From contig JAJYIF010000005.1 in assembly GCA_021790195.1 (NCBI GenBank), positions 72,870-136,869 of the forward strand: a DNA stretch of 64,000 bases, written 5' to 3'. Below are positions 1-64,000 of the stretch, one piece after another (within the stretch, counting starts at the first letter, position 1; each line of letters begins with the position of its first letter). This stretch comes from Nitrospirota bacterium (GTDB lineage Bacteria; Nitrospirota; Thermodesulfovibrionia; Thermodesulfovibrionales; UBA9159). The notes under the pieces are model-generated. The model did no database searches, was not told where the DNA came from, and was given only the letters and a program-made list of their open reading frames with translations. A program made the translations under genes and the position numbers.

Positions 1-440
1 ACGATCGCTTCCTCTGACGTGACCGGCCCGTCGCTGCCGGGGACGACCGGTATGCCCTTACGTTTCATCGTCTGCCTTGCCTTAGCCTTGTCTCCCCCGA
101 GCCTTATGTTTTCAGAAGTCGGACCGATAAAAGTTATCCCGGAGGTGAAGCAGGCCTCCGCGAAATGGGGATTCTCGGCAAGGAACCCGTAACCCGGATG
201 GACGGCCTCTGAATCAGTGATCTCGGCGGCGCTCAGAATTCCCGGGATATTGAGATAACTCTGGGCGGAGCTTGCCGGGCCGATACAGACCGACTCGTCG
301 GCAAGTCTGACATGCATCGACTCCTTCTCTATGTCCGAATACACCGCCACCGTTCTTATGCCGAGCTCCCTGCACGCCCTTATGATCCGGACGGCGATCT
401 CGCCCCTGTTAGCAATCAGTATCTTCTTGAACAATTTCAT
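1..440 (-). CDS. accC: acetyl-CoA carboxylase biotin carboxylase subunit, N-terminal part (gene runs off the window start)
   Basis: Truncated, so absent from the ORF track. My reverse-complement translation from the ATG at 438-440 reads [27 protein letters not shown], the canonical biotin carboxylase N-terminus. It lies directly downstream of accB. Confidence 0.9.
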
Positions 441-544
441 GGCCCTATTATTCCTTGAATTCTTCTCATTACTGGCGGATAGGCCGCGAGGCGTCCCTCT
501 TGAACCCTGAACGGGACCCGCAGATTATGAGAAAAGACCCTCAT

Positions 545-979
545 CTATCCCACGGGTTCTATGAGGAAGAGGGGCTCGCCGTATTCCACGGGTTGACCGT
601 TTTCGACAAGCGCCCTCACAATAACGCCTTCCACTTCGCTCTCGATCTCGTTCATCAGCTTCATAGCCTCTATTATGCAGATCACCTGCCCCTTCCTGAC
701 CCTTGCTCCGGCCTCCACAAAGGGCGCGGCCTCGGGTGACTGGGACCTGTAAAAGGTGCCGACAATCGGGGAGGTGACGGTTATAAGCCTCTGGACCTCT
801 TCTTCGGCCTCCGCGCTCTTCTCGATCGTCACAGGCGTTTTCTTAGGGTGCATCTCGATGGAAGATACCAGCATCTGACGCCGGATCTTTACCTTTGTCC
901 CGTCCTTCTCCAACTGGATCTCTGTAATATCGGTATCCTGAAGAAGGGAGATCAGTTCTTTCAGGTCATCGATTTCCAT
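545..979 (-). CDS. accB: biotin carboxyl carrier protein of acetyl-CoA carboxylase
   Basis: 144 aa with the C-terminal biotinyl-lysine motif [13 protein letters not shown] start overlaps the efp stop (TAATG). Lies next to accC. Confidence 0.93.
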
Positions 980-1539
980 TACTTGACCCTTTCAATATAT
1001 TCTGCAGTTCTTGTATCCACCCTGATCACATCTCCGATATTGATGTGAAAGGGCACCTTCACTACTGCGCCGGTCTCAAGGGTTGCGGGTTTGGACCCGC
1101 CGGAGGCCGTGTCGCCCTTGAACCCCGGCTCGGTCTCCGCCACCGCGAGCTCCACAAAGGTCGGGAGCTCGACGGTAAGGGGTTCGCCCTTGTACTTCAG
1201 TATGGCGACTATCATATTCTCTTTAAGAAACCTGTTGGCGTCGCCAAGATGGGATACGCTTATCGGGATCTGCTCGAAGGTCTCGGTGTCCATGAAATAG
1301 CGGAAGTCCCCTTCCGCGTAAAGATACTGCATCTGGCTCTCTTCGAGATGAGGCGTATCGAACTTCTCACCGGACCTGAAGGTGTCCTCAAGAACATTGC
1401 CGGTCTTGAGGCTCTTCAGCTTTGTCCTTATAATCGCCCCTCCCCTGCCCATCTTGACGTGCTGAAAGTCAATGATCTCACAGGGCTCTCCCTTGTACTC
1501 TATCTTTGCACCTCTCCTGAAGTCCGCTGTCGATATCAA
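979..1539 (-). CDS. efp: translation elongation factor P
   Basis: 186 aa; N-terminus [35 protein letters not shown] is typical EF-P. TTG start with an AGGAGG Shine-Dalgarno 7-8 nt upstream. Confidence 0.95.
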
Positions 1540-1555
1540 TTAAAACCTCCTAAAA

Positions 1556-1645
1556 AGTAGTCAGTAGTCAGGAGCCATGAGTCAGAAGTCACAATAAACA
1601 ACCCTCCAGAGACTCCCGTTTCCTTCTTCTCTTCTGACTTCTGGA
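1556..1645. repeat. intergenic AGTCAG direct copies plus a 9-bp inverted repeat (cagaagtca 1583-1591 / tgacttctg 1635-1643)
   Basis: Read directly: gtagtcagtagtcag, then gagtcagaagtcac, then cttctgacttctgg. Possibly a diverged member of the GGTCAA/TTGACC array family seen elsewhere in the window. Confidence 0.3.
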
Positions 1646-1660
1646 TTCTGAATTCCATAT

Positions 1661-2761
1661 TCAAATGATCTCCAGTTCCCTCGGCAGTCTTGTCATCAAT
1701 TCAGCCCCTTTCGACTTGACCAGTACCATATCTTCTATTCTCACGCCTCCCAGGTCCTTTAAGTATATTCCTGGCTCGATCGTAAAGACCATGCCTTCTG
1801 CAACAGGCTCGCTTCTTGTCCAGGTGACGCGGGGAAACTCATGGACTTCGAGTCCTACTCCGTGGCCGGTACCGTGACCGAAGGACTCGCCAAAACCTGC
1901 CCTTTTTATAACGTCCCTGGCCGCGTCGTCGACCACCCTGCTCTCAGCCCCGGGTATGACGGCCGCAACTGCAGCCCTGTTTGCCTTCAAGACATGCCGG
2001 TATATCTCCCTTTTCTTCGACAGGTCGCCGCCTCTCATAAGAAAAGTCCTTGTCATGTCTGAACAGTACCCCTCCGCTTCTCCTCCCCAGTCCACCACGA
2101 CAAGATCGCCGCATAAAAGCTTCCTGTCGCTTGCACGGGCGTGCGGCATAGCAGAATTGGGTCCCGATGCCACTATTATATCAAAAGGGAGATGATTACA
2201 CCCTCTTTTTTTCAGCCTCTCTTCCAGCCTCAGGGCGACCGCCTTTTCCCTCTGCCCCTGCCTTATATGACCTTTGATGTCAAGGAAGGCGCCTTCGGCC
2301 CGTCTGACCGCTTCCTTCAATAGGCGTATTTCTTCGCGGTCCTTTACCTCTCTGATTCTTTCCACGCATCCCCTGAACGGCCTTAGCCCGACCCTGTATT
2401 TCGAGAGCCCTTCGTATGACTCATACGGGAGCGTAGCTTCAAAACCCAGGACCTTTATCCCGAGTCTGCGGACGAGGTCTCCTATCGTCTTCAGCCGGTC
2501 CCCCTTTTCGATGATGAGGTCCCAGTCTGCCTCTCCAGGTCCGCCCCCCGCCCTTGAAATCTCCCTCGCCGCCTGTTCCCTGTATCGGAAATCCGTCACG
2601 AAAAAGCTCTTGCTTCTCGTCAGAAGGATGAAGCCGGAAGAGCCCCTGAACCCGGAAAGATACCTGATATTGACAAGATCAGTGACGAGAAACCCGTCGG
2701 TCCTTTTCGTAAAGACGGATTCCCTCAGCCCCTCAAGACGAGATGAGAATTGGAAAGAAAT
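1661..2761 (-). CDS. M24 family Xaa-Pro aminopeptidase/dipeptidase
   Basis: HGTGHGVGLEVHEFP metal-binding motif in the C-terminal pita-bread domain. The aroQ-peptidase-efp order matches the order I recall from Bacillus. The first canonical start is GTG at 2599. The frame stays open upstream and encodes a creatinase_N-like sequence (SSRLEGLRESVFTKRTDGFLVTDLVNIRYLSGFRGSSGFILLT). I therefore extend to a candidate ATT start at 2761; the 5' end is uncertain. Confidence 0.8.
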   Translation of the reverse strand: MSFQFSSRLEGLRESVFTKRTDGFLVTDLVNIRYLSGFRGSSGFILLTRSKSFFVTDFRYREQAAREISRAGGGPGEADWDLIIEKGDRLKTIGDLVRRLGIKVLGFEATLPYESYEGLSKYRVGLRPFRGCVERIREVKDREEIRLLKEAVRRAEGAFLDIKGHIRQGQREKAVALRLEERLKKRGCNHLPFDIIVASGPNSAMPHARASDRKLLCGDLVVVDWGGEAEGYCSDMTRTFLMRGGDLSKKREIYRHVLKANRAAVAAVIPGAESRVVDDAARDVIKRAGFGESFGHGTGHGVGLEVHEFPRVTWTRSEPVAEGMVFTIEPGIYLKDLGGVRIEDMVLVKSKGAELMTRLPRELEII

Positions 2762-2765
2762 TGTC

Positions 2766-3197
2766 TCAACCCCCGGAAAGGATATTCTTCGCGGCAGAAA
2801 GGGCGAGCAGGTAGCTGTCTGCGCCGAACCCGGTTATCTGTCCATAGGAGACCCCTGCTATAAAAGACTTTGTCCTGAACTCCTCGCGTCTGTAAACATT
2901 CGAGATATGGACTTCTATCGTCGGCTTTGCCACAGATGAGATCGCATCGCGAATCGCAATGCTCGTATGGGTATATGCCCCGGGGTTGATGACCAGGGCG
3001 TCATAGTCGTCTTTCTGTATCGTATCGATTATCTCCGCCTCACTGTTGGACTGAGTTATCGAGACGTCAAGACCGACTTCAGCGGCCCTTAGGCGGATCT
3101 TCTTATTGATCTCCTCAAGAGTGAGGTTCCCATAGACGCCCGGTTCTCGCTTGCCGAGCATATTCAGGTTCGGTCCGTGTATGACAATAACTTTCAT
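2766..3197 (-). CDS. aroQ: type II 3-dehydroquinate dehydratase
   Basis: MKVIVIHGPNLNMLGKREPGVYG N-terminus. The track ORF starts at a TTG at 3218; the ATG at 3197 fits family N-termini better. Confidence 0.92.
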   Translation of the reverse strand: MKVIVIHGPNLNMLGKREPGVYGNLTLEEINKKIRLRAAEVGLDVSITQSNSEAEIIDTIQKDDYDALVINPGAYTHTSIAIRDAISSVAKPTIEVHISNVYRREEFRTKSFIAGVSYGQITGFGADSYLLALSAAKNILSGG

Positions 3198-3306
3198 AGA
3201 ACGACTGACAGGCAGCAAATAACAAGTAACGAGATATTCCTCTGCCTGACGCGCATTAGTGTCGCTCCGACCCGTAACTCGTTACTATTCACTTATCACT
3301 GTCTTT

Positions 3307-3663
3307 TCAGAATTCGCCCGCTATCTTCGGAACTGCGGTCTTAAGGACAAACCTTCCCTTGCCGAAGTTGCCGTCGGGCTTTATGACAAGCGCCAAATAG
3401 TAAGAAGCGTTTATCTGGCGCATGATGATGCCGCACCCGTCCGATATAATTGAGAATTCGCGGGCCGTGCCGAGACCGAGATCTTTTGCCGCAAGGTTGA
3501 TGTCCTTGATCATGGCAGAGGCCTCGGCCCCAAGGTCCTCGAGATTGATCAGTTTTTCCACGGCATATTCCTCCACGAGTATGCCGTCTGAACCAAGGAC
3601 CATCGCCGAGACAGCCCCGTCCACCCTTTCTACCGCGTCTTTAAGAACCTCTGAAAAGCTCAT
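3307..3663 (-). CDS. roadblock/LC7 (MglB-like) domain protein
   Basis: 118 aa. The pattern VDGAVSAMVLGSDGILVEE ... AREFSIISDGCGIIMRQI resembles roadblock/LC7 domains. GAGGAG Shine-Dalgarno before the ATG. Confidence 0.7.
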   Translation of the reverse strand: MSFSEVLKDAVERVDGAVSAMVLGSDGILVEEYAVEKLINLEDLGAEASAMIKDINLAAKDLGLGTAREFSIISDGCGIIMRQINASYYLALVIKPDGNFGKGRFVLKTAVPKIAGEF

Positions 3664-3741
3664 TTCTCCTCAAATAGACCGCATCGGCGTTCCTTGCACC
3701 CTTGAAGATATGACTTGCCGTTTATGATTAAACGGCGCGCC

Positions 3742-4761
3742 TCAACGGTCCCTGTCAAAGTTTCTCTTAACAGCGCCCAAGAAGGCCTCAAGCCTTGCTA
3801 TCAGCATCTCTTCTCCCTTTCCAAGGAGTTTCAGCAATGCCCTGAGCTCAATCACTCTCTGAAGAACATGTTTATTCTGAGGGTCCGCCGTCAGGATCTT
3901 CTTGTAAATCTCCATGGCCTTGTAATAGTTGCCCGAGGAAATAAAGGAGTCGGCCGCCGATATTTCATCCGTGTCCGCCGGAGACGCCTCCTCGCTGAGT
4001 TCGAAGGATTCGAATGTTTCGGCGGCGGGTTCGGCTTCAGCTGATTCGGCAATGAGGGCCTCCTCCAGGTCTGTCTCCTCCGCCAGCTCAAAAACCTCGG
4101 CTTCTTCCTCTTCCTGCGGCCGAACCTGCAGGTCCTCCACGGCCGGAAGGACAGCCTCCTCCTCATATTTTTCGGAAAAAGAGGCCTTAAAATTTTCGAA
4201 GTCCCGGTCCGCGGTCTCCACGGGTTCCGCGACTGCCGCCTCCTCAATATCTTCCTTAACATCAAGGGGGGCTTCCTCCGCCGCAGCTTCAGGCTCCGCC
4301 GCAGAGGGCAATATCTCTTCCACTTCCTCAGCCATGGGCAGCAACTCCTCGACCTTCTCAGGCCTGCCCTCGATCTCCTCGAGACACAACTTAGCGTCCT
4401 CATCGAGCGGATTCAATTCGAGCACCTTCTTGCATTCCTGGACCGCCTTGTCTGTCTCCCCCGCTGATTTGTATATTTCAGACAGTTTCTTATGGGAAAA
4501 AAGGTTGTCAGGGATGGCCTTTACGACGTTTTCAAATTCGGCCCGGGCCTCGTTCATCATGTCCTTTTCAAGATAGAGCCTTCCGAGCGCGACCCTCGCG
4601 CTAGTGTACCCGGGCTGGTGTTGAAGTCCTCTCAAGATGACCGAGATCGCCTCGTCCAGCATGCCCGATTTCCTATACTCTTCGGCAAGCGGCAAAAAGA
4701 ACCTCGAATTCGGGTCCTTCTCCACGCGAACCCGGAGTTTTTCTATTTCTTCCATCGACAT
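3742..4761 (-). CDS. TPR repeat protein with a long acidic central linker
   Basis: 339 aa. TPR-like helices at the N-terminus (LPLAEEYRKSGMLDEAISVILRGLQHQP, ALGRLYLEKDMMNEA) and at the C-terminus (GNYYKAMEIYKKILTADPQN). The middle ~150 aa are E/A/P-rich. Confidence 0.75.
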   Translation of the reverse strand: MSMEEIEKLRVRVEKDPNSRFFLPLAEEYRKSGMLDEAISVILRGLQHQPGYTSARVALGRLYLEKDMMNEARAEFENVVKAIPDNLFSHKKLSEIYKSAGETDKAVQECKKVLELNPLDEDAKLCLEEIEGRPEKVEELLPMAEEVEEILPSAAEPEAAAEEAPLDVKEDIEEAAVAEPVETADRDFENFKASFSEKYEEEAVLPAVEDLQVRPQEEEEAEVFELAEETDLEEALIAESAEAEPAAETFESFELSEEASPADTDEISAADSFISSGNYYKAMEIYKKILTADPQNKHVLQRVIELRALLKLLGKGEEMLIARLEAFLGAVKRNFDRDR

Positions 4762-4834
4762 CGTTATTGAACTTTAATCAAAAAAGACCCAAAAGTCAAG
4801 CCATAAGAATGACCGAAACGCACTCTTAACCCTT

Positions 4835-6022
4835 CTATGGTTTGCCTTTATTGATCCGGTCCGCAACTCTGTCAAGCAAAATGCCGGCGACTTCTTCTTT
4901 CGACATGAGAGGAAGTGATTCTTCGCCCTGTCTCACGATTATAGTGACCTCATTCGTGTCTACGTCAAAACCTGACCCTGAAGCGGTAACATCATTGAAA
5001 ACGATCATGTCCGCCCCCTTGTCGAGCATCTTCTTTCTCGCCCGCCCAAGGTCCCGGCCGGTCTCCGCCGCAAAACCGACGACAAAAGGTCTTCTCTTCA
5101 TCGAGCAGATTTCGCTGAGGATGTCCGGAGTCGCTGTAAGCTTCAGGGTCAATCTGCTGGATTTTTCGACCTTGACCGGGCTTCTCAACCCAGGAGAAAA
5201 ATCCGCAACCGCAGCGGCCATTATCGCCACATGCGAACCCTTCAGGTTCTTGAGCACAGCTTCCCTCATATCGGCAGCCGTCTCCACCGGAACAAAGCGG
5301 ACGCGCGAGTCCGGTCTCTGCTGAGACGGTCCGGATACGAGCACCACTTCCGCCCCCCTCCTGGCCGCGGCCCGCGCAATGGCAAAGCCCATTTTCCCGG
5401 AAGACCTGTTCGATATGAACCTGACCGGGTCGAGGTATTCCCTCGTGGGCCCGGCTGTAACGATGACCTTCCTACCTACAAAATCCTTCTTCGAAAAAAC
5501 AGTCTCTATCGCCTCCAATATCTCGGGGATTTCAGCCATCCTCCCCATACCCTCCTCTCCGCACGCAAGGCTTCCCTTCTGCGGCCCGACCTGCAAAACT
5601 CCCAGCCCGGCAAGACTCTCGATATTCTTCACAAAGATAGGGTTCTCATACATCCTCCAGTTCATTGCCGGGGCAATGACGACCTTGCCCTTGAACGACA
5701 AAAGGCAGGTCGTGAGCATGTCGTCCGCAATGCCGTGCGAGTATTTGCCTATGATATTTGCAGTGGCGGGGGCGACGACCATCAGGTCGGCGTCAGCGGT
5801 CAGAGAAATGTGCGATAGCGGATACTGAAAGGTGTCGAGATGTGTCTTATTTCCGGAGGCCAGCTCAAAAGAAAGAGGCGTTATGAAATTTCTCGAAGCG
5901 GCCGTCATGATCACATGGACGGACGCCCCGGCTTCCACAAGCCTCCTCGTTAAATCAACCGACTTATATGCAGCGACGCTTCCTGTTACCCCGAGCAGGA
6001 TCTTTCTATCTTTCAGCAACAC
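4835..6022 (-). CDS. coaBC: bifunctional phosphopantothenoylcysteine decarboxylase / phosphopantothenate-cysteine ligase
   Basis: 395 aa. N-terminal flavoprotein motif KILLGVTGSVAAYKS. C-terminal ligase region AGPTREYLDPVRFISNRSSGKMG. Confidence 0.93.
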   Translation of the reverse strand: MLLKDRKILLGVTGSVAAYKSVDLTRRLVEAGASVHVIMTAASRNFITPLSFELASGNKTHLDTFQYPLSHISLTADADLMVVAPATANIIGKYSHGIADDMLTTCLLSFKGKVVIAPAMNWRMYENPIFVKNIESLAGLGVLQVGPQKGSLACGEEGMGRMAEIPEILEAIETVFSKKDFVGRKVIVTAGPTREYLDPVRFISNRSSGKMGFAIARAAARRGAEVVLVSGPSQQRPDSRVRFVPVETAADMREAVLKNLKGSHVAIMAAAVADFSPGLRSPVKVEKSSRLTLKLTATPDILSEICSMKRRPFVVGFAAETGRDLGRARKKMLDKGADMIVFNDVTASGSGFDVDTNEVTIIVRQGEESLPLMSKEEVAGILLDRVADRINKGKP

Positions 6023-6054
6023 AGCCTTGCAAGGGCAGATCGGCGGGCCGGAAC

Positions 6055-6444
6055 CTATTCCTCCTCGGTCTTTTCTGGGAAGAGTTCCTCCAGGGCCTTC
6101 TTGTCATCCGTCTCTTTCTCGTGGAGATAGATCTTCAGGTCCTTTTCGAGCTCGGAAAGGTCCTCAGGTCCGCCCTCCCTCCTCCGTTCTTCAAGCAGTC
6201 TCCTGTAATCGAACTTCTTTGCTTCTTCTCTCGCCTTCCGCGCTTCTTCGCCCACAAGGAACTCGAGTGTGCCCTTCATCGCCTCTTCAATGGCGATGGA
6301 CGTGACCTTCTTCGACTTCGTCTGGAGCTTCGGCTTGGCGCCGAGAGAGAGTTCTCTTGCACGCTGGGCCGCTATCGCCGCAAGGCGATACTTGCCGTCT
6401 ATATTCTTTTTGTCGATTTCCACGGGCAACGAAATAATATCCAT
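6055..6444 (-). CDS. rpoZ: DNA-directed RNA polymerase subunit omega with an acidic C-terminal extension
   Basis: YRLAAIAAQRARELS core motif. I prefer the ATG at 6444 (MDIISLPVEID), which has an AGGAGG Shine-Dalgarno, over the track start at 6480 that overlaps gmk. Confidence 0.85.
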   Translation of the reverse strand: MDIISLPVEIDKKNIDGKYRLAAIAAQRARELSLGAKPKLQTKSKKVTSIAIEEAMKGTLEFLVGEEARKAREEAKKFDYRRLLEERRREGGPEDLSELEKDLKIYLHEKETDDKKALEELFPEKTEEE

Positions 6445-6452
6445 TCTTCCTC

Positions 6453-7070
6453 CTAAACGCTGAATGTCTTCTCGACCCAATCGGGGTCTATCCTCTTGGT
6501 ACGCCTGTCCTCGGCTATGACGATCGACTTGAGGTCCGTCAGGGCCTCGGCAAAATCACTATTTACTATAACATAATCATACATCTTATATTCTCTTATC
6601 TCCTCGTAGGCCCTCCTGAGCCTCAGCTCTATCTCCTCCGGGGAATTACTCATCCTCTTTTCGAGCCGCTCCTTCAGGGCGTCCATTGACGGCGGCAGAA
6701 TGAAAATATAAACGCCGTCGTCATAGCGGCCGCGGATCTTCTTTGTCCCCTGGGTATCGATATCCAGTATAACATCTGTCCCCCCGTCTCTGAGCTCCTC
6801 TATGCGTCTTATGGAGGTGCCGTAAAGATTGCCGTGGACCTTTGCCCATTCCGCAAATTCGCCCGCCTCGGCCATACGCATGAATTCGTCCTCGCCCACA
6901 AAGGTGTAGTCCCTGTCGTTCACCTCTTCCTTCCTCGGCTGTCTTGTCGTGAAAGACACGGAATGTCTTATATTGGGAAGGACTGCGGTCAGCTTCTGGC
7001 AGAGAGAAGTCTTACCTGCTCCGGACGGCGCTGAAACGATAAAGAGGTTCCCCCTACTCTTCCTCATCAT
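6453..7070 (-). CDS. gmk: guanylate kinase
   Basis: P-loop [10 protein letters not shown] plus a typical Gmk body. Conserved remA-gmk-rpoZ order. Confidence 0.95.
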
Positions 7071-7389
7071 CCTGCCGGTATATTACTGCGGGACCACTAT
7101 CCTGGCCCTTTTTCTCTTCCTCTTCCCTTCCCTCGCCGAACCTCTGGGTAATGGTCTCGGACTGGAGCGCGCTCAGTATTACGTGGTCGCTGTCGGTAAC
7201 GATTATGGAGCGTGTCCGCCTGCCTTCGGTGGCGTCCACCAATTTGCCCCTCTTCTTGGCCTCTTCCCTGAGCCGCTTCATAGGAGAGGAGCCGGGCGTA
7301 ACTATCGCTATGACCCTTGAGGCCGAAACTACGTTTCCAAAACCTATGTTGACAAGAACAGGACTTAAGTCACCCTTCTTCATACCCAC
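7054..7389 (-). CDS. remA: DUF370 / RemA-family regulator
   Basis: [30 protein letters not shown] ... [28 protein letters not shown] closely matches RemA-family proteins as I recall them. It has an extra acidic C-terminal tail. Confidence 0.85.
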
Positions 7390-7415
7390 CTCTGTTTATC
7401 CCATATTAAGATATC

Positions 7416-8264
7416 TTATTGTATATTCTGGGCCTGCTCCCTTATCTTCTCGAGTTCGGCCTTCATCTCGACAGCCAGGCTCGACATCCTGTAATCATCG
7501 GCCTTGGACGCTATCGTGTTCACTTCCCTGTTCAATTCCTGAAGGAGGAACTCCACTTTTCTCCCTATTGTATCACCATCCGAGAGAATTTTCTTCAGTT
7601 GCCCAATGTGCGAGGACAACCTCGTAATCTCCTCGCTGATATCAGATTTTTCGGCCAGAAGGGCCGCCTCCTGAAGCACCCTGTTTTCGTCGAACGCGAG
7701 TTCGCCGAAGAGCGCATGCAGTCTCTCCTTATACCTTTCCCTGGAGGAATCCGCCGCATCGCGGCTGAGAGAGGCGATACGGCCCCTCAGGTCCTCAAGG
7801 AGGTCGAGTCTCGCAAACGCGTCCCTAGCGATGGCCGCTCCCTCCCTCTTCCTCATCTCCTCTACTTTGTCCAGGGCCTCTTTGAAGGCCTCGAAGAGCG
7901 ATCCGATATCCTGGTCCGTCTCCTCGGTTATGATGACTTCCTTGAAAGAGGCGATGGTCTCTATACATATTTCTCCCCGAAGCGACAACTCCTCCTTCAG
8001 GGAGCGGAGCGAATTATATATACTTTTTGCGAGGTCCATGTTGACCTTTATCGCGGAACCTTTCCCACTGGTCGTCGAGACATAGATGTCGAATTTGCCC
8101 CTCGAAAATCTCTCCCTTACCATGCTCCTCAAGGGGAGTTCGTGCCTTGTGAAGTTCTGCGGGATCCTCAGCGAGACGTCCAGGAACCTGTGGTTCAGCG
8201 AGCGGATCTCAACCTTGAAGGAGGCTCCTTCGGCAGACCCGAAACCAGTCATGCTCTGTATCAT
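7416..8264 (-). CDS. yicC: YicC family stress-induced protein (endoribonuclease family)
   Basis: 282 aa. N-terminus MIQSMTGFG and C-terminal DISEEITRL ... EFLLQELNREVNTIASKA motifs are typical of YicC. Confidence 0.9.
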   Translation of the reverse strand: MIQSMTGFGSAEGASFKVEIRSLNHRFLDVSLRIPQNFTRHELPLRSMVRERFSRGKFDIYVSTTSGKGSAIKVNMDLAKSIYNSLRSLKEELSLRGEICIETIASFKEVIITEETDQDIGSLFEAFKEALDKVEEMRKREGAAIARDAFARLDLLEDLRGRIASLSRDAADSSRERYKERLHALFGELAFDENRVLQEAALLAEKSDISEEITRLSSHIGQLKKILSDGDTIGRKVEFLLQELNREVNTIASKADDYRMSSLAVEMKAELEKIREQAQNIQ

Positions 8265-8314
8265 AGAATTATCTCAAACCGAAAAAAAGCATATCCGCGC
8301 AGCGCCAAACCTCT

Positions 8315-9619
8315 TTACGCCTTTATAATATTGGGGCTCTTTATGCCGGCCGTAGCGTTTCTTGTGTCGACCACTAGTTTGCTGTGCCTGACGATAAACT
8401 CGTAATCATATGCGGAATGGTTCGTCGAGATCACTGCACAGTCATACCTCTTCAGGCCGGCAGCCGTAAGCGGCACTGAATTCATCTTGAAATCGTATCT
8501 CCGCATCCTGTGCGTCTTCCTCACATGGGGGTCGTTATAATCCACCACAGCCCCTTTTTCGGCAAGCAGTTCAATAAGCTTCAGTGACGGCGACTCCCTC
8601 ACGTCGTCCACGTCCTTCTTGTAGGCGATCCCGAGAATCAGAATCCTCGCCCCCTTGAGCCCCTTGCCCCTCTCGTTCAGGGCATCAGCGATCCTATGCA
8701 CCACGTGATACGGCATGAAAGAATTTATCTGTCCTGCAAGTTCGATAAACTGCGTGTGAAAATCATATTGTCTCGCCTTCCAGGTAAGATAAAAGGGGTC
8801 TATGGGTATGCAGTGCCCGCCGAGTCCGGGGCCCGGATAAAAGGGCATGAAACCGAAGGGCTTCGTAGAGGCCGTCTCGATCACTTCCCACACGTCTATT
8901 CCCATCCTGTCAAAGAGCATCTTGAGTTCGTTCACAAGGGCGATATTCACGGCCCTGAAGATATTTTCGAAGAGCTTCGTCGCCTCGGCCACACGCGTGG
9001 ACGAGACCGGGATGGTCTTCACTACTATTGAATCATACAGTGCCATGGTGGTCTTCAGGCATTCTTCCGAATAACCTCCTACCACCTTCGGTATGCCGGA
9101 GGTCGAAAAATCCGGATTGCCGGGATCTTCCCTCTCGGGGGAGTAGGCAAGGTAAAAATCCCTCCCGGCCCTGAGACCGGAGCTTTCAAGGATCCTTCTC
9201 ATGTCCTCATCGGTCGTCCCGGGATACGTAGTGGATTCGAGGACCACGAGCTGTCCCTTCGCGAGATATCCGGAGATCGTCCTTGCCGTATCGAAGACAT
9301 AGGTCAGGTCAGGTTCCCTGTGCCGGTTCAGAGGCGTCGGAACGCAGATGATAATGCATTCCACCTTTCTGAGTTTTCCGAAATCCGTCGTGGGATCGAA
9401 CCTTCCGGTACCCATCATCTCCCGGATCAGTTTCGACGGGAGGTGCTTTATGTAAGACCTTCCCTTCTCGAGAGACTCCACTTTCCGCGGATCGGTATCG
9501 AACCCGGTGACATGAAAGCCCGAACGTATAAACTCCCTTACAAGGGGAAGGCCGACATATCCGAGGCCTATAACACCTATCCTCGCAGTTCTCTTCCTGA
9601 TCTTCTCTATGGTCTTCAC
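8315..9619 (-). CDS. nucleotide-sugar 6-dehydrogenase (UDP-N-acetylhexosamine dehydrogenase family, WbpA/WbpO/TviB-like)
   Basis: 434 aa. Rossmann motif RIGVIGLGYVGLPL and catalytic-region GLGGHCIPIDP. Last gene of the glycan locus. Confidence 0.88.
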   Translation of the reverse strand: MKTIEKIRKRTARIGVIGLGYVGLPLVREFIRSGFHVTGFDTDPRKVESLEKGRSYIKHLPSKLIREMMGTGRFDPTTDFGKLRKVECIIICVPTPLNRHREPDLTYVFDTARTISGYLAKGQLVVLESTTYPGTTDEDMRRILESSGLRAGRDFYLAYSPEREDPGNPDFSTSGIPKVVGGYSEECLKTTMALYDSIVVKTIPVSSTRVAEATKLFENIFRAVNIALVNELKMLFDRMGIDVWEVIETASTKPFGFMPFYPGPGLGGHCIPIDPFYLTWKARQYDFHTQFIELAGQINSFMPYHVVHRIADALNERGKGLKGARILILGIAYKKDVDDVRESPSLKLIELLAEKGAVVDYNDPHVRKTHRMRRYDFKMNSVPLTAAGLKRYDCAVISTNHSAYDYEFIVRHSKLVVDTRNATAGIKSPNIIKA

Positions 9620-9653
9620 GGCAGTCTATTTTACCCGAAATGCCCGAATGAAT

Positions 9654-11126
9654 TCATGCGGAAGGAAGGAACTGCCGGTCCTTAGGAGCAGGCGAGGGAT
9701 GTTTTTCCACAAACCTGCTGACCTCCTCCGTGATGGCCCTTACCATCTCCGCGGTGCAGAGAAAATAATCGTCGTCGGCCTTTTTGAAGATGCAGGCATC
9801 GCCCAGGTATCTCTTATCGGTGTCGAAGATGGGGAAAGAGAGCATCATCGAATCACTCCGCGCCTCGCCGTCGCTGAAAACGTAGGCCGGGTTTTTGACC
9901 GAGGGGATATCGAGATAGATCTCGACATAGCTGAATCCGTATTCCTTCACAAGCTCCGATAGGCGCGCCCACAGATCGTCGATGGTATCGCTCCTTGCCG
10001 CCTCCTGTCTGAACCGAGCGATAACGTAATTGAAGTATTTTCTCTTCCGGTTGACGGCGTGGCTTCTGAACAGGTCCTTCATAAACGGCATGAACTTTAT
10101 ATACCCGAGCAGCCGGAGACCGAAGACCGCTGCTCCCACAATCAGGACGAGGCCCAGGATGTCCATGCTCGTCTTCTTCCCGATAAGCAGAAGGGCGCCA
10201 AGCATGACGGCAATGTTGACGGAATAAAGGACCATCAGGACCTTCTTCTTCGACAGTCCCTTTTCGAGGAGCTTATGATGGATGTGCTCCTTGTCCGCCC
10301 CGCCGAGAGGCATGCCCCTGTAATATCTTCTCAGCACCGCATAGAACATGTCCGTCAGCGGCAGTCCGAAGGCGATGATGGGGATCATTACGGTGGCAAA
10401 CGTGGTCGCCTTATATGACGAGAGGATCGAGGTCGCCCCGAGCAGGAAGCCCAGGAAAAGGCTTCCCGAGTCTCCCATGAAGATCGAGGCGGGCGGAAAA
10501 TTATATCTAAGAAAACCTGCCAAGCTCCCGGCAAGGATCACATAGGCCAGCTGCAAATGGAAATCGCTGCCCGCGAGCACAAAGAACGTTACGGATATGA
10601 AAATGCCCGTGCCGGCGGCAAGTCCGTCAAGGCCGTCGATGAGGTTGATCCCGTTCGTGATGATGATGATCCACAGAACGGTAGCTGGCAGGCTCAGCCA
10701 GCCTAGCGTATAGGGGCCGCCCCCGAAAGGGTTAGTGATGACATCGATGCGGATTCCCCACGCATAGATGATCCCCGCGGCAGCCACCTCGGCAAGCAGT
10801 TTGTTTCGGACGCCCGCGCCCCTGAGGTCGTCGTATATGCCGATGAAAAGCACAATCGCAGAAGCAATAAGCACCCCGAGCATGCTGCCGTGAAACGAAT
10901 CCCAATCGCCCCTTGTCAGAGAGAAGCCGAAAGGGACCGCAAAGGCCAGGAATATCGCGATCCCCCCGAGCCTCGGTACCACACCAGTGTGGGTCCTCCG
11001 GCCTTCGCCCCTGTCGACCGCTCCGAGCTTAAAGCCGAGTGTACGCATCGCCGGCGTCAGGACCAACGCAAGGACAAGGGCCGCTGCGAAATAGGAGATG
11101 AAATAATAAATAAGTCTGACCGTCAT
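9654..11126 (-). CDS. polyprenyl-phosphate N-acetylhexosamine-1-phosphate transferase (MraY/WecA family) with a long C-terminal extension
   Basis: 490 aa and polytopic. NLIDGLDGLA and MGDSGSLFLG motifs of the WecA/MraY family. About 165 soluble residues follow the last membrane segment. Confidence 0.85.
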   Translation of the reverse strand: MTVRLIYYFISYFAAALVLALVLTPAMRTLGFKLGAVDRGEGRRTHTGVVPRLGGIAIFLAFAVPFGFSLTRGDWDSFHGSMLGVLIASAIVLFIGIYDDLRGAGVRNKLLAEVAAAGIIYAWGIRIDVITNPFGGGPYTLGWLSLPATVLWIIIITNGINLIDGLDGLAAGTGIFISVTFFVLAGSDFHLQLAYVILAGSLAGFLRYNFPPASIFMGDSGSLFLGFLLGATSILSSYKATTFATVMIPIIAFGLPLTDMFYAVLRRYYRGMPLGGADKEHIHHKLLEKGLSKKKVLMVLYSVNIAVMLGALLLIGKKTSMDILGLVLIVGAAVFGLRLLGYIKFMPFMKDLFRSHAVNRKRKYFNYVIARFRQEAARSDTIDDLWARLSELVKEYGFSYVEIYLDIPSVKNPAYVFSDGEARSDSMMLSFPIFDTDKRYLGDACIFKKADDDYFLCTAEMVRAITEEVSRFVEKHPSPAPKDRQFLPSA

Positions 11127-11154
11127 ATTCGATACCGGGCCCGCGACGCCTGAA

Positions 11155-12300
11155 TCACCCCCTCCAGCACTTCAGCTGCCATATAATGTACCTCGAATAA
11201 TTGAGCGGAAGTCTCCAGAGACGACTATCGCCGTAACGTACGCTTATGGCGCGGCAGGACGGCAGCAGCGCCCCGAAAGATCGAAACACAGTGGATGGTC
11301 TGTCGAGCACAAAACGCTTGACGATCTTATCGATTGAAGACCCTTTGTGAGCGTTTCCCGTTATGTCCATGCTGAAACACGATGAGAAGAACCTTGGTGA
11401 TCTGTGGCCTTTCTTTTCGATCTCCCGGACGAGAGCATCCGCCGCTGCAATCACGTCCGGGACCCCGCTCCAGAGACTCCTTATCTGAGCGAGTGTAATT
11501 TGGGAGATCTTTATAAGCCCAACTCTTTCGAGTCTCGAAACAAGCGAGCGCCGGTCGATCACTGCCCCGTATCTCCACATGGTCCAGAGGATATCGAGGA
11601 GTGTCTTCAGCTCCCGGAAGGAATGTGAGTGATGGTGCACCAGCAGCAAGATCAATTGGAGCTCAGGAGAGAGTTTGTAGTTTCCCTCGCTGTCTGTAAG
11701 GACCTCTTCCCATATCTGGGCCGAGGTTAGCCCGAAAAAAGAAGGGACCCCGAAAAGCCAGTGCAGTTCAAGGGGTATGGTCCCATGCGTCTTGTAAAAG
11801 GTCGCGTGGTGGATGGAGACAAAGCGGTATTCCAGGGGCACATCCGTCTCACAGGAATAGCCTGCTTTTGAAAGGACCTCAGCAGCCCTGAACACGTCCG
11901 ACTGCCGGACCAGGATGTCCACGTCTTCCGAAAGCCTGCAATTCCTGTCCTCATAGATGTCTCGGGCAATCGCGTTACCCTTCATCACTATCGCAGGCAT
12001 GCCTTCCTTCCTCAAAAGGGACAGGACCTCCTTTTCGAGGGCTTCCTGCCTCATCGAAAAGACGGAGCTTTGCAAAAAATAAGGTTTTACGTCTTCGATG
12101 AATTTTCGGACATGACCTGTCCGGTTCGCAGGACCGTTCAGGAGCTGCGTATACAGGAGCGGCAGCACGCCGTTCTTAAGGGCCAAATCCTTAAGCGCCG
12201 GCAGATCCTCCGGGCCGGGCACGGGGCATACTGACCGACCTATCGGCGAAAGGATAGTTGTAAAAAGCCTCCAGAGACGGTCATCTTCCATAGTGTGCAT
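11155..12300 (-). CDS. uncharacterised nucleotidyltransferase family protein (NTP_transf_5-like)
   Basis: 381 aa. The pattern AIVMKGNAIARDIYEDRNCRLSEDVDILVRQSDVFRAAEVLSKAGY ... LELHW matches that family as I recall it. Confidence 0.6.
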   Translation of the reverse strand: MHTMEDDRLWRLFTTILSPIGRSVCPVPGPEDLPALKDLALKNGVLPLLYTQLLNGPANRTGHVRKFIEDVKPYFLQSSVFSMRQEALEKEVLSLLRKEGMPAIVMKGNAIARDIYEDRNCRLSEDVDILVRQSDVFRAAEVLSKAGYSCETDVPLEYRFVSIHHATFYKTHGTIPLELHWLFGVPSFFGLTSAQIWEEVLTDSEGNYKLSPELQLILLLVHHHSHSFRELKTLLDILWTMWRYGAVIDRRSLVSRLERVGLIKISQITLAQIRSLWSGVPDVIAAADALVREIEKKGHRSPRFFSSCFSMDITGNAHKGSSIDKIVKRFVLDRPSTVFRSFGALLPSCRAISVRYGDSRLWRLPLNYSRYIIWQLKCWRG

Positions 12301-12336
12301 TATCCTCTCACAAAGGAAAGGAGCTCATGTGAAGAT

Positions 12337-13320
12337 TTACTTCTCCGGCTTCTTCACCTGTTCTTCAATCCATTTATATGTGATCTTCAGCCCGGTTTCG
12401 AGAGGCTGGGAAGGGGCCCAGCCGAGTTTCTGGCGTATCAGGCGGCTATCGGAGTTCCTTCCTCGAACTCCAAGTGGACCGGGTATATGTTTGATCGAGA
12501 CCTTCTTCCCGGAGATGCGCATTATGAGCTCAGCCAGCTGATTGATAGACACCATCTCTTCGGAGCCGATGTTGACCGGTCCCATGAAATCCGACCTCGT
12601 AAGTCTGAGCGTCGCCTCCAGGCATTCGCTTATATAAAGAAAGGACCTAGTCTGTCTTCCGTCGCCCCACATCTCGATCTCTCCGCCGTCCCGGGCCTCG
12701 GCGACCTTGCGGCAAAGGGCCGCGGGCGACTTCTCCCTGCCACCCCGCCATGTCCCCTCCTCCCCGAAGATATTATGGTAGCGCGCAATGTGGACGTTCA
12801 TTCCGTAATTCCTCGCGTAGGCCATATAGAGCCGCTCGCTGAAAAGCTTCTCCCAGCCGTAATCGCTGTCAGGAGCGGCCGGATATGCCGAATCCTCGGC
12901 GCAGTTGGGGTTGTCCGGGTCCTTCTGGTTGTATTCGGGATAGATGCAGGCTGAGGAGGAATAGAATATCCTCTCCACCTTTGCGGTCCTGCAGGCTTCA
13001 AGCATGTTCAGGTTGATCATCGCTGAGTTGTGCATGATCGCAGCGTCGTTTTCCCCTGTAAAGACAAACCCCGCCCCTCCCATGTCCGCGGCGAACTGAT
13101 AGACCTCGTCGAACGGCCTGTCAGCGACCTTTTCGCACAACCTTGGGTCTCTCAGGTCGCCGATTATAAAATCATCTGCAGCAGAAGCGCCGAACTCCGG
13201 ATACTTCAGGTCGACCCCGCGCACGCGAAAACCTTCCTTCTTCAGTCTCTTCACCATGTGCGACCCGATGAAACCCCCTGCCCCGCAGACTAATGCATCT
13301 TTCTGTTCAGTCATATACAC
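12337..13320 (-). CDS. GDP-mannose 3,5-epimerase-like SDR
   Basis: 327 aa. Four segments closely resemble plant GME as I remember it: GAGGFIGSH, SSSACIYPEYNQ, GTWRGGREKSPAALCRK, and WGDGRQTRSF ... RLTRSDFMGPVNIGSEEMVSINQ ... HIPGPLGVRGRNSDSRLIRQKLGWAP. Confidence 0.82.
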   Translation of the reverse strand: MYMTEQKDALVCGAGGFIGSHMVKRLKKEGFRVRGVDLKYPEFGASAADDFIIGDLRDPRLCEKVADRPFDEVYQFAADMGGAGFVFTGENDAAIMHNSAMINLNMLEACRTAKVERIFYSSSACIYPEYNQKDPDNPNCAEDSAYPAAPDSDYGWEKLFSERLYMAYARNYGMNVHIARYHNIFGEEGTWRGGREKSPAALCRKVAEARDGGEIEMWGDGRQTRSFLYISECLEATLRLTRSDFMGPVNIGSEEMVSINQLAELIMRISGKKVSIKHIPGPLGVRGRNSDSRLIRQKLGWAPSQPLETGLKITYKWIEEQVKKPEK

Positions 13321-13354
13321 TCCTTCATTGTATTAATCTTTATTTGTATGAAAA

Positions 13355-13505
13355 AAGTCTTTTCTCGCGCCAAGCCGCCAAGCACGCAAAGTAAAAAAAT
13401 AATTCATTGATAATGTTTTCAATTCCTTGCTCTTCTTAGCGCCTTTGCGCCTTTGCGTGAGAATAAGTCTTTGTCTCGCGCCAAGACGCCAAGCACGCAA
13501 AGTAA
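13355..13505. repeat. two ~40-bp direct repeats (13355-13394 and 13465-13505) plus the inverted-type partner cttagcgcctttgcgcctttgcgtgagaa (13435-13463)
   Basis: Read directly: aagtcttttctcgcgccaagccgccaagcacgcaaagtaa versus aagtctttgtctcgcgccaagacgccaagcacgcaaagtaa. This accounts for the 64-aa track ORF at 13333-13527. Confidence 0.85.
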
Positions 13506-13516
13506 CATACTGTCTC

Positions 13517-13903
13517 TTATAATCCATTCACAACCCGCTCGATACCGTCTTTGATAAGATTCGCATTAAAATTAATAAGCAGCCCAAGCTTCTTTTCCGT
13601 CAGCCTGAGATAAGTCATTAATTGCTTTTTATGAACAGGCAAAACCTTTTCCACTGCTTTCAGTTCCACAATCACTGAGTCTTCCACGATCAAATCCGCA
13701 CGGAAACCCAGGTCGAGCTTGACATCTTCATAGCGAACAGGTATCCCCACTTCCTTCTCGCACTTCATGCCGGATCTTTTCAACTCGCACATAAGAACTT
13801 CAAGGTAGACCGATTCCAATAATCCCGGCCCGAGCGTTGTATGAATTTTATAACAACAATCCACTATTATCTTCGATATCTGGTTTTCGTTCCTATTATT
13901 CAT
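13517..13903 (-). CDS. GxxExxY protein (PD-(D/E)XK-like fold family)
   Basis: 128 aa. The sequence IVDCCYKIHTTLGPGLLESVYLEVLMCEL ... DLIVEDSVIVELKAV carries the eponymous GxxExxY motif (GLLESVY). Confidence 0.85.
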   Translation of the reverse strand: MNNRNENQISKIIVDCCYKIHTTLGPGLLESVYLEVLMCELKRSGMKCEKEVGIPVRYEDVKLDLGFRADLIVEDSVIVELKAVEKVLPVHKKQLMTYLRLTEKKLGLLINFNANLIKDGIERVVNGL

Positions 13904-13910
13904 TTTTGGT

Positions 13911-13964
13911 CTTTCTTAGCGACTTTGCGTGAAAAGAATCCTTTTTTGTCCTTTGCATGAGAAT
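13911..13964. repeat. upstream copy of the ttagcgNctttgcgtga repeat flanking the GxxExxY gene
   Basis: ctttcttagcgactttgcgtgaaaagaa (13911-13938) and cctttgcatgagaat (13950-13964) match tcttcttagcgcctttgcgcctttgcgtgagaa at 13431-13463, in the same orientation. Confidence 0.75.
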
Positions 13965-13968
13965 GCCT

Positions 13969-15318
13969 TTACCACCCGATCTTCACCTTCTTAATCAGGT
14001 TATATTCCTGATCAAGGGCGCCGAGATAGGTAATTATCGGGAGCATGACCATAAAATCCACACCGAACAGCGGACCCGACACCTCGGTGATACCTCTGAT
14101 TGTGAAGAACGCAAGAATGCCTCCGGCCTGGATAAGAAACACTTTATGCTTCCGGTCAAATTGACCGCTCTTTTTCAGGGCAAGGAAGAACAGGAGCCAG
14201 CTCCAGATTAATCCGATCACAAAGACCACTCCTCCTGCAAATCCCGCAGTCATCAAAACGTAGAGATAGGTGTCGTGGACATGCTCTTCGATAAGGAACC
14301 TGTCTGCCTGAAATCCCCTTCCAACTATGGGAGCGTCGAGAATCTTTTGCCAGCCGTGCTTCCATACTATAGTCCTTCCCGTCATTGAATAGAATTCTTC
14401 AGTAGTCTGCCCCCGCCTCATATAAGCCGACACCGATTTGGACCACTCTCCCGGTATTGAATCGCTCAAAAGCATGGCCCCAAAAACCACTAATAAAAAT
14501 AAAGCGATAATTCTCTTCTTGCCCCCCAAGAAAAGCATCTCGAAGGCAATGACAAAACAAAAACCAATTACAGCGCCTCTGGACTGCATAAAGTAAACGA
14601 TCCATCCGAAAAAGAGCATAGGAATAAGCCACAGGAACCTCTTCCAGCCCTTGCCGAACCAAATGAATACAAATGAAAGCACGCCGGGGACAGCGGCGAA
14701 GCGTGCAATCCCGGAGGAACGCGACATGGGCATCTCTCCGATTGTCGGCATCGCGCCGATTATTCCATAGCCCGTGCCACCCGACCGCGCTTCCTGATAA
14801 AGGACATCCTTAGCAAAAAATACCATGATAAGAAGGAAAATAGTCACGGTCACCAAACTCAATAGATTCAAATACACTGCGCTTTCGACCGCATTGTCCT
14901 TGTCCATATGTATCTTTATAACGGCGAAAGCCGCTAAATAGGCGCCCGCCCAGTACGCAGCCTCGAAGGGGTCCGGAGATAGCAAAGATGCAAACAGACC
15001 TATCAATCCGTAATAGAGCCAGAACCTTACGTTACCGGGCAGTTTAGCACGGCTACGACCCACTATCATGAGAAAAACCGAGAACACCAGTACCAGCTGT
15101 GGGAACAGAGTACGGATCCAGTGCAGCCACTCGACGGTGTTATCAGGTTTCGACTCAAGTACCCACGGACCGGTGTTGATAGAGCCCCATAGCATTACCC
15201 AGAAGATAGCCGAGGAGGAGATAAGCTCTTTGAGCCTGATCTTCCACTTTATTTCTGATGCCGTGATTCCTTCGGACATAGAGATTTCTCTTGCGAGTGG
15301 CATACTATTCAGGGGCAT
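13969..15318 (-). CDS. O-antigen polymerase/ligase family membrane protein (Wzy-like)
   Basis: 449 aa with about 10-12 hydrophobic segments and a large loop. It sits among glycosyltransferases alongside wzx. Confidence 0.7.
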   Translation of the reverse strand: MPLNSMPLAREISMSEGITASEIKWKIRLKELISSSAIFWVMLWGSINTGPWVLESKPDNTVEWLHWIRTLFPQLVLVFSVFLMIVGRSRAKLPGNVRFWLYYGLIGLFASLLSPDPFEAAYWAGAYLAAFAVIKIHMDKDNAVESAVYLNLLSLVTVTIFLLIMVFFAKDVLYQEARSGGTGYGIIGAMPTIGEMPMSRSSGIARFAAVPGVLSFVFIWFGKGWKRFLWLIPMLFFGWIVYFMQSRGAVIGFCFVIAFEMLFLGGKKRIIALFLLVVFGAMLLSDSIPGEWSKSVSAYMRRGQTTEEFYSMTGRTIVWKHGWQKILDAPIVGRGFQADRFLIEEHVHDTYLYVLMTAGFAGGVVFVIGLIWSWLLFFLALKKSGQFDRKHKVFLIQAGGILAFFTIRGITEVSGPLFGVDFMVMLPIITYLGALDQEYNLIKKVKIGW

Positions 15319-15390
15319 TATCTATATATTATTTTACCCGGTTTAGATCTGCAAAAAACACTGTCGTCTAACAGACAAAGGTTCCGTCAT

Positions 15391-16677
15391 CTACTTCACA
15401 GAAAGAGCTTCCTGATACTTCGAAACAGCTTTCTCGTATATCATATCAACCAGTTCCGCTTTCTTCTCCCACGAAAAATCCAAAATCCTTTGCAAAGCTC
15501 CTTTTGCCAAATGTCGCCGTTTCTCTTCATTGTCTGCCAACTTTTTGATAGCAATTGCCAGATCATGCTCAAACTGGCGCGGGCTTTTTAGCGGAACTCT
15601 GATACCACACTCTTCCGTAACGACATTCGAAAAACCGCAGTGATCCGGGCAAATGACAGGAACGCCCTGCGACAATGCTTCAAGGAGGACCGTAGAAGTG
15701 AGGTCCTTGAGGCTCGTTATGACAAAAATGTGCGACCTATGAACTATCTCAATGGCTTCGCTTCTTTCCACCCTGCCATGCCACCGACATTCCTCGTGAA
15801 TGCCAAGTCTACTGGCAAGTCTTTGCCATCTCCGTGTGCATGGTCCTTCACCGAGAATGTCTAGCTGCCATATGACATCTTCGGGCAATCCTTTGAGGGC
15901 TCGCAACAAGAGCGGCAGGGCTTTTCCTGGAAGATGCTGCCCGCTCCATGAAAGTTTGAGCGGCTCTCCAGCCGCCCGAACGGAATACTTCTCGGCAATA
16001 GCCGATGGCGGACCGATCTCACAGATTACCTCGCCCTCCTCTCCATACCAACTCCTTATTTCCTTCCTAATGCCCTCCGTGGCTGCGATGACTCCGCCCC
16101 TCGCTTTCCGGAATGCCAGTTTTGGACCGGAAAGGAACCTCTTGTGAAAAGAGTTAATGACATTGCGTCCTGCATAATAGATGCATCCACTCAGACCGAG
16201 TCCTGGCAGGAATTTCCAAGGAGTGTTTTCCAAACCGCCGATCGGCCCCCACACAAATGGAATGTTCAGCTTCCATAGATGTCCGGGAAACCTGAATCCG
16301 ACATACGTCAACTGATGCGCCAGATCGAATTTATTCTCCACATGCAGTCTATTGGCAAGCTTATAAGCGTCTCTCTGCCATGCTCTGTATGCATAATTCA
16401 TTACCGGCTTAAGTACAGAACTTTCAATGAATGCCCAGCCCCTCGTAGGAGCATAATGCCACGGTCTGTGAGGCACGTAGAAGAATTTGATATGACCTGA
16501 GAGGCGCGGCTCTTCAGAAAGTGCCTTTTCAATGTCAGTTCTATGGAATTCAGCGGTAATAATAAACAGGTCATGATACTCCGAGATGGCCCTTACCCAG
16601 CCCCAGCCTACTCCCTCTTCCGACCCTCTAAAAGGATTGCACGCATAAGCGCAGACAAGTACTTTCAGTCTTTCCAT
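15391..16677 (-). CDS. glycosyltransferase family 4 (GT-B)
   Basis: 428 aa. N-terminus KVLVCAYACNPFRGSEEGVGWGW and C-terminal EALSQGVPVICPD (E-x7-E-like region). Confidence 0.8.
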   Translation of the reverse strand: MERLKVLVCAYACNPFRGSEEGVGWGWVRAISEYHDLFIITAEFHRTDIEKALSEEPRLSGHIKFFYVPHRPWHYAPTRGWAFIESSVLKPVMNYAYRAWQRDAYKLANRLHVENKFDLAHQLTYVGFRFPGHLWKLNIPFVWGPIGGLENTPWKFLPGLGLSGCIYYAGRNVINSFHKRFLSGPKLAFRKARGGVIAATEGIRKEIRSWYGEEGEVICEIGPPSAIAEKYSVRAAGEPLKLSWSGQHLPGKALPLLLRALKGLPEDVIWQLDILGEGPCTRRWQRLASRLGIHEECRWHGRVERSEAIEIVHRSHIFVITSLKDLTSTVLLEALSQGVPVICPDHCGFSNVVTEECGIRVPLKSPRQFEHDLAIAIKKLADNEEKRRHLAKGALQRILDFSWEKKAELVDMIYEKAVSKYQEALSVK

Positions 16678-16705
16678 TTGTCATAACGGGGATACTGCGT
16701 TATAC

Positions 16706-17635
16706 TCAGTACCATAATCTTGCTATCCGATTGTGTCTTTTTCTAATTATTTCCAACAAGTTCTTCACGTTCAGCGATACCGCCTTGAAATATAACAAGA
16801 TATTCCCCAGAAACTTCCTCTGAAGTTTAAACCCTAACGCTGCATCACTACTTTTTTCAAAGACACAAGAGAAGAAGTTCAATGCCAGCTTCGGCATCAA
16901 AAGAAAGAATGGGTCATTCAACAATTTCAACCGTATCGAATTCTTATAAAGATTCAGAAGAAATTCCTCTGAGGGAATTCTATTCATAGAACCGGACCAG
17001 TAATGAATAACTTTTAGCGCAGGTATGACTTTTACTCTGAAACCGGCCTTTTTGGCTCGCAAGCAGTAGTCGGCCTCCTCGTGAAGAAACGGAGAAAAAC
17101 CTTCGTCGAGCAGACCGATTCTGTCTATTACTGCTTTCTTTATAAGAAATACTGAACCCATAATACAATCAACCTCGTAAGGGGAAGATGACTCTTGCTT
17201 TATAAACTCCCATGATAACAGTGTGATTCTTGTACCCAGGTGTTGCGTCCTGCCGTCAGGAAATACTATTTTGCAGCCCAATATGCCTGCCTCTTTGTCA
17301 TTTTCCGCCGCGTCAATGAACCCATTCAGGAAAGTTTTATCCACAATTTTAGTGTCATTATTGAGGAGCAATATATACTCAGGATTATAATTCTCTAAGG
17401 CGTACTTAATTCCCAAGTTGTTTCCCTTTGCAAAACCATAATTCCTGTCCAGCAGACATAACTTGACATTAGAAAAAGTTTCTTTGACGAATTTCACTGA
17501 ATCGTCTGTAGACCCATTATCTACCAGTATTACTGTATGTCCGTTATACGTCTGGCCCAGCAATGACTCCAAACAATCTTTCAAAAAAATCTTGCCGTTC
17601 CAATTAACTATTACTATCGAAACAGAAACATTCAT
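16706..17635 (-). CDS. glycosyltransferase family 2
   Basis: 309 aa. VSIVIVNWNGKIFLKDCLESLLGQTY, DNGSTDDS and LLLNNDT (DxD-type) motifs. Confidence 0.88.
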   Translation of the reverse strand: MNVSVSIVIVNWNGKIFLKDCLESLLGQTYNGHTVILVDNGSTDDSVKFVKETFSNVKLCLLDRNYGFAKGNNLGIKYALENYNPEYILLLNNDTKIVDKTFLNGFIDAAENDKEAGILGCKIVFPDGRTQHLGTRITLLSWEFIKQESSSPYEVDCIMGSVFLIKKAVIDRIGLLDEGFSPFLHEEADYCLRAKKAGFRVKVIPALKVIHYWSGSMNRIPSEEFLLNLYKNSIRLKLLNDPFFLLMPKLALNFFSCVFEKSSDAALGFKLQRKFLGNILLYFKAVSLNVKNLLEIIRKRHNRIARLWY

Positions 17636-17680
17636 CTAACGATTCATCCAGTGAAAAAACGATTTCAGGTCTCTTACGAT

Positions 17681-18802
17681 TCATCGAATCGCCGTACTCC
17701 TATTGAATTCTTTCATAATGGTTTCCCAAGAATAATGCCTCCTGACCATCTTTTGACCCTTGTCACCTATCGAGCTCGCGTGCTCTCGATCGCTAAGTAA
17801 ACTCAGTATATATGAAGCAAAGTTGCCTTCCTGATCGGCGATCAATATATTCTTTCCGTTGGTGACATTAAGACCCTCGGCACCCTTGCCCGTGGACATT
17901 ACAGGCAACCCTGCTGCCATATATTCAAGAATCTTGAGTCTTGTTCCAGATCCTGAAAAAATCGGCGCTACTCCGATGCGACACGCTCTTACGAAGGCCG
18001 GCACCTTTGCATAAGGCACACAGCCTGGATTCACCAACCAGGATTCTTTATATGGCACATCTCCGCCAATTATCACTAACTGGGCATTCTTGCACTTCTC
18101 CAAGACTTTTGACATAACATCTTTAAGAAGAAAATCTATGGCCTCGCGGTTCGGTTTATAACTGTAAGAACCCATAAACAGAATTGCACTGTCCCCAATC
18201 CCGTATTCCGACTTCAACGCTGCAATCTCCTCTTCAGCCACCCGATCGAACATCTCGCAATCTACACCGTTGGGCAACAGCTCAGGCCTAACACCGTACA
18301 ATTGTTCAAACTGACTACTGTCTACCTCGGACACGGCAAACGAAAGATCCGCTTCTTTAAGAAGCCTCTTTTCTGCCCAAAAGGTCAAGCCCGTAATTAT
18401 TTTTCCATGTTTTTCTTTTCTGAGATAATACTCCACGTTATGAGAGTGATAGATTATTCGCGCATGTGGAAAGCTCCTCCTGATTTTGCGAAGAAGAAGC
18501 AAATGATACATCACCCACGAAGCCCCTTCCAAAACAACTACGTCCGGTGATATATTTCTTAGCTGGTCAACGATTCTCTCGATCCTAGCAAAAAGCCCTT
18601 TTATCTTTTGGAATTTGCTATCAGAAGCACCAGCTAATGTAATCACAGTAACCCCGTCCCTTGTGAATTCCCGCCGATCTTTCGTGCCAAGTTGAATCAG
18701 AATACGGTCTCCCGAAGCGTACTTTGTAACGTTGAAGGTCACAGAAGCAGCACCGCTGGCTGGAGGGTAAGCCTCATAAAAACATATAAATACCACTCTC
18801 AC
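17681..18802 (-). CDS. glycosyltransferase family 4
   Basis: 373 aa. GT-B pattern with C-terminal GSGTRLKILEYMAAGLPVMST. Confidence 0.8.
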   Translation of the reverse strand: MRVVFICFYEAYPPASGAASVTFNVTKYASGDRILIQLGTKDRREFTRDGVTVITLAGASDSKFQKIKGLFARIERIVDQLRNISPDVVVLEGASWVMYHLLLLRKIRRSFPHARIIYHSHNVEYYLRKEKHGKIITGLTFWAEKRLLKEADLSFAVSEVDSSQFEQLYGVRPELLPNGVDCEMFDRVAEEEIAALKSEYGIGDSAILFMGSYSYKPNREAIDFLLKDVMSKVLEKCKNAQLVIIGGDVPYKESWLVNPGCVPYAKVPAFVRACRIGVAPIFSGSGTRLKILEYMAAGLPVMSTGKGAEGLNVTNGKNILIADQEGNFASYILSLLSDREHASSIGDKGQKMVRRHYSWETIMKEFNRSTAIR

Positions 18803-18834
18803 TTATAACCGTGCAGCCAGATACTTTGACGCGT

Positions 18835-20028
18835 TCAATGCCTGGCCCGAAGAAAATCTTCTACAATAACTCTTATCTGCTTCACAAAAATTTCGCTTGA
18901 AAACATCTTAGACCGACTGGCAAGATGACTGCGGAGTTCTGCTTGTTTTGCCTCGTCCCGCAAAATAGAATCTATCTTAGTAACCGCATCCTCCACACTA
19001 TCGTATGCGAGAGACGGATGATCAACAATTTCGGCTTGTCCACCCTTTTCCGGGACAAAGGTAATGCACCCCGCCTTGACCATCTCAGCGACTGCAATGC
19101 CAAAGGCTTCACCCTGGCAGCCGTGAATCCCAAAGCGATGCTGCCTGATAAGCGCCATTTTCCCCATTCCCACGCAAAGTCCCTCAAACTTGATCCAGTC
19201 ACGTTCCTTACTGCAGACATCTTCAATAAACCTCGCATAAGAGGAATCGTCGACACTACCAATAATATGCAGGTGAATGTCATGTCCCCTTGTCTTCACC
19301 AACCCAAGGATTTCAATAATCCGCTCTATCCTCTTCTCAGGGGCAATGCGGCCTATGCAAACAAAGCCATTTTCTCTATCCTTAATCGATGGATCAGAAA
19401 CCCAATCGACCACAGGCGGGTAGAGGACTCCCAACTCCTTACCATATTTGGCCATAATTATACCGGCCGTCCATTTTGAATTTGCGAGTATAAGATCTTT
19501 TCCTGCAAACGGATTGCGCTGCCTTGGCTTTGCTATACTCCCAACAACACTCAGATAGACTCTTCGCAACAATGCATTACTATGAAATTTCCCCCTCGTT
19601 CCCAAAGGAATAGGATGGAGATCCTTTCGAATATCCTCACTCCACGAAAAATCAGCTATGCATTGTATCGCAGGGACACCGAAATCGACTATATTATAGG
19701 CGCTGACCAACACATCAAACTCATGGGCAATCTTGAGGCAGTATCGCTGATAGAAGGCGCCGCGCAACGCAGCCGCGCCGGATATGTTACAAAGAAAGCC
19801 CGGCAACGGAGCTTGGCGTATATGGAACTCATGAGGCCGCAGGGATGTGCCATAGTATTTATTCAGTCCTTCCAGGTCAACTTCTCCGGTAGTGATGAGA
19901 GAGACTTCATAGTCGTCTTTCAGCGCCTGCATCACCCACATTGCCCTCGCCTCAGAACCACCCCGGCCCAGTCGGGGATGCGCAATGCCAACCTTCTTCT
20001 TTTCATTATTCCGCAACGCTTGCACCAT
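18835..20028 (-). CDS. glycosyltransferase family 4
   Basis: 397 aa. GEAFGIAVAEMVKAGCITFVPEKGG matches the GT1/GT4 C-terminal nucleotide-sugar binding motif. Confidence 0.8.
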   Translation of the reverse strand: MVQALRNNEKKKVGIAHPRLGRGGSEARAMWVMQALKDDYEVSLITTGEVDLEGLNKYYGTSLRPHEFHIRQAPLPGFLCNISGAAALRGAFYQRYCLKIAHEFDVLVSAYNIVDFGVPAIQCIADFSWSEDIRKDLHPIPLGTRGKFHSNALLRRVYLSVVGSIAKPRQRNPFAGKDLILANSKWTAGIIMAKYGKELGVLYPPVVDWVSDPSIKDRENGFVCIGRIAPEKRIERIIEILGLVKTRGHDIHLHIIGSVDDSSYARFIEDVCSKERDWIKFEGLCVGMGKMALIRQHRFGIHGCQGEAFGIAVAEMVKAGCITFVPEKGGQAEIVDHPSLAYDSVEDAVTKIDSILRDEAKQAELRSHLASRSKMFSSEIFVKQIRVIVEDFLRARH

Positions 20029-20057
20029 TCTTCACAGTCTCTAAGAAGATAATGTTC

Positions 20058-22037
20058 TCAATTAGAACGTTTTCTCTGAAAAACATGAAACCAAATAGCA
20101 AAGAAAAGCAGCCGCCAGGAATGAACTGCAGTCGTCTGGTTATCGACCAGTCTACTCCACCCTGCGCGCAATGCTCCGACATCGAGAAATTCTCCGAGGT
20201 CGTCAGTAAAATAGTCAGCCACCTCGCTCTTGATCGACTTGAGCCATCGCGATTCCGGAGTAGAGAACCCCAGCTTGTCAGTCCTCAGTCTGATCTTCTC
20301 AGGCAGTATCCCCTTTGTAGCCTCGCGCAGGATGTATTTGCTCCACCCGTCATGTATCTTGTATACAGAGGGGATCTGAAAAACATATTCGATGAGGTTG
20401 ATATCATCGGCAAAGGGCGTCCTTGCCTCTACCGAAAAGCGCATAGAGTTCCTGTCCTCGTATTTGAGCAAGTACTTAAAGTCGAAACTCCTGATTGCAT
20501 TATGCAAGTCCTGATTCAATGATGCCGGAACATTAGAGTGATAAGACTCAATACGATACTTAAACTCATTCCAAAAATTCTTCTTCATGTAGTGCAATTC
20601 CCTTCTCACTTTCATAAACATTGCTTCCTTGATCGCGGAAGGCATTTTGATGTTCACAAACATCTTGATTAGCGCTGACATTAGATATTTCTTGTCGACT
20701 GGGGAGTTGCCGATATTAGTAAAGTTATTAAGGATATCCCTTACTGCAAAACTCCTCATTTTTTCCAGGTATGCAGTTATGAAATACCCTCTGTAGCCTG
20801 CGAATAATTCGTCGCCTCCCTGGCCATCCAGAAGGACCTTGATCCCGGTTTCTCCCGCAAGTTTCATTACATAATACTGAGCGATTATACTTGAGGAGAG
20901 GCACGGAACATCCTGAGCATACATCATATCTTCAATATCCCTGAGAATTAACTCCGGGGTCGGCCGCGCCCGAAACCATGATGATTTTGTCTGCCCGGCC
21001 ACTATACCGGCCCAGTCTGTCTCATCTTCCGGACCGCCATCGTAGCTTGCCGTGAAGACCTTCTGTCTTTCCCCGATCTCAGGATGTCTGTCATTGGCGA
21101 GCAAGCTATTGATAATACAGGCTATAGTCGAGCTGTCAAGTCCTCCACTGAGGCAGGTTCCTACGGGCACGTCAGATCTGAGCCTCAGCGAAATCGAGTC
21201 ACTAACAAGTTGCCTTGTCTTCTCCACGATTTCCCTGAAATACTTCTCGTCAAAAACCGCCCGGTCGTTTGAATACTTCAGTTCATAGTACTTGCGTCTT
21301 GTAAGGCCCATCGACGAAAGATCCAGCCGGAAGAGACAACTTGGTTGAAGCTCCAGAATATCACTGAATATTCCTTCTTCTTCGTTCTCAATCCTTGAAA
21401 GGGCGAGATAATCAAAAACCGCCTTAGGATTTATTCCCCTTCCTGCGAAAGGCAGCTTGACCAGTGCCTTTATTTCGGACGCGAAGGCAAAATACTCGGC
21501 ACTCACATAGTAATAAAGCGGTTTGACACCAAATCTGTCCCTTGCACCGAACAGCATGTTCCTTCTCTTGTCGTAGATCACAAATGCCCACATGCCGTTA
21601 AGTTTGTGAAGAAACGCTTCGCCCCAACACTCATAGGCGCTCAAAAGGACCTCCGTATCCGAATTCGTCCGGAAGCTGTATCCGGCAACTCTGAGTTCCT
21701 CCCTAAGTTCAATGTAGTTGTATATCTCGCCGTTAAAAACGATCCAGAGGGTGTTGTCCCTGTTGCTCATGGGTTGGTGACCGAGCGGCGAGAGGTCGAG
21801 AATAGAAAGTCTCCTGTGTCCAAGAAACAGGTTCGCTCCAGCCCCAAAGGCTTCGATTCGCTGCCCTTCGATCCTACTATCTCTCCCGGTCAGAGGGGTC
21901 AGCTCACCGGACGAAGTGTTTATGGCCAGATAGCCTTCATCGTCAGGCCCTCTGTGGACCAGTGCGTCGCAGGCGATCCTGATTAAGTCGGAAGAGATGT
22001 TCTTGCGATGATTAAATATTCCGGCTATTCCGCACAT
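20058..22037 (-). CDS. asparagine synthase (glutamine-hydrolysing) family amidotransferase, glycan-locus paralog
   Basis: 659 aa. N-terminal nucleophile MCGIAGIF and the PP-loop SGGLDSS. Confidence 0.92.
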   Translation of the reverse strand: MCGIAGIFNHRKNISSDLIRIACDALVHRGPDDEGYLAINTSSGELTPLTGRDSRIEGQRIEAFGAGANLFLGHRRLSILDLSPLGHQPMSNRDNTLWIVFNGEIYNYIELREELRVAGYSFRTNSDTEVLLSAYECWGEAFLHKLNGMWAFVIYDKRRNMLFGARDRFGVKPLYYYVSAEYFAFASEIKALVKLPFAGRGINPKAVFDYLALSRIENEEEGIFSDILELQPSCLFRLDLSSMGLTRRKYYELKYSNDRAVFDEKYFREIVEKTRQLVSDSISLRLRSDVPVGTCLSGGLDSSTIACIINSLLANDRHPEIGERQKVFTASYDGGPEDETDWAGIVAGQTKSSWFRARPTPELILRDIEDMMYAQDVPCLSSSIIAQYYVMKLAGETGIKVLLDGQGGDELFAGYRGYFITAYLEKMRSFAVRDILNNFTNIGNSPVDKKYLMSALIKMFVNIKMPSAIKEAMFMKVRRELHYMKKNFWNEFKYRIESYHSNVPASLNQDLHNAIRSFDFKYLLKYEDRNSMRFSVEARTPFADDINLIEYVFQIPSVYKIHDGWSKYILREATKGILPEKIRLRTDKLGFSTPESRWLKSIKSEVADYFTDDLGEFLDVGALRAGWSRLVDNQTTAVHSWRLLFFAIWFHVFQRKRSN

Positions 22038-22169
22038 TAACGTTCAGTTCCTATAATGAATTAGTAAAGCACAACGAACATTTGTGCCCATTTGAACCTA
22101 TCCTTCGAGTAGATTTTCATCCGCGGTATTTAAGGGGAAAAAACAACCCTTCAGTAAGTTTATGAGAGC

Positions 22170-23255
22170 TCATCTTTTGCGATCGCGCCATTTCAGTGCA
22201 GCTTGATCGTGATATTTCCATTTTCCAAAAGTACCTCTATATCCATCCCATACACCACAGATTATAGCCCATGCCGAACAGAATCGTTGGTTCAATAGAT
22301 TCTTTAATACTTGCCCAGACCGATGCAGCAAATTGAACGAATAAAATAGTATTCTCAGTTGCAAAGAAAGCATCTCTCTGCCTCGTATTATGAGATTTCG
22401 AGTTTGGTAATAATAAGCTATGGGGCTATGTCTCCCGCCCGAACTGTGAGCGTGCTTGTGGTAAATGATGCTACGCTTCGATACGATAATCGTATACCCA
22501 ACTTCACGTGCGGTCCAACAGAATGAAAATTCATCGCCATATAGAAATAGTCTATCGTCAAAATAATTACCTGTTATGGCATAAACGCCCATGAGCGTAT
22601 CTTTTCGAATCAGCATACCCGCGCCGCTTACCCAGTGGAAGTTCCAGAAATGCTCGTCCACTCCCACGGGGGGCATAGGCCAGCGAACAATAGGATGAAA
22701 ATATTCTCGAAATAGCGGGAAATTTCCATAGCCTCCCAAACACCCTATCTCCCCACTCGCTTCGTCCTTAATGACGGAGCCGACAATACCGGCATCGGCT
22801 TCACGTGAAGCCGACACTAGCTGTATTAAACACTCCTTATCAACTTTGGCGTCGTTATTCAGAAGGAAACAAAAATCTGCAGGATGTTTTTTCCTAAGGA
22901 CATAATGAAATGCCACATTACATCCGCCTGTAAAACCCAGATTCTCTTCGTTTCTAATCAAAACCATCTTAGATTTTGAAGCCACATGTTCGAAATTTTC
23001 TTCATTTTGTTCTTTTCCACCCTGCAATGCCTCAGCTCGTGTATATTCGAGAAAGACATGTGCCTTACCCAGCGCTTCACCAGCCCAAGCTCTAATTTTC
23101 TCAGATGAACCATCCCACGAACCATTGTCCACAACAATAAGAAGAAAGTTTGGATAGGTAAGCTGTAGGGCAGCTTCCAGACATTCAATGGTATCACGCC
23201 AGCCGTTCCAGTTAAGAATAATAATGGCAACATTAGGAGGATTATTCATGGTCAT
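22170..23255 (-). CDS. glycosyltransferase family 2
   Basis: VAIIILNWNGWRDTIECLEAALQLTY, VDNGSWDGS and LLNNDA motifs. I start at the ATG at 23255 (MTMNNPP), which avoids overlapping the upstream gene; the track start is 23315. Confidence 0.85.
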   Translation of the reverse strand: MTMNNPPNVAIIILNWNGWRDTIECLEAALQLTYPNFLLIVVDNGSWDGSSEKIRAWAGEALGKAHVFLEYTRAEALQGGKEQNEENFEHVASKSKMVLIRNEENLGFTGGCNVAFHYVLRKKHPADFCFLLNNDAKVDKECLIQLVSASREADAGIVGSVIKDEASGEIGCLGGYGNFPLFREYFHPIVRWPMPPVGVDEHFWNFHWVSGAGMLIRKDTLMGVYAITGNYFDDRLFLYGDEFSFCWTAREVGYTIIVSKRSIIYHKHAHSSGGRHSPIAYYYQTRNLIIRGREMLSLQLRILFYSFNLLHRSGQVLKNLLNQRFCSAWAIICGVWDGYRGTFGKWKYHDQAALKWRDRKR

Positions 23256-23265
23256 ACCGATGAGA

Positions 23266-24483
23266 TCATTGATGTAATTCAAACTCTTCGTGCATATAAT
23301 CTTTAAATTTCCCACCTACCAAATCATCAAAAAAGTTGACCTTGTTGAATGTGTATTCATTGATGACCTCATGCAGTATCTCTTCAAGAACATCTGTTCT
23401 CTTGGGCCATGTGAAGTTCTTACATGTATCTAAAGCGTTTTGAACCATTCTTGTGCATTCTCCCGGATTTTCAATGGCATAGGCAATCTTGTTCGCCATA
23501 GTCTCCACCTCCCTGGGAGGCGAAACCAGACCGTTAACTCCATTAGCTACATAATCTTCTGTGCCATATCTCGTCGTAATGACTAAGCTACCACATGCCA
23601 TAGCTTCAATAGGAGGCAAAGGAAAACTTTCATACCATGATGTCAATAGGACAATATCTGCCCCCGAATACAATGCTGCCAGTTCTTCGCCGAATATCTT
23701 GCCGACATACTCGAACTCCACATCGTACCTGTTAGTAGGAGGACGCAATCCATACACTTTCCATTTTATATTTACGTTCTTTCTGATAAGTTTCTCTCTT
23801 GCAATTGACACTGCCTTAACCGCATCCCCGAATCCCTTCCATTCCCTAGTCTCATCAAAATAACTAACAACTAACCAATCCTTCTTATCATAGTATTTTT
23901 CTTTCGGCTCCTTATAGGATCTAAAGACATTTAGGTCTATCCCCGGATTTAAAAGATAAGGTTCATCATGAAAGTGCTTCCTTATTAGGTTCTTCAACCA
24001 TATAGAATTGGCCACTTTTATAAGAGGCAGCTTATAAGTGTTTCGCACAATCAGTCTTTGCAACTTGTCAGGGAAAGATATTTCTTCAAAATGCTGCATG
24101 TGATAAATGGGTACCGTTTTATCAGATAGATAATATGCTGCATAGGCGGTCAAGCAATAGGTCGCAATCGTTACATCAGAGTCCGCCCAGTTTCTTATGA
24201 GCCCTCTTGTCAAGCGATAAAGATAAAGATAAGGCTGATACTTCTTGAAAAGAGAATAAACGGGTGACACTCTAACAATTGGTTTAACGACCCTTCTCAA
24301 GATAGATGGCTTTGTTGTAATTTTGACTCTATCCTTCCATATTCCCGGTTCCCATCTCAGTCGCTGATCGGGCAGTACTGCATATACCTCGTGACCTCGT
24401 TTGACAAGCTCATCCATAAAACTGTATAAGACCAATGAGCCTCCTGTCCTTCCCCACTCGAATAACAAATAAGATATCTTCAT
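23266..24483 (-). CDS. glycosyltransferase family 4
   Basis: 405 aa. ESFPLPPIEAMACGSLVITTRYG is a GT-B C-terminal motif. Confidence 0.8.
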   Translation of the reverse strand: MKISYLLFEWGRTGGSLVLYSFMDELVKRGHEVYAVLPDQRLRWEPGIWKDRVKITTKPSILRRVVKPIVRVSPVYSLFKKYQPYLYLYRLTRGLIRNWADSDVTIATYCLTAYAAYYLSDKTVPIYHMQHFEEISFPDKLQRLIVRNTYKLPLIKVANSIWLKNLIRKHFHDEPYLLNPGIDLNVFRSYKEPKEKYYDKKDWLVVSYFDETREWKGFGDAVKAVSIAREKLIRKNVNIKWKVYGLRPPTNRYDVEFEYVGKIFGEELAALYSGADIVLLTSWYESFPLPPIEAMACGSLVITTRYGTEDYVANGVNGLVSPPREVETMANKIAYAIENPGECTRMVQNALDTCKNFTWPKRTDVLEEILHEVINEYTFNKVNFFDDLVGGKFKDYMHEEFELHQ

Positions 24484-24496
24484 TCTTTCTTTCTAT

Positions 24497-25588
24497 TCAA
24501 ACCTCATTAAATAACTCCAATGCTCCAGCAACAACCTGATCCATATTCAAATATCTATACTCCGCCAACCTTCCGACGAAATAGACATTGTTTAGTTTGT
24601 TCGCTTCTTCCTCGTATTTCCGATACATCTCCTGATACTCCGCTCTCGGAATCGGATAGTATGGGTCTCCTTCGGGTTTTGGATACTCGTAACATATGGT
24701 CGTCTTGTCGTGCTTCTGAAGATAAAAATGTTTGAACTCGGTGATCCTCGTAAAATCATGATCATTCGGATAATTTACAACTGCCGCGTCTTGATATCTT
24801 TCCACAGACAGTGTTTCAAACTTGAAGTCGAGACTTCTGTATGGAAGCTTCCCATGTTTATAGTTGAAGAAATAATCAATGGGGCCTGTGAATATGAGCT
24901 TTTCGTATTCTGTTTCACCAACCACTTCTTTATAGTCCGCGTTAAGGAGAATATGGATATTCCTGTTGTCCAGCATCCTCTCAAACATCTTTGTATATCC
25001 ATGCTTGGGCATACCCTGATATTGATCAGTAAAGTATCTCGTGTCTCGATTAAATCTCACCGGCAGTCTTCTTGTCACTTGCGGATCAAGCTCGTCAGGA
25101 TATACACCCCACTGCTTTTTCGTATAATTTTTAAAAAATAACTCATACAGTTCCTCGCCCACCTGTGAAACAACCACATCTTTCGAGTTCTTGATTTCAT
25201 CGACCTTGACCCTGCGACTTTCGAAATAATCCTCAAGCTCTTCAGGTGTAAACGTTCGATCAAACAGCTTCTCCATAGTATCAAGATTTATAGGAAGATA
25301 GACTTCTTTTCCTTTTACTTTTGCCAGCACCCTGTGAACGTAATTGTTCCATTCCGTGAACTGGGAAAGATAGTCCCATACCATCTTATTATTCGTATGA
25401 AAGATATGGGGGCCATACTTTTGGACAAGGATGCCGTCTTCATTATAGTAATCATAAGCATTGCCGCCTACGTGGTTCCTTTTTTCCACCAGCAATACTT
25501 CTTTCTCAAGCTGCACGGCAATCCGTTCGGCAAGTGTGCAGCCAGCAAATCCGGCACCAACGATAAGAAAGTCAACCTTCATTTTCAA
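24497..25588 (-). CDS. glf: UDP-galactopyranose mutase
   Basis: 363 aa. FAD motif DFLIVGAGFAGCTLAERIA, then HVGGNAYDY, and the C-terminal FVGRLAEYRYLNMDQ typical of Glf. Confidence 0.93.
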   Translation of the reverse strand: MKMKVDFLIVGAGFAGCTLAERIAVQLEKEVLLVEKRNHVGGNAYDYYNEDGILVQKYGPHIFHTNNKMVWDYLSQFTEWNNYVHRVLAKVKGKEVYLPINLDTMEKLFDRTFTPEELEDYFESRRVKVDEIKNSKDVVVSQVGEELYELFFKNYTKKQWGVYPDELDPQVTRRLPVRFNRDTRYFTDQYQGMPKHGYTKMFERMLDNRNIHILLNADYKEVVGETEYEKLIFTGPIDYFFNYKHGKLPYRSLDFKFETLSVERYQDAAVVNYPNDHDFTRITEFKHFYLQKHDKTTICYEYPKPEGDPYYPIPRAEYQEMYRKYEEEANKLNNVYFVGRLAEYRYLNMDQVVAGALELFNEV

Positions 25589-26375
25589 CGTGCTCGCTTA
25601 GCTCAAATACCGCAAACAGCGAGCAACTCACTCGCTCGCTATTGTAAAGATCCAAGAACCTGAACGGGTACAAGAGGAGCCCTTTTAAGAAACTGATGTA
25701 TCTTATATTGAGGAAGAAGCGATAATAAAGCGCACAGCCGATATTGCTTATAAGTCCGGTATTATACTCGCTGTAAATCATTGTTGCACCGATCTCATTA
25801 AAAAGATACTTCAACCCCTGCGAAGTAAACCCGTCGACGAGGTGGCCGACTTTCTCGTGAAAGTCTTGCCCAAACACTCGTTTATAATTTGGCGTAGGAA
25901 CAGACACAACAATAATCCCTTTCTCCCCAAGTACTGACTTCAATTGTTGCAAGATTGCGACCGGATTCTTAACATGTTCCAGAAAGTCAATCAGGAAAAT
26001 CGTATCGAAGCGGTTAGTTACGTCTGCAAATGTGTAAGTTGTAGCATCAGCGCAGACAAACCTCAAACTTTTGTCAATATTCATCTTACCGGCGATCTCG
26101 TTGGCATTATTAATAGCATCGGCATTCAGATCGAAGCCGACATAGGATATCTGTTCGATATCTAAAATCTTTGGGAGTTCAAACGCCAGTGTTCCCATTC
26201 CACTGCCAACTTCCATTATTCTGTGGGGTTTGTCTTTCCCAAGAAAGTTTCTCAGATATTTCAATACCGGGTTCAATCTGATATGGCTATGCAGATCCAA
26301 AGTGCCGAGAATAGCAGTGATACCGCTTTTAATCTTTCCCGTGTAAAGGCACTTCTGAAGATCACCGACAGGCAC
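25572..26375 (-). CDS. class I SAM-dependent methyltransferase
   Basis: 267 aa. Motif I is IMEVGSGMGTLAFEL, followed by FDTIFLIDFLEHV. GTG start abuts the wzx stop. Confidence 0.8.
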   Translation of the reverse strand: MPVGDLQKCLYTGKIKSGITAILGTLDLHSHIRLNPVLKYLRNFLGKDKPHRIMEVGSGMGTLAFELPKILDIEQISYVGFDLNADAINNANEIAGKMNIDKSLRFVCADATTYTFADVTNRFDTIFLIDFLEHVKNPVAILQQLKSVLGEKGIIVVSVPTPNYKRVFGQDFHEKVGHLVDGFTSQGLKYLFNEIGATMIYSEYNTGLISNIGCALYYRFFLNIRYISFLKGLLLYPFRFLDLYNSERVSCSLFAVFELSEHVENEG

Positions 26376-27656
26376 TTATTCTGCGCTCCCCTTTATGGCA
26401 CACTTCAATGACGGCATAATGGCGTATTTGCGATAGTAAACAAACGATGACACTAGCACAATTATCTCAGTCAGCAGAATATTTATACTGATACCGACAT
26501 GTCCCATCCCGAGTAAATAAACAAATATTAGTGCACCTATCAGACTCGCAACACTCGAAGAGATAATAATCCTTGACCACGCCCTGGTAAAGCCGAACGC
26601 CAAGAGGAAAAAGTTTGAGTAAATTGTGGCCATGCCAATGATAAAAGGCAAGAAAGACAATATCCTAATCACAGGTATGCTTTCTTTAAACTGCTCTCCG
26701 AGGATAAGATTGCTAAGCGGCGCAGCAAAGATACACAAAGAAAAAGATAGCACAAACATGGGCAACCCGATGATCCGTACGAGCCTTTTCATAAAGGCCA
26801 TGGCGACATCCCTTGATTCATTTGCCAGTTTGCTGATATGTGGATAAACTGTTTGTGACAGCGGACCCATCAGTCCTTGCACAGCCTTGACAATCTTTTC
26901 CCCCGCACTAAAATAACCTACGACCGTAGTGCCGGCAAAGATGCCAAGTATAAAAGTATTGCTTATGGTATAAAGACTGATAGCTATCGTTGAGATGAAT
27001 ATGTGCCAGCCTTCCCTAAGCTGATATTTTATTTCGCTTGATTCCGGCCACCTGAACTTCACTTCAAGTTTAAACAAAACTATTAATAGTGCGATTATGC
27101 CAACGAAAAGAGATCCGATAGCAGTAATCAAAGGCACATAAGGATAATCATTTTGAGACCTTATAAAAATAAAGATACAGATAGTAAAAAATGCTCTCGA
27201 AAACATATTAAATATTGCTATTTGCTTCATTTTCTCCAAGCCCTGGAAAAGCCATGAGGGGAATAGGACACCGCCCAAAACGACGCCAAAGGTAAAAATA
27301 TAAACCAGCCATTCGGCGCGGAACCTTGGGATACTGAAAACAACGATACACATAACCAGGAAACTTAGAATCATAAGAGCCGCCTTGATCAAGACCACCG
27401 AACTGAAGATCTCATCGACTCTCTCCTTGTTGTCTCTGTGAATTGAAACACTCCTCGTTGCCGAAAGGCCAAAACCATAATCAGTAACGAGTCCGAAATA
27501 GCCGATGAACGCCTGAGCAAAGGCAAGCAGCCCAAATTTTTCAGGTCCAAGCACTCTCACAAGATACGGAACCGTTATAAGTGGGAAAACATAATTCGCA
27601 ACCTGAACACTGGAAAGAGACAGGAAATTTGAGATTAGTCTTTTTCTATTACTCAC
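26376..27656 (-). CDS. wzx: oligosaccharide flippase (Wzx/RfbX, MOP superfamily)
   Basis: 426 aa with about 12 membrane segments. N-terminus LISNFLSLSSVQVANYVFPLITVPYLVRVLGPEKFG is typical of the polysaccharide biosynthesis protein family. Confidence 0.85.
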   Translation of the reverse strand: MSNRKRLISNFLSLSSVQVANYVFPLITVPYLVRVLGPEKFGLLAFAQAFIGYFGLVTDYGFGLSATRSVSIHRDNKERVDEIFSSVVLIKAALMILSFLVMCIVVFSIPRFRAEWLVYIFTFGVVLGGVLFPSWLFQGLEKMKQIAIFNMFSRAFFTICIFIFIRSQNDYPYVPLITAIGSLFVGIIALLIVLFKLEVKFRWPESSEIKYQLREGWHIFISTIAISLYTISNTFILGIFAGTTVVGYFSAGEKIVKAVQGLMGPLSQTVYPHISKLANESRDVAMAFMKRLVRIIGLPMFVLSFSLCIFAAPLSNLILGEQFKESIPVIRILSFLPFIIGMATIYSNFFLLAFGFTRAWSRIIISSSVASLIGALIFVYLLGMGHVGISINILLTEIIVLVSSFVYYRKYAIMPSLKCAIKGSAE

Positions 27657-27724
27657 TATTTACTCAGAAACTTTCGTGATTAGCGACAGACTAATTTCCA
27701 GGCTGCGGCGCTCGCGCTTCGTCT

Positions 27725-28498
27725 TTAATCATACTTCCTGATCCCGGCCAGCTCAAGCAGTACATGCCAGACAAACTGCGGGCCTTCGATCAGGTCGCGG
27801 CGCCATAGTTTCCTCGGCTCCTTCATAAACCGCCACACCCATTCCAGCCCGCTCCTTCCGACCCACCCGGGAACGCGTTTCACCTTCCCGCTCAAGAAAA
27901 GAAAAGCGGCTCCTACCCCTATAGCGACAGGGACTTTCAGTCTGTCCTTATGCTCGAATATCCATCTGTCCTGCTTCGGCAGCCCGAGGCCCACCCAGAG
28001 GACGTCCGGCCGCGCCTCGTTTATCATCCTGACAACGCGCTCGTCCTCCTCCGGTGTCAGCGGCCGGAAAGGGGGCGAGAAGAACCCCGCGATCCTATGA
28101 CCCGGATATTTTTCTCCGATGTTTTCCTTCAGCGCCGTCAGGGTGTCGTCCGTATCGCCGTAGAAGAAACTGCTGTAACCCTTTTTATCTGCAAGCTCAA
28201 AGAAGGCCTTCATGATATCGGCCCCAGGCGTCCGCTCCGCTCCACGAAACCCCTTGAGCTTCGCTACGGCAACCGGCGCTATGCCGTCCGGCGCCCAGAG
28301 GTCCGCTGAATTGAGCATGGCCCTGAAATCGGCGTCCTTGTGGGCTTCCCATATCCCGTGAAACCCGGTAACAACAACTCTCCTGCACGTTCTCTCGCGG
28401 CTCGATATCCAATGGTCTATCTCTCCGACAATCTGCGGCAGCTTAAGGAGCTGCACCCTGGACCCTAATATCTTCACACAGTTATCGCCGCCGGACAT
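27725..28498 (-). CDS. WecB/TagA/CpsF family glycosyltransferase (GT26)
   Basis: About 257 aa. GFHGIWEA ... ADLWAPDGIAPVAVAK ... FFYGDTDDT ... LWVGLGLPKQDRW is the GT26 pattern. ATG at 28498. Confidence 0.88.
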   Translation of the reverse strand: MSGGDNCVKILGSRVQLLKLPQIVGEIDHWISSRERTCRRVVVTGFHGIWEAHKDADFRAMLNSADLWAPDGIAPVAVAKLKGFRGAERTPGADIMKAFFELADKKGYSSFFYGDTDDTLTALKENIGEKYPGHRIAGFFSPPFRPLTPEEDERVVRMINEARPDVLWVGLGLPKQDRWIFEHKDRLKVPVAIGVGAAFLFLSGKVKRVPGWVGRSGLEWVWRFMKEPRKLWRRDLIEGPQFVWHVLLELAGIRKYD

Positions 28499-28570
28499 CA
28501 ATCAAATCTCTTGCGAGCGGGTATAAGGTCTCCCTTCGCGCTATTGCGCGAGCAAATGCCGCTCCTGTCA

Positions 28571-28750
28571 TTACTGGATAAATGAAAGAACTGCGACGCC
28601 GGCGACAAGACCGCAAACAAGGGCAACAAAAATATAGATGATCCTGTTCCGGCCCGCGCGCAGGGTCAAGATCCCCTTGATCCTTCTGAAGAGGCTCTTT
28701 TTCCTGCGGACTCTCTTTCTCCCGGAATGGTGTGAGACTGTATCACTCAT
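28571..28750 (-). CDS. possible 59-aa tail-anchored basic membrane protein (below the ORF-track size cutoff)
   Basis: My translation: MSDTVSHHSGRKRVRRKKSLFRRIKGILTLRAGRNRIIYIFVALVCGLVAGVAVLSFIQ. It fills the gmd to GT26 gap on the operon strand, but I see no clear Shine-Dalgarno. Confidence 0.3.
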   Translation of the reverse strand: MSDTVSHHSGRKRVRRKKSLFRRIKGILTLRAGRNRIIYIFVALVCGLVAGVAVLSFIQ

Positions 28751-28761
28751 AAGAACAGCTG

Positions 28762-29931
28762 CTATTCATGGAACCTCATCGTCTTGAAACCTTCCTTGCT
28801 GCACATATACTCCCTCTGCGCCTCAATGATGTCTTCCCTCACCATCTCCCTGACAAGGTCCTTAAAGCCGGCCTTGGGTCTCCAGCCGAGCCTTGCCCTC
28901 GCCTTGGAGGAATCTCCCATAAGACTGTCCACTTCCGTAGGACGGAAATAGCGCGGATCGACCCGGACAAGCGTGTCTCCGACACGCAGACCCGAGGTTG
29001 AGGTCAAGGTTGAGGAAGACGACTTCATAACACCGCGCTCTCTGATGCCTTTCCCTTTCCCTTTCCATTCCAGTTCTATCCCCACCTCCCTGAATGCCGC
29101 ATCGCAGAAATCCCTGACGGAATACTGCTTGCCCGTGGCGATTACATAGTCGTCCGGCTTATCCTGCTGGAGCATGAGCCACATCGCCTCGACGTAGTCC
29201 CGCGCATGGCCCCAGTCTCTCTTGGCATCCAGGTTCCCCAGATACAGGTTCTTCTGAAGGCCGAGCACTATCCTAGCCACCGCCCTCGTGATCTTCCTCG
29301 TAACGAAGGTCTCGCCTCTCAGCGGCGACTCGTGATTGAAGAGTATACCGTTGCTCGCGTGGATGCCGTAGGCCTCGCGGTAATTGACAACGATCCAGAA
29401 GGCATAAAGCTTGGCCGCGCCGTAAGGACTCCTCGGATAGAAAGGTGTGGTCTCCTTCTGAGGTGTCTCCCTGACCTTCCCGTAAAGCTCGGAGGTGGAG
29501 GCCTGATAGAACCTCACCCTGCCGGTCATATTAAGGATGCGCAATGCCTCGAGAAGCCTCAGCGTTCCGAGTGCATCCGCGTTTGCCGTATACTCGGGGG
29601 TCTCGAAGGAGACGAGAACGTGCGACTGTGCCGCAAGGTTATAGATTTCGTCCGGTTGGGTCTCCTCTATGATTCGTATGATGTTCGTCGCGTCCGTCAG
29701 ATCGCCGTAGTGCAGAAAGAACCTGGGATGGCCTTCATGCGGGTCAGTGTACAGGTGATCCACCCTCTGGGTGTTAAAGAGTGAAGAGCGCCGTTTGATG
29801 CCGTGGACTATATATCCCTTATTGAGCAGAAACTCGGAAAGATATGCCCCGTCCTGGCCGGTGACGCCGGTAATCAAGGCGGTTTTTGGCGCTGGTTCCT
29901 GAGTTCTACGCGGTATATCTTTTGACGGCAT
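28762..29931 (-). CDS. gmd: GDP-mannose 4,6-dehydratase
   Basis: 389 aa. [23 protein letters not shown], then [10 protein letters not shown], then [18 protein letters not shown] Shine-Dalgarno. Confidence 0.95.
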
Positions 29932-29948
29932 TAATGCCTCCTCGGGAT

Positions 29949-30881
29949 TTATTGAAGGTCTTTCTTAAGAAAGTCTTCATATGTCAGCCTGAGTCCTTCC
30001 TCCAGCCCGGTCTTCGGTCTCCAGCCCATGGCCGCAAGTCGCGAACCGTCTAGCAGCTTCCGGGCTGTCCCGTCCGGCTTCGAGGGATCAAAGGCGATCT
30101 CTCCTTTGAACCCCACAATGTCTCTTATCATCCAGGCGAGCTCCTTTATCGTCACTTCATGGCCCGACCCTACGTTAATAGTATCGTTGCCGGAATAATT
30201 CCTCACCAGAAAGACGCAGGCGTCGGCCAGATCGTCCACGTAAAGGAACTCCCTGAGCGGAGAGCCGGTGCCCCAGATAGTTACAGGAGCCTCAGCCTGT
30301 TCTTTGGCTTCATGAAAGCGCCATATAAGCGCGGGAATCACATGGGCGTTCAAGGGATCGTACCTGTCATTAAGACCGTAGAGGTTCGAGGGCATGCACG
30401 AAATAAAGTTTGTCCCGTACTGGCGGTTGTAGGACTCGCAGAGTTTTATCCCTGCGATCTTTGCCACCGCGTAAGGTTCGTTGGTCGGTTCAAGTTTGCC
30501 GCCCAGGAGATACTCTTCCTTAATGGGCTGGGGCGAGTTCTTGGGATAGATGCAGGAAGAGCCGAGAAACAGCAGCTTCCTCACTCCGGTCACATGGGCG
30601 CCGTGAATGAGATTGCATTCGATGACCAGGTTCCGGTATATAAAATCCGCGGGATAGGCGCTGTTGGCATAGATGCCGCCGACCTTTGCTGCTGCAAGGA
30701 AAAGATACTCGGGCCTCTCCTTTTCGAGAAATCTGATTACAGACTCCCGGTCCATGAGGTCCAGCTCCGACGACGACGGTCCCACTATATTGACAAAACT
30801 TTCTGACCTTAGCCTCCGCTCAATGGCTGACCCCACCATGCCGCTCCGCCCGGCGATATATATCTTAGAGTCTATATCCAT
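29949..30881 (-). CDS. fcl: GDP-L-fucose synthase (GDP-4-keto-6-deoxymannose 3,5-epimerase/4-reductase)
   Basis: [14 protein letters not shown], then LGSSCIYPK, then YAVAKIAG. The track start at 30890 is a TTG; the ATG at 30881 ([11 protein letters not shown]) fits the family better. Confidence 0.92.
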
Positions 30882-30892
30882 CCAGTTCAAAA

Positions 30893-31088
30893 GAGGTCAA
30901 ATAGTTCCAAGGTCAAGTAATTCAAAAAATCCCACGTCAAACACCTTGTTTAACCTTCTTTCCCTTCTTCACCTTATTAACCTTATTTACCATTCTTGAC
31001 CTACTTTTTTGACCTTATTGACCTTCTTATTTTTGCTTCTGTTAACCTTCTTAGCCTGTTTGAACTTCTTAACCTTATTAACCTTACC
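30893..31088. repeat. GGTCAA/TTGACC (GGTTAA/TTAACC) palindromic array spanning the fcl-manC gap and the manC 3' end
   Basis: ggtcaa at 30895 and 30911. These are followed by about 10 inverted units (ttaacc, ttgacc, tgaac) from 30950 to 31088 at 9-15 nt spacing. Confidence 0.8.
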
Positions 31089-32546
31089 CTTTCGCTGCTT
31101 TTCGTGTCTCCCGTAGACATCGTCCATTCTCACTATGTCGTCCTCTCCCACATACTCGCCGTTCTGGACCTCTATTATCTCAAGGGGGATCTTGCCGGGG
31201 TTTTCGAGCCTGTGAGGCGTGGACTTCGGGACATAGGCGGATTCATTCTCGTGTATAAAGACTTCCCGGTCCCCGATCATCACCTTTGCGGTCCCCTTCA
31301 CGACTACCCAGTGCTCGGACCTGTGATAATGCACCTGGAAGCTGAGCTTCTCGCAAGGGTTTACGACAATCCTCTTGATCTTGTACCTCGCCCCCTCTTC
31401 GAGCACCGTATAGCTCCCCCAAGGACGGTAAGTAGTCAGGTGCTCGGAAACCTCTTTCCTGCCCTCTTTCCTGAGCCTGCCCACTACCTCCCTCACCTTC
31501 TGCGCCTCTCCCCGCTTCGCCACAAGGACGGCGTCGTCAGTCTCAACAATCAGGCAGTCTTCGAGTCCTATAGTAGTTATCAATCTCTTGTCCGAGATTA
31601 TCATGGTGTCCCTTGTGTCCACAGTAATGACGTCCCCGCACCTTGCGTTCGAGTTGCCGTCCTTTTCGAGCACATCGAAGAGAGAATCCCAGGACCCTAT
31701 ATCGTTCCAGTAGAGATCCATCGGGAGCGTAACGACCCTGCCTGACTTCTCCATAACCGCATAATCTATAGATATGTCGGGCATGTCTTCAAAGACCGCG
31801 GTCATCTCTTCGAAGGAGAGGTCGAGCATACGGTTAATCCTCGGCTCATGCTGCCCGAATTCGTCAAGTATAGTTCCTAGCGAAAACATAAACATCCCTG
31901 AATTCCAGAGATACATTCCCTCCTTAAGATAGCGTCCGGCCGTAGCGGCATCTGGTTTTTCGGTGAAGGCCTCGACGCTATAGAAGCCCCCTGCTTCCTG
32001 TTTCCCGCTAGCCTTTATATATCCGTAACCGGTCTCCGGCCCCGAAGGCCTGATCCCGAAGGTGACGATATGACCGTCTTTTGCGATCTCCTCTGCACGG
32101 AGGAGATACTCTCTGAACCTGTCCGCAGGCCTGATTACATGGTCCGAGGGCGACACAAAGACCACCTCGTCCCTCCCGCAGCCCAACCTCTCGATACAAT
32201 ACTTGGCCCCTAGGGCTATCGCGGGCGCCGTGTTTCTGCCGCAAGGCTCGAGTATCAGATGAAAAGGCAGGGCATCCGATGAGTTAGTGTTGAGGGTCCT
32301 GCGCTTAGAAGAACCATGAGCCGAACCGGCAAAGACCGGAGCGAGATCGGTCTTGACATGGAACTTGTAGTCGTCGTTAGTCATAACTACAATGTTTTCG
32401 GGGGCGACCACCCCGTCCAGTCTTTCGGCAGTCTGCCGAAGAAGAGACCTCTCACCGTTAAGCTTCAAGAACTGTTTTGGAAAGTTCCTCCTCGAGAGGG
32501 GCCAGAGCCTCGTGCCCGAACCGCCGGCAAGAATAAGCGCCTTCAT
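30987..32546 (-). CDS. manC: mannose-1-phosphate guanylyltransferase / mannose-6-phosphate isomerase (type II PMI-GMP) with a polybasic C-terminal tail
   Basis: MKALILAGGSGTRLWPLSR, then EPCGRNTAPAIALGA, then a cupin region HYHRSEHWVVVKGTA, then GEDDIVRMDDVYGR. The last ~35 aa (KGKVNKVKKFKQAKKVN...) are encoded by the repeat array. Confidence 0.92.
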   Translation of the reverse strand: MKALILAGGSGTRLWPLSRRNFPKQFLKLNGERSLLRQTAERLDGVVAPENIVVMTNDDYKFHVKTDLAPVFAGSAHGSSKRRTLNTNSSDALPFHLILEPCGRNTAPAIALGAKYCIERLGCGRDEVVFVSPSDHVIRPADRFREYLLRAEEIAKDGHIVTFGIRPSGPETGYGYIKASGKQEAGGFYSVEAFTEKPDAATAGRYLKEGMYLWNSGMFMFSLGTILDEFGQHEPRINRMLDLSFEEMTAVFEDMPDISIDYAVMEKSGRVVTLPMDLYWNDIGSWDSLFDVLEKDGNSNARCGDVITVDTRDTMIISDKRLITTIGLEDCLIVETDDAVLVAKRGEAQKVREVVGRLRKEGRKEVSEHLTTYRPWGSYTVLEEGARYKIKRIVVNPCEKLSFQVHYHRSEHWVVVKGTAKVMIGDREVFIHENESAYVPKSTPHRLENPGKIPLEIIEVQNGEYVGEDDIVRMDDVYGRHEKQRKGKVNKVKKFKQAKKVNRSKNKKVNKVKKVGQEW

Positions 32547-33958
32547 GCAGCGCCTCCTTCGATAGTCTTCCTTAGTTCGTCTTCCACAAAGGACTTATAG
32601 TCCTCGAGGCTCTCTTCGTCGAGGGCCTCTACCCTCACGACAATAACAGGCTGCGTATTACTCGACCTTACGAGGGCCCAGCCCTTTTCAAACCTGACCC
32701 TGACACCGTCCGTCACGTTCAGGTCCTCTATTTTGCGGGGACCGCCCACCGCCTTATATCCGCGAAAGTTCTCTACGACCTCTCCGACTATCTCCTTCTT
32801 CCTGTCCTCGGAGCACTCGATCCTTATTTCCGGCGTCGAACACATCTGGGGAACGTCCGAGAGGAGCTCCACGAGGTCCTTTCCTGTCTCCTTCATTATC
32901 CCGATCAATCTGAGTCCCGCATAAACAGCGTCGTCGTAACCGAAATATCTGTCGCCCACAAAGATGTGGCCGCTGAACTCTCCCGCCAAGATAGCGCCTT
33001 CGTCCCTCATCTTCTGCTTTATCAGAGAGTGACCGGTCTTCCACATTATAGGTATGCCGCCGCACCGTCCGATTGCGTCGAACATGGTCTGCGAACACTT
33101 CACGTCGCCTATGATCTTTGCGCCGGGCCTTTGCCTTAATACCTCGCGGGAAAGCACTATCATAAGACGGTCGCCCCACACAATATCTCCGCTCCCGTTC
33201 ACAAGGCCTATCCTGTCGGCGTCTCCATCATACCCGATACCCACGTCCGCTTTCCACCTTTTTGTTTCTGAGATCAGGTCCCTCATGTTTTCTATAACAG
33301 TCGGGTCCGGGTGGTGGTTCGGAAAATTGCCGTCGGGCTCGCAATAAAGACGGACCACTTCGCAATTGATGTCCTCAAACAGTTCGGGCGCAATGAGACC
33401 CGCGGTGCCGTTTCCTGCATCCACAACCACCGTAAGCCTCCTGAAGCGGCCGCCTCCCAAATAGGAGAATTCTTTCATCATGTAGTCCCTGTAAGCCTTA
33501 AGGATTTCATAGCCGTCGACTCTTCCTTTCCCGACGTGTCCGGCGCCCTCCCGGCTCAGAATGATTTCCTTAAGCTTCTGTATGTCGCTTCCATGGATCG
33601 TCTCCTTTCCGAGACTTATCTTGAAGCCGTTATATTCGGGCGGATTGTGGCTCCCTGTGACCATGACCCCTCCGTCGAGGTCGAGATGAAAGAGAGAAAA
33701 ATATTGAACTGGAGTCGTACAGACCCCGAGGTCGAAGACATCGAGCCCCGTAGACACAATGCCTTCAATGAGACCGGAGGCAAGCTTCGCAGACCCGTTT
33801 CTGACGTCCCTTCCGACGCTCAGGCATATGGCGTCCGGCCTCACTCTCTTAACAAAAATACCGAAGGCCCTGCCGATGGAGAAAGCGACTCCCCTGTCCA
33901 GGTCCTCTCCCACTATGCCCCGTATATCGTATTCCCTGAAGATCCTATGGTTTATCAT
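32543..33958 (-). CDS. manB: phosphomannomutase/phosphoglucomutase
   Basis: 471 aa. FREYDIRGIVGEDL, the active-site loop VMVTGSHNPPEYNGFK, and GYDGDADR. Confidence 0.92.
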   Translation of the reverse strand: MINHRIFREYDIRGIVGEDLDRGVAFSIGRAFGIFVKRVRPDAICLSVGRDVRNGSAKLASGLIEGIVSTGLDVFDLGVCTTPVQYFSLFHLDLDGGVMVTGSHNPPEYNGFKISLGKETIHGSDIQKLKEIILSREGAGHVGKGRVDGYEILKAYRDYMMKEFSYLGGGRFRRLTVVVDAGNGTAGLIAPELFEDINCEVVRLYCEPDGNFPNHHPDPTVIENMRDLISETKRWKADVGIGYDGDADRIGLVNGSGDIVWGDRLMIVLSREVLRQRPGAKIIGDVKCSQTMFDAIGRCGGIPIMWKTGHSLIKQKMRDEGAILAGEFSGHIFVGDRYFGYDDAVYAGLRLIGIMKETGKDLVELLSDVPQMCSTPEIRIECSEDRKKEIVGEVVENFRGYKAVGGPRKIEDLNVTDGVRVRFEKGWALVRSSNTQPVIVVRVEALDEESLEDYKSFVEDELRKTIEGGAA

Positions 33959-34283
33959 ATCCGTGGAACCCCGCTCCCGTTTCCTGCCTGAGGACCTCGA
34001 TCTCGCACCTGAGCCTGTCGAATTCTTCGAGTTTTATCTGAAGGAAGTTGTAGCTCTGTACGATCTTCGCGCTGACGCCTTTGGCTGTCAGGACATACAT
34101 ATACGCAATCTTATTCTTTGAATTCTTGAACCTGTTGGCCTTTATGTAGCCCTCTTCGAGAAGGGCATTGACGACATAGTTCACCCTGCCGAGACTCAGA
34201 CCCATCCTTTTCGAAAGATCCCGCTGTGAAAGGGTCCCGTCCCGCGCTAATTCACGGAGGACATTAAATCGGTTCTCGTCCAT
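33945..34283 (-). CDS. MarR-family, EPS-associated winged-helix transcriptional regulator
   Basis: 112 aa. LRELARDGTLSQRDLSKRMGLSLGRVNYVVNALLEEGYIK ... YVLTAKG matches the small MarR-EPS family pattern as I recall it. Confidence 0.78.
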   Translation of the reverse strand: MDENRFNVLRELARDGTLSQRDLSKRMGLSLGRVNYVVNALLEEGYIKANRFKNSKNKIAYMYVLTAKGVSAKIVQSYNFLQIKLEEFDRLRCEIEVLRQETGAGFHGYDKP

Positions 34284-34289
34284 CTTAAT

Positions 34290-34600
34290 AAAGGTGAAAG
34301 GTGAAAAAGGTCGAACAGCTTAACCATATTATCATTCATAAAACATGGGCAGGTGCGGCGCAAAACTTTTTTGTTTCGACACCTTAATGTAAATCTCCAA
34401 TAGGCGCTTTGATACGCGTTGCCACAGTCGATTCGTTAATCTCGGATTCTCGATCATGATATCTCGTCGATTTCAAAAAAGTTTTGAGACGTGTCTGCCC
34501 GTCATGCGCAGCAAAGTTCATGAATAATCCAGGTTAAGCAGGTCAACAAGGTTAAAAGCGAAGAAGTCAAAAATCGATAAGTTCAAACAGGTCAAAAAAC
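34290..34600. repeat. composite palindromic (MITE-like) element inside the operon leader
   Basis: Contents, left to right: GGTGAA/GGTCGA units (34290-34325); a left arm with caaaacttttttg (34361-34373); a right arm with its perfect complement caaaaaagttttg (34474-34486) plus catgggcag versus ctgcccgtcatg; then a GGTYAA array (34531-34600). Positions 34436-34535 are repeated at 42711-42807. Confidence 0.7.
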
Positions 34601-34646
34601 AATCTGAAATCAAGAGATGGAACCTGGAACTTTTTTAACTTTTAGA

Positions 34647-34658
34647 CAGGCTACCGCC
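34647..34658 (-). promoter_or_regulatory. ops-like (RfaH/NusG-paralog recruitment) element GGCGGTAGCCTG
   Basis: The plus strand reads caggctaccgcc, so the operon (non-template) strand reads GGCGGTAGCCTG. This matches the ops core GGCGGTAG plus the downstream TG. Confidence 0.55.
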
Positions 34659-34716
34659 GCGTCTTGCCGGAAGGCTGCAAAAATAAAAAGAAATCCGTGC
34701 GTTCAGGCACTGAACT

Positions 34717-34746
34717 AATATAGAACTAACCGGGGTAAAAGGTCAA
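34717..34746 (-). promoter_or_regulatory. candidate sigma70-type promoter for the glycan operon leader
   Basis: The minus strand reads TTGACC (34746-34741), an 18-nt spacer, then TATATT (34722-34717). It lies about 55 nt upstream of the ops-like motif. Confidence 0.4.
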
Positions 34747-34796
34747 GAAGAAATAGTAATAATGATATCCGGGGAGGAAAAAGGAGATGTGCTCTG

Positions 34797-35279
34797 CTAT
34801 ACCTTCTTTATCGATCTGATCTCTATCTCCAGCTTGCAGTGCAGAGCTTCCAGGAGGATCATCGACCGCTTCTTTCCGGGGACATTCCTGTCGAAAACAC
34901 CGTAGAAATCTTTAAAGGGGCCCTCCTTTATCAGGACCCTGTCCCCCTTTTCAAGGTCTTCAGGGGTCTGAACGACTATGTCGCCATCCATCCTTTCCCT
35001 TATGGCGCCTATTATCTCAGGGTGGACAGCCAGAGGGTTTTCCCTGCCGACGATGTATTTGACCCCGCGCGTATAACTGATCATGTGGCTGTGTTTCTCT
35101 TTGTCGAAGAGGGCAAAGATATAACAGGGGAAAAGCTGCTCCACGACATCGCAATACTTATTGCGCAGGCGCTTCAGAATCCTTATCTTCGGATTGAGCG
35201 TCTCGATCCCTGCGTTGTTGAGCATGCGGACCGTGCTGTCTTCGCACTTCGGCTTTGTGTATATCGCGTACCAGTTCAT
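34797..35279 (-). CDS. specialised NusG paralog (RfaH/UpxY/LoaP-like; NGN + KOW)
   Basis: MNWYAIYTKPKCEDSTVRMLNNAGIE is an NGN-type N-terminus and GDRVLIKEGPFKDFYGVFD is a KOW motif. The track start at 35297 is a TTG inside a repeat; I prefer the ATG at 35279. Confidence 0.85.
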   Translation of the reverse strand: MNWYAIYTKPKCEDSTVRMLNNAGIETLNPKIRILKRLRNKYCDVVEQLFPCYIFALFDKEKHSHMISYTRGVKYIVGRENPLAVHPEIIGAIRERMDGDIVVQTPEDLEKGDRVLIKEGPFKDFYGVFDRNVPGKKRSMILLEALHCKLEIEIRSIKKV

Positions 35280-35287
35280 ATCTATGT

Positions 35288-35364
35288 GCAAGGTCAAAAA
35301 GCTCCAAGGTCAAAAAGCTCAGATTACTCTTTGACCTCCCTATCCTATTTGACCTTCTTAACCT

Positions 35365-35366
<2 letters not shown>
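35288..35366. repeat. GGTCAA/TTGACC palindromic array (type copy) between galE and the NusG paralog
   Basis: Tandem caaggtcaaaaagctc x2 (35289-35320), followed by the inverted units tttgacc (35329), tttgacc (35348) and ttaacc (35359). Confidence 0.85.
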
Positions 35367-36390
<1,024 letters not shown>

Positions 36391-36444
36391 TTACCTCAGC
36401 GCTCCCTTTTTTTCTTCCGATGACCATGAAGTGCCGAACCTGCC

Positions 36445-36474
36445 TTGACTTTTCCGTCCCGTTTGAGATTAAAT
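36445..36474 (+). promoter_or_regulatory. candidate promoter for rplU-rpmA
   Basis: TTGACT (36445-36450), an 18-nt spacer, then TTAAAT (36469-36474). Only a moderate match. Confidence 0.3.
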
Positions 36475-36496
36475 ATTTGTCTCGGAGGTGACCGTA

Positions 36497-36814
36497 ATGT
36501 ATGCTATAGTTGAAGCGAAAGGAAAACAGTATAAAGTTTCCTCGGGAGACGTCATCAAGGTTGAAAAGCTGGCGTCTGAACCGGGGGCCGTTATAGATTT
36601 TGAAAAAGTCCTTGCAGTTGTAGACGATGCAAAAACCGTGCTGGGGACTCCCTACGTCAAAGGCGCACAAGTCAAGGCCGAGGTAGTAGGTTCCGGGAAA
36701 GACAGCAAGGTTCTCGTATATAAGAAGAGGCCGAGAAGGGTATATGAAAAGCTGAGGGGACACAGACAGCCCTTCACCACCCTGAAGATCAAAGAAGTGA
36801 ATTTCGGAGGTTAG
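36497..36814 (+). CDS. rplU: 50S ribosomal protein L21
   Basis: [25 protein letters not shown]. An ATG at 36497 is preferred over the track GTG at 36488. Confidence 0.95.
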
Positions 36815-36816
36815 AT

Positions 36817-37092
36817 ATGGCACATAAAAAAGGAGTTGGCAGTTCGAGGAACGGTCGCGACAGCGAAGCGCAGCGGCTCGGCGTAAAGAGGTTCGGCGGT
36901 CAGATTGTGCGGGCGGGGAATATCCTCGTAAGGCAGAGAGGCACCAGATTTCATCCCGGCAACAATGTGGGCAAAGGCAAGGACGACACCCTCTTTGCCC
37001 TGATCGACGGGAAAGTCGCCTTTGAGCGAAAGGACAGGGATCGCCTCAAGATCAGCGTATATCCTCTCCCCGGGCCGGCTGTAACAGGCTAA
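36817..37092 (+). CDS. rpmA: 50S ribosomal protein L27
   Basis: [29 protein letters not shown]. There is no N-terminal propeptide and no intervening Prp gene. Confidence 0.96.
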
Positions 37093-37115
37093 CAGAATCA
37101 TTCCCATAGGATTTC

Positions 37116-37145
37116 GAAAGGCGGTGAAAACCGCCTTTTTTGTTT
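37116..37145 (+). terminator. rho-independent terminator after rpmA
   Basis: Stem ggcgg (37120-37124), loop tgaaaa, stem ccgcc (37131-37135), then the run ttttttgttt. Flanking A and T runs extend the stem. Confidence 0.7.
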
Positions 37146-37252
37146 ATATGCTTTCTCGAAGAATGCGGGAAGATAAGAAAGGAAGATGAAATCGCGCCGA
37201 TTTCTTTATGCAACCGCATGGTTAATCGTCGTTTGCAAATAAGGGAGCTCTG

Positions 37253-38254
37253 ATGCAATTTGTCGACTACGTGAAGATCCGCGTGAAGGCCGGCGACGGC
37301 GGAAGGGGCTGCGTTAGCTTCCGGAGGGAGAAGTATGTCCCCAGGGGCGGTCCCAACGGAGGAGACGGAGGCAGGGGCGGCCACATTATAATGAGGGCGG
37401 ACAGGCAGCTCAATACCCTTCTCGATCTGCGGTATCACCATTACTACAAGGCAAAGAGGGGAGAGCACGGCAAAGGCAAGGATATGCACGGCAGAGACGG
37501 AGACGACCTCATCATTCCGGTCCCGGCCGGAACGACGGTGAAAGACGAGGAGACAGGCGAACTACTTGCCGACCTCGATGCCGAAGGCAAGGAGGTAATT
37601 GCGGCGAGGGGCGGAAAGGGAGGTCTCGGCAACGCCCATTTCGCCACTCCCACAAGGCGGGCCCCGGATTTTGCGCAGCCGGGCAGGGAGGGCGAGGAGA
37701 GGTCGCTCGTAATCGAGCTGAAGCTCCTCGCGGATGTCGGCCTGATCGGACTGCCAAACGCAGGGAAGTCCACTCTTATTTCGGTCATATCTGCGGCCAG
37801 GCCCAAGATCGCTGACTACCCTTTCACGACACTCGAACCTAATCTCGGGGTAGTGAAACTCGAAGATTTCAGGAGCTTCGTTATCGCGGACATCCCCGGA
37901 CTTATAGAAGGCGCACATGCCGGCGCTGGTCTCGGTTTCCAGTTTCTCAGGCACGTGGAACGCACCTCCTTGCTCCTGCATCTAGTCGACGTGTCGGAGC
38001 TTTCTCCCGGAGACCCCGTGGACAACCTGAAGAAGATAAACAGAGAGCTCGAACTCTACAGCGAGGCCCTCACCGGAAAGCCGCAGGTGGTAGTCGCCAC
38101 AAAAATCGACGCCGCGGACAAGACCAAGCTTGACAGACTCTCGGATTATTGCAAGAATACCGAAACCGATTTCCTGGCCGTCTCAGCGGTGACCGGGAAG
38201 GGAGTAAGGGGACTACTAAGGCACCTTGCACTGAGGATAGACAAATTGAGATGA
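37253..38254 (+). CDS. obg: GTPase Obg/CgtA
   Basis: MQFVDYVKIRVKAGDGGRGCVSFRREKYVPRGGPNGGDGGRGG, then the G1 motif GLPNAGKST. Confidence 0.96.
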   Translation: MQFVDYVKIRVKAGDGGRGCVSFRREKYVPRGGPNGGDGGRGGHIIMRADRQLNTLLDLRYHHYYKAKRGEHGKGKDMHGRDGDDLIIPVPAGTTVKDEETGELLADLDAEGKEVIAARGGKGGLGNAHFATPTRRAPDFAQPGREGEERSLVIELKLLADVGLIGLPNAGKSTLISVISAARPKIADYPFTTLEPNLGVVKLEDFRSFVIADIPGLIEGAHAGAGLGFQFLRHVERTSLLLHLVDVSELSPGDPVDNLKKINRELELYSEALTGKPQVVVATKIDAADKTKLDRLSDYCKNTETDFLAVSAVTGKGVRGLLRHLALRIDKLR

Positions 38255-39348
38255 AGAGATTCGTTGTAAAGATAGGCAGCAATGTCCTCGCCTCGGGCGG
38301 TGACGGACTCGACTTAAGAAGGATACAGTCGATCTCCAACGACATATCAGCCGTGCAAGACAGGGGCTTCGAGGTGGCGCTCGTTTCCTCCGGTGCTGTG
38401 GCTGCGGGCATGAAGAAGCTCCAGCTGAAAGAGAAGCCCAAAGACATCATCATGAAGCAGGCCGCGGCCGCCGTCGGGCAGAGCAGCCTCATGTGGGCAT
38501 ACGAAAAGTGCTTTGGCTCCCACGGCAAAAAGGTCGCGCAGGTGCTTCTGACGCGCGACGATTTTGCGGACAGAAAGAGGTACATCAATTCAAGAAATGC
38601 GCTGCTCGCCCTGCTCTCTTACGGCATTGTCCCGGTAATCAATGAGAACGATACGGTTGCGACGGACGAGATCAGGTTCGGGGACAACGACCACCTTGCG
38701 GCCCTCGTAGCAGGAATGATTGAGGCGGAGCGCCTCATAATCCTGTCGGATGTGGACGGGCTCTTTACCGGCGACCCGAGGACGAGCAAGGCCGCCGAGT
38801 TGATTCATACCGTGAAAGAGATAACCCCCGACCTCGAAAAAAGAGCGGGAGGGGCGGGAACGGTCGTGGGAACAGGCGGCATGTATTCGAAGGTCCTTGC
38901 CGCCAAGAGGGCGGTACGCCACGGCATAGCCGTAAACATTGTCAACGGGAGGACCGAAGGAGCGGTCTCCGCACTTGCCGGAGGTGAACAAATCGGCACC
39001 GAATTCAGACCCAGGGAAACGCGTCTTTCTTCAAAAAAGGGCTGGATCGCTTATGCCTGCAGGACGAAGGGGATCATCACCGTGGACGACGGAGCTGCGA
39101 GGGCGATCCTTCACGGAGGCAAGAGTCTCCTGCCTTCGGGGATTGTATCCATCTCAGGAAGCTTTGAGGCCGGAGACGCGGTCTACTGTGTGGACACGAA
39201 GGGCAATCGCATAGCGAAAGGTGTTACGAACTACTCCTCTTCCGAGATAGAGCGGATCAGGGGTAAAAAGACCTCCGAGATAGAGAAGGCCCTCGGTTAC
39301 AGTTATTCGGACGAGGTGATCCACAGGGACAACCTCGCCCTTCTGTAG
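38251..39348 (+). CDS. proB: glutamate 5-kinase (with PUA domain)
   Basis: MKRFVVKIGSNVL start overlapping the obg stop (ATGA); the track start at 38149 lies inside obg. INENDTVATDEIRFGDND motif. Confidence 0.94.
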   Translation: MKRFVVKIGSNVLASGGDGLDLRRIQSISNDISAVQDRGFEVALVSSGAVAAGMKKLQLKEKPKDIIMKQAAAAVGQSSLMWAYEKCFGSHGKKVAQVLLTRDDFADRKRYINSRNALLALLSYGIVPVINENDTVATDEIRFGDNDHLAALVAGMIEAERLIILSDVDGLFTGDPRTSKAAELIHTVKEITPDLEKRAGGAGTVVGTGGMYSKVLAAKRAVRHGIAVNIVNGRTEGAVSALAGGEQIGTEFRPRETRLSSKKGWIAYACRTKGIITVDDGAARAILHGGKSLLPSGIVSISGSFEAGDAVYCVDTKGNRIAKGVTNYSSSEIERIRGKKTSEIEKALGYSYSDEVIHRDNLALL

Positions 39349-39363
39349 AAGCCATAGGTTTTC

Positions 39364-39392
39364 TTGACTTTTGGCAGATAATAGGATATAAA
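39364..39392 (+). promoter_or_regulatory. candidate promoter for tRNA-Gly
   Basis: TTGACT (39364-39369), a 17-nt spacer, then TATAAA (39387-39392). It ends about 10 nt before the mature tRNA 5' end. Confidence 0.45.
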
Positions 39393-39402
39393 CAATAATA
39401 CT

Positions 39403-39477
<75 letters not shown>

Positions 39478-39509
39478 TTTAGTCGGATGAAAGATAATAC
39501 GGAGGAACC

Positions 39510-39887
39510 ATGGAAGACAAGAAATTCGTGTTCGTTTTGACCCATTCCTATGAGAGGCCTGATGTAGTGGCAGGCGCGATGCAGCTGGCGTCGAACATGA
39601 AGGCCTTCGACATAGAGCTCGATTTTTTCCTGATGGACGACGGGGTCCTCATTGCCAAGAAGGGGTTCGCGGAGACGCTTTCGGAGCTTCAAAAGAAGGA
39701 CGAGTTTTCGCCCGTCCATCAGCTCATGAAGACCCTGATCGAAGACTTCGGAGTAAAGTTTTATGTCTGCGCGTCCTGCGTGAAGCACTACGGACTCGAC
39801 AAGGCCGAACTCGTGAAGACAGCCGAGATAAAGCCCGGCTCTTTCCTGGGAGAAATGCTGCTCGAACGCCAGAACGTCACTTTTTAG
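39510..39887 (+). CDS. DsrE/DsrF-like family protein
   Basis: 125 aa. FVFVLTHSYERPDVVAGAMQLA ... FFLMDDGV ... FYVCASCVKHYGL resembles DsrE-family sulfur-relay-like proteins. Confidence 0.65.
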   Translation: MEDKKFVFVLTHSYERPDVVAGAMQLASNMKAFDIELDFFLMDDGVLIAKKGFAETLSELQKKDEFSPVHQLMKTLIEDFGVKFYVCASCVKHYGLDKAELVKTAEIKPGSFLGEMLLERQNVTF

Positions 39888-40019
39888 GGACACCGGCTCC
39901 GCTCGCATCGCCGCTCTCCTTATTGCGCCTGCTGCCGGATCGCAAGACGCAACCAACTCCTGATTAAACGTATACCATAGTGCCCCGCAGTTGTCATTGA
40001 AAACAGGTCGCCGGCTCTA

Positions 40020-40047
40020 TTGCACTTTCAAGGTTTTATGGTATTTA
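40020..40047 (+). promoter_or_regulatory. candidate extended -10 promoter placing the transcription start at or next to the mutS ATG
   Basis: TTGCAC (40020-40025), a 16-nt spacer ending in TGg, then TATTTA (40042-40047), then 7 nt to the ATG at 40055. No Shine-Dalgarno is visible. Confidence 0.4.
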
Positions 40048-40054
40048 ATATCTT

Positions 40055-42643
40055 ATGTCCGAATTGACCCCTCTCATGAAACAATACTTCGGCATCAAGG
40101 AAAAGCACTCTGACGCAATCCTGATGTTCCGTCTCGGGGACTTCTATGAGATGTTCGGCGAAGACGCAAAGGTCGCCTCAAAGGTCCTCCAGATTGCGCT
40201 TACCAGCAGGGACAAGACAAAGGAAGACCCCATCCCGATGTGCGGCATACCGTATTTCGCCGTGGAGTCGTATATAGCTAAACTCATCAATTCGGGCCGC
40301 AAGGTCGCCATATGCGAACAGCTGGAAGACGCCAGGGAAGCCAAGGGCATAGTGCAGAGGGACGTCGTGAGGGTGATCACGCCCGGCACCTACACGCCCG
40401 AAAGTCCGAAAGAGAACAACTACATCTTCTGTTTCTTCCCCGACGGCAAGAAATACGGCGCGGCCCTTGCGGACGTGTCCACCGGCGAGTTTCTGGTTTA
40501 TGAAACCGAGCAGGCTATAGAAGACGAACTGAGCAGGTTCGGTCCGAGGGAGGTCCTTTTCCCGGCAAGCCTCAGAGACAACCTGCACTACTCGGAAGTC
40601 ATGAAAGAATACTATTTTACAGCGGCCGACGACTGGACGTTCCATTTCTCCGAAGCATACAGGACGGTCCTCAAGCACTTCGGGGTGTCGTCCCTCGACG
40701 GTTACGGCTGCGAGGGCATGACCGCCGCCATCTCCGCGGCCGGCGCTTTAATTGCCTATATCGACAATACACAGAAAGAGTCGGTCAGGTTCAAAAAGAT
40801 TTCCCCGCTCTTTCAGGACGCCTTCATGTTCCTGGACTCTGCGACGCAGAAGAACCTCGAACTTATGAAGAACCTCAAGGGAGGCACGGAGGGCACCCTC
40901 CTTGGAGTCCTGGATGAGACGCTGACCCCCATGGGCGGAAGGTTTCTGAGGAACGCGCTCCTCAGGCCGCTCATCGATCTGAACGAACTGAGGAGCCGCC
41001 TTGGCGCTGTGGAATCCCTTATGGACGATTACGAGCTTATGGAAGTCCTTCGCAGCAACCTCAGGAAGATCCAGGATTTGGAAAGACTCGCCGCAAAGGT
41101 GGCCGGGAGGTCCGCCAACCCGAGGGACCTGATTGCGATCAGGAACTCGCTGTCGTGTCTTCCTTCGGTCAGAAACAGCCTCACGGCTTGCCAGAACGAT
41201 CACCTCAGGGCACTGGGTGAAGAGATATCGGAACTGGGCCATCTGGGGAGATTGATAGATTCCGCTGTGATGGACAGTCCGCCTCTAAGCGTAAGGGATG
41301 GGGGCATCATCAGGAACGGCTATAATCCCGAAGTCGATGAGCTCAGGAAGATCTCGACGAGCGGGAAAGACTTCATCGCCGACATCGAGGCCGGGGAAAA
41401 GAAAAAGACGGGCATATCGTCGCTGAAGATCGGATACAACAGGATATTCGGATATTACATAGAAGTTACAAAGGCAAACCTCGACCTCGTCCCTGATCAT
41501 TACATAAGGAAACAGACGCTTGTCAACGGAGAGAGGTTCGTCACACCCGAGCTTAGGGAGTATGAGGAGAAGGTCATCGGCTCCGAGGAACGCCTGAAGG
41601 GCCTCGAGTATAAACTTTTCCAGGAGCTTGTGGAGAAGATCGGCGGGGATGGAGACCGTCTGACGGCATGCGGAAACACCCTGGCCAGGATAGATTTCCT
41701 TATTTCCCTGGCGGTCGTCGCCCGGAGACATAACTACGCCAGGCCGGTGCTCGACGACAGCGCGGTAATAGAGATCATCGATGGGAGGCACCCGGTCCTC
41801 GAAAGGTATCTGCCTGAGCAATTCATACCCAACAGCGTCTATCTGGACAACGAAGGCGACAGGGTGCTGGTAATCACGGGACCGAACATGGCGGGTAAAT
41901 CGACCTATATGAGACAGACGGCGCTCATAGTGCTAATGGGTCAGATAGGGAGCTTTGTCCCGGCGACATCGGCCAGGATAGGCCTCGTCGACAGGATATT
42001 CACAAGGATAGGGGCCTCGGACTTCATATCCAAGGGCCAGAGCACATTCATGGTTGAGATGATCGAGACCGCGAACATCCTGAACAACGCCTCGGACAGG
42101 AGCCTTCTGATACTCGATGAGATCGGCAGGGGAACGAGCACCTTCGACGGCATCAGCATCGCCTGGGCGGTTGCCGAATTCATAACAAAGTCTGTAAAGG
42201 CGCGGACGCTTTTCGCCACGCATTATAATGAGCTTACCGAGCTGAGCCTTACCCTCGACGGCGTAAAGAACTATAACGTGGCCGTGAAGGAATGGGGAGA
42301 TGAAATAATATTTCTGAGAAAGATCTCTCCGGGTCCGGCCGACCGGAGCTACGGGATCCAGGTCGCACGGCTTGCAGGTCTGCCCGACGAAGTGATAGTT
42401 AGGGCAAAGGAAGTGCTGGCGAACTTCGAAGATCAACTCACGAATCCGGCCAATGCCCGCTCTATGGTTAAGGGCATATCCGGGCTTGGACAGATGGACC
42501 TCTTCTTCTCGGGGCAGGACCCCCTGACTGTGGAGCTGATAAACCTTGACCTCTCGAAGATGACGGCCAAATCCGCCCTGACAAAACTCCGGGAGCTTCA
42601 GAGGAAGGCCGCGGCCCAGGCGTCTCCGCACAATAAGCAGTGA
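40055..42643 (+). CDS. mutS: DNA mismatch repair protein MutS
   Basis: 862 aa. TPLMKQYFGIKEKH N-terminus, Walker A GPNMAGKST, and DEIGRGTSTFDG. Confidence 0.96.
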   Translation: MSELTPLMKQYFGIKEKHSDAILMFRLGDFYEMFGEDAKVASKVLQIALTSRDKTKEDPIPMCGIPYFAVESYIAKLINSGRKVAICEQLEDAREAKGIVQRDVVRVITPGTYTPESPKENNYIFCFFPDGKKYGAALADVSTGEFLVYETEQAIEDELSRFGPREVLFPASLRDNLHYSEVMKEYYFTAADDWTFHFSEAYRTVLKHFGVSSLDGYGCEGMTAAISAAGALIAYIDNTQKESVRFKKISPLFQDAFMFLDSATQKNLELMKNLKGGTEGTLLGVLDETLTPMGGRFLRNALLRPLIDLNELRSRLGAVESLMDDYELMEVLRSNLRKIQDLERLAAKVAGRSANPRDLIAIRNSLSCLPSVRNSLTACQNDHLRALGEEISELGHLGRLIDSAVMDSPPLSVRDGGIIRNGYNPEVDELRKISTSGKDFIADIEAGEKKKTGISSLKIGYNRIFGYYIEVTKANLDLVPDHYIRKQTLVNGERFVTPELREYEEKVIGSEERLKGLEYKLFQELVEKIGGDGDRLTACGNTLARIDFLISLAVVARRHNYARPVLDDSAVIEIIDGRHPVLERYLPEQFIPNSVYLDNEGDRVLVITGPNMAGKSTYMRQTALIVLMGQIGSFVPATSARIGLVDRIFTRIGASDFISKGQSTFMVEMIETANILNNASDRSLLILDEIGRGTSTFDGISIAWAVAEFITKSVKARTLFATHYNELTELSLTLDGVKNYNVAVKEWGDEIIFLRKISPGPADRSYGIQVARLAGLPDEVIVRAKEVLANFEDQLTNPANARSMVKGISGLGQMDLFFSGQDPLTVELINLDLSKMTAKSALTKLRELQRKAAAQASPHNKQ

Positions 42644-42710
42644 GCATCTTCTGTCCGGAAAAGTGCTTCCATCCGTAATCCGCAGCAACGGAGACAAAGA
42701 TAGGTTTTCA

Positions 42711-42807
42711 TTAATCCGGCTTCGCTATCATGATATTTCATCGATTTCAAAAAAGTTCTGAATTGTGTCTGCCCGTCATACAACGAAGTTCATTAATGAT
42801 CCAGGTT
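42711..42807. repeat. second copy of the ~100-bp repeat (matches 34436-34535, same orientation, roughly 85% identity by eye)
   Basis: Shared string: atcatgatatYtcRtcgatttcaaaaaagttYtga..tgtctgcccgtcat...aagttcat.aat.atccaggtt. Confidence 0.8.
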
Positions 42808-43071
42808 GGACACTGGACCACCCCCGGATGTCTCCTGGACCCGTTTATAGCCTCGTCACTCCGGATTGCAAGCTTCGCTTCGAGGTTGACAAATTCCTTG
42901 TGTCGGATAATGTAGAGGATAAGAGATCGTCCCTTCCATATTCTGAGTTTCGGTGTTGACTTTTTTGAGAAAGAAGGGGGGACTTTTTTAAAATACTCAT
43001 TGACAAAGATGAAAATTCTATGATAGAAATTCACACATGAAAAAGGTCTGTGACCGGCAAGGAGGAATTGA

Positions 43072-43458
43072 ATGAATCCGGAGAATCTCAAATATCACAA
43101 GGAGCACACGTGGGTGAAGGTGGCAGGAAAGCGGGCGACCATCGGCATAACGGACCATGCCCAGGAAGCGCTCGGAGACATCGTCTACATAGACCTGCCC
43201 GATGCCGACACGACCGTTGAGGCAAACAGCGAGATTGCAGAGATAGAATCAACTAAGGCGACCTCGTCCGTCATATCACCTGTGAGCGGGACCGTGATCG
43301 AGGTCAACGAGGAACTGTCCGAGTCCCCGGAGATAATAAACGAGGAGCCGTACGGAAAAGGATGGGTCGCGGTCCTCGAAATCGAAGACGACTCGGAGCT
43401 CGACGATCTCATGGATGCCTCCGAATATGAGAGGTATCTCGAAGAAGAGGCCAAATGA
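43072..43458 (+). CDS. gcvH: glycine cleavage system H protein (lipoyl carrier)
   Basis: 128 aa. HTWVKV ... IGITDHAQEALGDIVYIDLP and the lipoyl-lysine context EIESTKATSSVISPVSG. Confidence 0.93.
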   Translation: MNPENLKYHKEHTWVKVAGKRATIGITDHAQEALGDIVYIDLPDADTTVEANSEIAEIESTKATSSVISPVSGTVIEVNEELSESPEIINEEPYGKGWVAVLEIEDDSELDDLMDASEYERYLEEEAK

Positions 43459-44840
43459 GGATAGTCGTTCTCGGCGGCGGCCCCGGTGGTTACGTCGCTG
43501 CGCTGAAGGCTGCGCAGCTGGGCGCCCAGGTTACCGTCGTCGAAAAAGACGAAGTCGGAGGGACATGCCTTAACCGTGGCTGTATCCCGACAAAGACGAT
43601 AATCACATCCACGGAAGTCCTTCACTACGCCAGGAACCTGGGCGATTACGGGATCGACCTCAACGGTACGGTCTCCCCGAATCTCTCAAGAATCATGGAG
43701 AGAAAAGAAAAGGTGGTCGCCATTCAGGTAAAAGGCATCAGGGCCCTTTTTAAAAGCTGGGGAGTCGCGCTGATCGAGGGCGGCGGCAGACTGACTGACA
43801 CGCAGAAGGTAGAGGCCGTAAAAAGGGACGGGACGAAAGAGACCTTGGAGTGCGACCGCGTCATTGTGGCAACCGGTTCGAGACCGGCACAGATCCCGAC
43901 CTTTCCTTTCGACGGAGAGAATATCCTTTCCAGCGACGACGCTGTCGGAATCCGCGAGATACCGAAAAGTCTGCTCATAGTTGGGGCCGGGGTCATCGGG
44001 TGCGAGTTTGCCTGCATTTTCAGGGAACTCGGCTCAGAGGTGACAATGGTCGAGATGCTTCAAAGAGCGGTGTCGACCGAGGACATCGAGATATCGGAAG
44101 AGCTGGAAAGGGCGCTGAAGAAGAAACAGATCAAACTAATCAAGGGCACGGGGGTTACAAAAACCGAAAAGCAGGCCGACGGTATGCACTCTTTTCTCTC
44201 TGACGGTAAGGAGATCGTTACGGAGAAGATCCTTGTCTCCGTCGGGAGGGCCTTCAACAGCGAAGGCATCGGACTCGACACCGCAGGAATAAACAGGGGG
44301 CCTAAAGGACAGATCGTCGTGGATGAGAAGATGGAGACGAACGTGAAGGGGATATACGCGGTGGGGGATGTCGTGGGTGGCATGCTCCTGGCCCATAAAG
44401 CCTCGCGGGAAGGCATGGTGGCCGCTTCCAATGCCTGCGACAGAGAGATGAAGATGGATTATATGACCGTCCCGGCGGCCATTTTCACCTCGCCCGAGAT
44501 CGCATCCGTCGGACTAAGGGAACAGGAGGCTGTCGCAAAAGGATTGAACGTCAGGACAGGCCGTTTCCTTTTCAGGGCCCTCGGCAAGGCCCACGCGATG
44601 GGAGAGATTTCGGGTCTTTTCAAGATCATCTCCGATGCCGAAACGGACAGGGTCCTCGGAGCGCACATCATAGGGCCCCATGCCTCGGACCTCATCCATG
44701 AAGCCGCCCTCGCGCTGCATGCCGGTCTCAAGACAAAAGACATTGCCGGGACGATCCATGCCCACCCGACCCTTTCGGAGGGTATTATGGAAGCGGCTGA
44801 AGACGTCCATGGAGAGGCAATTCATGCTCCAAGAAAATAA
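43455..44840 (+). CDS. lpdA: dihydrolipoyl dehydrogenase
   Basis: 461 aa. FAD motif VVLGGGPGGYVAA, redox disulfide GGTCLNRGCIPTK, and C-terminal HAHPTLSE. Confidence 0.92.
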   Translation: MRIVVLGGGPGGYVAALKAAQLGAQVTVVEKDEVGGTCLNRGCIPTKTIITSTEVLHYARNLGDYGIDLNGTVSPNLSRIMERKEKVVAIQVKGIRALFKSWGVALIEGGGRLTDTQKVEAVKRDGTKETLECDRVIVATGSRPAQIPTFPFDGENILSSDDAVGIREIPKSLLIVGAGVIGCEFACIFRELGSEVTMVEMLQRAVSTEDIEISEELERALKKKQIKLIKGTGVTKTEKQADGMHSFLSDGKEIVTEKILVSVGRAFNSEGIGLDTAGINRGPKGQIVVDEKMETNVKGIYAVGDVVGGMLLAHKASREGMVAASNACDREMKMDYMTVPAAIFTSPEIASVGLREQEAVAKGLNVRTGRFLFRALGKAHAMGEISGLFKIISDAETDRVLGAHIIGPHASDLIHEAALALHAGLKTKDIAGTIHAHPTLSEGIMEAAEDVHGEAIHAPRK

Positions 44841-44852
44841 CCGGATATATCC

Positions 44853-46226
44853 GTGACCGAGCAGGCGCTTGCAGACAACTGGCTTGCTGCGGCAAAGAAG
44901 AAGAACAAGGACGCCTTCTCGGAGCTTGACGTCCTCCTACGCGCCCTGGACCGCTTCTTCAATATCGAGAACCTTCCGGTCCTGAAAGAAGACATCTCGG
45001 GCAGGAATTTTTTTGACGAGATGCACGCCGTCAAGGACACCATCCTCAGGGTGGTCGGCATTCTCGACATGCTCATACCCGAGACAAAGAAAAACGTTTA
45101 CTGGTTTCAGAAGTTCGCGCAGTCCAAGTTTCTCACCGACAAGAAGAGAGACGCCCTCAGGGAAGAGCTTTACAAACAGGACGTCCCCGAAAAGAGCCTC
45201 TTTCTCCTCTACGACTCCTTCGTCAACCTGAAGGGCATCATAACCGACATCATGAAGACGGACCACATACCTTACCTCACCTTTGCCAACATAGGCCAGA
45301 TATTGGCGAGGGAATTGCGGGAGAACGTCCACTTCAACCCCTTCAGATACGACCTCAACCCCCAGTTCGACGTAATCGAAAACAGGGAAATATCCCGCGT
45401 CGTAAAAGAGATCGCGGCGCAGGACGTAAAGAAACAGGTCTCGGCCATGCTCCTGCATCTTTTCAAGTTTCTGAGATACCTGAGGTACGCGGACACCTCG
45501 ACGAGGTTCGGCTCCCTGAACTCTTCTCTCCTCATCATTTTGCTGCTGCGCTCCGAGTTCGCCTTGTTTACCGGCTATCTGGAAACAGTGACACGCAAGG
45601 TCGAGGACCAGGAGCTGAAGGCGCTTGTGAAGGCGGTCTCCTATCAGTTCTCCATGGAATCGAAACGGGTTTTTCTCCAGGAGCTGAAGGACGTCTTCAG
45701 GAACAAGTCGCCCCAGTACCTCAAGGGGAGGATAGAAAACGGCCACGGGATATTGAAGAACCTTTCGGAGCAGAGCATCGCCCAGATCGTCCATTATTTT
45801 TCTCCCGAGGTGAAGGAGAGCGATATCTTCGAGACCTTTGTCACGAGGGTCGAACAATCCCTCAGATTGCGCGAGGACATCATGATCCTCCACAGGTTCC
45901 TTTTTCTCTTCGAGCAGGCGACCTCTGAAAAAAAGGCCCGCGTCTTTGATGCGATGAGGAATTTCATGCTCTATTTCCAGAGTTTCACCTTCAAGCTCCT
46001 GCGGTATGACGATTACGAGGAATTCGTATCTTTCTTCAGCAAGATGCTCGCCTTCAACAAGAATGAGATCAGGGGGAGGGGGCTCGATAAGCTCTCGGAC
46101 AAGACAAAGCAGTTCAGGATATTCATAGAGACATGTCTCAGGCAGATCTCGAACAGGTCCGAGTTGGCGGGCATTCCTGCGGACATGAGCAGGATCGAAA
46201 ACAACCTGAATCAATACATGGAATGA
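44853..46226 (+). CDS. hypothetical all-alpha protein, no family recognised
   Basis: 457-aa ORF, 12 nt after lpdA. Its K/E/L/F-rich composition resembles the real genes here, whereas the 425-aa ORF on the opposite strand looks like the shadow ORFs seen opposite other genes. GTG start without a clear Shine-Dalgarno, so the 5' end is uncertain. Confidence 0.6.
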   Translation: MTEQALADNWLAAAKKKNKDAFSELDVLLRALDRFFNIENLPVLKEDISGRNFFDEMHAVKDTILRVVGILDMLIPETKKNVYWFQKFAQSKFLTDKKRDALREELYKQDVPEKSLFLLYDSFVNLKGIITDIMKTDHIPYLTFANIGQILARELRENVHFNPFRYDLNPQFDVIENREISRVVKEIAAQDVKKQVSAMLLHLFKFLRYLRYADTSTRFGSLNSSLLIILLLRSEFALFTGYLETVTRKVEDQELKALVKAVSYQFSMESKRVFLQELKDVFRNKSPQYLKGRIENGHGILKNLSEQSIAQIVHYFSPEVKESDIFETFVTRVEQSLRLREDIMILHRFLFLFEQATSEKKARVFDAMRNFMLYFQSFTFKLLRYDDYEEFVSFFSKMLAFNKNEIRGRGLDKLSDKTKQFRIFIETCLRQISNRSELAGIPADMSRIENNLNQYME

Positions 46227-46230
46227 TCTA

Positions 46231-46325
46231 AGAGATTGAGGTTAAGATTAAGGCTAATGCAAAGTAAAGGCTGCGGATAAGGATAGTCCGAGAAGTTTCT
46301 TAACCTTAACCTCAATCTTAACCTA
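46231..46325. repeat. GGTTAA/TTAACC inverted repeat between the hypothetical gene and eno
   Basis: Perfect 13-bp arms gattgaggttaag (46234-46246) and cttaacctcaatc (46305-46317), 58 nt apart, flanked by further ttaagg/ttaacc units. Confidence 0.8.
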
Positions 46326-46341
46326 AAAACAAGGAGGCTTT

Positions 46342-47616
46342 ATGGGAAAAATCGTTGATGTCAGAGCGATGGAGATACTGGATTCGAGAGGTAACCCGAC
46401 TGTTCACGTAGAGGTCGTCCTCGAAAGCGGCGCTTCGGGCAAGGCCGGGGTACCCTCTGGTGCTTCCACGGGCGAGAAAGAGGCGCTGGAGCTCAGGGAC
46501 GGCGGCACGAGGTACCACGGCAAGGGCGTGCTTAATGCCGTCGGCAACGTAGTCCAGGAGATCGCGCCGAAGCTTGAGGGCGTCGATTCCGTAAGGCAGA
46601 CATATATCGATAATATGATGATAGAGCTTGACGGAACTGAGAACAAATCCAGGCTTGGGGCCAATGCGATCCTCGGAGTCTCTCTTGCGGTATGCAAGGC
46701 ATCCGCAAATGAGGCGGGACAGCCCCTCTATCGATATATCGGCGGATGCAACGCCAAGGTGCTTCCCGTGCCGATGATGAACATCCTCAACGGCGGCGCG
46801 CACGCCGACAATAACCTGGACATACAGGAATTCATGATAGTGCCGGCGGGCATGACGAATATTGCCTCTGCCGTTTGCGCCGGGTCCGAGGTCTTCCACA
46901 GCCTGAAATCGCTCCTGAAGAAGAACAAGCTCAGCACGGCCGTCGGAGACGAAGGCGGGTTCGCCCCGAACCTCAAGAACAATGAAGAGGCGATCAAGCT
47001 GATTATCCGCGCTATAGAAGACGCCGGTTATATCCCGGGAAGGGACGTATCTGTCGCACTCGATGTCGCCGCCTCGGAGCTTTATTCCGAAAAGGGATAC
47101 CGCTTCGAGGGCAGGACCCTCCAGTCGGAGGCCATGATAGATTATTACGAGAAGCTCTTGAACCGCTACCCGGTCCTCTCAATTGAGGACGGTCTTTCGG
47201 AAAGGGACTGGAAGGGATGGAAACGGATGACCAGGAGACTAGGCGGCTCGGTCCAGCTGGTGGGAGACGATATCTTTGTCACCAACACGGAAATCATGAA
47301 GGAGGGCATAAGACAAAAGATCGCCAATTCGGTGCTCATCAAGCTGAACCAGATCGGCACGCTTACCGAGACGCTCGATGCCATAGAAATGGCGAAGACC
47401 GCCGGATATACTGCCGTGGTATCTCACCGGTCGGGAGAGACGGAGGACACGACGATAGCGGACCTCTCAGTGGCCTGCAATACGGGCTTCATCAAGACCG
47501 GCTCTCTCTCAAGAAGCGACCGCGTGGCCAAATATAACAGGCTCATGGAGATCGAAATAGAGTTGGCGAATTCTTCACTATACAAAGGAAGGGACGCGTT
47601 GTATAATTTAGCGTAG
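46342..47616 (+). CDS. eno: enolase
   Basis: 424 aa. [29 protein letters not shown] and [16 protein letters not shown]. Confidence 0.97.
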
Positions 47617-47940
47617 ATGAACTCGCACAAGCTTCTGAGGAGCCAGGTCGTTTCCGAGATAAGGAAAAGGCGTCTCGTAGCCTTTACCCTCATGCTCCTT
47701 AGCCTTCTGTATCTCGCGATAACCTTTACGTTCGGTTCTTCCGGTCTTATAAGATACTTCGAGCTCAAAGCAAGAAAGGACCATCTGGTCCGGGCAATAA
47801 AAGACATCGAGACCAGGAATGCCCGCATGGAAACAGACACGAGACTGCTGAAGCAGGACCCTTTCTATATCGAAAAGCACGCGCGGGAAGATTACGGCAT
47901 GGCAAAGCCTGACGAGTATGTCTTTAAGTATGAGCAGTAG
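47617..47940 (+). CDS. ftsB: septum formation initiator FtsB/DivIC family
   Basis: 107 aa with one N-terminal membrane segment, a coiled coil, and the C-terminal DPFYIEKHAREDYGMAKPDEYVF. Conserved position after eno. Confidence 0.85.
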   Translation: MNSHKLLRSQVVSEIRKRRLVAFTLMLLSLLYLAITFTFGSSGLIRYFELKARKDHLVRAIKDIETRNARMETDTRLLKQDPFYIEKHAREDYGMAKPDEYVFKYEQ

Positions 47941-47979
47941 CAACTCGTCCGAGGTTGCGGGCCGAAGCCTTCCCGACCC

Positions 47980-50151
47980 ATGAGATACCCGCTTTACGTC
48001 GCCTTTCTGTGGCACATGCATCAACCCTATTACAAAGACCCCTTCACAGGGATCTACCGCCTTCCCTGGGTGAGACTGCACGGTGTCAAGGACTACTTCG
48101 ATATGGCCGCCAATCTCGAGGAATACCCCGAAATAAGGCAGACCTTCAATCTCGTACCTTCGCTGATCGAGCAGATCATCGACTACACCGATCATAATGC
48201 CGGGGACACTTTTCTGGAGGTCACCCGGAAAAGGGCGGGCGACCTGACCGGCGATGACCGCGCATTTATCCTCGAAAACTTCTTCCTTGCCAACTGGGAC
48301 ACCATGATAAAGCCGTTTCCTCGCTACTACGAATTGCTCTCGAAAAGGGGCTTCACCTATTCCAAGAACGATCTCCACCGCATCGCAAGGTATTTCAGCG
48401 AAGGTGAATTCAGGGACCTTCAGGTGTTTTTCAACCTTGTCTGGATAAGCCCCGTCCTGAGGAAGAGGGACCGGTTCCTGACCGGCCTTCTGGAGAAGGG
48501 AAAGGAATATACCGAGGAAGAAAAAGACATTCTCCTCGATAAACAGTTCGCCACTTTGCGCAATATCATCCCGAAATACAGGGAGCTGAGCGCAAAAAGC
48601 CGTATAGAGCTATCCGCATCCCCTTTTTACCATCCCATACTGCCGCTTCTCTGGGACACGGACACAGCGAAGGCACCGACACCTGACATACGTCTTCCGA
48701 AGAAAAGGTTTTCTTTTCCCGAGGACGCCGGGACCCAGATGAAGACCGCGATCGATTATTTCGAAAAGGTTTTCGGAGCAAGGCCCGCCGGCATGTGGCC
48801 ATCCGAGGGCTCCGTCAGCGAGGACATAGCCCGGGCGGTCCGGGCGGAGGGTATACAGTGGATAGCGTCCGACGAGGACGTGCTCTCGAACTCCATCGGA
48901 GAAGGTCTAAGGGGCCCGTCGGGAAACGCCACGCGTCCTTCCGCTCTGTATTCGGCCTATGATTATTCCGGCCTCTCCATCATATTCAGGGACCACAGGA
49001 TCTCGGATCTCATCGGATTTACATATTCGGGCTGGGAGCCGAAGAGCGCCGCGGACGATCTCATGGGCAAACTGGGCCAAATCCATGACTCCCTGCCGCA
49101 TGATGAGCCGCACATAGTGCCCATAATTCTCGACGGAGAGAACGCCTGGGAATATTACCGGAATAACGGTCACGACTTCTTCTGTCATCTCTACGATGCC
49201 CTTTCGAAGCACAGGAATGTGAAGACGACCACTGTTTCAGGCTACCTTGCCGAGCATCATGGGAGGAAAAAGTTGAGCCGGCTACATGCCGGCTCCTGGA
49301 TCAATGCGAACTTCGATGTCTGGATCGGACACGAGGAGGACAATACCGCGTGGGATTACCTCACAGAGACCCGGGAAGCGCTTGAGGAATTCCTGAAAGA
49401 AAATCCCGGCAAAAAGGCAGATATCGACTGGAAGTCTGTATACGTTGCCGAGGGAAGCGACTGGAACTGGTGGTACGGTGACGAGCATTCCACGGAAAAC
49501 GCCAAGGAATTCGACGAGCTTTTCAGGTTGAATCTCATGAAAGTTTACAAGGACATGGGGAGAGAGGTCCCCCCGTACTTATATGTCCCCGTGCTGAGGG
49601 AGGACAGGGCCGTAGCTCCTTCGATGCAGATCAGGGGCTTCATTCGTCCCAAGATCGACGGGTTTATGACGAGCTATTTCGAGTGGTACCAGGGGGCATA
49701 CGTGGACGTGGCAAAATCAGGGGGGAGCATGCATATGACCGAAGGACTTATATCCAGGATATATTACGGGTTCGACCGTGAGAGCCTTTTCGTGAGGGTC
49801 GATCCCAGAAAGCCCTTCAACGAGTTCCCGGAAGATGCAGTTGTCTCTGTAGAGATCGTCAGGCCCTCCCAGTTCAGGCTGGATATCCTCCTAAGAGACA
49901 ATACGGCAGCAAGACTCCTTCGCGGGGACGACAGCGGCTGGACAATCGCCAGGGAAAGCCCCGATTTTGCAGTCGCCGACATTCTCGAATGCGCCGTGTC
50001 CTTTACGGACATAAATGCGAAAGAACATGACGAGATCAACTTCTTTGTCTCGGTCAGCAGGGGGGAAGAAAAGATCGAGCGCTGTCCCTGGAGGGGCTAT
50101 ATCTCGGTTTCGGTGCCGACCGCTGAATTCGAATCCACTATGTGGTATTGA
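47980..50151 (+). CDS. glycoside hydrolase family 57 enzyme (alpha-glucan-active)
   Basis: 723 aa. N-terminus YVAFLWHMHQPYYKD ... LPWVRLHGVKDYFDM is the GH57 signature region. Confidence 0.88.
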   Translation: MRYPLYVAFLWHMHQPYYKDPFTGIYRLPWVRLHGVKDYFDMAANLEEYPEIRQTFNLVPSLIEQIIDYTDHNAGDTFLEVTRKRAGDLTGDDRAFILENFFLANWDTMIKPFPRYYELLSKRGFTYSKNDLHRIARYFSEGEFRDLQVFFNLVWISPVLRKRDRFLTGLLEKGKEYTEEEKDILLDKQFATLRNIIPKYRELSAKSRIELSASPFYHPILPLLWDTDTAKAPTPDIRLPKKRFSFPEDAGTQMKTAIDYFEKVFGARPAGMWPSEGSVSEDIARAVRAEGIQWIASDEDVLSNSIGEGLRGPSGNATRPSALYSAYDYSGLSIIFRDHRISDLIGFTYSGWEPKSAADDLMGKLGQIHDSLPHDEPHIVPIILDGENAWEYYRNNGHDFFCHLYDALSKHRNVKTTTVSGYLAEHHGRKKLSRLHAGSWINANFDVWIGHEEDNTAWDYLTETREALEEFLKENPGKKADIDWKSVYVAEGSDWNWWYGDEHSTENAKEFDELFRLNLMKVYKDMGREVPPYLYVPVLREDRAVAPSMQIRGFIRPKIDGFMTSYFEWYQGAYVDVAKSGGSMHMTEGLISRIYYGFDRESLFVRVDPRKPFNEFPEDAVVSVEIVRPSQFRLDILLRDNTAARLLRGDDSGWTIARESPDFAVADILECAVSFTDINAKEHDEINFFVSVSRGEEKIERCPWRGYISVSVPTAEFESTMWY

Positions 50152-50245
50152 AAAAGGTAAAACAGGTCAAGAAGTCTAAATAGGTCAAAGAATCACTTGC
50201 CCCTTTTTGACCTTTTTGAACGATTCGAACTATTTGACTTTTTCG
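50152..50245. repeat. GGTCAA/TTGACC palindromic array between convergent genes (possible bidirectional terminator)
   Basis: ggtaaa 50156, ggtcaa 50165, ggtcaa 50183, then ttgacc 50207, ttgaac 50216 and ttgact 50234. The inner stem aggtcaaa/tttgacct can pair. Confidence 0.8.
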
Positions 50246-50246
50246 T

Positions 50247-50846
50247 CTAATAGCCCTTCTCATCCGCCCGGCCCTTGAATTTTCCCGTTTCGGCGCGCAA
50301 CAGATCAAGGGTCTCTTTCAATAAATCGCTTTTTTGCGCCGCGACCTCTCTCCTGTCTTTGGCATATTCGAGTATGTCGAGCGTCCTGCCGATAAACTGA
50401 AACCTCTCCTTGAGAAGTGAAAAACTGTTCCTTAGGGTCTCTATCGCGCGATTACATTCTCTGGCCACGTCCTTGAAGTCGTCGTCCCTCCTCAGGTAGA
50501 TATTTACGGACAGGTCTCCCATAGCCGCCTTCTCGACATCCCTCTTAAGTCTGAAAAGCGGACCGGCGGTCCTGCGCATGAGATACAAGAAAAAAAATAG
50601 AAGGGCCAGCAGCGTGATACCGGCGGATAAGACGCCTGTATAGACCAGCTGCGGGGTCACGATGTCGGCTATCGTGTCGGCCTGAATGTGGCTCTTCCAC
50701 CTCAGGGCTTCGAGTTTCCTGTAAGAGAGATAGTTAAAAAGCGTGAGATTGACCAAAAGACCGGCGGCGCATATCGACGCCACCTCCAGGACGGTACGCC
50801 ACTGGTATTTCCTGTCGGTTACATATTGTCTCCTTCTGTTCTTCAT
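50247..50846 (-). CDS. small two-TM membrane protein with a HAMP domain and no recognisable output domain
   Basis: 199 aa. Two hydrophobic segments are separated by about 30 aa, followed by the HAMP-like RRTAGPLFRLKRDVEKAAMGDLSVNIYLRRDDDFKDVARECNRAIETLR and a ~55-aa helical tail. GAGGAG Shine-Dalgarno. Confidence 0.75.
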   Translation of the reverse strand: MKNRRRQYVTDRKYQWRTVLEVASICAAGLLVNLTLFNYLSYRKLEALRWKSHIQADTIADIVTPQLVYTGVLSAGITLLALLFFFLYLMRRTAGPLFRLKRDVEKAAMGDLSVNIYLRRDDDFKDVARECNRAIETLRNSFSLLKERFQFIGRTLDILEYAKDRREVAAQKSDLLKETLDLLRAETGKFKGRADEKGY

Positions 50847-50901
50847 CCTTCTCCTCTTTCCTGATTATCCGTTTCCGGTTAACGCCTTTGCATAGCCGGT
50901 A

Positions 50902-51672
50902 TCACAAGTTGTGGCACCGGATGCAGAGCCTGCTGCCCACGTTACTCATGACAAGGTGGTTCGGAAGACGCGAATAGGCGTCATGGCAGGTCCCGCACCC
51001 TATCCTTCCGCTGAAGAGCCTTATCTTCTTGCCGACACTCGAAAGCGGTTTCAGATTCCCGTCCTTCATCCTGCTCTCCTGATAATCGACGCCGATGGGA
51101 TGGGAGGACGTCTCGTGACGCCAGATGCCTGCCCCGAAATCCGTCAGCTTACCGGCAATCCCGTCGTGACAGCTTATGCATTCCATAGACAGCTGATCAA
51201 GGGGCTGCGAGGAGTCGGTCACCTGGAATCTCGCCGAGAGATGGGCCACTCCAAGTACCGCCCGGTGGCCGCCTTCCGGTATCATTGTCGTATGGCATGA
51301 CAGGCAGAATTCCCTTCCGGTCACCTGTCTTCTCAGAAAGTAGGTCTTTTCTCCGAACTGGGTAAACCTCTCAGCGTGTATGTTGTGGCACGTGACGCAG
51401 GTGAGTTTGCCGTTCTGCAGAACAAAGTCCGGTGGGACCTTCGCGGTCACGGGAATGATACCTACGGGATGCGAAGACTTGCCCGAGAACTTCTTATGGC
51501 ATCTCCTGCAAAGTTCGGTTACCGGAGCGGTCAGGCTCCTTGGGTCCCGCTCGGAATCAATATGGCAATTCCTGCATTCGGAAGGCTCGAATTTGTGCGC
51601 GTTGTCGAATACAGCGTAGCCGAGAATGATTACAGCGGCTATGATTACGGCAACGAGCAGAAGCACCTTCAT
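50902..51672 (-). CDS. membrane-anchored heptaheme c-type cytochrome
   Basis: Seven CxxCH motifs: CRNCH, CRRCH, CVTCH, CLSCH, CISCH, CGTCH, CIRCH. N-terminal hydrophobic anchor MKVLLLVAVIIAAVIILGY. The ATG at 51672 overlaps the upstream stop (ATGA). Confidence 0.85.
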   Translation of the reverse strand: MKVLLLVAVIIAAVIILGYAVFDNAHKFEPSECRNCHIDSERDPRSLTAPVTELCRRCHKKFSGKSSHPVGIIPVTAKVPPDFVLQNGKLTCVTCHNIHAERFTQFGEKTYFLRRQVTGREFCLSCHTTMIPEGGHRAVLGVAHLSARFQVTDSSQPLDQLSMECISCHDGIAGKLTDFGAGIWRHETSSHPIGVDYQESRMKDGNLKPLSSVGKKIRLFSGRIGCGTCHDAYSRLPNHLVMSNVGSRLCIRCHNL

Positions 51673-52241
51673 ACTCTTATCCCGGACAGCCACTTATTTA
51701 CCTCTTCGACCTTCCGGACCATCTTCAGCCGCTTGTCCTCGGCAGCCTCCGCATCTCCGTTTTGTACGAGAAGGCTTAATTCACAGGTGTCCTGATAAAG
51801 CTCGTCTATGGCCTCACAGATGCTCGAATGTCTATCGCGGTATTTTGTCGCAAGCTCGTTCAGCGCGTCGGCAAGAGGCAGCACGGCGTCTTTCTTCCTG
51901 AAGCGCGCAGTCGCATCGAGCCCGCCCTCGGCCATGCGCGCTGCGACCCTTTTGACCCCGACCAGCGGACCGACTACTCTATGGGTGCTGAGAATAATGA
52001 GGGCAACAATCCCGAACAGACAGACCAATGCGAAGAGGCCGTAGATGGACAGGGTGTCTCGGATCAGCTCTGTCTTGAAGTAAAAAGCTGTGGAGACCCT
52101 TTGAGAATACAGTTCGCCGAGTCCCCGGTCTATATAGTGATAAAAGAAGACCGAGTTTACAAGGATCAGCGCAATAAGGAAGAGAGAGATTCCGACAATG
52201 AGCCTGATTCTGAAAGACCTTGAGACCACGTCCAAGTACAT
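51669..52241 (-). CDS. small two-TM membrane protein with a HAMP domain, paralog of 50247-50846
   Basis: Same architecture. HAMP-like HRVVGPLVGVKRVAARMAEGGLDATARFRKKDAVLPLADALNELATKYR. ATG at 52241 with an AAGGAG Shine-Dalgarno; the track GTG at 52256 is less likely. Confidence 0.75.
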   Translation of the reverse strand: MYLDVVSRSFRIRLIVGISLFLIALILVNSVFFYHYIDRGLGELYSQRVSTAFYFKTELIRDTLSIYGLFALVCLFGIVALIILSTHRVVGPLVGVKRVAARMAEGGLDATARFRKKDAVLPLADALNELATKYRDRHSSICEAIDELYQDTCELSLLVQNGDAEAAEDKRLKMVRKVEEVNKWLSGIRV

Positions 52242-52358
52242 AAGTTCTCCTTTCACTAAGGGAGATCTTCCCTCCTTCGCTCTCCGCGCGGAGAATAACT
52301 CCCGCGCTTCAAAAAGAACTTAAGTAAGCCAGCTTGCCGCTCTATACCCCATAACTAA

Positions 52359-52386
52359 AAAATATCACTTTTTCCTTAAGTGTCAA
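52359..52386 (-). promoter_or_regulatory. candidate extended -10 promoter for the HAMP-cytochrome-HAMP operon
   Basis: The minus strand reads TTGACA (52386-52381), a 16-nt spacer ending in TGa, then TATTTT (52364-52359). Confidence 0.45.
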
Positions 52387-52537
52387 CATAGGTCACTCCG
52401 GTGTCTTGTCATCTGCCCTCCCCCCTCGCGTTCCCTGTGTTTAGGTGGTGGAATCCCTGACTTCTGAGGGCTGGCAAATTTCATTTGATTCCGTTATCAT
52501 TTACGGTAGCTTTTGATTTGTTTCCACGGGAGGATTT

Positions 52538-53251
52538 ATGATTCTTGGCGTCAATATAGACCACGTTGCGACATTGAGAGAAGCCCGCAAAGGGGCCGAT
52601 CCGGAACCTGTCATGGCGGCGACACTCGCGGTCCTCGGCGGAGCCGACGGCATCACCGTGCATCTGAGGGAAGACCGGCGACACATAAACGACAGGGACC
52701 TGAGACTTTTGCGCGAAATGGTTCCGGTTGAACTGAACCTTGAAATGGCCGCTACGGACGAGATGGTCCGCATTGCCCTTGAGGTGAAGCCCGATATGGT
52801 GACTCTTGTGCCCGAAAAGAGACAGGAGCTTACGACAGAAGGCGGTCTTGATGTGTCAGGACAGAAAGAGCACGTCAAAGAAACCGTGAGAAGACTGCAT
52901 GAGTCAGGCATCCCGGTAAGCCTCTTTATCAACCCACGCATAATGGACGTCGATATATCGAGAGAGACGGGGGCCGACATGGTCGAGATCCACACGGGGC
53001 TTTATTCAAACGCAAAAGGTGAAAAGCAGAAGGACGAGCTGCGGCGGGTAGTCGATGCCGTGAAGGTTGCCTGCAAGCTCGAGCTGCTGGCGAACGCCGG
53101 TCACGGACTGAATTATTTCAATGTAAGGAACATTGCGGCTATAGAAGGGATAAGAGGACTTTATATAGGCCACAGCATAATTTCGAGGGCGGTCTTTATA
53201 GGCCTGGAGCGCGCCGTGAGAGAGATGAAGGAATTGATCGCTGTAGTCTGA
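52538..53251 (+). CDS. pdxJ: pyridoxine 5'-phosphate synthase
   Basis: 237 aa. [23 protein letters not shown] and NLEMA ... [19 protein letters not shown]. Confidence 0.95.
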
Positions 53252-53268
53252 TCATTCGCCGCGTTGCG

Positions 53269-53393
53269 CTATTTCTTCCTGTCTGTTCGGAACTCTGATG
53301 AACGCCTTCCCTGGGCGGTGTCCAGGATCATAATGGGATCTGCGATGGCGTCGGAAGTCCTTTTCCATTCCTCCTTTGCCTTTATGGTCTCCG
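53269..53393 (-). pseudogene. out-of-frame fossil of a PAS-domain N-cap downstream of the response-regulator stop
   Basis: In the -1/+2 frame relative to the response regulator, my translation reads AAAETIKAKEEWKRTSDAIADPIMILDTAQGRRSSEFRTDRKK then stop (tag at 53271-53269). The W..T.DAI.DPIMILD pattern is a typical PAS N-terminus. Confidence 0.45.
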
Positions 53394-53900
53394 CCGCCGC
53401 CTGCTGCGCGTGGCGATCTCTTTTTCACGCTCTGCTATCTTTTCCTCCAATTTGGCGGCCACCACCTCGCCGTACCTCTTCAGATACTCCTCCTCTTCAG
53501 TGATGAGTTCCGGAGTAATAGCCTTTCCCTTCCTTTGTTCGCGGAGGATTATTTCCACCTCGTCCCAGAAATCAGCAGGCTCTTTCGGCTTGATGATATA
53601 AGCTTCTGCTCCGAGCGCGATGGCGAGGTCCACGTCTTTGTCCGCCCTGTAAATGGCCGAGTAAAAGATAAAGGGGACAGTCTTAAGTTTCTCGTCTTCC
53701 TTTACCGCCCTCAGAAACTGAAAGCCGTCCATGATCGGCATAAGCGCGTCCGAGATTATTAGGTCCGGGGAATGGATCCTGGCCATCCTGAGACCGTCCA
53801 GCCCGTCTTCGGCTTCCACCGCTTCATGGCCTTTGTTCTCGATGATGTATCGGAGCAGCCTTCTGTCGTCGCCGTTGTCGTCGACAATCAGGATCTTCAT
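53382..53900 (-). CDS. response regulator: receiver domain plus a truncated coiled-coil linker
   Basis: MKILIVDDNGDDRRLL ... DLIISDALMPIMDGF ... PFIFYSA is a CheY-like REC. The tail EEYLKRYGEVVAAKLEEKIAEREKEIA resembles REC-to-PAS linkers and ends in RSRRRRRP, encoded by a CGG repeat. Confidence 0.88.
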   Translation of the reverse strand: MKILIVDDNGDDRRLLRYIIENKGHEAVEAEDGLDGLRMARIHSPDLIISDALMPIMDGFQFLRAVKEDEKLKTVPFIFYSAIYRADKDVDLAIALGAEAYIIKPKEPADFWDEVEIILREQRKGKAITPELITEEEEYLKRYGEVVAAKLEEKIAEREKEIATRSRRRRRP

Positions 53901-54271
53901 TTCTTCGGCGCCTCAAGGATCTTGCTTATCTGTTCCACGATGGTCAGCGGGTCTATCGGTTTTTCGAAATAACCGTCGCAGCCGGCAGACAATATCTTCT
54001 CCATGTCGCCGCGCATAGCGTATGACGTGATCGCTATGATAGGGATGCGGCCGTCAGCCTCGGAATTCCTTACCCTGCGTGTCGCCTCAAGACCGTCTAT
54101 GCCGGGAAGGTTGATATCCATAAGGATAAAGCTGGGCTTCTCTTTAATCGCCAGTTCGACACCCTCTTCCCCTGTCCCGGCCGAAATCACCTCGTAACCT
54201 CCTCTCCTTAAGGCATAGGATATAAGGTCGAGATTGTCCTTGTTGTCTTCCACCACGAGCACCTTCTTCAT
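53897..54271 (-). CDS. single-domain CheY-like response regulator
   Basis: 124 aa. KVLVVEDNKDNLDL ... ILMDINLPGIDGLE ... PIIAITSYAMRGD. Confidence 0.9.
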   Translation of the reverse strand: MKKVLVVEDNKDNLDLISYALRRGGYEVISAGTGEEGVELAIKEKPSFILMDINLPGIDGLEATRRVRNSEADGRIPIIAITSYAMRGDMEKILSAGCDGYFEKPIDPLTIVEQISKILEAPKK

Positions 54272-56889
54272 CTCTTCTCCCCTTTTCTTAACTTTGCCGG
54301 AATCCGTAGGCAGAAAGAACTTCCCTCTCCAAATTCGCTTTGCACGGTTATGTCGCCCAGCAGAATTTCTGTCGCGATTTTCTTCACAAGATAAAGACCC
54401 AGACCGGTCCCTCTTACCTTCGCGCTGAGAGGTGAAGGGATGCGCGTAAAGGCCGAAAAGAGTTTCGGAAGGTCTTCCTTTTTCATACCTATACCGGTAT
54501 CGGAAACGATGATTTCAACAATGTCCGGGGCTGTCAACCCTTTGCTGCTCTTCACAAGATTGATCCTTATCTCGATCCGTCCCCGTTCCGTAAACTTGAG
54601 GGCGTTGCTTAAGAGGTTCATCAGGCACTGAAGGAGCCTTCGTCTGTCATTGCTCATTTCGAAATGCGGAGATTCGACCTGCAGCTCAAGGCCCTTTTCT
54701 TCTATCTCTTTTCTAAACATCGACACCCCGTCTTCAATCAAACAGCCCAGGTCAAAATCTTCCAGCAGGATTTCATGTTTCCCAGCCTCGATCTTGGAGA
54801 TATCGATGACATCGTTGATAAGGGAGAGAAGGTGCCTGCCGGACCTCAGGACCGCCGAAAGGTTCTTTTTCTGTTCGTCATTGAGAGGCCCAGTCCACTC
54901 CTCGAGAGTGATGCTCGAAAAACCGATAATCGAATTCAGGGGAGTCCGAAGCTCGTGGCTCATCGAGGCTATGAACAGCGACTTGAGCTGGTCAAGCTCC
55001 TTCAGCTTATTATTTGCCTCTTCCAACTCCCCGCTTTTCTTCTGCAGCTCTGCGGTCCTCGCAGCTACCCTCTGCTCGAGCCTCTCGTTGAGTGCCCGGA
55101 TTTCTTCTTCGGCCTTCTTGTGCTCGGTGACGTCCCCGAAGACAACCACCGCGCCTGTTATCTTGCCGTCCTCGACAAGAGGCGAATTGACATGCTCCAC
55201 GTCAAACCTGCTTCCGTCCCTTCTCCAGAAGACCTCTTCCCGGCCCCTGCGCACTTCGCCCTCCGTGAGGGACCTGTGAAGCGGACACTCCTCCACAGGA
55301 TACGAACGGCCGTCTGCTTTCGTATGATGGAAGAGCTGGTGGCTTTTCGCGCCTATGAGCTCCTTGACACCGTATCCGAGCATCTCCGCAGCGGCGGGGT
55401 TTATAAACACGATGCTCCCGTCTACATCCGTGCCGTATATTCCCTCTCCGGCCGAATTCAGGATCATCTCATTCCGCTGGCTCAGTCTCATCAGCTCCTC
55501 CTCCGCGAGCCTGCCCTCGGTGATGTCGCGCGCAGTGGCATATGTAAGTCCGTCGGCCCTGTTATAGTAGGCCCTCCACGACAGCCACCGAAGCGACCCG
55601 TCCTTGCACACATAGCGGTTTTCAAAATTGAGGGAAAAGCCCCTCTGCAGCTGACGGACCATTTCTTCAATCGTAGACTGCTTGTCGTCCGGGTAGACAA
55701 AATCGATGAACGGCTTTGCCACAAGCTCCGACTCCGAATATCCGAGCGTCTCCGTGCAAGCGGGGTTCACCTTCATAAAAGCGCCGTTAGGATCGGCTAT
55801 GACCATCAGGTCGCTTGAGTTCTGAAATAGCTTGAAATACTGTTCCCTTTCCGCCTCCGCCTTTCTGCGCTCCGTGATATCACGGGCCGCGGCAAAGACT
55901 CCGAGGACGTCCCCCGCTTCGTTTTTATAAACCGAGGCATTGTAGAGGACCGGCCTTGTAGATCCATCGCGATTCTTGATCTCCAGAGGATAATCACGGA
56001 CAGCGCCCTCCCTGAACACCTGCTGGTAACCTGCCCTTGCCTTCCCGGCTTCTGTGAAGTAGTCAGAAAAATCCGTACCGATAAGCTCCGCCCTCGTGCG
56101 ACCGGTCACCTTCTCCGTGGCTGCGTTCACATCAGTGATCTTGCCGTCCGCGTCGATTGTGACGAGTGGATCAAGACTTGCTTCGATCAAGCTGCGGTTG
56201 TAAGAACCCGCAGCCTTCAAATCTGTCTGGTAGCTCCTGATCGTGTCCCTCATACTGCTGAAACTATTTACGAGCGTCCCGACCTCGTCGTTTCTCCTCT
56301 TAGGCATAGCCGCGGAAAAATCGCCTCTGGCAAGACTCCTAGCCGCATGGGCCAAGAGGTTGACCGGCCTTACCGCGGCCCAGTCGAGAATAAAGCTTGC
56401 GGCTATAACATATCCGACTATGATAATCAGCATGATGGTTATGAGTTCCAAGTGACGTTTTCTTATTGCCGATAGTCTGGGAGCGAAATCGACGTCCACG
56501 ACAAGCCTTCCCAGGTGCATGTCGAGATAGTCGATCTGCTTTTCTATAATGCGGATATCACTCACGGTTCCGCTCCGGACCGCTGGCGGAGGAGTCTTTA
56601 GGGGATAGATCATCCTGCCTTTATCGTCGAATAAGCGCACACTCACCCAGTCCGTGTTTCTTTTTCTCAAGGTATCCAGATCCCCATAAACAGTGTCAAG
56701 CTGCCGGGCAAGCAACAACGGGACCAACGCTTCTGCCACACTGTCTATGTGCCGCTCAGCAGATATCCTGTATTTATCCTCGATATTTGCAAGCGAACTC
56801 GGCATCCAATATCCATAGAGATAAGCCAGCAGGAGCAGACTCAGGGAAACAAGCGGCAGTAATACCTTTATACGCAGGCCAGCGACCAT
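54268..56889 (-). CDS. membrane sensor histidine kinase (periplasmic domain, HAMP, three PAS, HisKA, HATPase_c)
   Basis: 873 aa with two membrane segments flanking about 125 aa. HAMP region LAHAARSLARGDFS. Three PAS N-caps: SLIEASLDPLVTIDADGKI, FQNSSDLMVIADPNGAF, ILNSAGEGIYGTDVDGSI. H-box SHELRTPLNSIIGFS. G-boxes DTGIGM and GTGLGL. Confidence 0.92.
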   Translation of the reverse strand: MVAGLRIKVLLPLVSLSLLLLAYLYGYWMPSSLANIEDKYRISAERHIDSVAEALVPLLLARQLDTVYGDLDTLRKRNTDWVSVRLFDDKGRMIYPLKTPPPAVRSGTVSDIRIIEKQIDYLDMHLGRLVVDVDFAPRLSAIRKRHLELITIMLIIIVGYVIAASFILDWAAVRPVNLLAHAARSLARGDFSAAMPKRRNDEVGTLVNSFSSMRDTIRSYQTDLKAAGSYNRSLIEASLDPLVTIDADGKITDVNAATEKVTGRTRAELIGTDFSDYFTEAGKARAGYQQVFREGAVRDYPLEIKNRDGSTRPVLYNASVYKNEAGDVLGVFAAARDITERRKAEAEREQYFKLFQNSSDLMVIADPNGAFMKVNPACTETLGYSESELVAKPFIDFVYPDDKQSTIEEMVRQLQRGFSLNFENRYVCKDGSLRWLSWRAYYNRADGLTYATARDITEGRLAEEELMRLSQRNEMILNSAGEGIYGTDVDGSIVFINPAAAEMLGYGVKELIGAKSHQLFHHTKADGRSYPVEECPLHRSLTEGEVRRGREEVFWRRDGSRFDVEHVNSPLVEDGKITGAVVVFGDVTEHKKAEEEIRALNERLEQRVAARTAELQKKSGELEEANNKLKELDQLKSLFIASMSHELRTPLNSIIGFSSITLEEWTGPLNDEQKKNLSAVLRSGRHLLSLINDVIDISKIEAGKHEILLEDFDLGCLIEDGVSMFRKEIEEKGLELQVESPHFEMSNDRRRLLQCLMNLLSNALKFTERGRIEIRINLVKSSKGLTAPDIVEIIVSDTGIGMKKEDLPKLFSAFTRIPSPLSAKVRGTGLGLYLVKKIATEILLGDITVQSEFGEGSSFCLRIPAKLRKGEKR

Positions 56890-56892
56890 TCT

Positions 56893-57840
56893 TCAGTCCT
56901 CACGCCAGAAGGGGTCCCAGTAGCCGTCAAGGCCCCATCCCTGCATTATTTTGTAATCGTCCTTTGACGCGGGGACAAATTGCTTCACCGGCACCTTTAA
57001 AAGCAGGTCCCGTCCCTCGCTGGTATTCCCAATGTCGAGCAGTGCCTGGCGTACCTTTTCCCTCAGCGCTTCCGGCACGCGCGGATGGGCAGCGACGGGA
57101 TGAGAAGGCATGTCCCTGGTGGTATAGATAACCCTGAGTAAATCCCGGATGGCATCGTCCTGCTCCTGCAGGCTCTTTTCCACTCCTCCTCCTGCGGCAA
57201 CAAGTCCGTTTGCTACATGAAGGTACACCGAGCTGTGCGTTTTGACATAGAGCGGCTTCACCCCGACATGATAGAGTCTCTCGATGTCCGCACGCACAAG
57301 GAGAGAGGCGCCAAGGGCGTTGGGCGAGGGAAAGGCGACGGTCTTGCCGTCAAGGTCGGCCACCTTTTGTATGGGGCCGTCCTTGCGCACCACGAGTATT
57401 CCCCGCAGGGGGGCCTTGTCGCGGACAAGTGGGATATACCCCTGGATGTTGTTGGCCTTGAGCATGTAATACGGATTCATATAGACGAAGTCGAAGCCGC
57501 CCCTCACGAATTCCTTTTCGAAGTCCTGTATGTTGAGGGTAGTGATCAACTCAAAGGTCAGCCCCGTCTTCTTCTCCAGTTCCTTTATGATCGGTTCCCA
57601 TATCGCATACAGCCTGCGCTGCTCAAATTGCGGCACGACTCCGAAGACATAGGTTTCCGACGCAAAGGCGTCTTGATCATAAAACAGAGTTGCACGGTGA
57701 TCCCTCGCAAACAGCGGAAAGGAAAACAGCAGGACGGCTGTCAGGACTGCACATATAATTCGGCATTGGCTGCGGACCCCGTGGGCTTCCGGGTCTTTCG
57801 CCGGATAGGGACTGCCACCATAGTCCCTGTTCATAAGCAT
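56893..57840 (-). CDS. PhnD-like (phosphonate-binding family) periplasmic solute-binding protein
   Basis: 315 aa with an N-terminal hydrophobic segment, then FGVVPQFEQRRLYAIWEPIIKELEKKTG ... GGFDFVYMNP. It ends 3 nt before the kinase start. Confidence 0.78.
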   Translation of the reverse strand: MLMNRDYGGSPYPAKDPEAHGVRSQCRIICAVLTAVLLFSFPLFARDHRATLFYDQDAFASETYVFGVVPQFEQRRLYAIWEPIIKELEKKTGLTFELITTLNIQDFEKEFVRGGFDFVYMNPYYMLKANNIQGYIPLVRDKAPLRGILVVRKDGPIQKVADLDGKTVAFPSPNALGASLLVRADIERLYHVGVKPLYVKTHSSVYLHVANGLVAAGGGVEKSLQEQDDAIRDLLRVIYTTRDMPSHPVAAHPRVPEALREKVRQALLDIGNTSEGRDLLLKVPVKQFVPASKDDYKIMQGWGLDGYWDPFWRED

Positions 57841-57898
57841 TCCCCCTTTAAACGGAGAATAGGGTTTGACTCACGCACGAAACTGAGAATATATATAA

Positions 57899-57926
57899 AT
57901 TTTAACTGAATGTACTATGCTGTCAA
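57899..57926 (-). promoter_or_regulatory. strong sigma70-type promoter candidate for the binding-protein/kinase/regulator operon
   Basis: The minus strand reads TTGACA (57926-57921), a 16-nt spacer, then TAAAAT (57904-57899). It lies about 55 nt upstream of the ATG at 57840. Confidence 0.5.
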
Positions 57927-58072
57927 ACAACCAGGCTGCGTGCAAGACGCCCGGCAACGGCTTTTATTGTGTGCATACTATAATTAGAAAAGCGGTACTC
58001 CTTTCAAGCATAATCGGAGGGCAGGCTTAAACTGATCCACCGGCGTTTAATCAGGAAAAGGAGGGAAAGGCC

Positions 58073-58219
58073 GTGCTTGAGGAAGCCCTCAGAAAAAGCG
58101 AGAAGAAATTGAGGGACATCACCTCAGCTCTCGGCGAAGGGGTCTTGTTCCTGAACGCGGGCGGCGGCTACGGGTTGACCCCGGCGCGCATCGGAATTAC
58201 TTGGCGGGACTCTCCTTGA
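58073..58219 (+). pseudogene. 48-codon ORF resembling the N-terminus of a PAS sensor, truncated against the 3' end of rnc
   Basis: GTG with an AGGAGG Shine-Dalgarno 8 nt upstream. My translation: MLEEALRKSEKKLRDITSALGEGVLFLNAGGGYGLTPARIGITWRDSP then stop. The SE.KLRDIT..LGEGV pattern is a PAS N-cap. It overlaps rnc by 23 nt. Confidence 0.4.
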
Positions 58220-58931
58220 GCCTCGGCAGCGCTTCCTTTGCCGCAGCCGTTTGCGCCTCTTTCTTGTTCTTCCCGATACCGCGACCGAACATCTCTCCCT
58301 TGATAAACACATCAATGGTAAACGTCTTCAGGTGCTCTTCGCCTTCCTGGCGCGCTATCCGGTATTCCGGCAGCACCCCGTATAGCAACTGGCTCTTTTC
58401 CTGAAGCTCCGTCTTATAATCGTGGTATTGACCGGACGATATGACAGACAGGACCCTGTCTTTAAAGAGACCGAGGATGACCCCCCTTACCCTTTCATAA
58501 TCGCTGTCGAGATAGATCGCCCCGAAAACAGCCTCCATCGCATTGGCAAGCAGCGACCTCTTCTGCCTTCCGCCCGTGTCCTCTTCGCCCTTGCCGAGGC
58601 TCAGATAACTGCCGAGAGAGAGCCCTTCGGCGACTTCAGAAAGCACGGCCCCCTTCACTATGTAGGATTTTATCTTGGACATGTCGGACTCGGTAAAGTC
58701 ATCGCTATACCTGAAAAGGTATTCGACGATTACGAGGCCGAAGACGGAATCACCGATAAATTCGAGACGCTCGTTGTATGCCTTTGCCTTGCCGGGGTTC
58801 TCATGGTGAAAGGATTTGTGAGTCAGTGCCTCGACAAGCAGCCCCCTGTTCTTGAAGGAATAGCCTAGGTCTTTCTCAAGGTTCTCTGAGTTTTCTGAAT
58901 AAGAGGCACGCATTCGTTCCGCCGAAACCAA
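58197..58931 (-). CDS. rnc: ribonuclease III
   Basis: Signature ERLEFIGDSVFGLVI and a C-terminal dsRBD (GRGIGKNKKEAQTAAAKEAL). The start is uncertain; the track start overlaps fabF by 56 nt. Confidence 0.93.
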   Translation of the reverse strand: MVSAERMRASYSENSENLEKDLGYSFKNRGLLVEALTHKSFHHENPGKAKAYNERLEFIGDSVFGLVIVEYLFRYSDDFTESDMSKIKSYIVKGAVLSEVAEGLSLGSYLSLGKGEEDTGGRQKRSLLANAMEAVFGAIYLDSDYERVRGVILGLFKDRVLSVISSGQYHDYKTELQEKSQLLYGVLPEYRIARQEGEEHLKTFTIDVFIKGEMFGRGIGKNKKEAQTAAAKEALPRLKESPAK

Positions 58932-60123
58932 AGGAATTGGAAAGGGCGCAATCTACATTCGCAGTCTTCGGCTTAAAAGGAACGTAATCGAGATCGCACT
59001 CTGGGTCGGGGTTGTCGAGGTTGGTAGTGGGCGGGATTACGCCGCGATTGATGGCCAACACGCTTATTATTGATTCAACTCCGCCGGCCGCGCCGAGGAG
59101 ATGTCCGGTCATGGACTTTGTAGAACTTACGGACAGTTTATATGCGTGATCTCCGAATACCTTCTTTATCGCTTTAGTCTCGATCTCATCTCCATATTTC
59201 GTAGAAGTGCCGTGTGCATTGATGTAGTCCACCCGGTCGGGAGCGATATCTGCGTCCTTCAACGCAGCTGCCATGCAGGAGGCAGCGCCCTCGCCACCCA
59301 CAGAAGGGGCTGTGATATGGTATGCGTCGCTCGTCATACCGTAACCGATGACCTCAGCATATATCCGTGCGTTTCTCGCCCTTGCGTGTACCAGAGACTC
59401 GAGTGTGACGACCCCGGCCCCCTCGCCCATCACGAACCCGTCCCGGTCCGTATCAAAAGGCCTGCTCGCACGCTCGGGTTCATTGTTCCTTGTCGAAAGC
59501 GCCTTCATGACTGCAAAGCCGCCTATGGCCATAGGGGTGATCACTGATTCGGTGCCGCCGGCTATCATAACGTCGGCGTCACCCCTCTGGATGAGCCTGA
59601 AGGCGTCGCCGATAGCATGGCTTCCGGTGGCGCAGGCCGTCGATACCGCCGTGTTCGGACCCTTCGCGCCGAACTTTATCGAAACCCAGCCCGAAGCGAG
59701 GTTTATTATCAGCATGGGGATAAAGAAGGGTGTTATCCTGCGGTAGCCGCGCTCCAGATAAGTCTTATGGTAGTGTTCGATCGCCGGCAGTCCTCCTATT
59801 CCCGATCCTATAATCACGCCGACCCTCTCTGCATCGTCCGGAGGGACCTTCAGTCCGGAATCTTCGACCGCCATAGTAGAGGCCGCAAGAGCAAACTGGA
59901 TGAACTTGTCCATCTTCTTTACTTCTTTGGACTCAATGTAAAGCAGCGGATCGAACCCTTTCACCTCGCCGGCAAGATGCACCGGGAGGTCGGAAGAATC
60001 AAAGGTAGTGATGGTCCCGATTCCCGACTTTCCTTCGAGGAGCGCCTGCCAGGAAGGCTCCACCCCCATGGCGAGAGGGGTAACGAGCCCCAGACCAGTT
60101 ATGACTACACGGCGTTTCTCCAT
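58876..60123 (-). CDS. fabF: 3-oxoacyl-ACP synthase II
   Basis: 415 aa. RRVVITGLGLVTPL, the active-site region AVSTACATGSHAIG, HGTSTKYGD, and SNSFGFGGTNA. Confidence 0.95.
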   Translation of the reverse strand: MEKRRVVITGLGLVTPLAMGVEPSWQALLEGKSGIGTITTFDSSDLPVHLAGEVKGFDPLLYIESKEVKKMDKFIQFALAASTMAVEDSGLKVPPDDAERVGVIIGSGIGGLPAIEHYHKTYLERGYRRITPFFIPMLIINLASGWVSIKFGAKGPNTAVSTACATGSHAIGDAFRLIQRGDADVMIAGGTESVITPMAIGGFAVMKALSTRNNEPERASRPFDTDRDGFVMGEGAGVVTLESLVHARARNARIYAEVIGYGMTSDAYHITAPSVGGEGAASCMAAALKDADIAPDRVDYINAHGTSTKYGDEIETKAIKKVFGDHAYKLSVSSTKSMTGHLLGAAGGVESIISVLAINRGVIPPTTNLDNPDPECDLDYVPFKPKTANVDCALSNSFGFGGTNACLLFRKLREP

Positions 60124-60140
60124 ATTCCCTGAGGCCCGGT

Positions 60141-60374
60141 CTATCCCGACTTCTTCTTTATATACTCGATCGCGTCAGTTACTCTTACGATCTTCTCCGC
60201 GTCTTCGTCAGGGATCTCTATATTGAAAGCCTCTTCAAAAGCCATGACAAGCTCCACGGTATCGAGAGAGTCGGCCCCCAGGTCTTCTACAAACGACGCC
60301 TCCGGCGTCACCTCTCCAGGGTTCACTCCGAGCTGTTTCGATATAATCTCCTTAACTTTTTCTTCAATCATCAT
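60141..60374 (-). CDS. acpP: acyl carrier protein
   Basis: 77 aa with the phosphopantetheine site [17 protein letters not shown]. Confidence 0.96.
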
Positions 60375-60440
60375 TACACCTCCATTATTAAGTTCAAAAA
60401 GTTAATCGCAAAAATTGCAGGGTCTCATCTATATAAATTG

Positions 60441-61175
60441 CTACATGTACATGCCGCCGTTTACATGCAGCACCTGACCGGTGATATACGGATGCGAGGC
60501 GAGGAAGAGCACCGCGTCGGCCACGTCCTCGATGGTGCCGAACCTGCTCATGGGAATCGCTTTCTTCATCTCCTCTTTGACGTTCTCCGGAAGGGCGTCC
60601 GTCATCGCGGTGGTTATAAAGCCTGGAGCCACGGCATTCGCAGTTATGCCTCTGCTCGCGTATTCTTTAGCGACAGTCTTTGTGAGGCCCACAATGCCGG
60701 CCTTAGAAGCGCTGTAGTTAGCCTGTCCGGGGTTGCCCATGAACGCGACCACCGATGCGATGTTGACGATTCTGCCGTAGCGCTGCTTGGACATGAGCTT
60801 GACCGCTTCTTTCGAGCAGAGGAACACACCTTTTAAGTTGATCTCTATAACCGAGTCCCAGTCTTCCTCCTTCATCCGGAGCAGAAGACCGTCCCTCGTT
60901 ATTCCCGCGTTGTTTACAAGGATATCCAGCCTTCCGTATTCCTTTGCGATATGTTCAAAAGCCTTTATCACCTCCCCGGAGTTCGATACGTTGAGGCCCA
61001 AGGCCGACGACTTCACGCCTCTTTTGGCGATATCCGCCGACGCTTCCTTAGCCTGATCAAGGTTCACATCGCCTATCACGACATCTGCTCCGCTCTTAGC
61101 GAAGGCGTCTGCTATCGCCTTGCCTATGCCTCTTGCGCTTCCAGTTATAAAAGCGACCTTTCCTTTAAAGTCCAT
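60441..61175 (-). CDS. fabG: 3-oxoacyl-ACP reductase
   Basis: GKVAFITGSARGIGKAIA, then NAGITRD, then YSASKAGIVGLTK. ATG at 61175 (MDFKGK) with a GGGGAG Shine-Dalgarno; the track start is 61184. Confidence 0.95.
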   Translation of the reverse strand: MDFKGKVAFITGSARGIGKAIADAFAKSGADVVIGDVNLDQAKEASADIAKRGVKSSALGLNVSNSGEVIKAFEHIAKEYGRLDILVNNAGITRDGLLLRMKEEDWDSVIEINLKGVFLCSKEAVKLMSKQRYGRIVNIASVVAFMGNPGQANYSASKAGIVGLTKTVAKEYASRGITANAVAPGFITTAMTDALPENVKEEMKKAIPMSRFGTIEDVADAVLFLASHPYITGQVLHVNGGMYM

Positions 61176-61384
61176 AAAAAACACCTCCCCAAAAGACGGC
61201 TATAATTGTAACAAAGAAATCTTTTTATTTTCCAGTCCTTTTGTCAAATCCCGCGATCTCCCGAAAAGACCGGGATATAAACCCTCTTCCAAATGGCAGT
61301 TAAGGGGAGAAAATTTGCAATAACGGAAGGATTTTTAGTTATAATAACCGATAATGCTTTTAAAGGAAAGGGGACCAAAAATCC

Positions 61385-62620
61385 ATGCACCATAAAGTGT
61401 ATCTGATCGATGTTACGAACAGGGACGGTGTCCAGACATCTAGGATACTGCTGCCGAAGCTCTCCAAAACCATGCTCAATGTTTACCTCGACGAAATGGG
61501 GTTTTACCAGAGCGAAATCGGCTTCCCGACACTCAAACACGAAGTCAATTATATTAATGCGAACCTGGAATTGGTGGCGTCCGGCGCCATTAAAAGGATC
61601 CATCTCGAGGGCTGGTGCAGGGCGATTCCCGAAGATATCGAGCTCACCTTCAAGAATTGTCCCTCTATAAGGCATCTCAACATCTCGATGTCGACATCGG
61701 ATGTGATGCTCCAGGGCAAGTTCCAGGGGAGGAAGACCTGGAAGGACATAATAGATTCACTTGAGAAATCCGTAAAGATCGCCAAGGAACTGGGGGTAGA
61801 GACGCTCGGTGTCAACGCCGAGGACGCATCGAGGACCGAATTGAACAGACTCATCGAGTTTGTCCTGGCGGGCAAGGAAGCCGGTGCAGACCGTTTCCGC
61901 TACTGCGATACCCTTGGTGCGGACGATCCCATTACGATATATGAGAGGATTAAGGCCCTCGCGCTCGCGACCAAGTTCCCGGTCGAGATGCACTGCCACA
62001 ACGACCTCGGTATGGCCGAAGCCGTTTCCGTGGCGGGCGCCCAGGGCGTAATTGAGGCCGGCATCGATGCTTACATCAATACGACCGTCAACGGATACGG
62101 CGAGCGGGCCGGCAACTGCGACCTGGTTTCCACAATCCTGGCACTGAAGTTCTCGCACGGACTCAAGGACAAGATCCCTCTTGACGAGCATGTAGACCTG
62201 AAGAAGGCGTGGAAGATCGCCAAGTATGCCTCATATGCCTTCAACCTTCCGATACCGATCAACCAGCCCGGTGTCGGAGCAAACGCCTTTGCCCATGAAT
62301 CAGGCATCCATGCGGACGGCGCGCTGAAGGACAGAAGGAGCTACGAGCTCTATGACCCCGAGGACGTGGGAAGGGGGGAGCCCGAGCTGCTCGAAACGGG
62401 AAGGATCATAACCACCGGAGAGTATGGCGGCATAAAGGGCTTCAGATATGTCTACGATAAACTCGGCATTCATTTCCATGACGACAACGAGGCAAGGAAG
62501 ATCCTCGAACTTGTTCAGTACGCGAACCTGCACACTCAGAAACCTCTTACTGACGACGAGCTGCGACTCATAGCGAGCCATCCCGACATTGTCAGGAAGG
62601 TCCTCACGGTGAACCTGTAA
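61385..62620 (+). CDS. DRE-TIM metallolyase of the isopropylmalate/homocitrate synthase family without a LeuA-type regulatory domain; Re-citrate synthase candidate
   Basis: 411 aa. [14 protein letters not shown] occupies the usual TLRDGEQ position. [12 protein letters not shown] and HESGIHADG motifs are present. The stop overlaps the ATG of the downstream dehydrogenase (TAATG). Confidence 0.75.
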
Positions 62621-63696
62621 TGTATACGATCACTCTTATCCCGGGAGACGGGGTCGGACCCGAGATTGCCGAGGCCACGAGACGCGTCATCGACGCAACC
62701 GGCATCCCCATAAAATGGGAAATTCAGGACGCGGGAGAAGATGTGTTCGAAAGGGAGGGCTCTCCCTTGCCGCAAAGGGTCATCGACTCCATTAAAAAGA
62801 ACAAGGTGGCTATTAAAGGGCCTGTCACGACCCCCGTAGGAAAAGGCTTCAGGAGCGTGAATGTGACCCTGAGGCAGACCCTGGACCTTTACTGCTGTCT
62901 GCGCCCTTGCAAGAGTTTCAAAGGGGCTAAGACCCGCTACGATAATATAGACCTCATTATCGTGAGGGAGAACACGGAAGACCTCTATGCCGGGATAGAG
63001 TTCCAGAAGAGCGCAGGCGAGACCTCTAGGCTCATCGACTTTATCAGGGAGACCACCGGGAAGAAGATAGCCACCGATTCGGGCATAAGCATTAAGCCCA
63101 TCTCCGTGTCCGCCACCGAACGTATAGTGAGATTCGCCCTGGACTACGCGCGGAAAAACGGCAGGAAGAAGGTCACAGCCGTCCACAAGGCAAATATAAT
63201 GAAGTATTCGGACGGCCTTTTCCTCGAAGTCGCGCGAAACGTCGCGTCACAGTATACTGATGTCGAGTTTGAAGACAGGATCGTCGACAATATGTGCATG
63301 CAGCTCGTCCAGAAACCGGAATTATATGACGTCCTCGTTCTCCCGAACCTTTACGGAGACATCCTGTCGGATCTTGCAGCCGGTCTTATCGGAGGGCTAG
63401 GTCTGGCGCCCGGGGCAAACATAGGAAGCGAGATTGCGGTGTTCGAGCCTACACACGGCAGCGCTCCCAAGTACAAGGGCTTGAATAAGGTCAATCCTAT
63501 TGCTATGATACTATCAGGTGTCATGATGCTGACCCATCTCGGGAAAACTGAAGAGGCGAAGAAACTGGAAAGAGCGGTTGCCGCTGTCATAGAAGAGGGC
63601 AAGGACGTTACCTATGACATGAAGGCGACCCCGGATGACCCGACCGCTGCAACGACGTCCCGTGTTGCAGACGCCATCATCGAGAAGCTACGCTGA
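62620..63696 (+). CDS. icd: isocitrate dehydrogenase, NAD-type (IDH3-like) subfamily of beta-decarboxylating dehydrogenases
   Basis: 358 aa. [45 protein letters not shown] and [29 protein letters not shown]. The HKANIM..SDGLF segment is as I recall it from NAD-IDH. Confidence 0.85.
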
Positions 63697-63821
63697 TCGT
63701 TCTGATGGAACCCCCCAGTATAGAGACGACACAGACAACCGGCGTATCGGTGTATCGGAGTAACGACTTTTCCATTCTTTGTCACCGTTACCCTATTGCA
63801 CCGTTACATTCGTAAAATCCC

Positions 63822-64000
63822 ATGTGGTTCGATATCTTTCTCATCGTAATCTTTATTTTATTGAACGGTCTTTTCGCCGCCGCTGAGATAGCGGTAGTGA
63901 CTGCGAGAAAGAGCCGCGTAAAACAGCTTATGGAAGAAGGCAACAGGGCCGCCCGGATACTGTATAAGTTCAAGGAAGAGCCCGACAGGTTCCTGGCCAC
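63822..64000 (+). CDS. DUF21/CNNM (hemolysin TlyC-like) family membrane protein, N-terminal part (runs off the window end)
   Basis: My translation from the ATG at 63822: MWFDIFLIVIFILLNGLFAAAEIAVVTARKSRVKQLMEEGNRAARILYKFKEEPDRFLAT. LNGLFAAAEIA.V..R..R...L is the DUF21 N-terminal pattern. Confidence 0.75.
   Translation, partial: MWFDIFLIVIFILLNGLFAAAEIAVVTARKSRVKQLMEEGNRAARILYKFKEEPDRFLA

Follow-up and report, generated by a model that had tools for sequence, protein, structure and literature searches.

The leader of a 26-kb Wzx/Wzy-type glycan biosynthesis operon in a Nitrospirota bacterium contains an exact ops motif, GGCGGTAGCCTG, on the strand of the operon and just downstream of a gene whose predicted product is an RfaH-like NusG paralog. 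RfaH/ops serves as the textbook example of an elongation factor recruited in a sequence-specific manner, and E. coli RfaH acts on the ops/JUMPStart leaders of the waa, rfb, kps, hly and tra operons. Our preferred reading, to which we give a probability of roughly 0.75, is that the locus would be a cis-encoded processive-antitermination module of the ops/RfaH type, in which the 12-mer would recruit the RfaH-like product of the gene just upstream and would also act as a pause element. Features of the locus are collected in table 1; the window is the whole stretch of DNA that was analyzed (64 kb).

Table 1. Features of the locus, with their positions in the window
Feature	Position	Strand	Basis or remark
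galE (UDP-glucose 4-epimerase)	35365..36342	(-)	TIGR01179, 462.8 bits
RfaH-like NusG paralog, 160 aa	34797..35279	(-)	ATG at 35279, MNWYAIYTKPK...
-35 box TTGACC of the operon promoter	34741..34746	(-)	Consensus scan; invariant in three close relatives
-10 box TATATT	34717..34722	(-)	Consensus scan and conservation
Palindrome GTTCAGTGCCTGAAC over the predicted start site	34701..34715	(-)	Candidate MarR_EPS operator
Weak hairpin GCC-TTCC-GGC	34666..34675	(-)	Fold; degenerate copy of the pre-motif hairpin of relatives
ops-type element GGCGGTAGCCTG with conserved extension TC	34645..34658	(-)	Family consensus GGCGGTAGCCYGYC
Non-conserved remainder of the leader: TTGACCT-like repeats and long inverted repeat	34284..34640	(-)	
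MarR family EPS-associated regulator (MarR_EPS), first operon gene	33945..34283	(-)	TIGR04176, 116.7 bits (cut-off 88)
Wzx/Wzy-type glycan biosynthesis operon, about 21 further genes	8315..33958	(-)	Pfam/NCBIfam

The ops-Type Motif in the Window

Re-reading of the sequence confirmed the exact motif of the original prediction on the operon strand at 34658..34647 (minus), the sole match to the 12-mer in the window. The ops element GGCGGTAGnnTG is matched exactly on the non-template strand of the leader, whose transcription we infer from the promoter described below, and TG is present at pause positions 11-12. A low chance expectation had been claimed for the motif. In the window, GGCGGTAGNNTG has one match against 0.09 expected from shuffles, at least one match being found in 9 of the 100 shuffles. 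The bare 8-mer GGCGGTAG has two copies in the window versus 1.18 expected, and therefore the motif is merely mildly unusual inside the window alone. The second copy (48054-48061, minus strand) is antisense within a gene and outside the best profile matches, and was set aside as a chance occurrence. A position-weight scan of the 128 kb of two-strand sequence gave 25.1 bits at the motif and 11.0 bits at the runner-up; the motif is the only strong profile match and the only site in the 64-kb window.

Conservation of the Motif in Orthologous Loci

Decisive support came from relatives. The comparison set comprised 76 species-level orthologous loci, and the conservation of the motif in orthologous leaders, a check that the original prediction had proposed, proved to be strand-specific. 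Within the 700 nt that follow the paralog, 29 of the 76 loci have the exact 9-mer GGCGGTAGC on the sense strand and none has it on the antisense strand (0.2 expected; Poisson P about 1e-51). Profile scores above 16 bits were obtained in about 40 of the 76 loci, the 99.99th percentile of the background being 7.4 bits. One of these sites (L017, 24.9 bits) lies between the paralog and a divergent marR gene and is one of three minus-strand 8-mer matches in the loci. An 8-mer common irrespective of context would have spoken against the prediction; outside the leaders it occurs at the random rate (about 13 copies versus 12.8 expected in 839 kb). Evolutionary conservation of the motif is thus far beyond chance.

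The pattern of conservation was examined in 39 sites. Positions 2-5, 7, and 8 are invariant, and G1 and T6 are each present in 92%; position 11 is T in 77% and otherwise mostly a pyrimidine, and position 12 is G in 85%. For recruitment of RfaH, G4, G5, A7, and G8 are essential and C3 and T6 are important (Zuber et al. 2018, PMC5995543), and all of these bases are invariant or near-invariant in the family. Footprinting against relatives with 79-93% identity showed a conserved stretch which extends from the -35 box to approximately 5 nt beyond the motif and nothing else. The order paralog, motif, marR is kept in more than 20 loci.

On the other hand, about 36 of the 76 orthologous loci have no motif within 3 kb, indicating that the paralog family has no strict need of an adjacent ops. 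In many motif-less loci the next gene begins 48-140 nt after the paralog. A search of 39 motif-minus loci for a substitute shared motif by 8-mer enrichment gave nothing convincing. The "self-contained" module originally proposed therefore stands in part: paralog in cis, promoter, and motif are together in this locus, but about half of the orthologous loci are motif-less.

The RfaH-Like NusG Paralog

The product of the upstream gene aligns over its full length to RfaH and contains the Pfam NusG NGN domain (51.5 bits). Its best NCBIfam model is RfaH (TIGR01955, 98.8 bits, below the cut-off of 144.5); a second RfaH model, NF006534, gave 88.8 bits (cut-off 124). Scores were also below the cut-off for UpxY (NF033644, 69.3 bits vs 100), LoaP (NF033641, 46.4 vs 125), and housekeeping NusG (TIGR00922, 35.6 vs 135.7). 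The neighbors of the gene are galE and marR, and a true nusG-rplK-like context was seen solely in a distant match (L076, 28% identity). In all 22 family members tested, the RfaH model outranks those of UpxY, LoaP, and NusG. E. coli RfaH is the best solved relative by sequence (E=3e-15, residues 2-155) and the best structural match of the paralog models, ops-bound complexes included; a "NusG-RNA complex" (8F5G) also ranks with the top matches by structure and by sequence. AlphaFold2, run with 22 and with 106 sequences, predicted a confident NGN domain and a C-terminal domain of low confidence (pLDDT 27-71) and mixed, ambiguous fold, in which short strands span 114-116 and 126-128 and a helix spans 135-145/150.

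In RfaH, K10 and R73 contact DNA, and E48, I93, F130, and R138 are involved in autoinhibition (PMC7593976). The residues equivalent to K10 and R73 (K9 and R71) occur in all 35 motif-plus paralogs and in 36 of the 39 motif-minus ones, those equivalent to the autoinhibition residues (E47, I90, F129, and R138) are invariant or nearly so, and the T72 equivalent is invariant across the family. The T6 pocket of E. coli RfaH is lined by H20, R23, Q24, and R16, and at these positions the paralog differs: the first three correspond to M19, N22, and A23 in the window paralog, and R16 is replaced by S. Across the family, the H20, R23, and Q24 positions hold L/R/M, N/G, and A/I, respectively, and a register shift of helix alpha-1 is possible. 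Of the four side chains that contact ops, the paralog consequently keeps K10 and R73 and lacks H20 and R23. These comparisons support its assignment as an RfaH-like NusG paralog. The RfaH type given in the original prediction is retained in that sense, with the qualification that the curated RfaH cut-off is missed and H20 and R23 are absent.

The variable pocket bears on a second reading, in which the motif would be purely a consensus pause, acting in leader folding, Rho access, or ribosome loading, and the paralog would load in cis during transcription, independently of sequence, owing to its synthesis beside its target. Ops is an exemplar of the consensus pause (PMC5995543), a preprint proposes that cis-located RfaH homologs tend to be ops-independent (PMC13015549), and both the motif-less half of the orthologous loci and the unconserved T6-pocket residues are in line with this view. 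However, a pure pause would keep the flanks and vary the center, and the opposite was seen: the invariant bases are the central C3-G8, which are dispensable for pausing and essential for RfaH recruitment (PMC5995543). K10 and R73 are also kept, as are the autoinhibition residues, which tie recruitment to ops. We therefore consider a pure pause unlikely.

Promoter, Start-Site Palindrome and Upstream Hairpin

The promoter candidate TTGACC-N18-TATATT (34746..34717, minus strand), already part of the original prediction, is itself conserved and has a fixed spacing in relatives. A conserved CTTGACC-N17/18-TATATT promoter was found at a fixed distance from the motif in 27 leaders, most of which show a box of the CTTGAC(C) type at a common offset. 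In the window, the motif begins 59 nt past the end of the -10 box; judged from spacing only, transcription would start at about 34710.

A palindrome covers this putative start. In 27 loci its arms, GTTCA and TGAAC, are invariant and its center is variable, and its first base lies 57-64 nt ahead of G1. Of 22 leaders with marR_EPS downstream, 21 have the palindrome, and none of the 11 leaders without marR_EPS has it (Fisher p=6e-8), which suggests that it is probably the operator of MarR_EPS.

A hairpin directly upstream of the motif is kept as a structure rather than as a sequence. In 31 of 38 leaders a stem, variable in sequence, ends 1-4 nt before G1, and in 22 of the 38 the distance is exactly 3 nt; in the sub-clade of the window, this hairpin is down to 3 bp with a 7-nt spacer. 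The counts come from per-sequence folding. In a MAFFT alignment of 34 leaders the upstream hairpin has its 5' arms out of register, and RNAalifold consequently detected only a GGC/GCC mini-stem within the motif. The start-site palindrome and the hairpin approximately 3 nt before the motif are conserved parts of the module newly recognized here.

Considering that a MarR-family gene adjoins the leader, the motif might instead be a double-stranded DNA site for a conventional regulator such as MarR_EPS, or simply a functionless match of the kind obtained with the 12-mer in the shuffles. But the motif is not palindromic, its conservation is strand-specific (29 loci vs 0, as described above), it is also present in leaders without marR (L041, L045, L047, and others), and a separate palindrome tracks marR. 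This reading is highly improbable and is effectively refuted by the comparative data.

The hairpins raise another question, namely whether the element is read as RNA. The 3' extension CYGYC is complementary to GGCGG and could form an RNA or single-stranded-DNA hairpin incompatible with the loop of E. coli ops. An RNA hairpin GGCGG-UAGC-CYGYC, perhaps together with the 5' hairpin, might then be recognized by the paralog or another factor in a LoaP-like manner. Conservation covers positions 10-14 (C, Y, G, Y, C), the complement of G5-G1, with variation restricted to C/U, which preserves G-C or G-U pairs; the second hairpin directly 5' is conserved in structure and not in sequence; and the structure 8F5G is among the top matches of the paralog. 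Several observations argue against it. The 8-mer matches exactly the DNA element that RfaH reads, and the paralog itself is nearer to RfaH than to LoaP (98.8 vs 46.4 bits). G1 is changed in L054, L057, and L073 without compensation at position 14, and several sites (L016, L031, and L066) have A or G at position 10, with loss of the G5 pair. The loops of the upstream hairpin vary in sequence, implying no specific RNA read-out. We give RNA-level recognition a low probability.

Leader Remainder, Operon and Host

Beyond the motif, the leader could not be aligned with relatives of 93%, 86%, or 79% identity, in which it is 196-383 nt long, that is, 130-317 nt shorter than the 513 nt found here. It contains an inverted repeat whose arms (34347-34373 and 34474-34500) are 81% complementary and 100 nt apart, and the leader fold has a z-score of -1.9. 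The palindrome of about 200 bp, which had been proposed as part of the module, does exist in the window, but it is lineage-specific. Together with the TTGACCT repeats, it was rejected as a module part, being unconserved even in the 93%-identical relative. An Rfam scan of 33800-35600 (E up to 10) returned only a spurious snoRNA match on the other strand, and so the leader is unexplained by any known RNA family.

Upstream, galE and the paralog are separated by 85 nt here and by 42 nt in L197, and the genes overlap in L200. A comparison with relatives found no conserved promoter in this gap, and the two genes are probably co-transcribed.

Downstream of the motif, about 22 co-directional glycan genes extend to about 8315, a 26-kb operon in agreement with the long operon of the original prediction. 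They include genes for PMM, ManC, Fcl, Gmd, a WecG-type glycosyltransferase, Wzx, a methyltransferase, and Glf, followed in our annotation by further glycosyltransferases, AsnB-like, Wzy, an epimerase, WecA-like, and Ugd. G+C content is down to 0.42-0.49 at 14-28 kb. The next co-directional genes past the operon are housekeeping genes (yicC, gmk, and coaBC). The host, a bacterium of the Nitrospirota (Thermodesulfovibrionales), is not enterobacterial, as had been suspected.

Proposed Mechanism

On the preferred reading of an ops/RfaH-type module, RNA polymerase would start near 34710 at the conserved sigma-70-type promoter and would transcribe GGCGGTAGCCTG about 50 nt later. G1G2...T11G12 fits the consensus pause, as in E. 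coli, and the exposed non-template strand could form a small loop (G2:C9, C3:G8) displaying G5 and T6. The RfaH-like protein would bind at the motif, remain on the polymerase, and suppress pausing and Rho-dependent termination, with read-through across the approximately 360 nt of untranslated, fast-evolving leader and the glycan operon. The nascent-RNA hairpin located about 3 nt before G1 in most relatives, of which a degenerate form is present here, would probably restrict backtracking or help in some other way to establish the paused complex. If MarR_EPS, the first gene product, binds the start-site palindrome, expression would pass a dual gate: initiation controlled by MarR, and elongation controlled by ops and the paralog.

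Comparison with Known Systems

The closest likeness is to E. coli RfaH/ops. The two have the same core GGCGGTAG and the same TG at positions 11-12, the element is likewise on the non-template strand of a promoter-proximal untranslated leader, and the operon, long, low in G+C, and devoted to glycans, belongs to the classical target class. The proteins align over their full length and share K10, R73, E48, I93, F130, and R138. A possible stem that ends 1 nt before G1 is seen in the E. coli rfb JUMPStart leader, a single example with a fold non-significant versus shuffles. On the other hand, the phylum is different, identity is about 30% with scores under the equivalog cut-off, and H20, R23, Q24, and R16 are not kept. 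In E. coli, RfaH comes from a monocistronic gene and works in trans on several unlinked operons, whereas the paralog gene is directly upstream of its putative target. In the family described here, position 10 is C and the consensus is longer by YC (GGCGGTAGCCYGYC), and a MarR_EPS gene and a start-site palindrome are attached.

PrfaH of IncX plasmids provides a precedent for a cis-encoded factor together with ops: it is RfaH-like, located beside and co-transcribed with its target, and has an ops-like site near its own promoter (PMC11880322). Unlike the present system, it is plasmid-borne in Enterobacteriaceae, its target is a type IV secretion (virB) operon, and its ops-like site is upstream of prfaH, whereas the motif here is downstream of the paralog gene (PMC11880322). 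PrfaH is also a weaker structural match than RfaH (9ik0, E=1e-2).

UpxY of Bacteroides capsule loci is similarly a cis-encoded NusG paralog at a polysaccharide locus, where it prevents termination in the 5' leader (PMC7819879). However, upxY is the first gene after the leader it acts on and the paralog gene here precedes the leader; no ops element has been described for UpxY loci. LoaP, found in polyketide clusters of Firmicutes, recognizes a hairpin in the leader RNA. It is comparable as a NusG paralog that is encoded beside its target and serves one or two long operons, and it promotes passage through intrinsic terminators (PMC7819879).

Wider Distribution and Implications

The RfaH/ops mode of recruitment has been known only for E. 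coli RfaH, and about 95% of recognized RfaH proteins are proteobacterial (PMC7593976). A search of 7 kb of text from the supplements of Wang et al. (2020) gave no mention of Nitrospirota, which does not imply that the phylum is absent from that dataset. What is added here is an identical ops core under selection in Nitrospirota, beside a cis-encoded RfaH-like gene and with a set position in a leader built of modules (promoter, start-site palindrome, hairpin, ops). If our reading is correct, this control system extends well outside the bacteria where it was worked out. The family makes it testable which residues specify ops (K10 and R73 being retained, H20 and R23 absent), whether cis-encoded homologs are ops-independent, as proposed in the preprint (PMC13015549), and how cis-acting and trans-acting states have evolved. 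It also offers a simple annotation rule for glycan operons of uncultured bacteria.

When metagenomes were scanned with the extended motif, 14 of 120 matches had a NusG-family gene next to them on the same strand, versus about 0.09 expected; roughly two thirds of the 120 matches are inside long ORFs and represent chance occurrences, and adjacency statistics alone were used. The motif is present in cis also with NusG-paralog clades that are 38-41% identical to the Nitrospirota family, and in a soil-metagenome clade of only about 25% identity the motif precedes the gene. Tentatively, and with somewhat more doubt than confidence, we suggest that ops recognition of the canonical kind may be neither late in origin nor restricted to proteobacterial RfaH and that the GGCGGTAGCC(Y)G element may be attached in cis to several deeply divergent NusG-paralog clades. 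If so, ops (consensus pause plus non-template hairpin) would be the older, portable half of the system, and the clades would form a natural series for reconstructing the evolution of sequence-specific recruitment and autoinhibition. Each paralog clade has both motif-plus and motif-minus members, and their T6-pocket residues differ from those of E. coli.

Conservation of the Motif in Orthologous Loci

An exact ops-type motif, a promoter candidate, an upstream NusG-family gene and a long co-directional gene run downstream of the leader had all been proposed in the original prediction, and each was found in the window (table). On its own, the window gave weak statistical support for the motif: GGCGGTAGNNTG has a single match, where shuffled sequences gave an expectation of 0.09 and at least one match in 9 of 100 shuffles, and two copies of the 8-mer alone were found where 1.18 are expected. 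Profile scanning of the window detected one strong site (25.1 bits), with the runner-up at 11.0 bits.

We analyzed 76 orthologous loci from species-representative genomes, all oriented with the paralog on the plus strand, and the motif proved to be conserved in their leaders. The 8-mer GGCGGTAG had 41 matches on the plus strand and 3 on the minus strand, and its frequency outside leaders equaled the chance rate, so it is not common irrespective of context. Within 700 nt 3' of the paralog stop, the exact 9-mer GGCGGTAGC was present on the sense strand of 29 of the 76 loci and on the antisense strand of none (chance expectation 0.2 loci, P ~1e-51); 8 further loci had a one-mismatch version. Profile scanning revealed a site above 16 bits in ~40 of the 76 loci (background 99.99th percentile, 7.4 bits). 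One of the three minus-strand 8-mer matches (locus L017, 24.9 bits) lies between the paralog and a divergent marR. The strand specificity of this conservation refutes both a conventional double-stranded DNA site and chance as explanations. A GGCGGTAG match in locus L038 (4755-4831), 1.3 kb 3' of the paralog, marks the 5' end of a tRNA-Asp gene and illustrates how the bare 8-mer can arise by chance.

The motif is invariant at positions 2-5, 7, and 8. Conservation reaches 92% for G1 and T6 and 85% for G12, and T occupies position 11 in 77% of sites. In ops, G4, G5, A7, and G8 are essential for recruitment, C3 and T6 contribute partly, and G12 is needed for the pause (Zuber et al. 2018, PMC5995543). 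The conserved bases are exactly those reported to matter for recruitment or pause. The motif might instead be a pure pause signal, with the paralog loading in cis without sequence dependence, but the central bases are invariant although pausing does not need them (PMC5995543), and we consider this improbable.

The Paralog Is Related to RfaH

The predicted NGN+KOW paralog is indeed a NusG-family protein, and both profile ranking and its best solved relative place it close to RfaH. Among NCBIfam models, RfaH outranked UpxY, LoaP, and NusG in all 22 family members tested, none of which reached the RfaH equivalog cut-off (98.8 vs. 144.5 for the window protein). The closest solved sequence relative is Escherichia coli RfaH (E = 3e-15, residues 2-155), and the top structural matches to the AlphaFold2 model were RfaH in ops-bound complexes, on which the NGN domain superposed at 3.5 A rmsd with 31-34% identity. 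In two AlphaFold2 runs, the NGN domain was confident and the C-terminal domain was a low-confidence mix of short strands and a helix (135-150). Across 74 paralogs, there is little or no variation at the equivalents of K10, T72, and R73 (DNA contact) and of E48, I93, F130, and R138 (interdomain autoinhibition); the equivalents of H20, R23, Q24, and R16 are L/M/R, N/G, A/I, and S/A, respectively.

These features also bear on RNA-level recognition of a GGCGG-UAGC-CYGYC hairpin, which the conserved complementary extension of the motif supports. Considering that the protein is RfaH-like rather than LoaP-like, and that compensation is absent at sites where G1 varies, such recognition is unlikely.

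Architecture of the Leader

The window was aligned with three relatives that have paralogs of 93%, 86%, and 79% identity and leaders of 196-383 nt. A footprint emerged that comprises, in order, the -35 and -10 boxes, a palindrome, a T-rich spacer, the motif, and ~5 nt past it; beyond that point none of the three aligned. A palindromic structure in the leader had also been predicted. The long inverted repeat is present in the window, outside the conserved footprint, and is missing from the relatives at 79-93% identity; it looks like a lineage-specific insertion and has no family match in Rfam. Because the alignment ends just past the motif, this repeat and the TTGACCT-like repeats were regarded as lineage-specific filler and rejected as parts of the module.

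Features in and around the glycan operon (window coordinates)
Feature	Position	Strand	Remark
NusG-family paralog gene	35279..34797	-	
Promoter candidate	34746..34717		TTGACC-N18-TATATT
Start-site palindrome	34701-34715		GTTCAGTGCCTGAAC; spans inferred transcription start
ops-type motif	34658..34647	-	GGCGGTAGCCTG
Long inverted repeat	34347-34373 and 34474-34500		arms; 100-nt spacer
TTGACCT/AGGTCAA clusters	30884-31024, 34299-34748, 35291-35355, 50164-50213		intergenic gaps
Low G+C segment	14000-28000		glycosyltransferase/Wzx/Wzy part of operon
PDDEXK_3 gene	13517-13903		small PD-(D/E)XK gene
Cluster boundary	~8315		yicC, gmk, coaBC start there

Directly after a promoter of the CTTGAC(C)-N17/18-TATATT type, 27 leaders carry GTTCA-N5-TGAAC, whose arms are invariant and centre variable and which begins 57-64 nt before G1. 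This palindrome occurs in 21 of 22 leaders with a downstream marR_EPS gene versus 0 of 11 without one (Fisher p = 6e-8). As its position covers the inferred start site, we regard it as a candidate operator of MarR_EPS; we found no earlier description of it.

In 31 of 38 leaders, a hairpin of variable sequence (arms such as CCTGTC/GACAGG, TCATG/CATGA, GTGTC/GACAC, ATGGC/GCCAT, and CATGCC/GGACATG) stops 1-4 nt short of G1; the distance is exactly 3 nt in 22 of the 38, and this region folds better than flanking controls. In the sub-clade to which the window belongs, the hairpin has decayed to a stem of 3 bp. An E. coli rfb JUMPStart leader can fold into a similar stem whose end lies 1 nt before G1, a single example that is not significant alone.

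TTGACCT and its complement AGGTCAA have 39 matches in the window with at most one mismatch (14.9 expected), often as inverted arrays in which AGGTCAA copies precede TTGACCT copies; the array between galE and the paralog scored as terminator-like. Genome-specific intergenic repeats and bidirectional hairpins are two possible explanations. Six other loci (L004, L006, L016, L028, L031, and L047) carry species-own direct repeats of 6-9 nt in the non-conserved leader just 3' of the motif (e.g., GTTCAA/GTTCTAA, GAGTTATTC, GGCGCAT, TTAGCCC, and GGTAMAG); the window has TTGACCT. Repetitiveness is common to these leaders and the sequence differs.

Proposed Mechanism and Comparison with Known Systems

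Taken together, sequence comparisons suggest an ops/RfaH-type system, to which we assign a probability of about 0.75; the surviving alternatives each have a low probability. Polymerase would initiate near 34710, probably gated by MarR_EPS, and pause at the ops-like signal ~50 nt after the start, where the RfaH-like protein from the adjacent gene would load via the non-template strand and carry transcription across the long untranslated leader and the 26-kb operon.

The proposed mode of working is that of E. coli RfaH/ops, but the Nitrospirota system belongs to another phylum, is cis-linked, and falls under the RfaH cut-off. Its paralog lacks half of the base-contacting side chains, its motif has an extended consensus, and a MarR_EPS gene with its palindrome is attached. 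PrfaH of IncX plasmids is likewise a cis-encoded factor with an ops-like site (PMC11880322). About 95% of RfaH proteins are proteobacterial, and the recruitment mode is known only for E. coli RfaH (PMC7593976). Literature searches for RfaH in Nitrospirota, and for ops/JUMPStart in bacteria other than Proteobacteria, turned up no earlier description. In a 2026 preprint, cis location was linked to ops-independent, monomorphic or mixed C-terminal domains (PMC13015549), whereas the Nitrospirota family combines cis location with a canonical ops. As a comparative finding, the system is solid; its mode of action is a prediction.

Loci without the Motif and Wider Distribution

The self-contained module of the original prediction is only partly right, as ~36 of the 76 loci lack a site in the 3 kb searched. 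The next gene in many of these follows 48-140 nt after the paralog, which is therefore embedded in its operon; loci with this spacing include L012, L033, L034, L037, L043, L044, L046, L069, and L074. Their spacing points to an embedded organization, possibly independent of ops, in one and the same protein family. Key residues did not separate paralogs with and without the motif.

Four distant paralog loci (L061, L062, L063, and L065) share a promoter-like block, CTTGACAA...TTACTCTAGGTTGTATA...GAAACTTATAGTTGTG, instead of the motif, ~30-110 nt after the paralog stop, which may be a different leader element of this sub-clade. The most distant "relative" (L076, Brevinematales, 28% identity) is followed after 14 nt by an ORF whose start is encoded by AGGAGAGAGCCATGGCTCCCAAAGCAAAAAAGATCAAGGCAATAGTAAAACTGCAG and which resembles ribosomal protein L11; the L076 gene itself is probably the housekeeping nusG, outside the paralog family.

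A metagenome scan with AAYGGCGGTAGCCYGYC gave 120 matches, most of them chance occurrences inside ORFs. A same-strand NusG-family gene adjoins the motif in 14 of the 120 (~0.09 expected), lying 79-316 nt upstream of it in 11 and just 3' of it in the other 3. Identity of the 14 proteins is 22-67% with the window protein and 22-35% with E. coli RfaH. Three further members of the most divergent clade were picked at random, and one of them (L203) has a site (22.4 bits, position 2422) that precedes the paralog gene by 79 nt, with a Bac_transf glycan gene next. L203, L115, L152, and L165 belong to a soil-metagenome clade of NusG paralogs, ~25% identical to the window protein, with the motif just 5' of the gene.

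The Glycan Cluster

Metagenome-assembled genomes of Nitrospirota/Thermodesulfovibrionales are the source of the paralog's relatives, in agreement with the predicted non-enterobacterial host. In the window, galE is followed by the paralog, the 513-nt leader, and MarR_EPS (TIGR04176, 116.7 bits; cut-off 88), and then by PMM, ManC, Fcl, Gmd, a WecG-type glycosyltransferase, Wzx, a methyltransferase, Glf, several glycosyltransferases, an AsnB-like protein, Wzy, an epimerase, a WecA-like transferase, and Ugd. Based on this predicted gene content and its boundary, the region is a Wzx/Wzy glycan cluster that spans ~26 kb and holds about 22 genes. In the operon centre, G+C content drops to 0.42-0.49 versus ~0.53 elsewhere, a pattern typical of glycan cassettes that are exchanged horizontally. 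The PDDEXK_3 gene between Wzy and the epimerase has unusually large gaps on both sides and may be an inserted element.

What the first reader, a model, noticed from the sequence alone, without database searches (positions are those of the whole stretch)
50247..52386. Operon of two output-less HAMP membrane proteins flanking a membrane-anchored heptaheme cytochrome c
There are three co-directional genes: a HAMP protein (190 aa), a 7 x CxxCH cytochrome whose ATG overlaps the upstream stop (ATGA), and a second HAMP protein (199 aa) after a 55-nt gap.
- Shared architecture: the two HAMP proteins are paralogs (shared GPL...KR......G.L......R..D pattern). Each has two membrane segments separated by only about 30 periplasmic residues, one HAMP domain and a ~55-aa helical tail.
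- Missing output: neither has a kinase, MCP, cyclase or other output domain. Loops that short cannot bind ligands by themselves.
- Inference: the periplasmic multiheme protein is the obvious candidate sensing or electron-transfer partner. I do not recognise this arrangement as a described system.
- Upstream signals: a TTGACA-N16(TGa)-TATTTT promoter candidate, and a perfect 14-bp palindrome TCTCCGCGCGGAGA (52281-52294) in the 5' UTR.
Basis: partly seen in the sequence, partly recalled or inferred. Interest (0 to 1): 0.65.

Follow-up and report, generated by a model that had tools for sequence, protein, structure and literature searches.

The report
HAMP pair flanking a heptaheme cytochrome
Three tightly linked genes (a small HAMP membrane protein, a seven-heme periplasmic cytochrome and a second, paralogous HAMP protein) form a module that is conserved in the same order in many subsurface sulfur-cycling anaerobes, has not been described, and most likely reports the redox state of periplasmic cytochromes across the membrane.

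Summary
On the minus strand lie gene A (52241-51669, 190 aa), a cytochrome with 7 CxxCH motifs (51672-50902, 256 aa; its ATG overlaps A's stop as ATGA) and gene C (50846-50247, 199 aa).

- **HAMP identity:** A and C are full-length paralogs (hhalign 99.6%). Each has two membrane helices, a HAMP domain and a short helical hairpin, and no output domain. The window copies score below Pfam's cut-off, but about half of each family matches HAMP.
- **Conservation:** 299 species genomes encode a relative of the cytochrome. In 70 of the 74 loci that could be tested, the order A-cytochrome-C is kept. The A stop and cytochrome start overlap in 53 of 71. The three proteins' distance matrices co-vary (r 0.84-0.92).
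- **Not gene fragments:** family members are almost all 185-200 aa.
- **Larger clusters:** other lineages add cytochromes of 13 and 4 hemes, or of 12, 11, 5, 5 and 4 hemes. One clade carries the triad inside the dsr operon.
- **Cytochrome features:** all seven hemes can be bis-His. The C-terminal half is OmcE-like. Membrane anchoring is not established; a cleaved signal peptide fits equally well.

Best reading (about 0.45): a split redox sensor with an A/C HAMP heterodimer as transducer, whose output partner is unknown. The palindrome is not conserved. I found no published description.

The parts
52359..52386 (-). Promoter-like site: TTGACA, 16-nt spacer, TGaTATTTT (extended -10)
   Evidence: 10 of 12 matches with TG. 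The boxes are partly kept in the 79%-identical relative L001 (TTGAAT ... TATGCT). The count of such sites in the region (3) is not above shuffles (1.9 +/- 1.5), so it is plausible but unproven.
52281..52294 (.). Perfect 14-bp palindrome TCTCCGCGCGGAGA in the 5' leader; probably incidental
   Evidence: Exact and unique in the window. The whole ~70-nt leader segment that holds it is absent from L001. The leader fold gives z -1.6. About 4 perfect 14-bp palindromes are expected per 64 kb by simple probability.
51669..52241 (-). Gene A: 190-aa mini-HAMP protein. N-terminus in the cytoplasm, TM1 ~aa 12-34, periplasmic stub ~aa 35-62, TM2 ~aa 63-85, HAMP ~aa 86-137, C-terminal helical hairpin aa 138-190.
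   Evidence: AF2 pLDDT 90.4, helices 8-37, 45-104, 121-160 and 164-186. Family of at least 150 cluster representatives of ~190 aa. HAMP in 23 of 50 members.
51831..51986 (-). HAMP domain of A (aa 86-137): HRVVGPL..(AS1)..GGL..connector..RKKDAVLPLADALNEL (AS2)
   Evidence: Pfam HAMP matches aa 86-132 at 17.7 bits. The profile matches Af1503 HAMP and the PcaY/Tsr TM2-HAMP region. AF2 shows helix-connector-helix.
50902..51672 (-). Heptaheme c-type cytochrome, 256 aa. N-terminal hydrophobic segment (aa 1-20: signal peptide or anchor), a 4-heme N-terminal module and a 3-heme OmcE-like C-terminal module.
   Evidence: 7 CxxCH. Paired_CXXCH_1 52 bits, Cytochrome_C7 41 bits and Cytochrom_c3_2 40 bits, all above cut-off. 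Seven further invariant His: H26, 68, 99, 136, 144, 186 and 191. The profile hits PDB 9yuq (D. soudanensis OmcE) at E 4.8e-9 over aa 165-260, and 7tfs OmcE. ATGA overlap with A.
50247..50846 (-). Gene C: 199-aa mini-HAMP paralog. Conserved cytoplasmic N-terminal motif RRxY(F/V)xDxxxQxR, TM1 ~aa 18-40, periplasmic stub ~aa 41-65, TM2 ~aa 66-90, HAMP ~aa 89-142, helical tail to aa 199.
   Evidence: HAMP in 22 of 42 members and HAMP_2 in 10. hhalign against the A family 99.6%.
50421..50582 (-). HAMP domain of C (aa 89-142): GPLFRLKRDVEKAAMGDL...LRRDDDFKDVARECNRAI
   Evidence: Pfam HAMP matches aa 89-139 at 16.3 bits. The family consensus is GPLxRxxxDxxxxxxGDLxxxIxLRxxDEFKDxAxExNxM.

Best explanation
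The three genes encode one periplasm-to-cytoplasm signalling unit, a 'split' multiheme redox sensor.

**Shown**
- The genes form a conserved, translationally coupled module that has co-diverged as a unit.
- A and C are paralogous proteins with two TM helices, a HAMP domain and a helical hairpin, and no enzymatic output.
- The cytochrome carries seven hemes that can all be bis-His.

**Inferred**
- A and C pair as a heterodimer. This would give a four-helix TM bundle, a HAMP four-helix bundle and a short cytoplasmic four-helix bundle built from the two hairpins.
- The cytochrome docks on their short periplasmic stubs, or on their TM helices if its N-terminus is kept.
- Its oxidation state, set by exchange with the periplasmic cytochrome pool or with the larger cytochromes encoded next to it in other lineages, changes that contact.
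- HAMP converts the change into a rearrangement of the cytoplasmic bundle.
- The bundle acts by binding or releasing an unlinked partner, for example a response regulator, a kinase, or a PilZ / c-di-GMP protein, rather than by catalysis.
For: - **Fixed gene order:** A-cytochrome-C is present in 68 of 74 loci by the automated rule, and in 70 of 74 after inspecting L020 and L060. It also holds in 5 of 6 look-ups that started from A-family proteins down to 20% identity.
- **Translational coupling:** the A stop overlaps the cytochrome start (ATGA or GTGA) in 53 of 71 loci, and the median gap from cytochrome to C is 14 nt.
- **Co-divergence:** distance matrices correlate at r 0.92 (A vs C), 0.87 (A vs cytochrome) and 0.84 (C vs cytochrome); Mantel test 0 of 999 permutations.
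- **HAMP identity:**. From established knowledge, HAMP is known only as a signal converter between input and output modules of transmembrane receptors.
- **Old paralogs, both always kept:** upstream copies always score best with the A model and downstream copies with the C model. In L094 A and C lie directly adjacent, with the stop and start overlapping. Both points fit a heteromer.
- **HAMP pair is an accessory:** the cytochrome occurs without the HAMP genes in 3 loci, L056, L081 and L088. The HAMP pair is therefore an accessory of the cytochrome, not a requirement for it.
- **Low TM conservation:** the TM helices of A and C lack conserved polar or ligand residues. This is typical of transducers rather than catalytic subunits.
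- **Occasional signalling neighbours:** stand-alone PilZ genes directly upstream in L044, L059, L080 and L085; single-domain response regulators in L019 and L070; RR-HD-GYP proteins in L001 and L019.
Against: - No output partner is consistently encoded nearby. Response_reg occurs in 11 of 122 adjacent genes against 5 of 140 control genes 3-4 positions away, which is not significant given the relatedness of the loci.
- No fusion of the N-terminal module of C to any output domain was found.
- The cytochrome has no obvious sensing heme. With 7 CxxCH and 7 invariant His it is consistent with plain low-spin electron transfer.
- In other lineages it is embedded among large multiheme cytochromes, which looks like a conduit.
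- No physical contact among the three proteins was modelled or measured.
- The heterodimer is inferred only from genetics.
Confidence: 0.45

Rival explanations
1. The triad is an electron-transfer complex, and A and C are its structural or regulatory membrane subunits. The heptaheme protein would be the inner-membrane entry or exit point of a periplasmic heme chain, acting as a quinol-linked or cytochrome-pool-linked oxidoreductase. The HAMP pair would anchor it or gate electron flow from the cytoplasmic side (inside-out control).
For: - All hemes can be bis-His.
- Neighbouring genes in many lineages are large multiheme cytochromes: 13 + 4 hemes, or 12 + 11 + 5 + 5 + 4 hemes. Cytochromes stay enriched 3-4 genes away.
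- In these clusters A and C are the only predicted integral membrane proteins.
- In one clade the triad lies inside the dsr operon, between dsrD and dsrN and upstream of dsrC and dsrM.
- There is weak similarity of the N-terminus and first hemes to NrfH (TIGR03153, 27 bits).
Against: - NapC/NirT and NrfH models are far below cut-off.
- A and C have no conserved quinone-site-like or polar TM residues.
- A HAMP domain plus cytoplasmic hairpin has no known role in electron transfer.
- The cytochromes occur without A and C in L056, L081 and L088.
- The cytochrome's N-terminus may be cleaved, leaving it soluble.
Confidence: 0.27
2. The module assembles or anchors a cytochrome polymer. The heptaheme protein would be a cell-bound base or polymerising unit of an OmcE-like heme wire, with the HAMP pair controlling or templating assembly.
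For: - The C-terminal 3-heme module is homologous to OmcE nanowire subunits: 9yuq E 4.8e-9, 7tfs E 2.5e-6, and the top Foldseek hit is 7tfs.
- An invariant His sits 5 residues after a possible signal-peptidase site, as in OmcE's mature N-terminus.
- A paralogous 4-heme protein follows the triad in many loci.
Against: - The hallmark genes of OmcE clusters, a large beta-barrel and beta-propeller lipoproteins (paper 10.1101/2025.10.22.684050), are not part of the conserved neighbourhood.
- The Foldseek match is not significant (E 0.44, TM 0.29-0.35).
- 7 hemes with 7 extra His can be satisfied within one chain.
- No known nanowire system uses HAMP proteins.
Confidence: 0.1
3. A and C are generic small membrane proteins that are co-inherited with the cytochrome for reasons unrelated to signalling, such as maturation or chaperoning of the cytochrome. 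Their HAMP-like region would then be only a coiled-coil scaffold.
For: - The window copies are below Pfam's HAMP cut-off.
- The fold search of the A model gave no significant hit.
- In L007 the triad neighbours the ResB and CcsA cytochrome-maturation genes.
Against: - The family consensus shows the canonical HAMP signature: Pro in AS1, GDL, and DEFxxxAxxxNxM.
- About half of all members hit HAMP or HAMP_2 on their own.
- The maturation-gene neighbourhood is seen in one locus only.
Confidence: 0.08

Closest known systems
Sensory rhodopsin / Htr transducer pairs (e.g. NpSRII-NpHtrII)
   Same: The transducer has two TM helices, almost no extracellular loop and a HAMP domain directly after TM2. 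It receives its signal from a separately encoded partner protein rather than from a ligand-binding domain of its own. Htr chains appear among the weak PDB profile hits.
   Different: Htr continues into a full MCP signalling domain that controls CheA; A and C stop after a ~55-aa hairpin. The partner here is a multiheme cytochrome, not a retinal protein. There are two paralogous transducers instead of a homodimer.
Receptors with a covalently bound c-heme sensor domain (Desulfovibrio DcrA; Geobacter GSU0582/GSU0935 MCPs) - from my own knowledge
   Same: A periplasmic c-type heme is used as redox or ligand input to a HAMP-containing transmembrane transducer in anaerobic sulfate and metal reducers.
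   Different: In those proteins the sensor, HAMP and output are one polypeptide with a single heme in a PAS-like fold. Here there are seven bis-His hemes on a separate protein, and no output domain.
Intramembrane-sensing kinases that depend on accessory proteins (BceS with BceAB; WalK with YycH/YycI) - from my own knowledge. The WalK-YycH model was the top, non-significant Foldseek hit.
   Same: The sensors have minimal loops and detect the state of a separately encoded envelope protein through contacts at or near the membrane.
   Different: Those are histidine kinases with DHp and catalytic domains and a cognate regulator. A and C have neither.
OmcE-type tetraheme nanowire cytochromes (PDB 7tfs, 9yuq)
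   Same: The last ~95 residues of the cytochrome (hemes 5-7: CISCHDG...HPIG.DY...GCGTCHD.YS...LC..CH) are homologous to the C-terminal part of OmcE. Both also have a His shortly after the N-terminal hydrophobic segment.
   Different: Seven hemes rather than four, with an extra N-terminal 4-heme module. The gene neighbourhood differs: there is no conserved beta-barrel or beta-propeller gene. No evidence of polymerisation.
NapC/NirT/NrfH/CymA membrane-anchored quinol dehydrogenases
   Same: An N-terminal hydrophobic helix is followed within ~12 residues by the first CxxCH. There is a weak NrfH match over aa 5-59.
   Different: Scores are far below the family cut-offs. The protein has seven hemes, and the N-terminus may be a cleaved signal peptide.

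Membership tests
HAMP domain (Pfam PF00672) | Profile match at or above the curated cut-off | tested here: inconclusive
   The window proteins score 17.7 and 16.3 bits against a gathering score of 25. At family level, 23 of 50 A members (best E 3e-7) and 22 of 42 C members (best E 2e-8; HAMP_2 in 10) match at E <= 0.01.
HAMP domain (Pfam PF00672) | About 50 aa directly after the last TM helix: amphipathic helix AS1 with a conserved Pro, a Gly-initiated connector, and helix AS2 with a DExG/xxL..N.M-type motif | tested here: met
   Consensus of A: HRVAGPLxR...GxxxxxxxFRxxDxIHPLADxLN. Consensus of C: GPLxRxxxDxxxxxxGDLxxxIxLRxxDEFKDxAxExNxM. AF2 of A: a continuous helix through TM2 and AS1 to residue 104, connector 105-120, helix from 121. 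The profile aligns to Af1503 HAMP and to the TM2-HAMP region of PcaY and Tsr.
HAMP domain (Pfam PF00672) | Forms a parallel four-helix bundle in a dimer | not testable with these tools
   Only monomer prediction was available. The A/C heterodimer is inferred from strict co-occurrence.
Methyl-accepting chemotaxis protein (the name given to homologues in public annotation) | MCP signalling domain (PF00015) with the conserved kinase-control hairpin tip and methylation helices | tested here: not met
   No MCPsignal match for the window proteins or for any of the 92 family members scanned. The tail after HAMP is only ~55 aa.
Sensor histidine kinase | HisKA/DHp and HATPase_c domains | tested here: not met
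   Absent. The NCBIfam kinase hits cover only the TM2-HAMP stretch and are far below cut-off.
Multiheme c-type cytochrome (class III / Paired_CXXCH_1) | Multiple CxxCH heme-attachment motifs and a profile match above cut-off | tested here: met
   7 CxxCH. Paired_CXXCH_1 52.1 bits (cut-off 20.6), Cytochrome_C7 41.2 (24.8), Cytochrom_c3_2 40.4 (25). All seven motifs are invariant in 66 homologues.
Multiheme c-type cytochrome (class III / Paired_CXXCH_1) | Covalent heme attachment and redox activity | not testable with these tools
   Needs heme staining and spectro-electrochemistry.
NapC/NirT/NrfH quinol dehydrogenase | Family profile match; tetra- or pentaheme protein with an uncleaved N-terminal anchor | tested here: not met
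   PF03264 11.5 bits (cut-off 24.1). TIGR03153 27.2 bits (cut-off 134.2). The anchor is undecided.
OmcE-type nanowire cytochrome | Tetraheme subunit homologous over its full length, encoded with a large beta-barrel and beta-propeller lipoproteins | tested here: not met
   Homology covers the C-terminal ~95 aa only. The protein has 7 hemes. The hallmark neighbours are not conserved around the triad.

The most novel reading that the evidence does not exclude
A and C form an obligate heterodimeric HAMP transducer with no enzymatic output, and this transducer is a stoichiometric partner of a multiheme cytochrome. If so, it would be a previously unrecognised class of 'electron-flux sensor', or conversely a cytoplasm-controlled gate, built into the periplasmic heme networks of sulfur-cycling subsurface bacteria. 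Signalling would work by sequestering or releasing an unlinked cytoplasmic partner, and in one clade it would be wired directly into the dsr operon.
Probability: 0.3. Interest if true: 0.85.

Novelty: new variant of a known kind. Interest (0 to 1): 0.62.

Why it matters
How anaerobes that respire through periplasmic and extracellular multiheme cytochromes monitor the redox state or electron flux of those heme chains is largely unknown. Only a few single-heme sensor domains fused to chemoreceptors or kinases have been studied.

This module would be a compact, testable candidate for such monitoring:
- It has three genes.
- Relatives of its cytochrome are encoded in 299 species-representative genomes. 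The loci examined come mainly from Nitrospirota/Thermodesulfovibrionia, with some from Desulfobulbia and Aminicenantes.
- Its source environments include aquifers, deep mines and ocean crust.

It would also be the first case I know of with a conserved pair of paralogous, output-less HAMP proteins. That bears on how HAMP domains signal when no catalytic domain follows them.

Public annotation currently calls these proteins 'methyl-accepting chemotaxis protein' or 'hypothetical'. The first name is not supported by the evidence here.

Tried and rejected
- **Fragments of a broken sensor gene: rejected.** The exhaustive representative search returned 729 hits, and the best 150 are almost all 182-207 aa.
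- **MCP or kinase membership: rejected.** No MCPsignal, HisKA or HATPase_c domain was found.
- **Rosetta-stone search: nothing found.** I searched for the N-terminal module of C fused to an output domain and got only short proteins. This included a separate group of 150-165-aa mini-HAMPs in non-cytochrome contexts.
- **A conserved signalling neighbour:** Response_reg was 9% in adjacent genes against 3.6% in controls, too weak to use.
- **Fold searches:**
  - The A model gave no significant hit. The top hits were WalK, the Aer2 poly-HAMP and CpxA, all with E > 0.6.
  - The cytochrome model (pLDDT 78) gave only OmcE, at E 0.44.
- **Palindrome or leader as a regulatory RNA or operator: not supported.** It is absent in L001, there is no Rfam match, and the fold z-score is -1.6.
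- **Literature: no description of the triad.** Searches combined HAMP with heptaheme, multiheme, OmcE, cable bacteria and dsr terms. Targeted reading of five papers found nothing either.
- **dsr genes in the window:** none found by tblastn.
Full report
**1. What is in the window**

On the minus strand, between pdxJ (52538-53251, + strand) and a GH57 gene (47980-50151, + strand), lie three co-directional genes.

- **Gene A** starts at the ATG at 52241, which has an AAAGGAG ribosome-binding site 5 nt upstream, and ends at 51669 (190 aa).
- **The cytochrome** starts at 51672, its ATG overlapping A's TGA as ATGA, and ends at 50902 (256 aa). It has seven CxxCH motifs.
- **Gene C** follows after 55 nt (50846-50247, 199 aa), preceded by GAGGAG.

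**2. The two small proteins are real HAMP proteins and full-length paralogs**

- Taken alone, both window proteins are below Pfam's HAMP cut-off: 17.7 and 16.3 bits against 25. NCBIfam kinase and chemoreceptor models match only their TM2-HAMP stretch.
- The family evidence is clear.
  - An exhaustive HMMER search with A found 729 cluster representatives at E <= 1e-3 and 77 at E <= 1e-10. The best 150 are nearly all 182-207 aa.
  - Among 50 aligned A-family members, 23 match HAMP on their own, best E 3e-7.
  - Among 42 C-family members, 22 match HAMP and 10 match HAMP_2, best E 2e-8.
- The consensus sequences carry the canonical signature: Pro in AS1, G-D-L before the connector, and DEFKDxAxExNxM in AS2.
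- The A profile aligns to the TM2-HAMP region of the PcaY and Tsr chemoreceptors and to the Af1503 HAMP in the PDB.
- The AF2 model of A is confident (pLDDT 90.4).
  - Helix 8-37 is TM1.
  - Helix 45-104 is a periplasmic extension, then TM2, then AS1.
  - Residues 105-120 are the connector.
  - Helix 121-160 is AS2 and its extension.
  - A turn follows at a conserved G-D, then a return helix at 164-186.
- The region after HAMP is therefore a short antiparallel hairpin. In a dimer it would give a small four-helix bundle.
- Foldseek found nothing significant for this all-helical monomer. The top hits were WalK, the Aer2 poly-HAMP and CpxA.
- A and C are 24% identical by BLASTP. Their family profiles align over 188 columns at 99.6% probability.
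- C has an extra conserved cytoplasmic N-terminal motif, RRxYFxDKxxQxRF (Q15 is invariant). Both families tend to end in (I/F)-(K/R)-(L/V).
- No output domain of any kind is present. The public name 'methyl-accepting chemotaxis protein' fails the defining test.

**3. The cytochrome**

- Homologues number 250 in the word-indexed protein search, mostly named 'cytochrome c3 family protein' from Nitrospirae, Thermodesulfovibrionales and Thermodesulfobacteriota MAGs.
- In 66 aligned sequences, all seven CxxCH motifs are invariant. Seven further His are also invariant: H26, H68, H99, H136, H144, H186 and H191. All hemes can therefore be bis-His, the usual state of electron-transfer hemes. There is no obvious ligand-sensing heme.
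- The N-terminal four-heme half is paralogous to a small 4-heme protein that follows the triad in many genomes.
- The C-terminal three-heme half is homologous to OmcE nanowire subunits.
  - 9yuq, D. soudanensis OmcE: E 4.8e-9.
  - 7tfs: E 2.5e-6.
  - The AF2 model (pLDDT 78) has OmcE as its only near-hit, at E 0.44.
- The paper describing 9yuq lists the OmcE cluster as two multiheme cytochromes, two beta-propeller lipoproteins, OmcE and a large beta-barrel, with no HAMP proteins. The triad is a different system that shares a heme module.
- 'Membrane-anchored' is not established.
  - The uncharged N-terminal run has a median of 19 residues.
  - All 69 homologues carry [V/A/G]-[Y/F]-[S/A/C/T/G]. 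In 62 of them it ends exactly five residues before the invariant His.
  - This fits the -3/-1 rule for signal peptidase I, and it mirrors OmcE, where a His follows shortly after the N-terminal hydrophobic segment.
  - I regard anchor and cleaved signal peptide as about equally likely.

**4. The triad is a conserved unit**

- **First look-ups.**
  - A 79%-identical relative (L001) keeps the three genes but has a different upstream gene, an RR-PAS-GAF-HD-GYP protein.
  - Four cytochrome homologues at 52, 48, 42 and 40% identity all sit between a ~190-aa and a ~190-200-aa protein.
- **Genome scan.**
  - A scan of one genome per species found 299 genomes encoding a relative of the cytochrome.
  - The 80 best loci are mostly Nitrospirota/Thermodesulfovibrionia. 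Others are Desulfobulbia, Desulfurivibrio, Ca. Sulfobium and Aminicenantes.
- **Scoring.** I built HMMs of A and C and scored the loci.

| Test | Result |
|---|---|
| A-type gene upstream | 74 of 78 testable loci |
| C-type gene downstream | 74 of 79 testable loci |
| Both present | 68 of 74 loci with room on both sides |

- **The six failures, inspected.**
  - Two turn into successes. In L060 the cytochrome ORF was over-extended. In L020 a 135-aa gene is inserted between the cytochrome and C.
  - L078 has a remnant of C.
  - L056, L081 and L088 have cytochromes but no HAMP genes.
- **Orientation of the paralogs.** The upstream copy always scores best with the A model and the downstream copy with the C model.
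- **Spacing.** The A stop overlaps the cytochrome start as ATGA or GTGA in 53 of 71 loci. The median gap from cytochrome to C is 14 nt.
- **Co-divergence.**
  - Pairwise distance matrices correlate at r 0.92 (A vs C), 0.87 (A vs cytochrome) and 0.84 (C vs cytochrome). The Mantel test gave 0 of 999 permutations.
  - The HAMP proteins evolve faster (mean identity 28-31%) than the cytochrome (44%).
- **Look-ups that started from A.**
  - Distant A-family proteins at 20-25% identity again returned triads.
  - One short contig (L094) has A directly followed by C, with stop and start overlapping and no cytochrome between them.

**5. Three architectures and other context**

- (i) A bare triad, as in the window and its clade.
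- (ii) 13-heme, A, 7-heme, C, 4-heme in many Nitrospirota.
- (iii) 12-heme, 11-heme, 5-heme lipoprotein, 5-heme, A, 7-heme, C, 4-heme in Desulfobulbia-type genomes, often followed by a ~690-aa Lcl_C-domain protein.
- In four closely related Thermodesulfovibrionia genomes (L011, L012, L016, L018) the triad lies inside the dsr operon. These are among the window cytochrome's nearest relatives.
  - The gene order is dsrA-dsrB-dsrD-[A-cytochrome-C]-dsrN-DVU0298 family-dsrC-x-dsrM.
  - This is probably a single evolutionary event, and the window itself has no dsr genes.
- Signalling genes are sometimes directly adjacent and co-directional.
  - Stand-alone PilZ proteins in L044, L059, L080 and L085.
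  - Single-domain response regulators in L019 and L070.
  - RR-HD-GYP proteins in L001 and L019.
- As a class, however, response regulators are only weakly over-represented: 11 of 122 adjacent genes against 5 of 140 controls. No output partner can be named.
- In the window, a HAMP-PAS kinase and two response regulators lie upstream on the same strand (53382-56889), separated from the triad by pdxJ. This linkage is not conserved in L001.

**6. Upstream signals**

- The TTGACA-16-TGaTATTTT site is the best promoter-like match in the region. Its boxes are roughly kept in L001.
- The 14-bp palindrome is exact, but the whole leader segment that contains it is missing from L001.
- The leader's predicted fold is unremarkable, z -1.6, and Rfam has no match.
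- I treat the palindrome as incidental.

**7. Interpretation**

*Shown:* a conserved, translationally coupled, co-diverging three-gene module; two paralogous proteins with two TM helices, a HAMP domain and a hairpin, and no output; and a seven-heme cytochrome that can be fully bis-His.

*Inferred:*
- A and C form a heterodimer. The paralogs are old, both are always retained in fixed order, and they are adjacent and coupled in L094.
- The cytochrome is their periplasmic partner.
- The unit transmits the cytochrome's redox state through HAMP to a small cytoplasmic four-helix bundle, which acts by binding an unlinked partner.

The best precedent for a loop-less HAMP transducer driven by a separately encoded partner is the sensory rhodopsin/Htr pair. 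The best precedents for c-heme input are DcrA and the Geobacter heme-MCPs (from my own knowledge).

| Reading | Confidence |
|---|---|
| Split redox sensor (best explanation) | about 0.45 |
| A and C as subunits or regulators of an electron-transfer complex | about 0.27 |
| Polymer assembly or anchoring | about 0.1 |
| Non-signalling scaffold | about 0.08 |

- The main rival draws on the cytochrome-rich neighbourhoods and the dsr linkage.
- Against it are the absence of any quinone-site-like conservation, the failed NapC/NrfH tests and the three cytochrome-only loci.

**8. Novelty**

Literature searches and targeted reading found no description of this arrangement, and databases give only generic or wrong names. 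The parts are known kinds. The combination looks new: an output-less paralogous HAMP pair bracketing a multiheme cytochrome, conserved across phyla. I rate it a new variant of a known kind (accessory-protein-dependent transmembrane sensing), with a real chance of being something more distinct.

Noticed in passing
L011, L012, L016, L018 (e.g. L012:1659-10766): In one Thermodesulfovibrionia clade the triad is inserted in the dissimilatory sulfite reductase operon, all on one strand: dsrA-dsrB-dsrD-[A-cytochrome-C]-dsrN-DVU0298 family-dsrC-x-dsrM. This hints at a link to sulfite or sulfate respiration. DsrA is 91-97% identical among the four, so it is probably a single event.
   Followed up: partly
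L044:146-433, L059:4012-4302, L080:3725-4305, L085:3973-4263 (L068:4120-4404 is similar but has no Pfam hit): Small stand-alone PilZ-domain proteins, sometimes two in tandem, lie directly upstream of gene A and co-directional with it. RR-HD-GYP proteins flank the triad in L001 and L019. Together these suggest a possible c-di-GMP connection.
   Followed up: partly
window 53382-56889 (- strand): An 873-aa HAMP-PAS-PAS histidine kinase and two single-domain response regulators (124 and 172 aa) lie upstream on the same strand, separated from the triad by pdxJ. The 124-aa regulator resembles those directly upstream of gene A in L019 and L070. The linkage is not kept in the closest relative, L001.
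   Followed up: partly
L056, L081, L088: These are cytochrome-only versions. The 7-heme homologue sits next to 13-heme and/or 4-heme proteins (4-heme only in L088), with no HAMP genes.
   Followed up: partly
L094:357-1480: An A-type and a C-type mini-HAMP gene lie directly adjacent, with stop and start overlapping and no cytochrome between them. The contig is short (1.7 kb), and mnmA lies downstream.
   Followed up: partly
L020:5858-6265: A 135-aa gene is inserted between the cytochrome and gene C. By eye its N-terminus resembles DUF559-type endonuclease proteins. This was not tested.
   Followed up: no
L092:4001-4498, L093:4001-4495: A separate group of even smaller (150-165 aa) stand-alone HAMP proteins occurs in non-cytochrome contexts. 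One is next to a SurA_N-like lipoprotein and LptF/LptG. Output-less mini-HAMP proteins may be a broader phenomenon.
   Followed up: no
L009:7115-9199, L052:6980-9046 and 7 other Desulfobulbia-type loci: A conserved ~690-aa Lcl_C-domain protein follows the 4-heme gene at the end of the large cytochrome cluster. Its role is unknown.
   Followed up: no
window 52242-52352 (- strand): In the predicted leader fold, AAGUUCUUUUU pairs with the AAAGGAGAACUU stretch that holds gene A's ribosome-binding site. The fold is not significant (z -1.6) and is not conserved in L001.
   Followed up: yes
window 39403-39474 (+): This is the only Rfam match in the window at gathering threshold: a tRNA gene.
   Followed up: no
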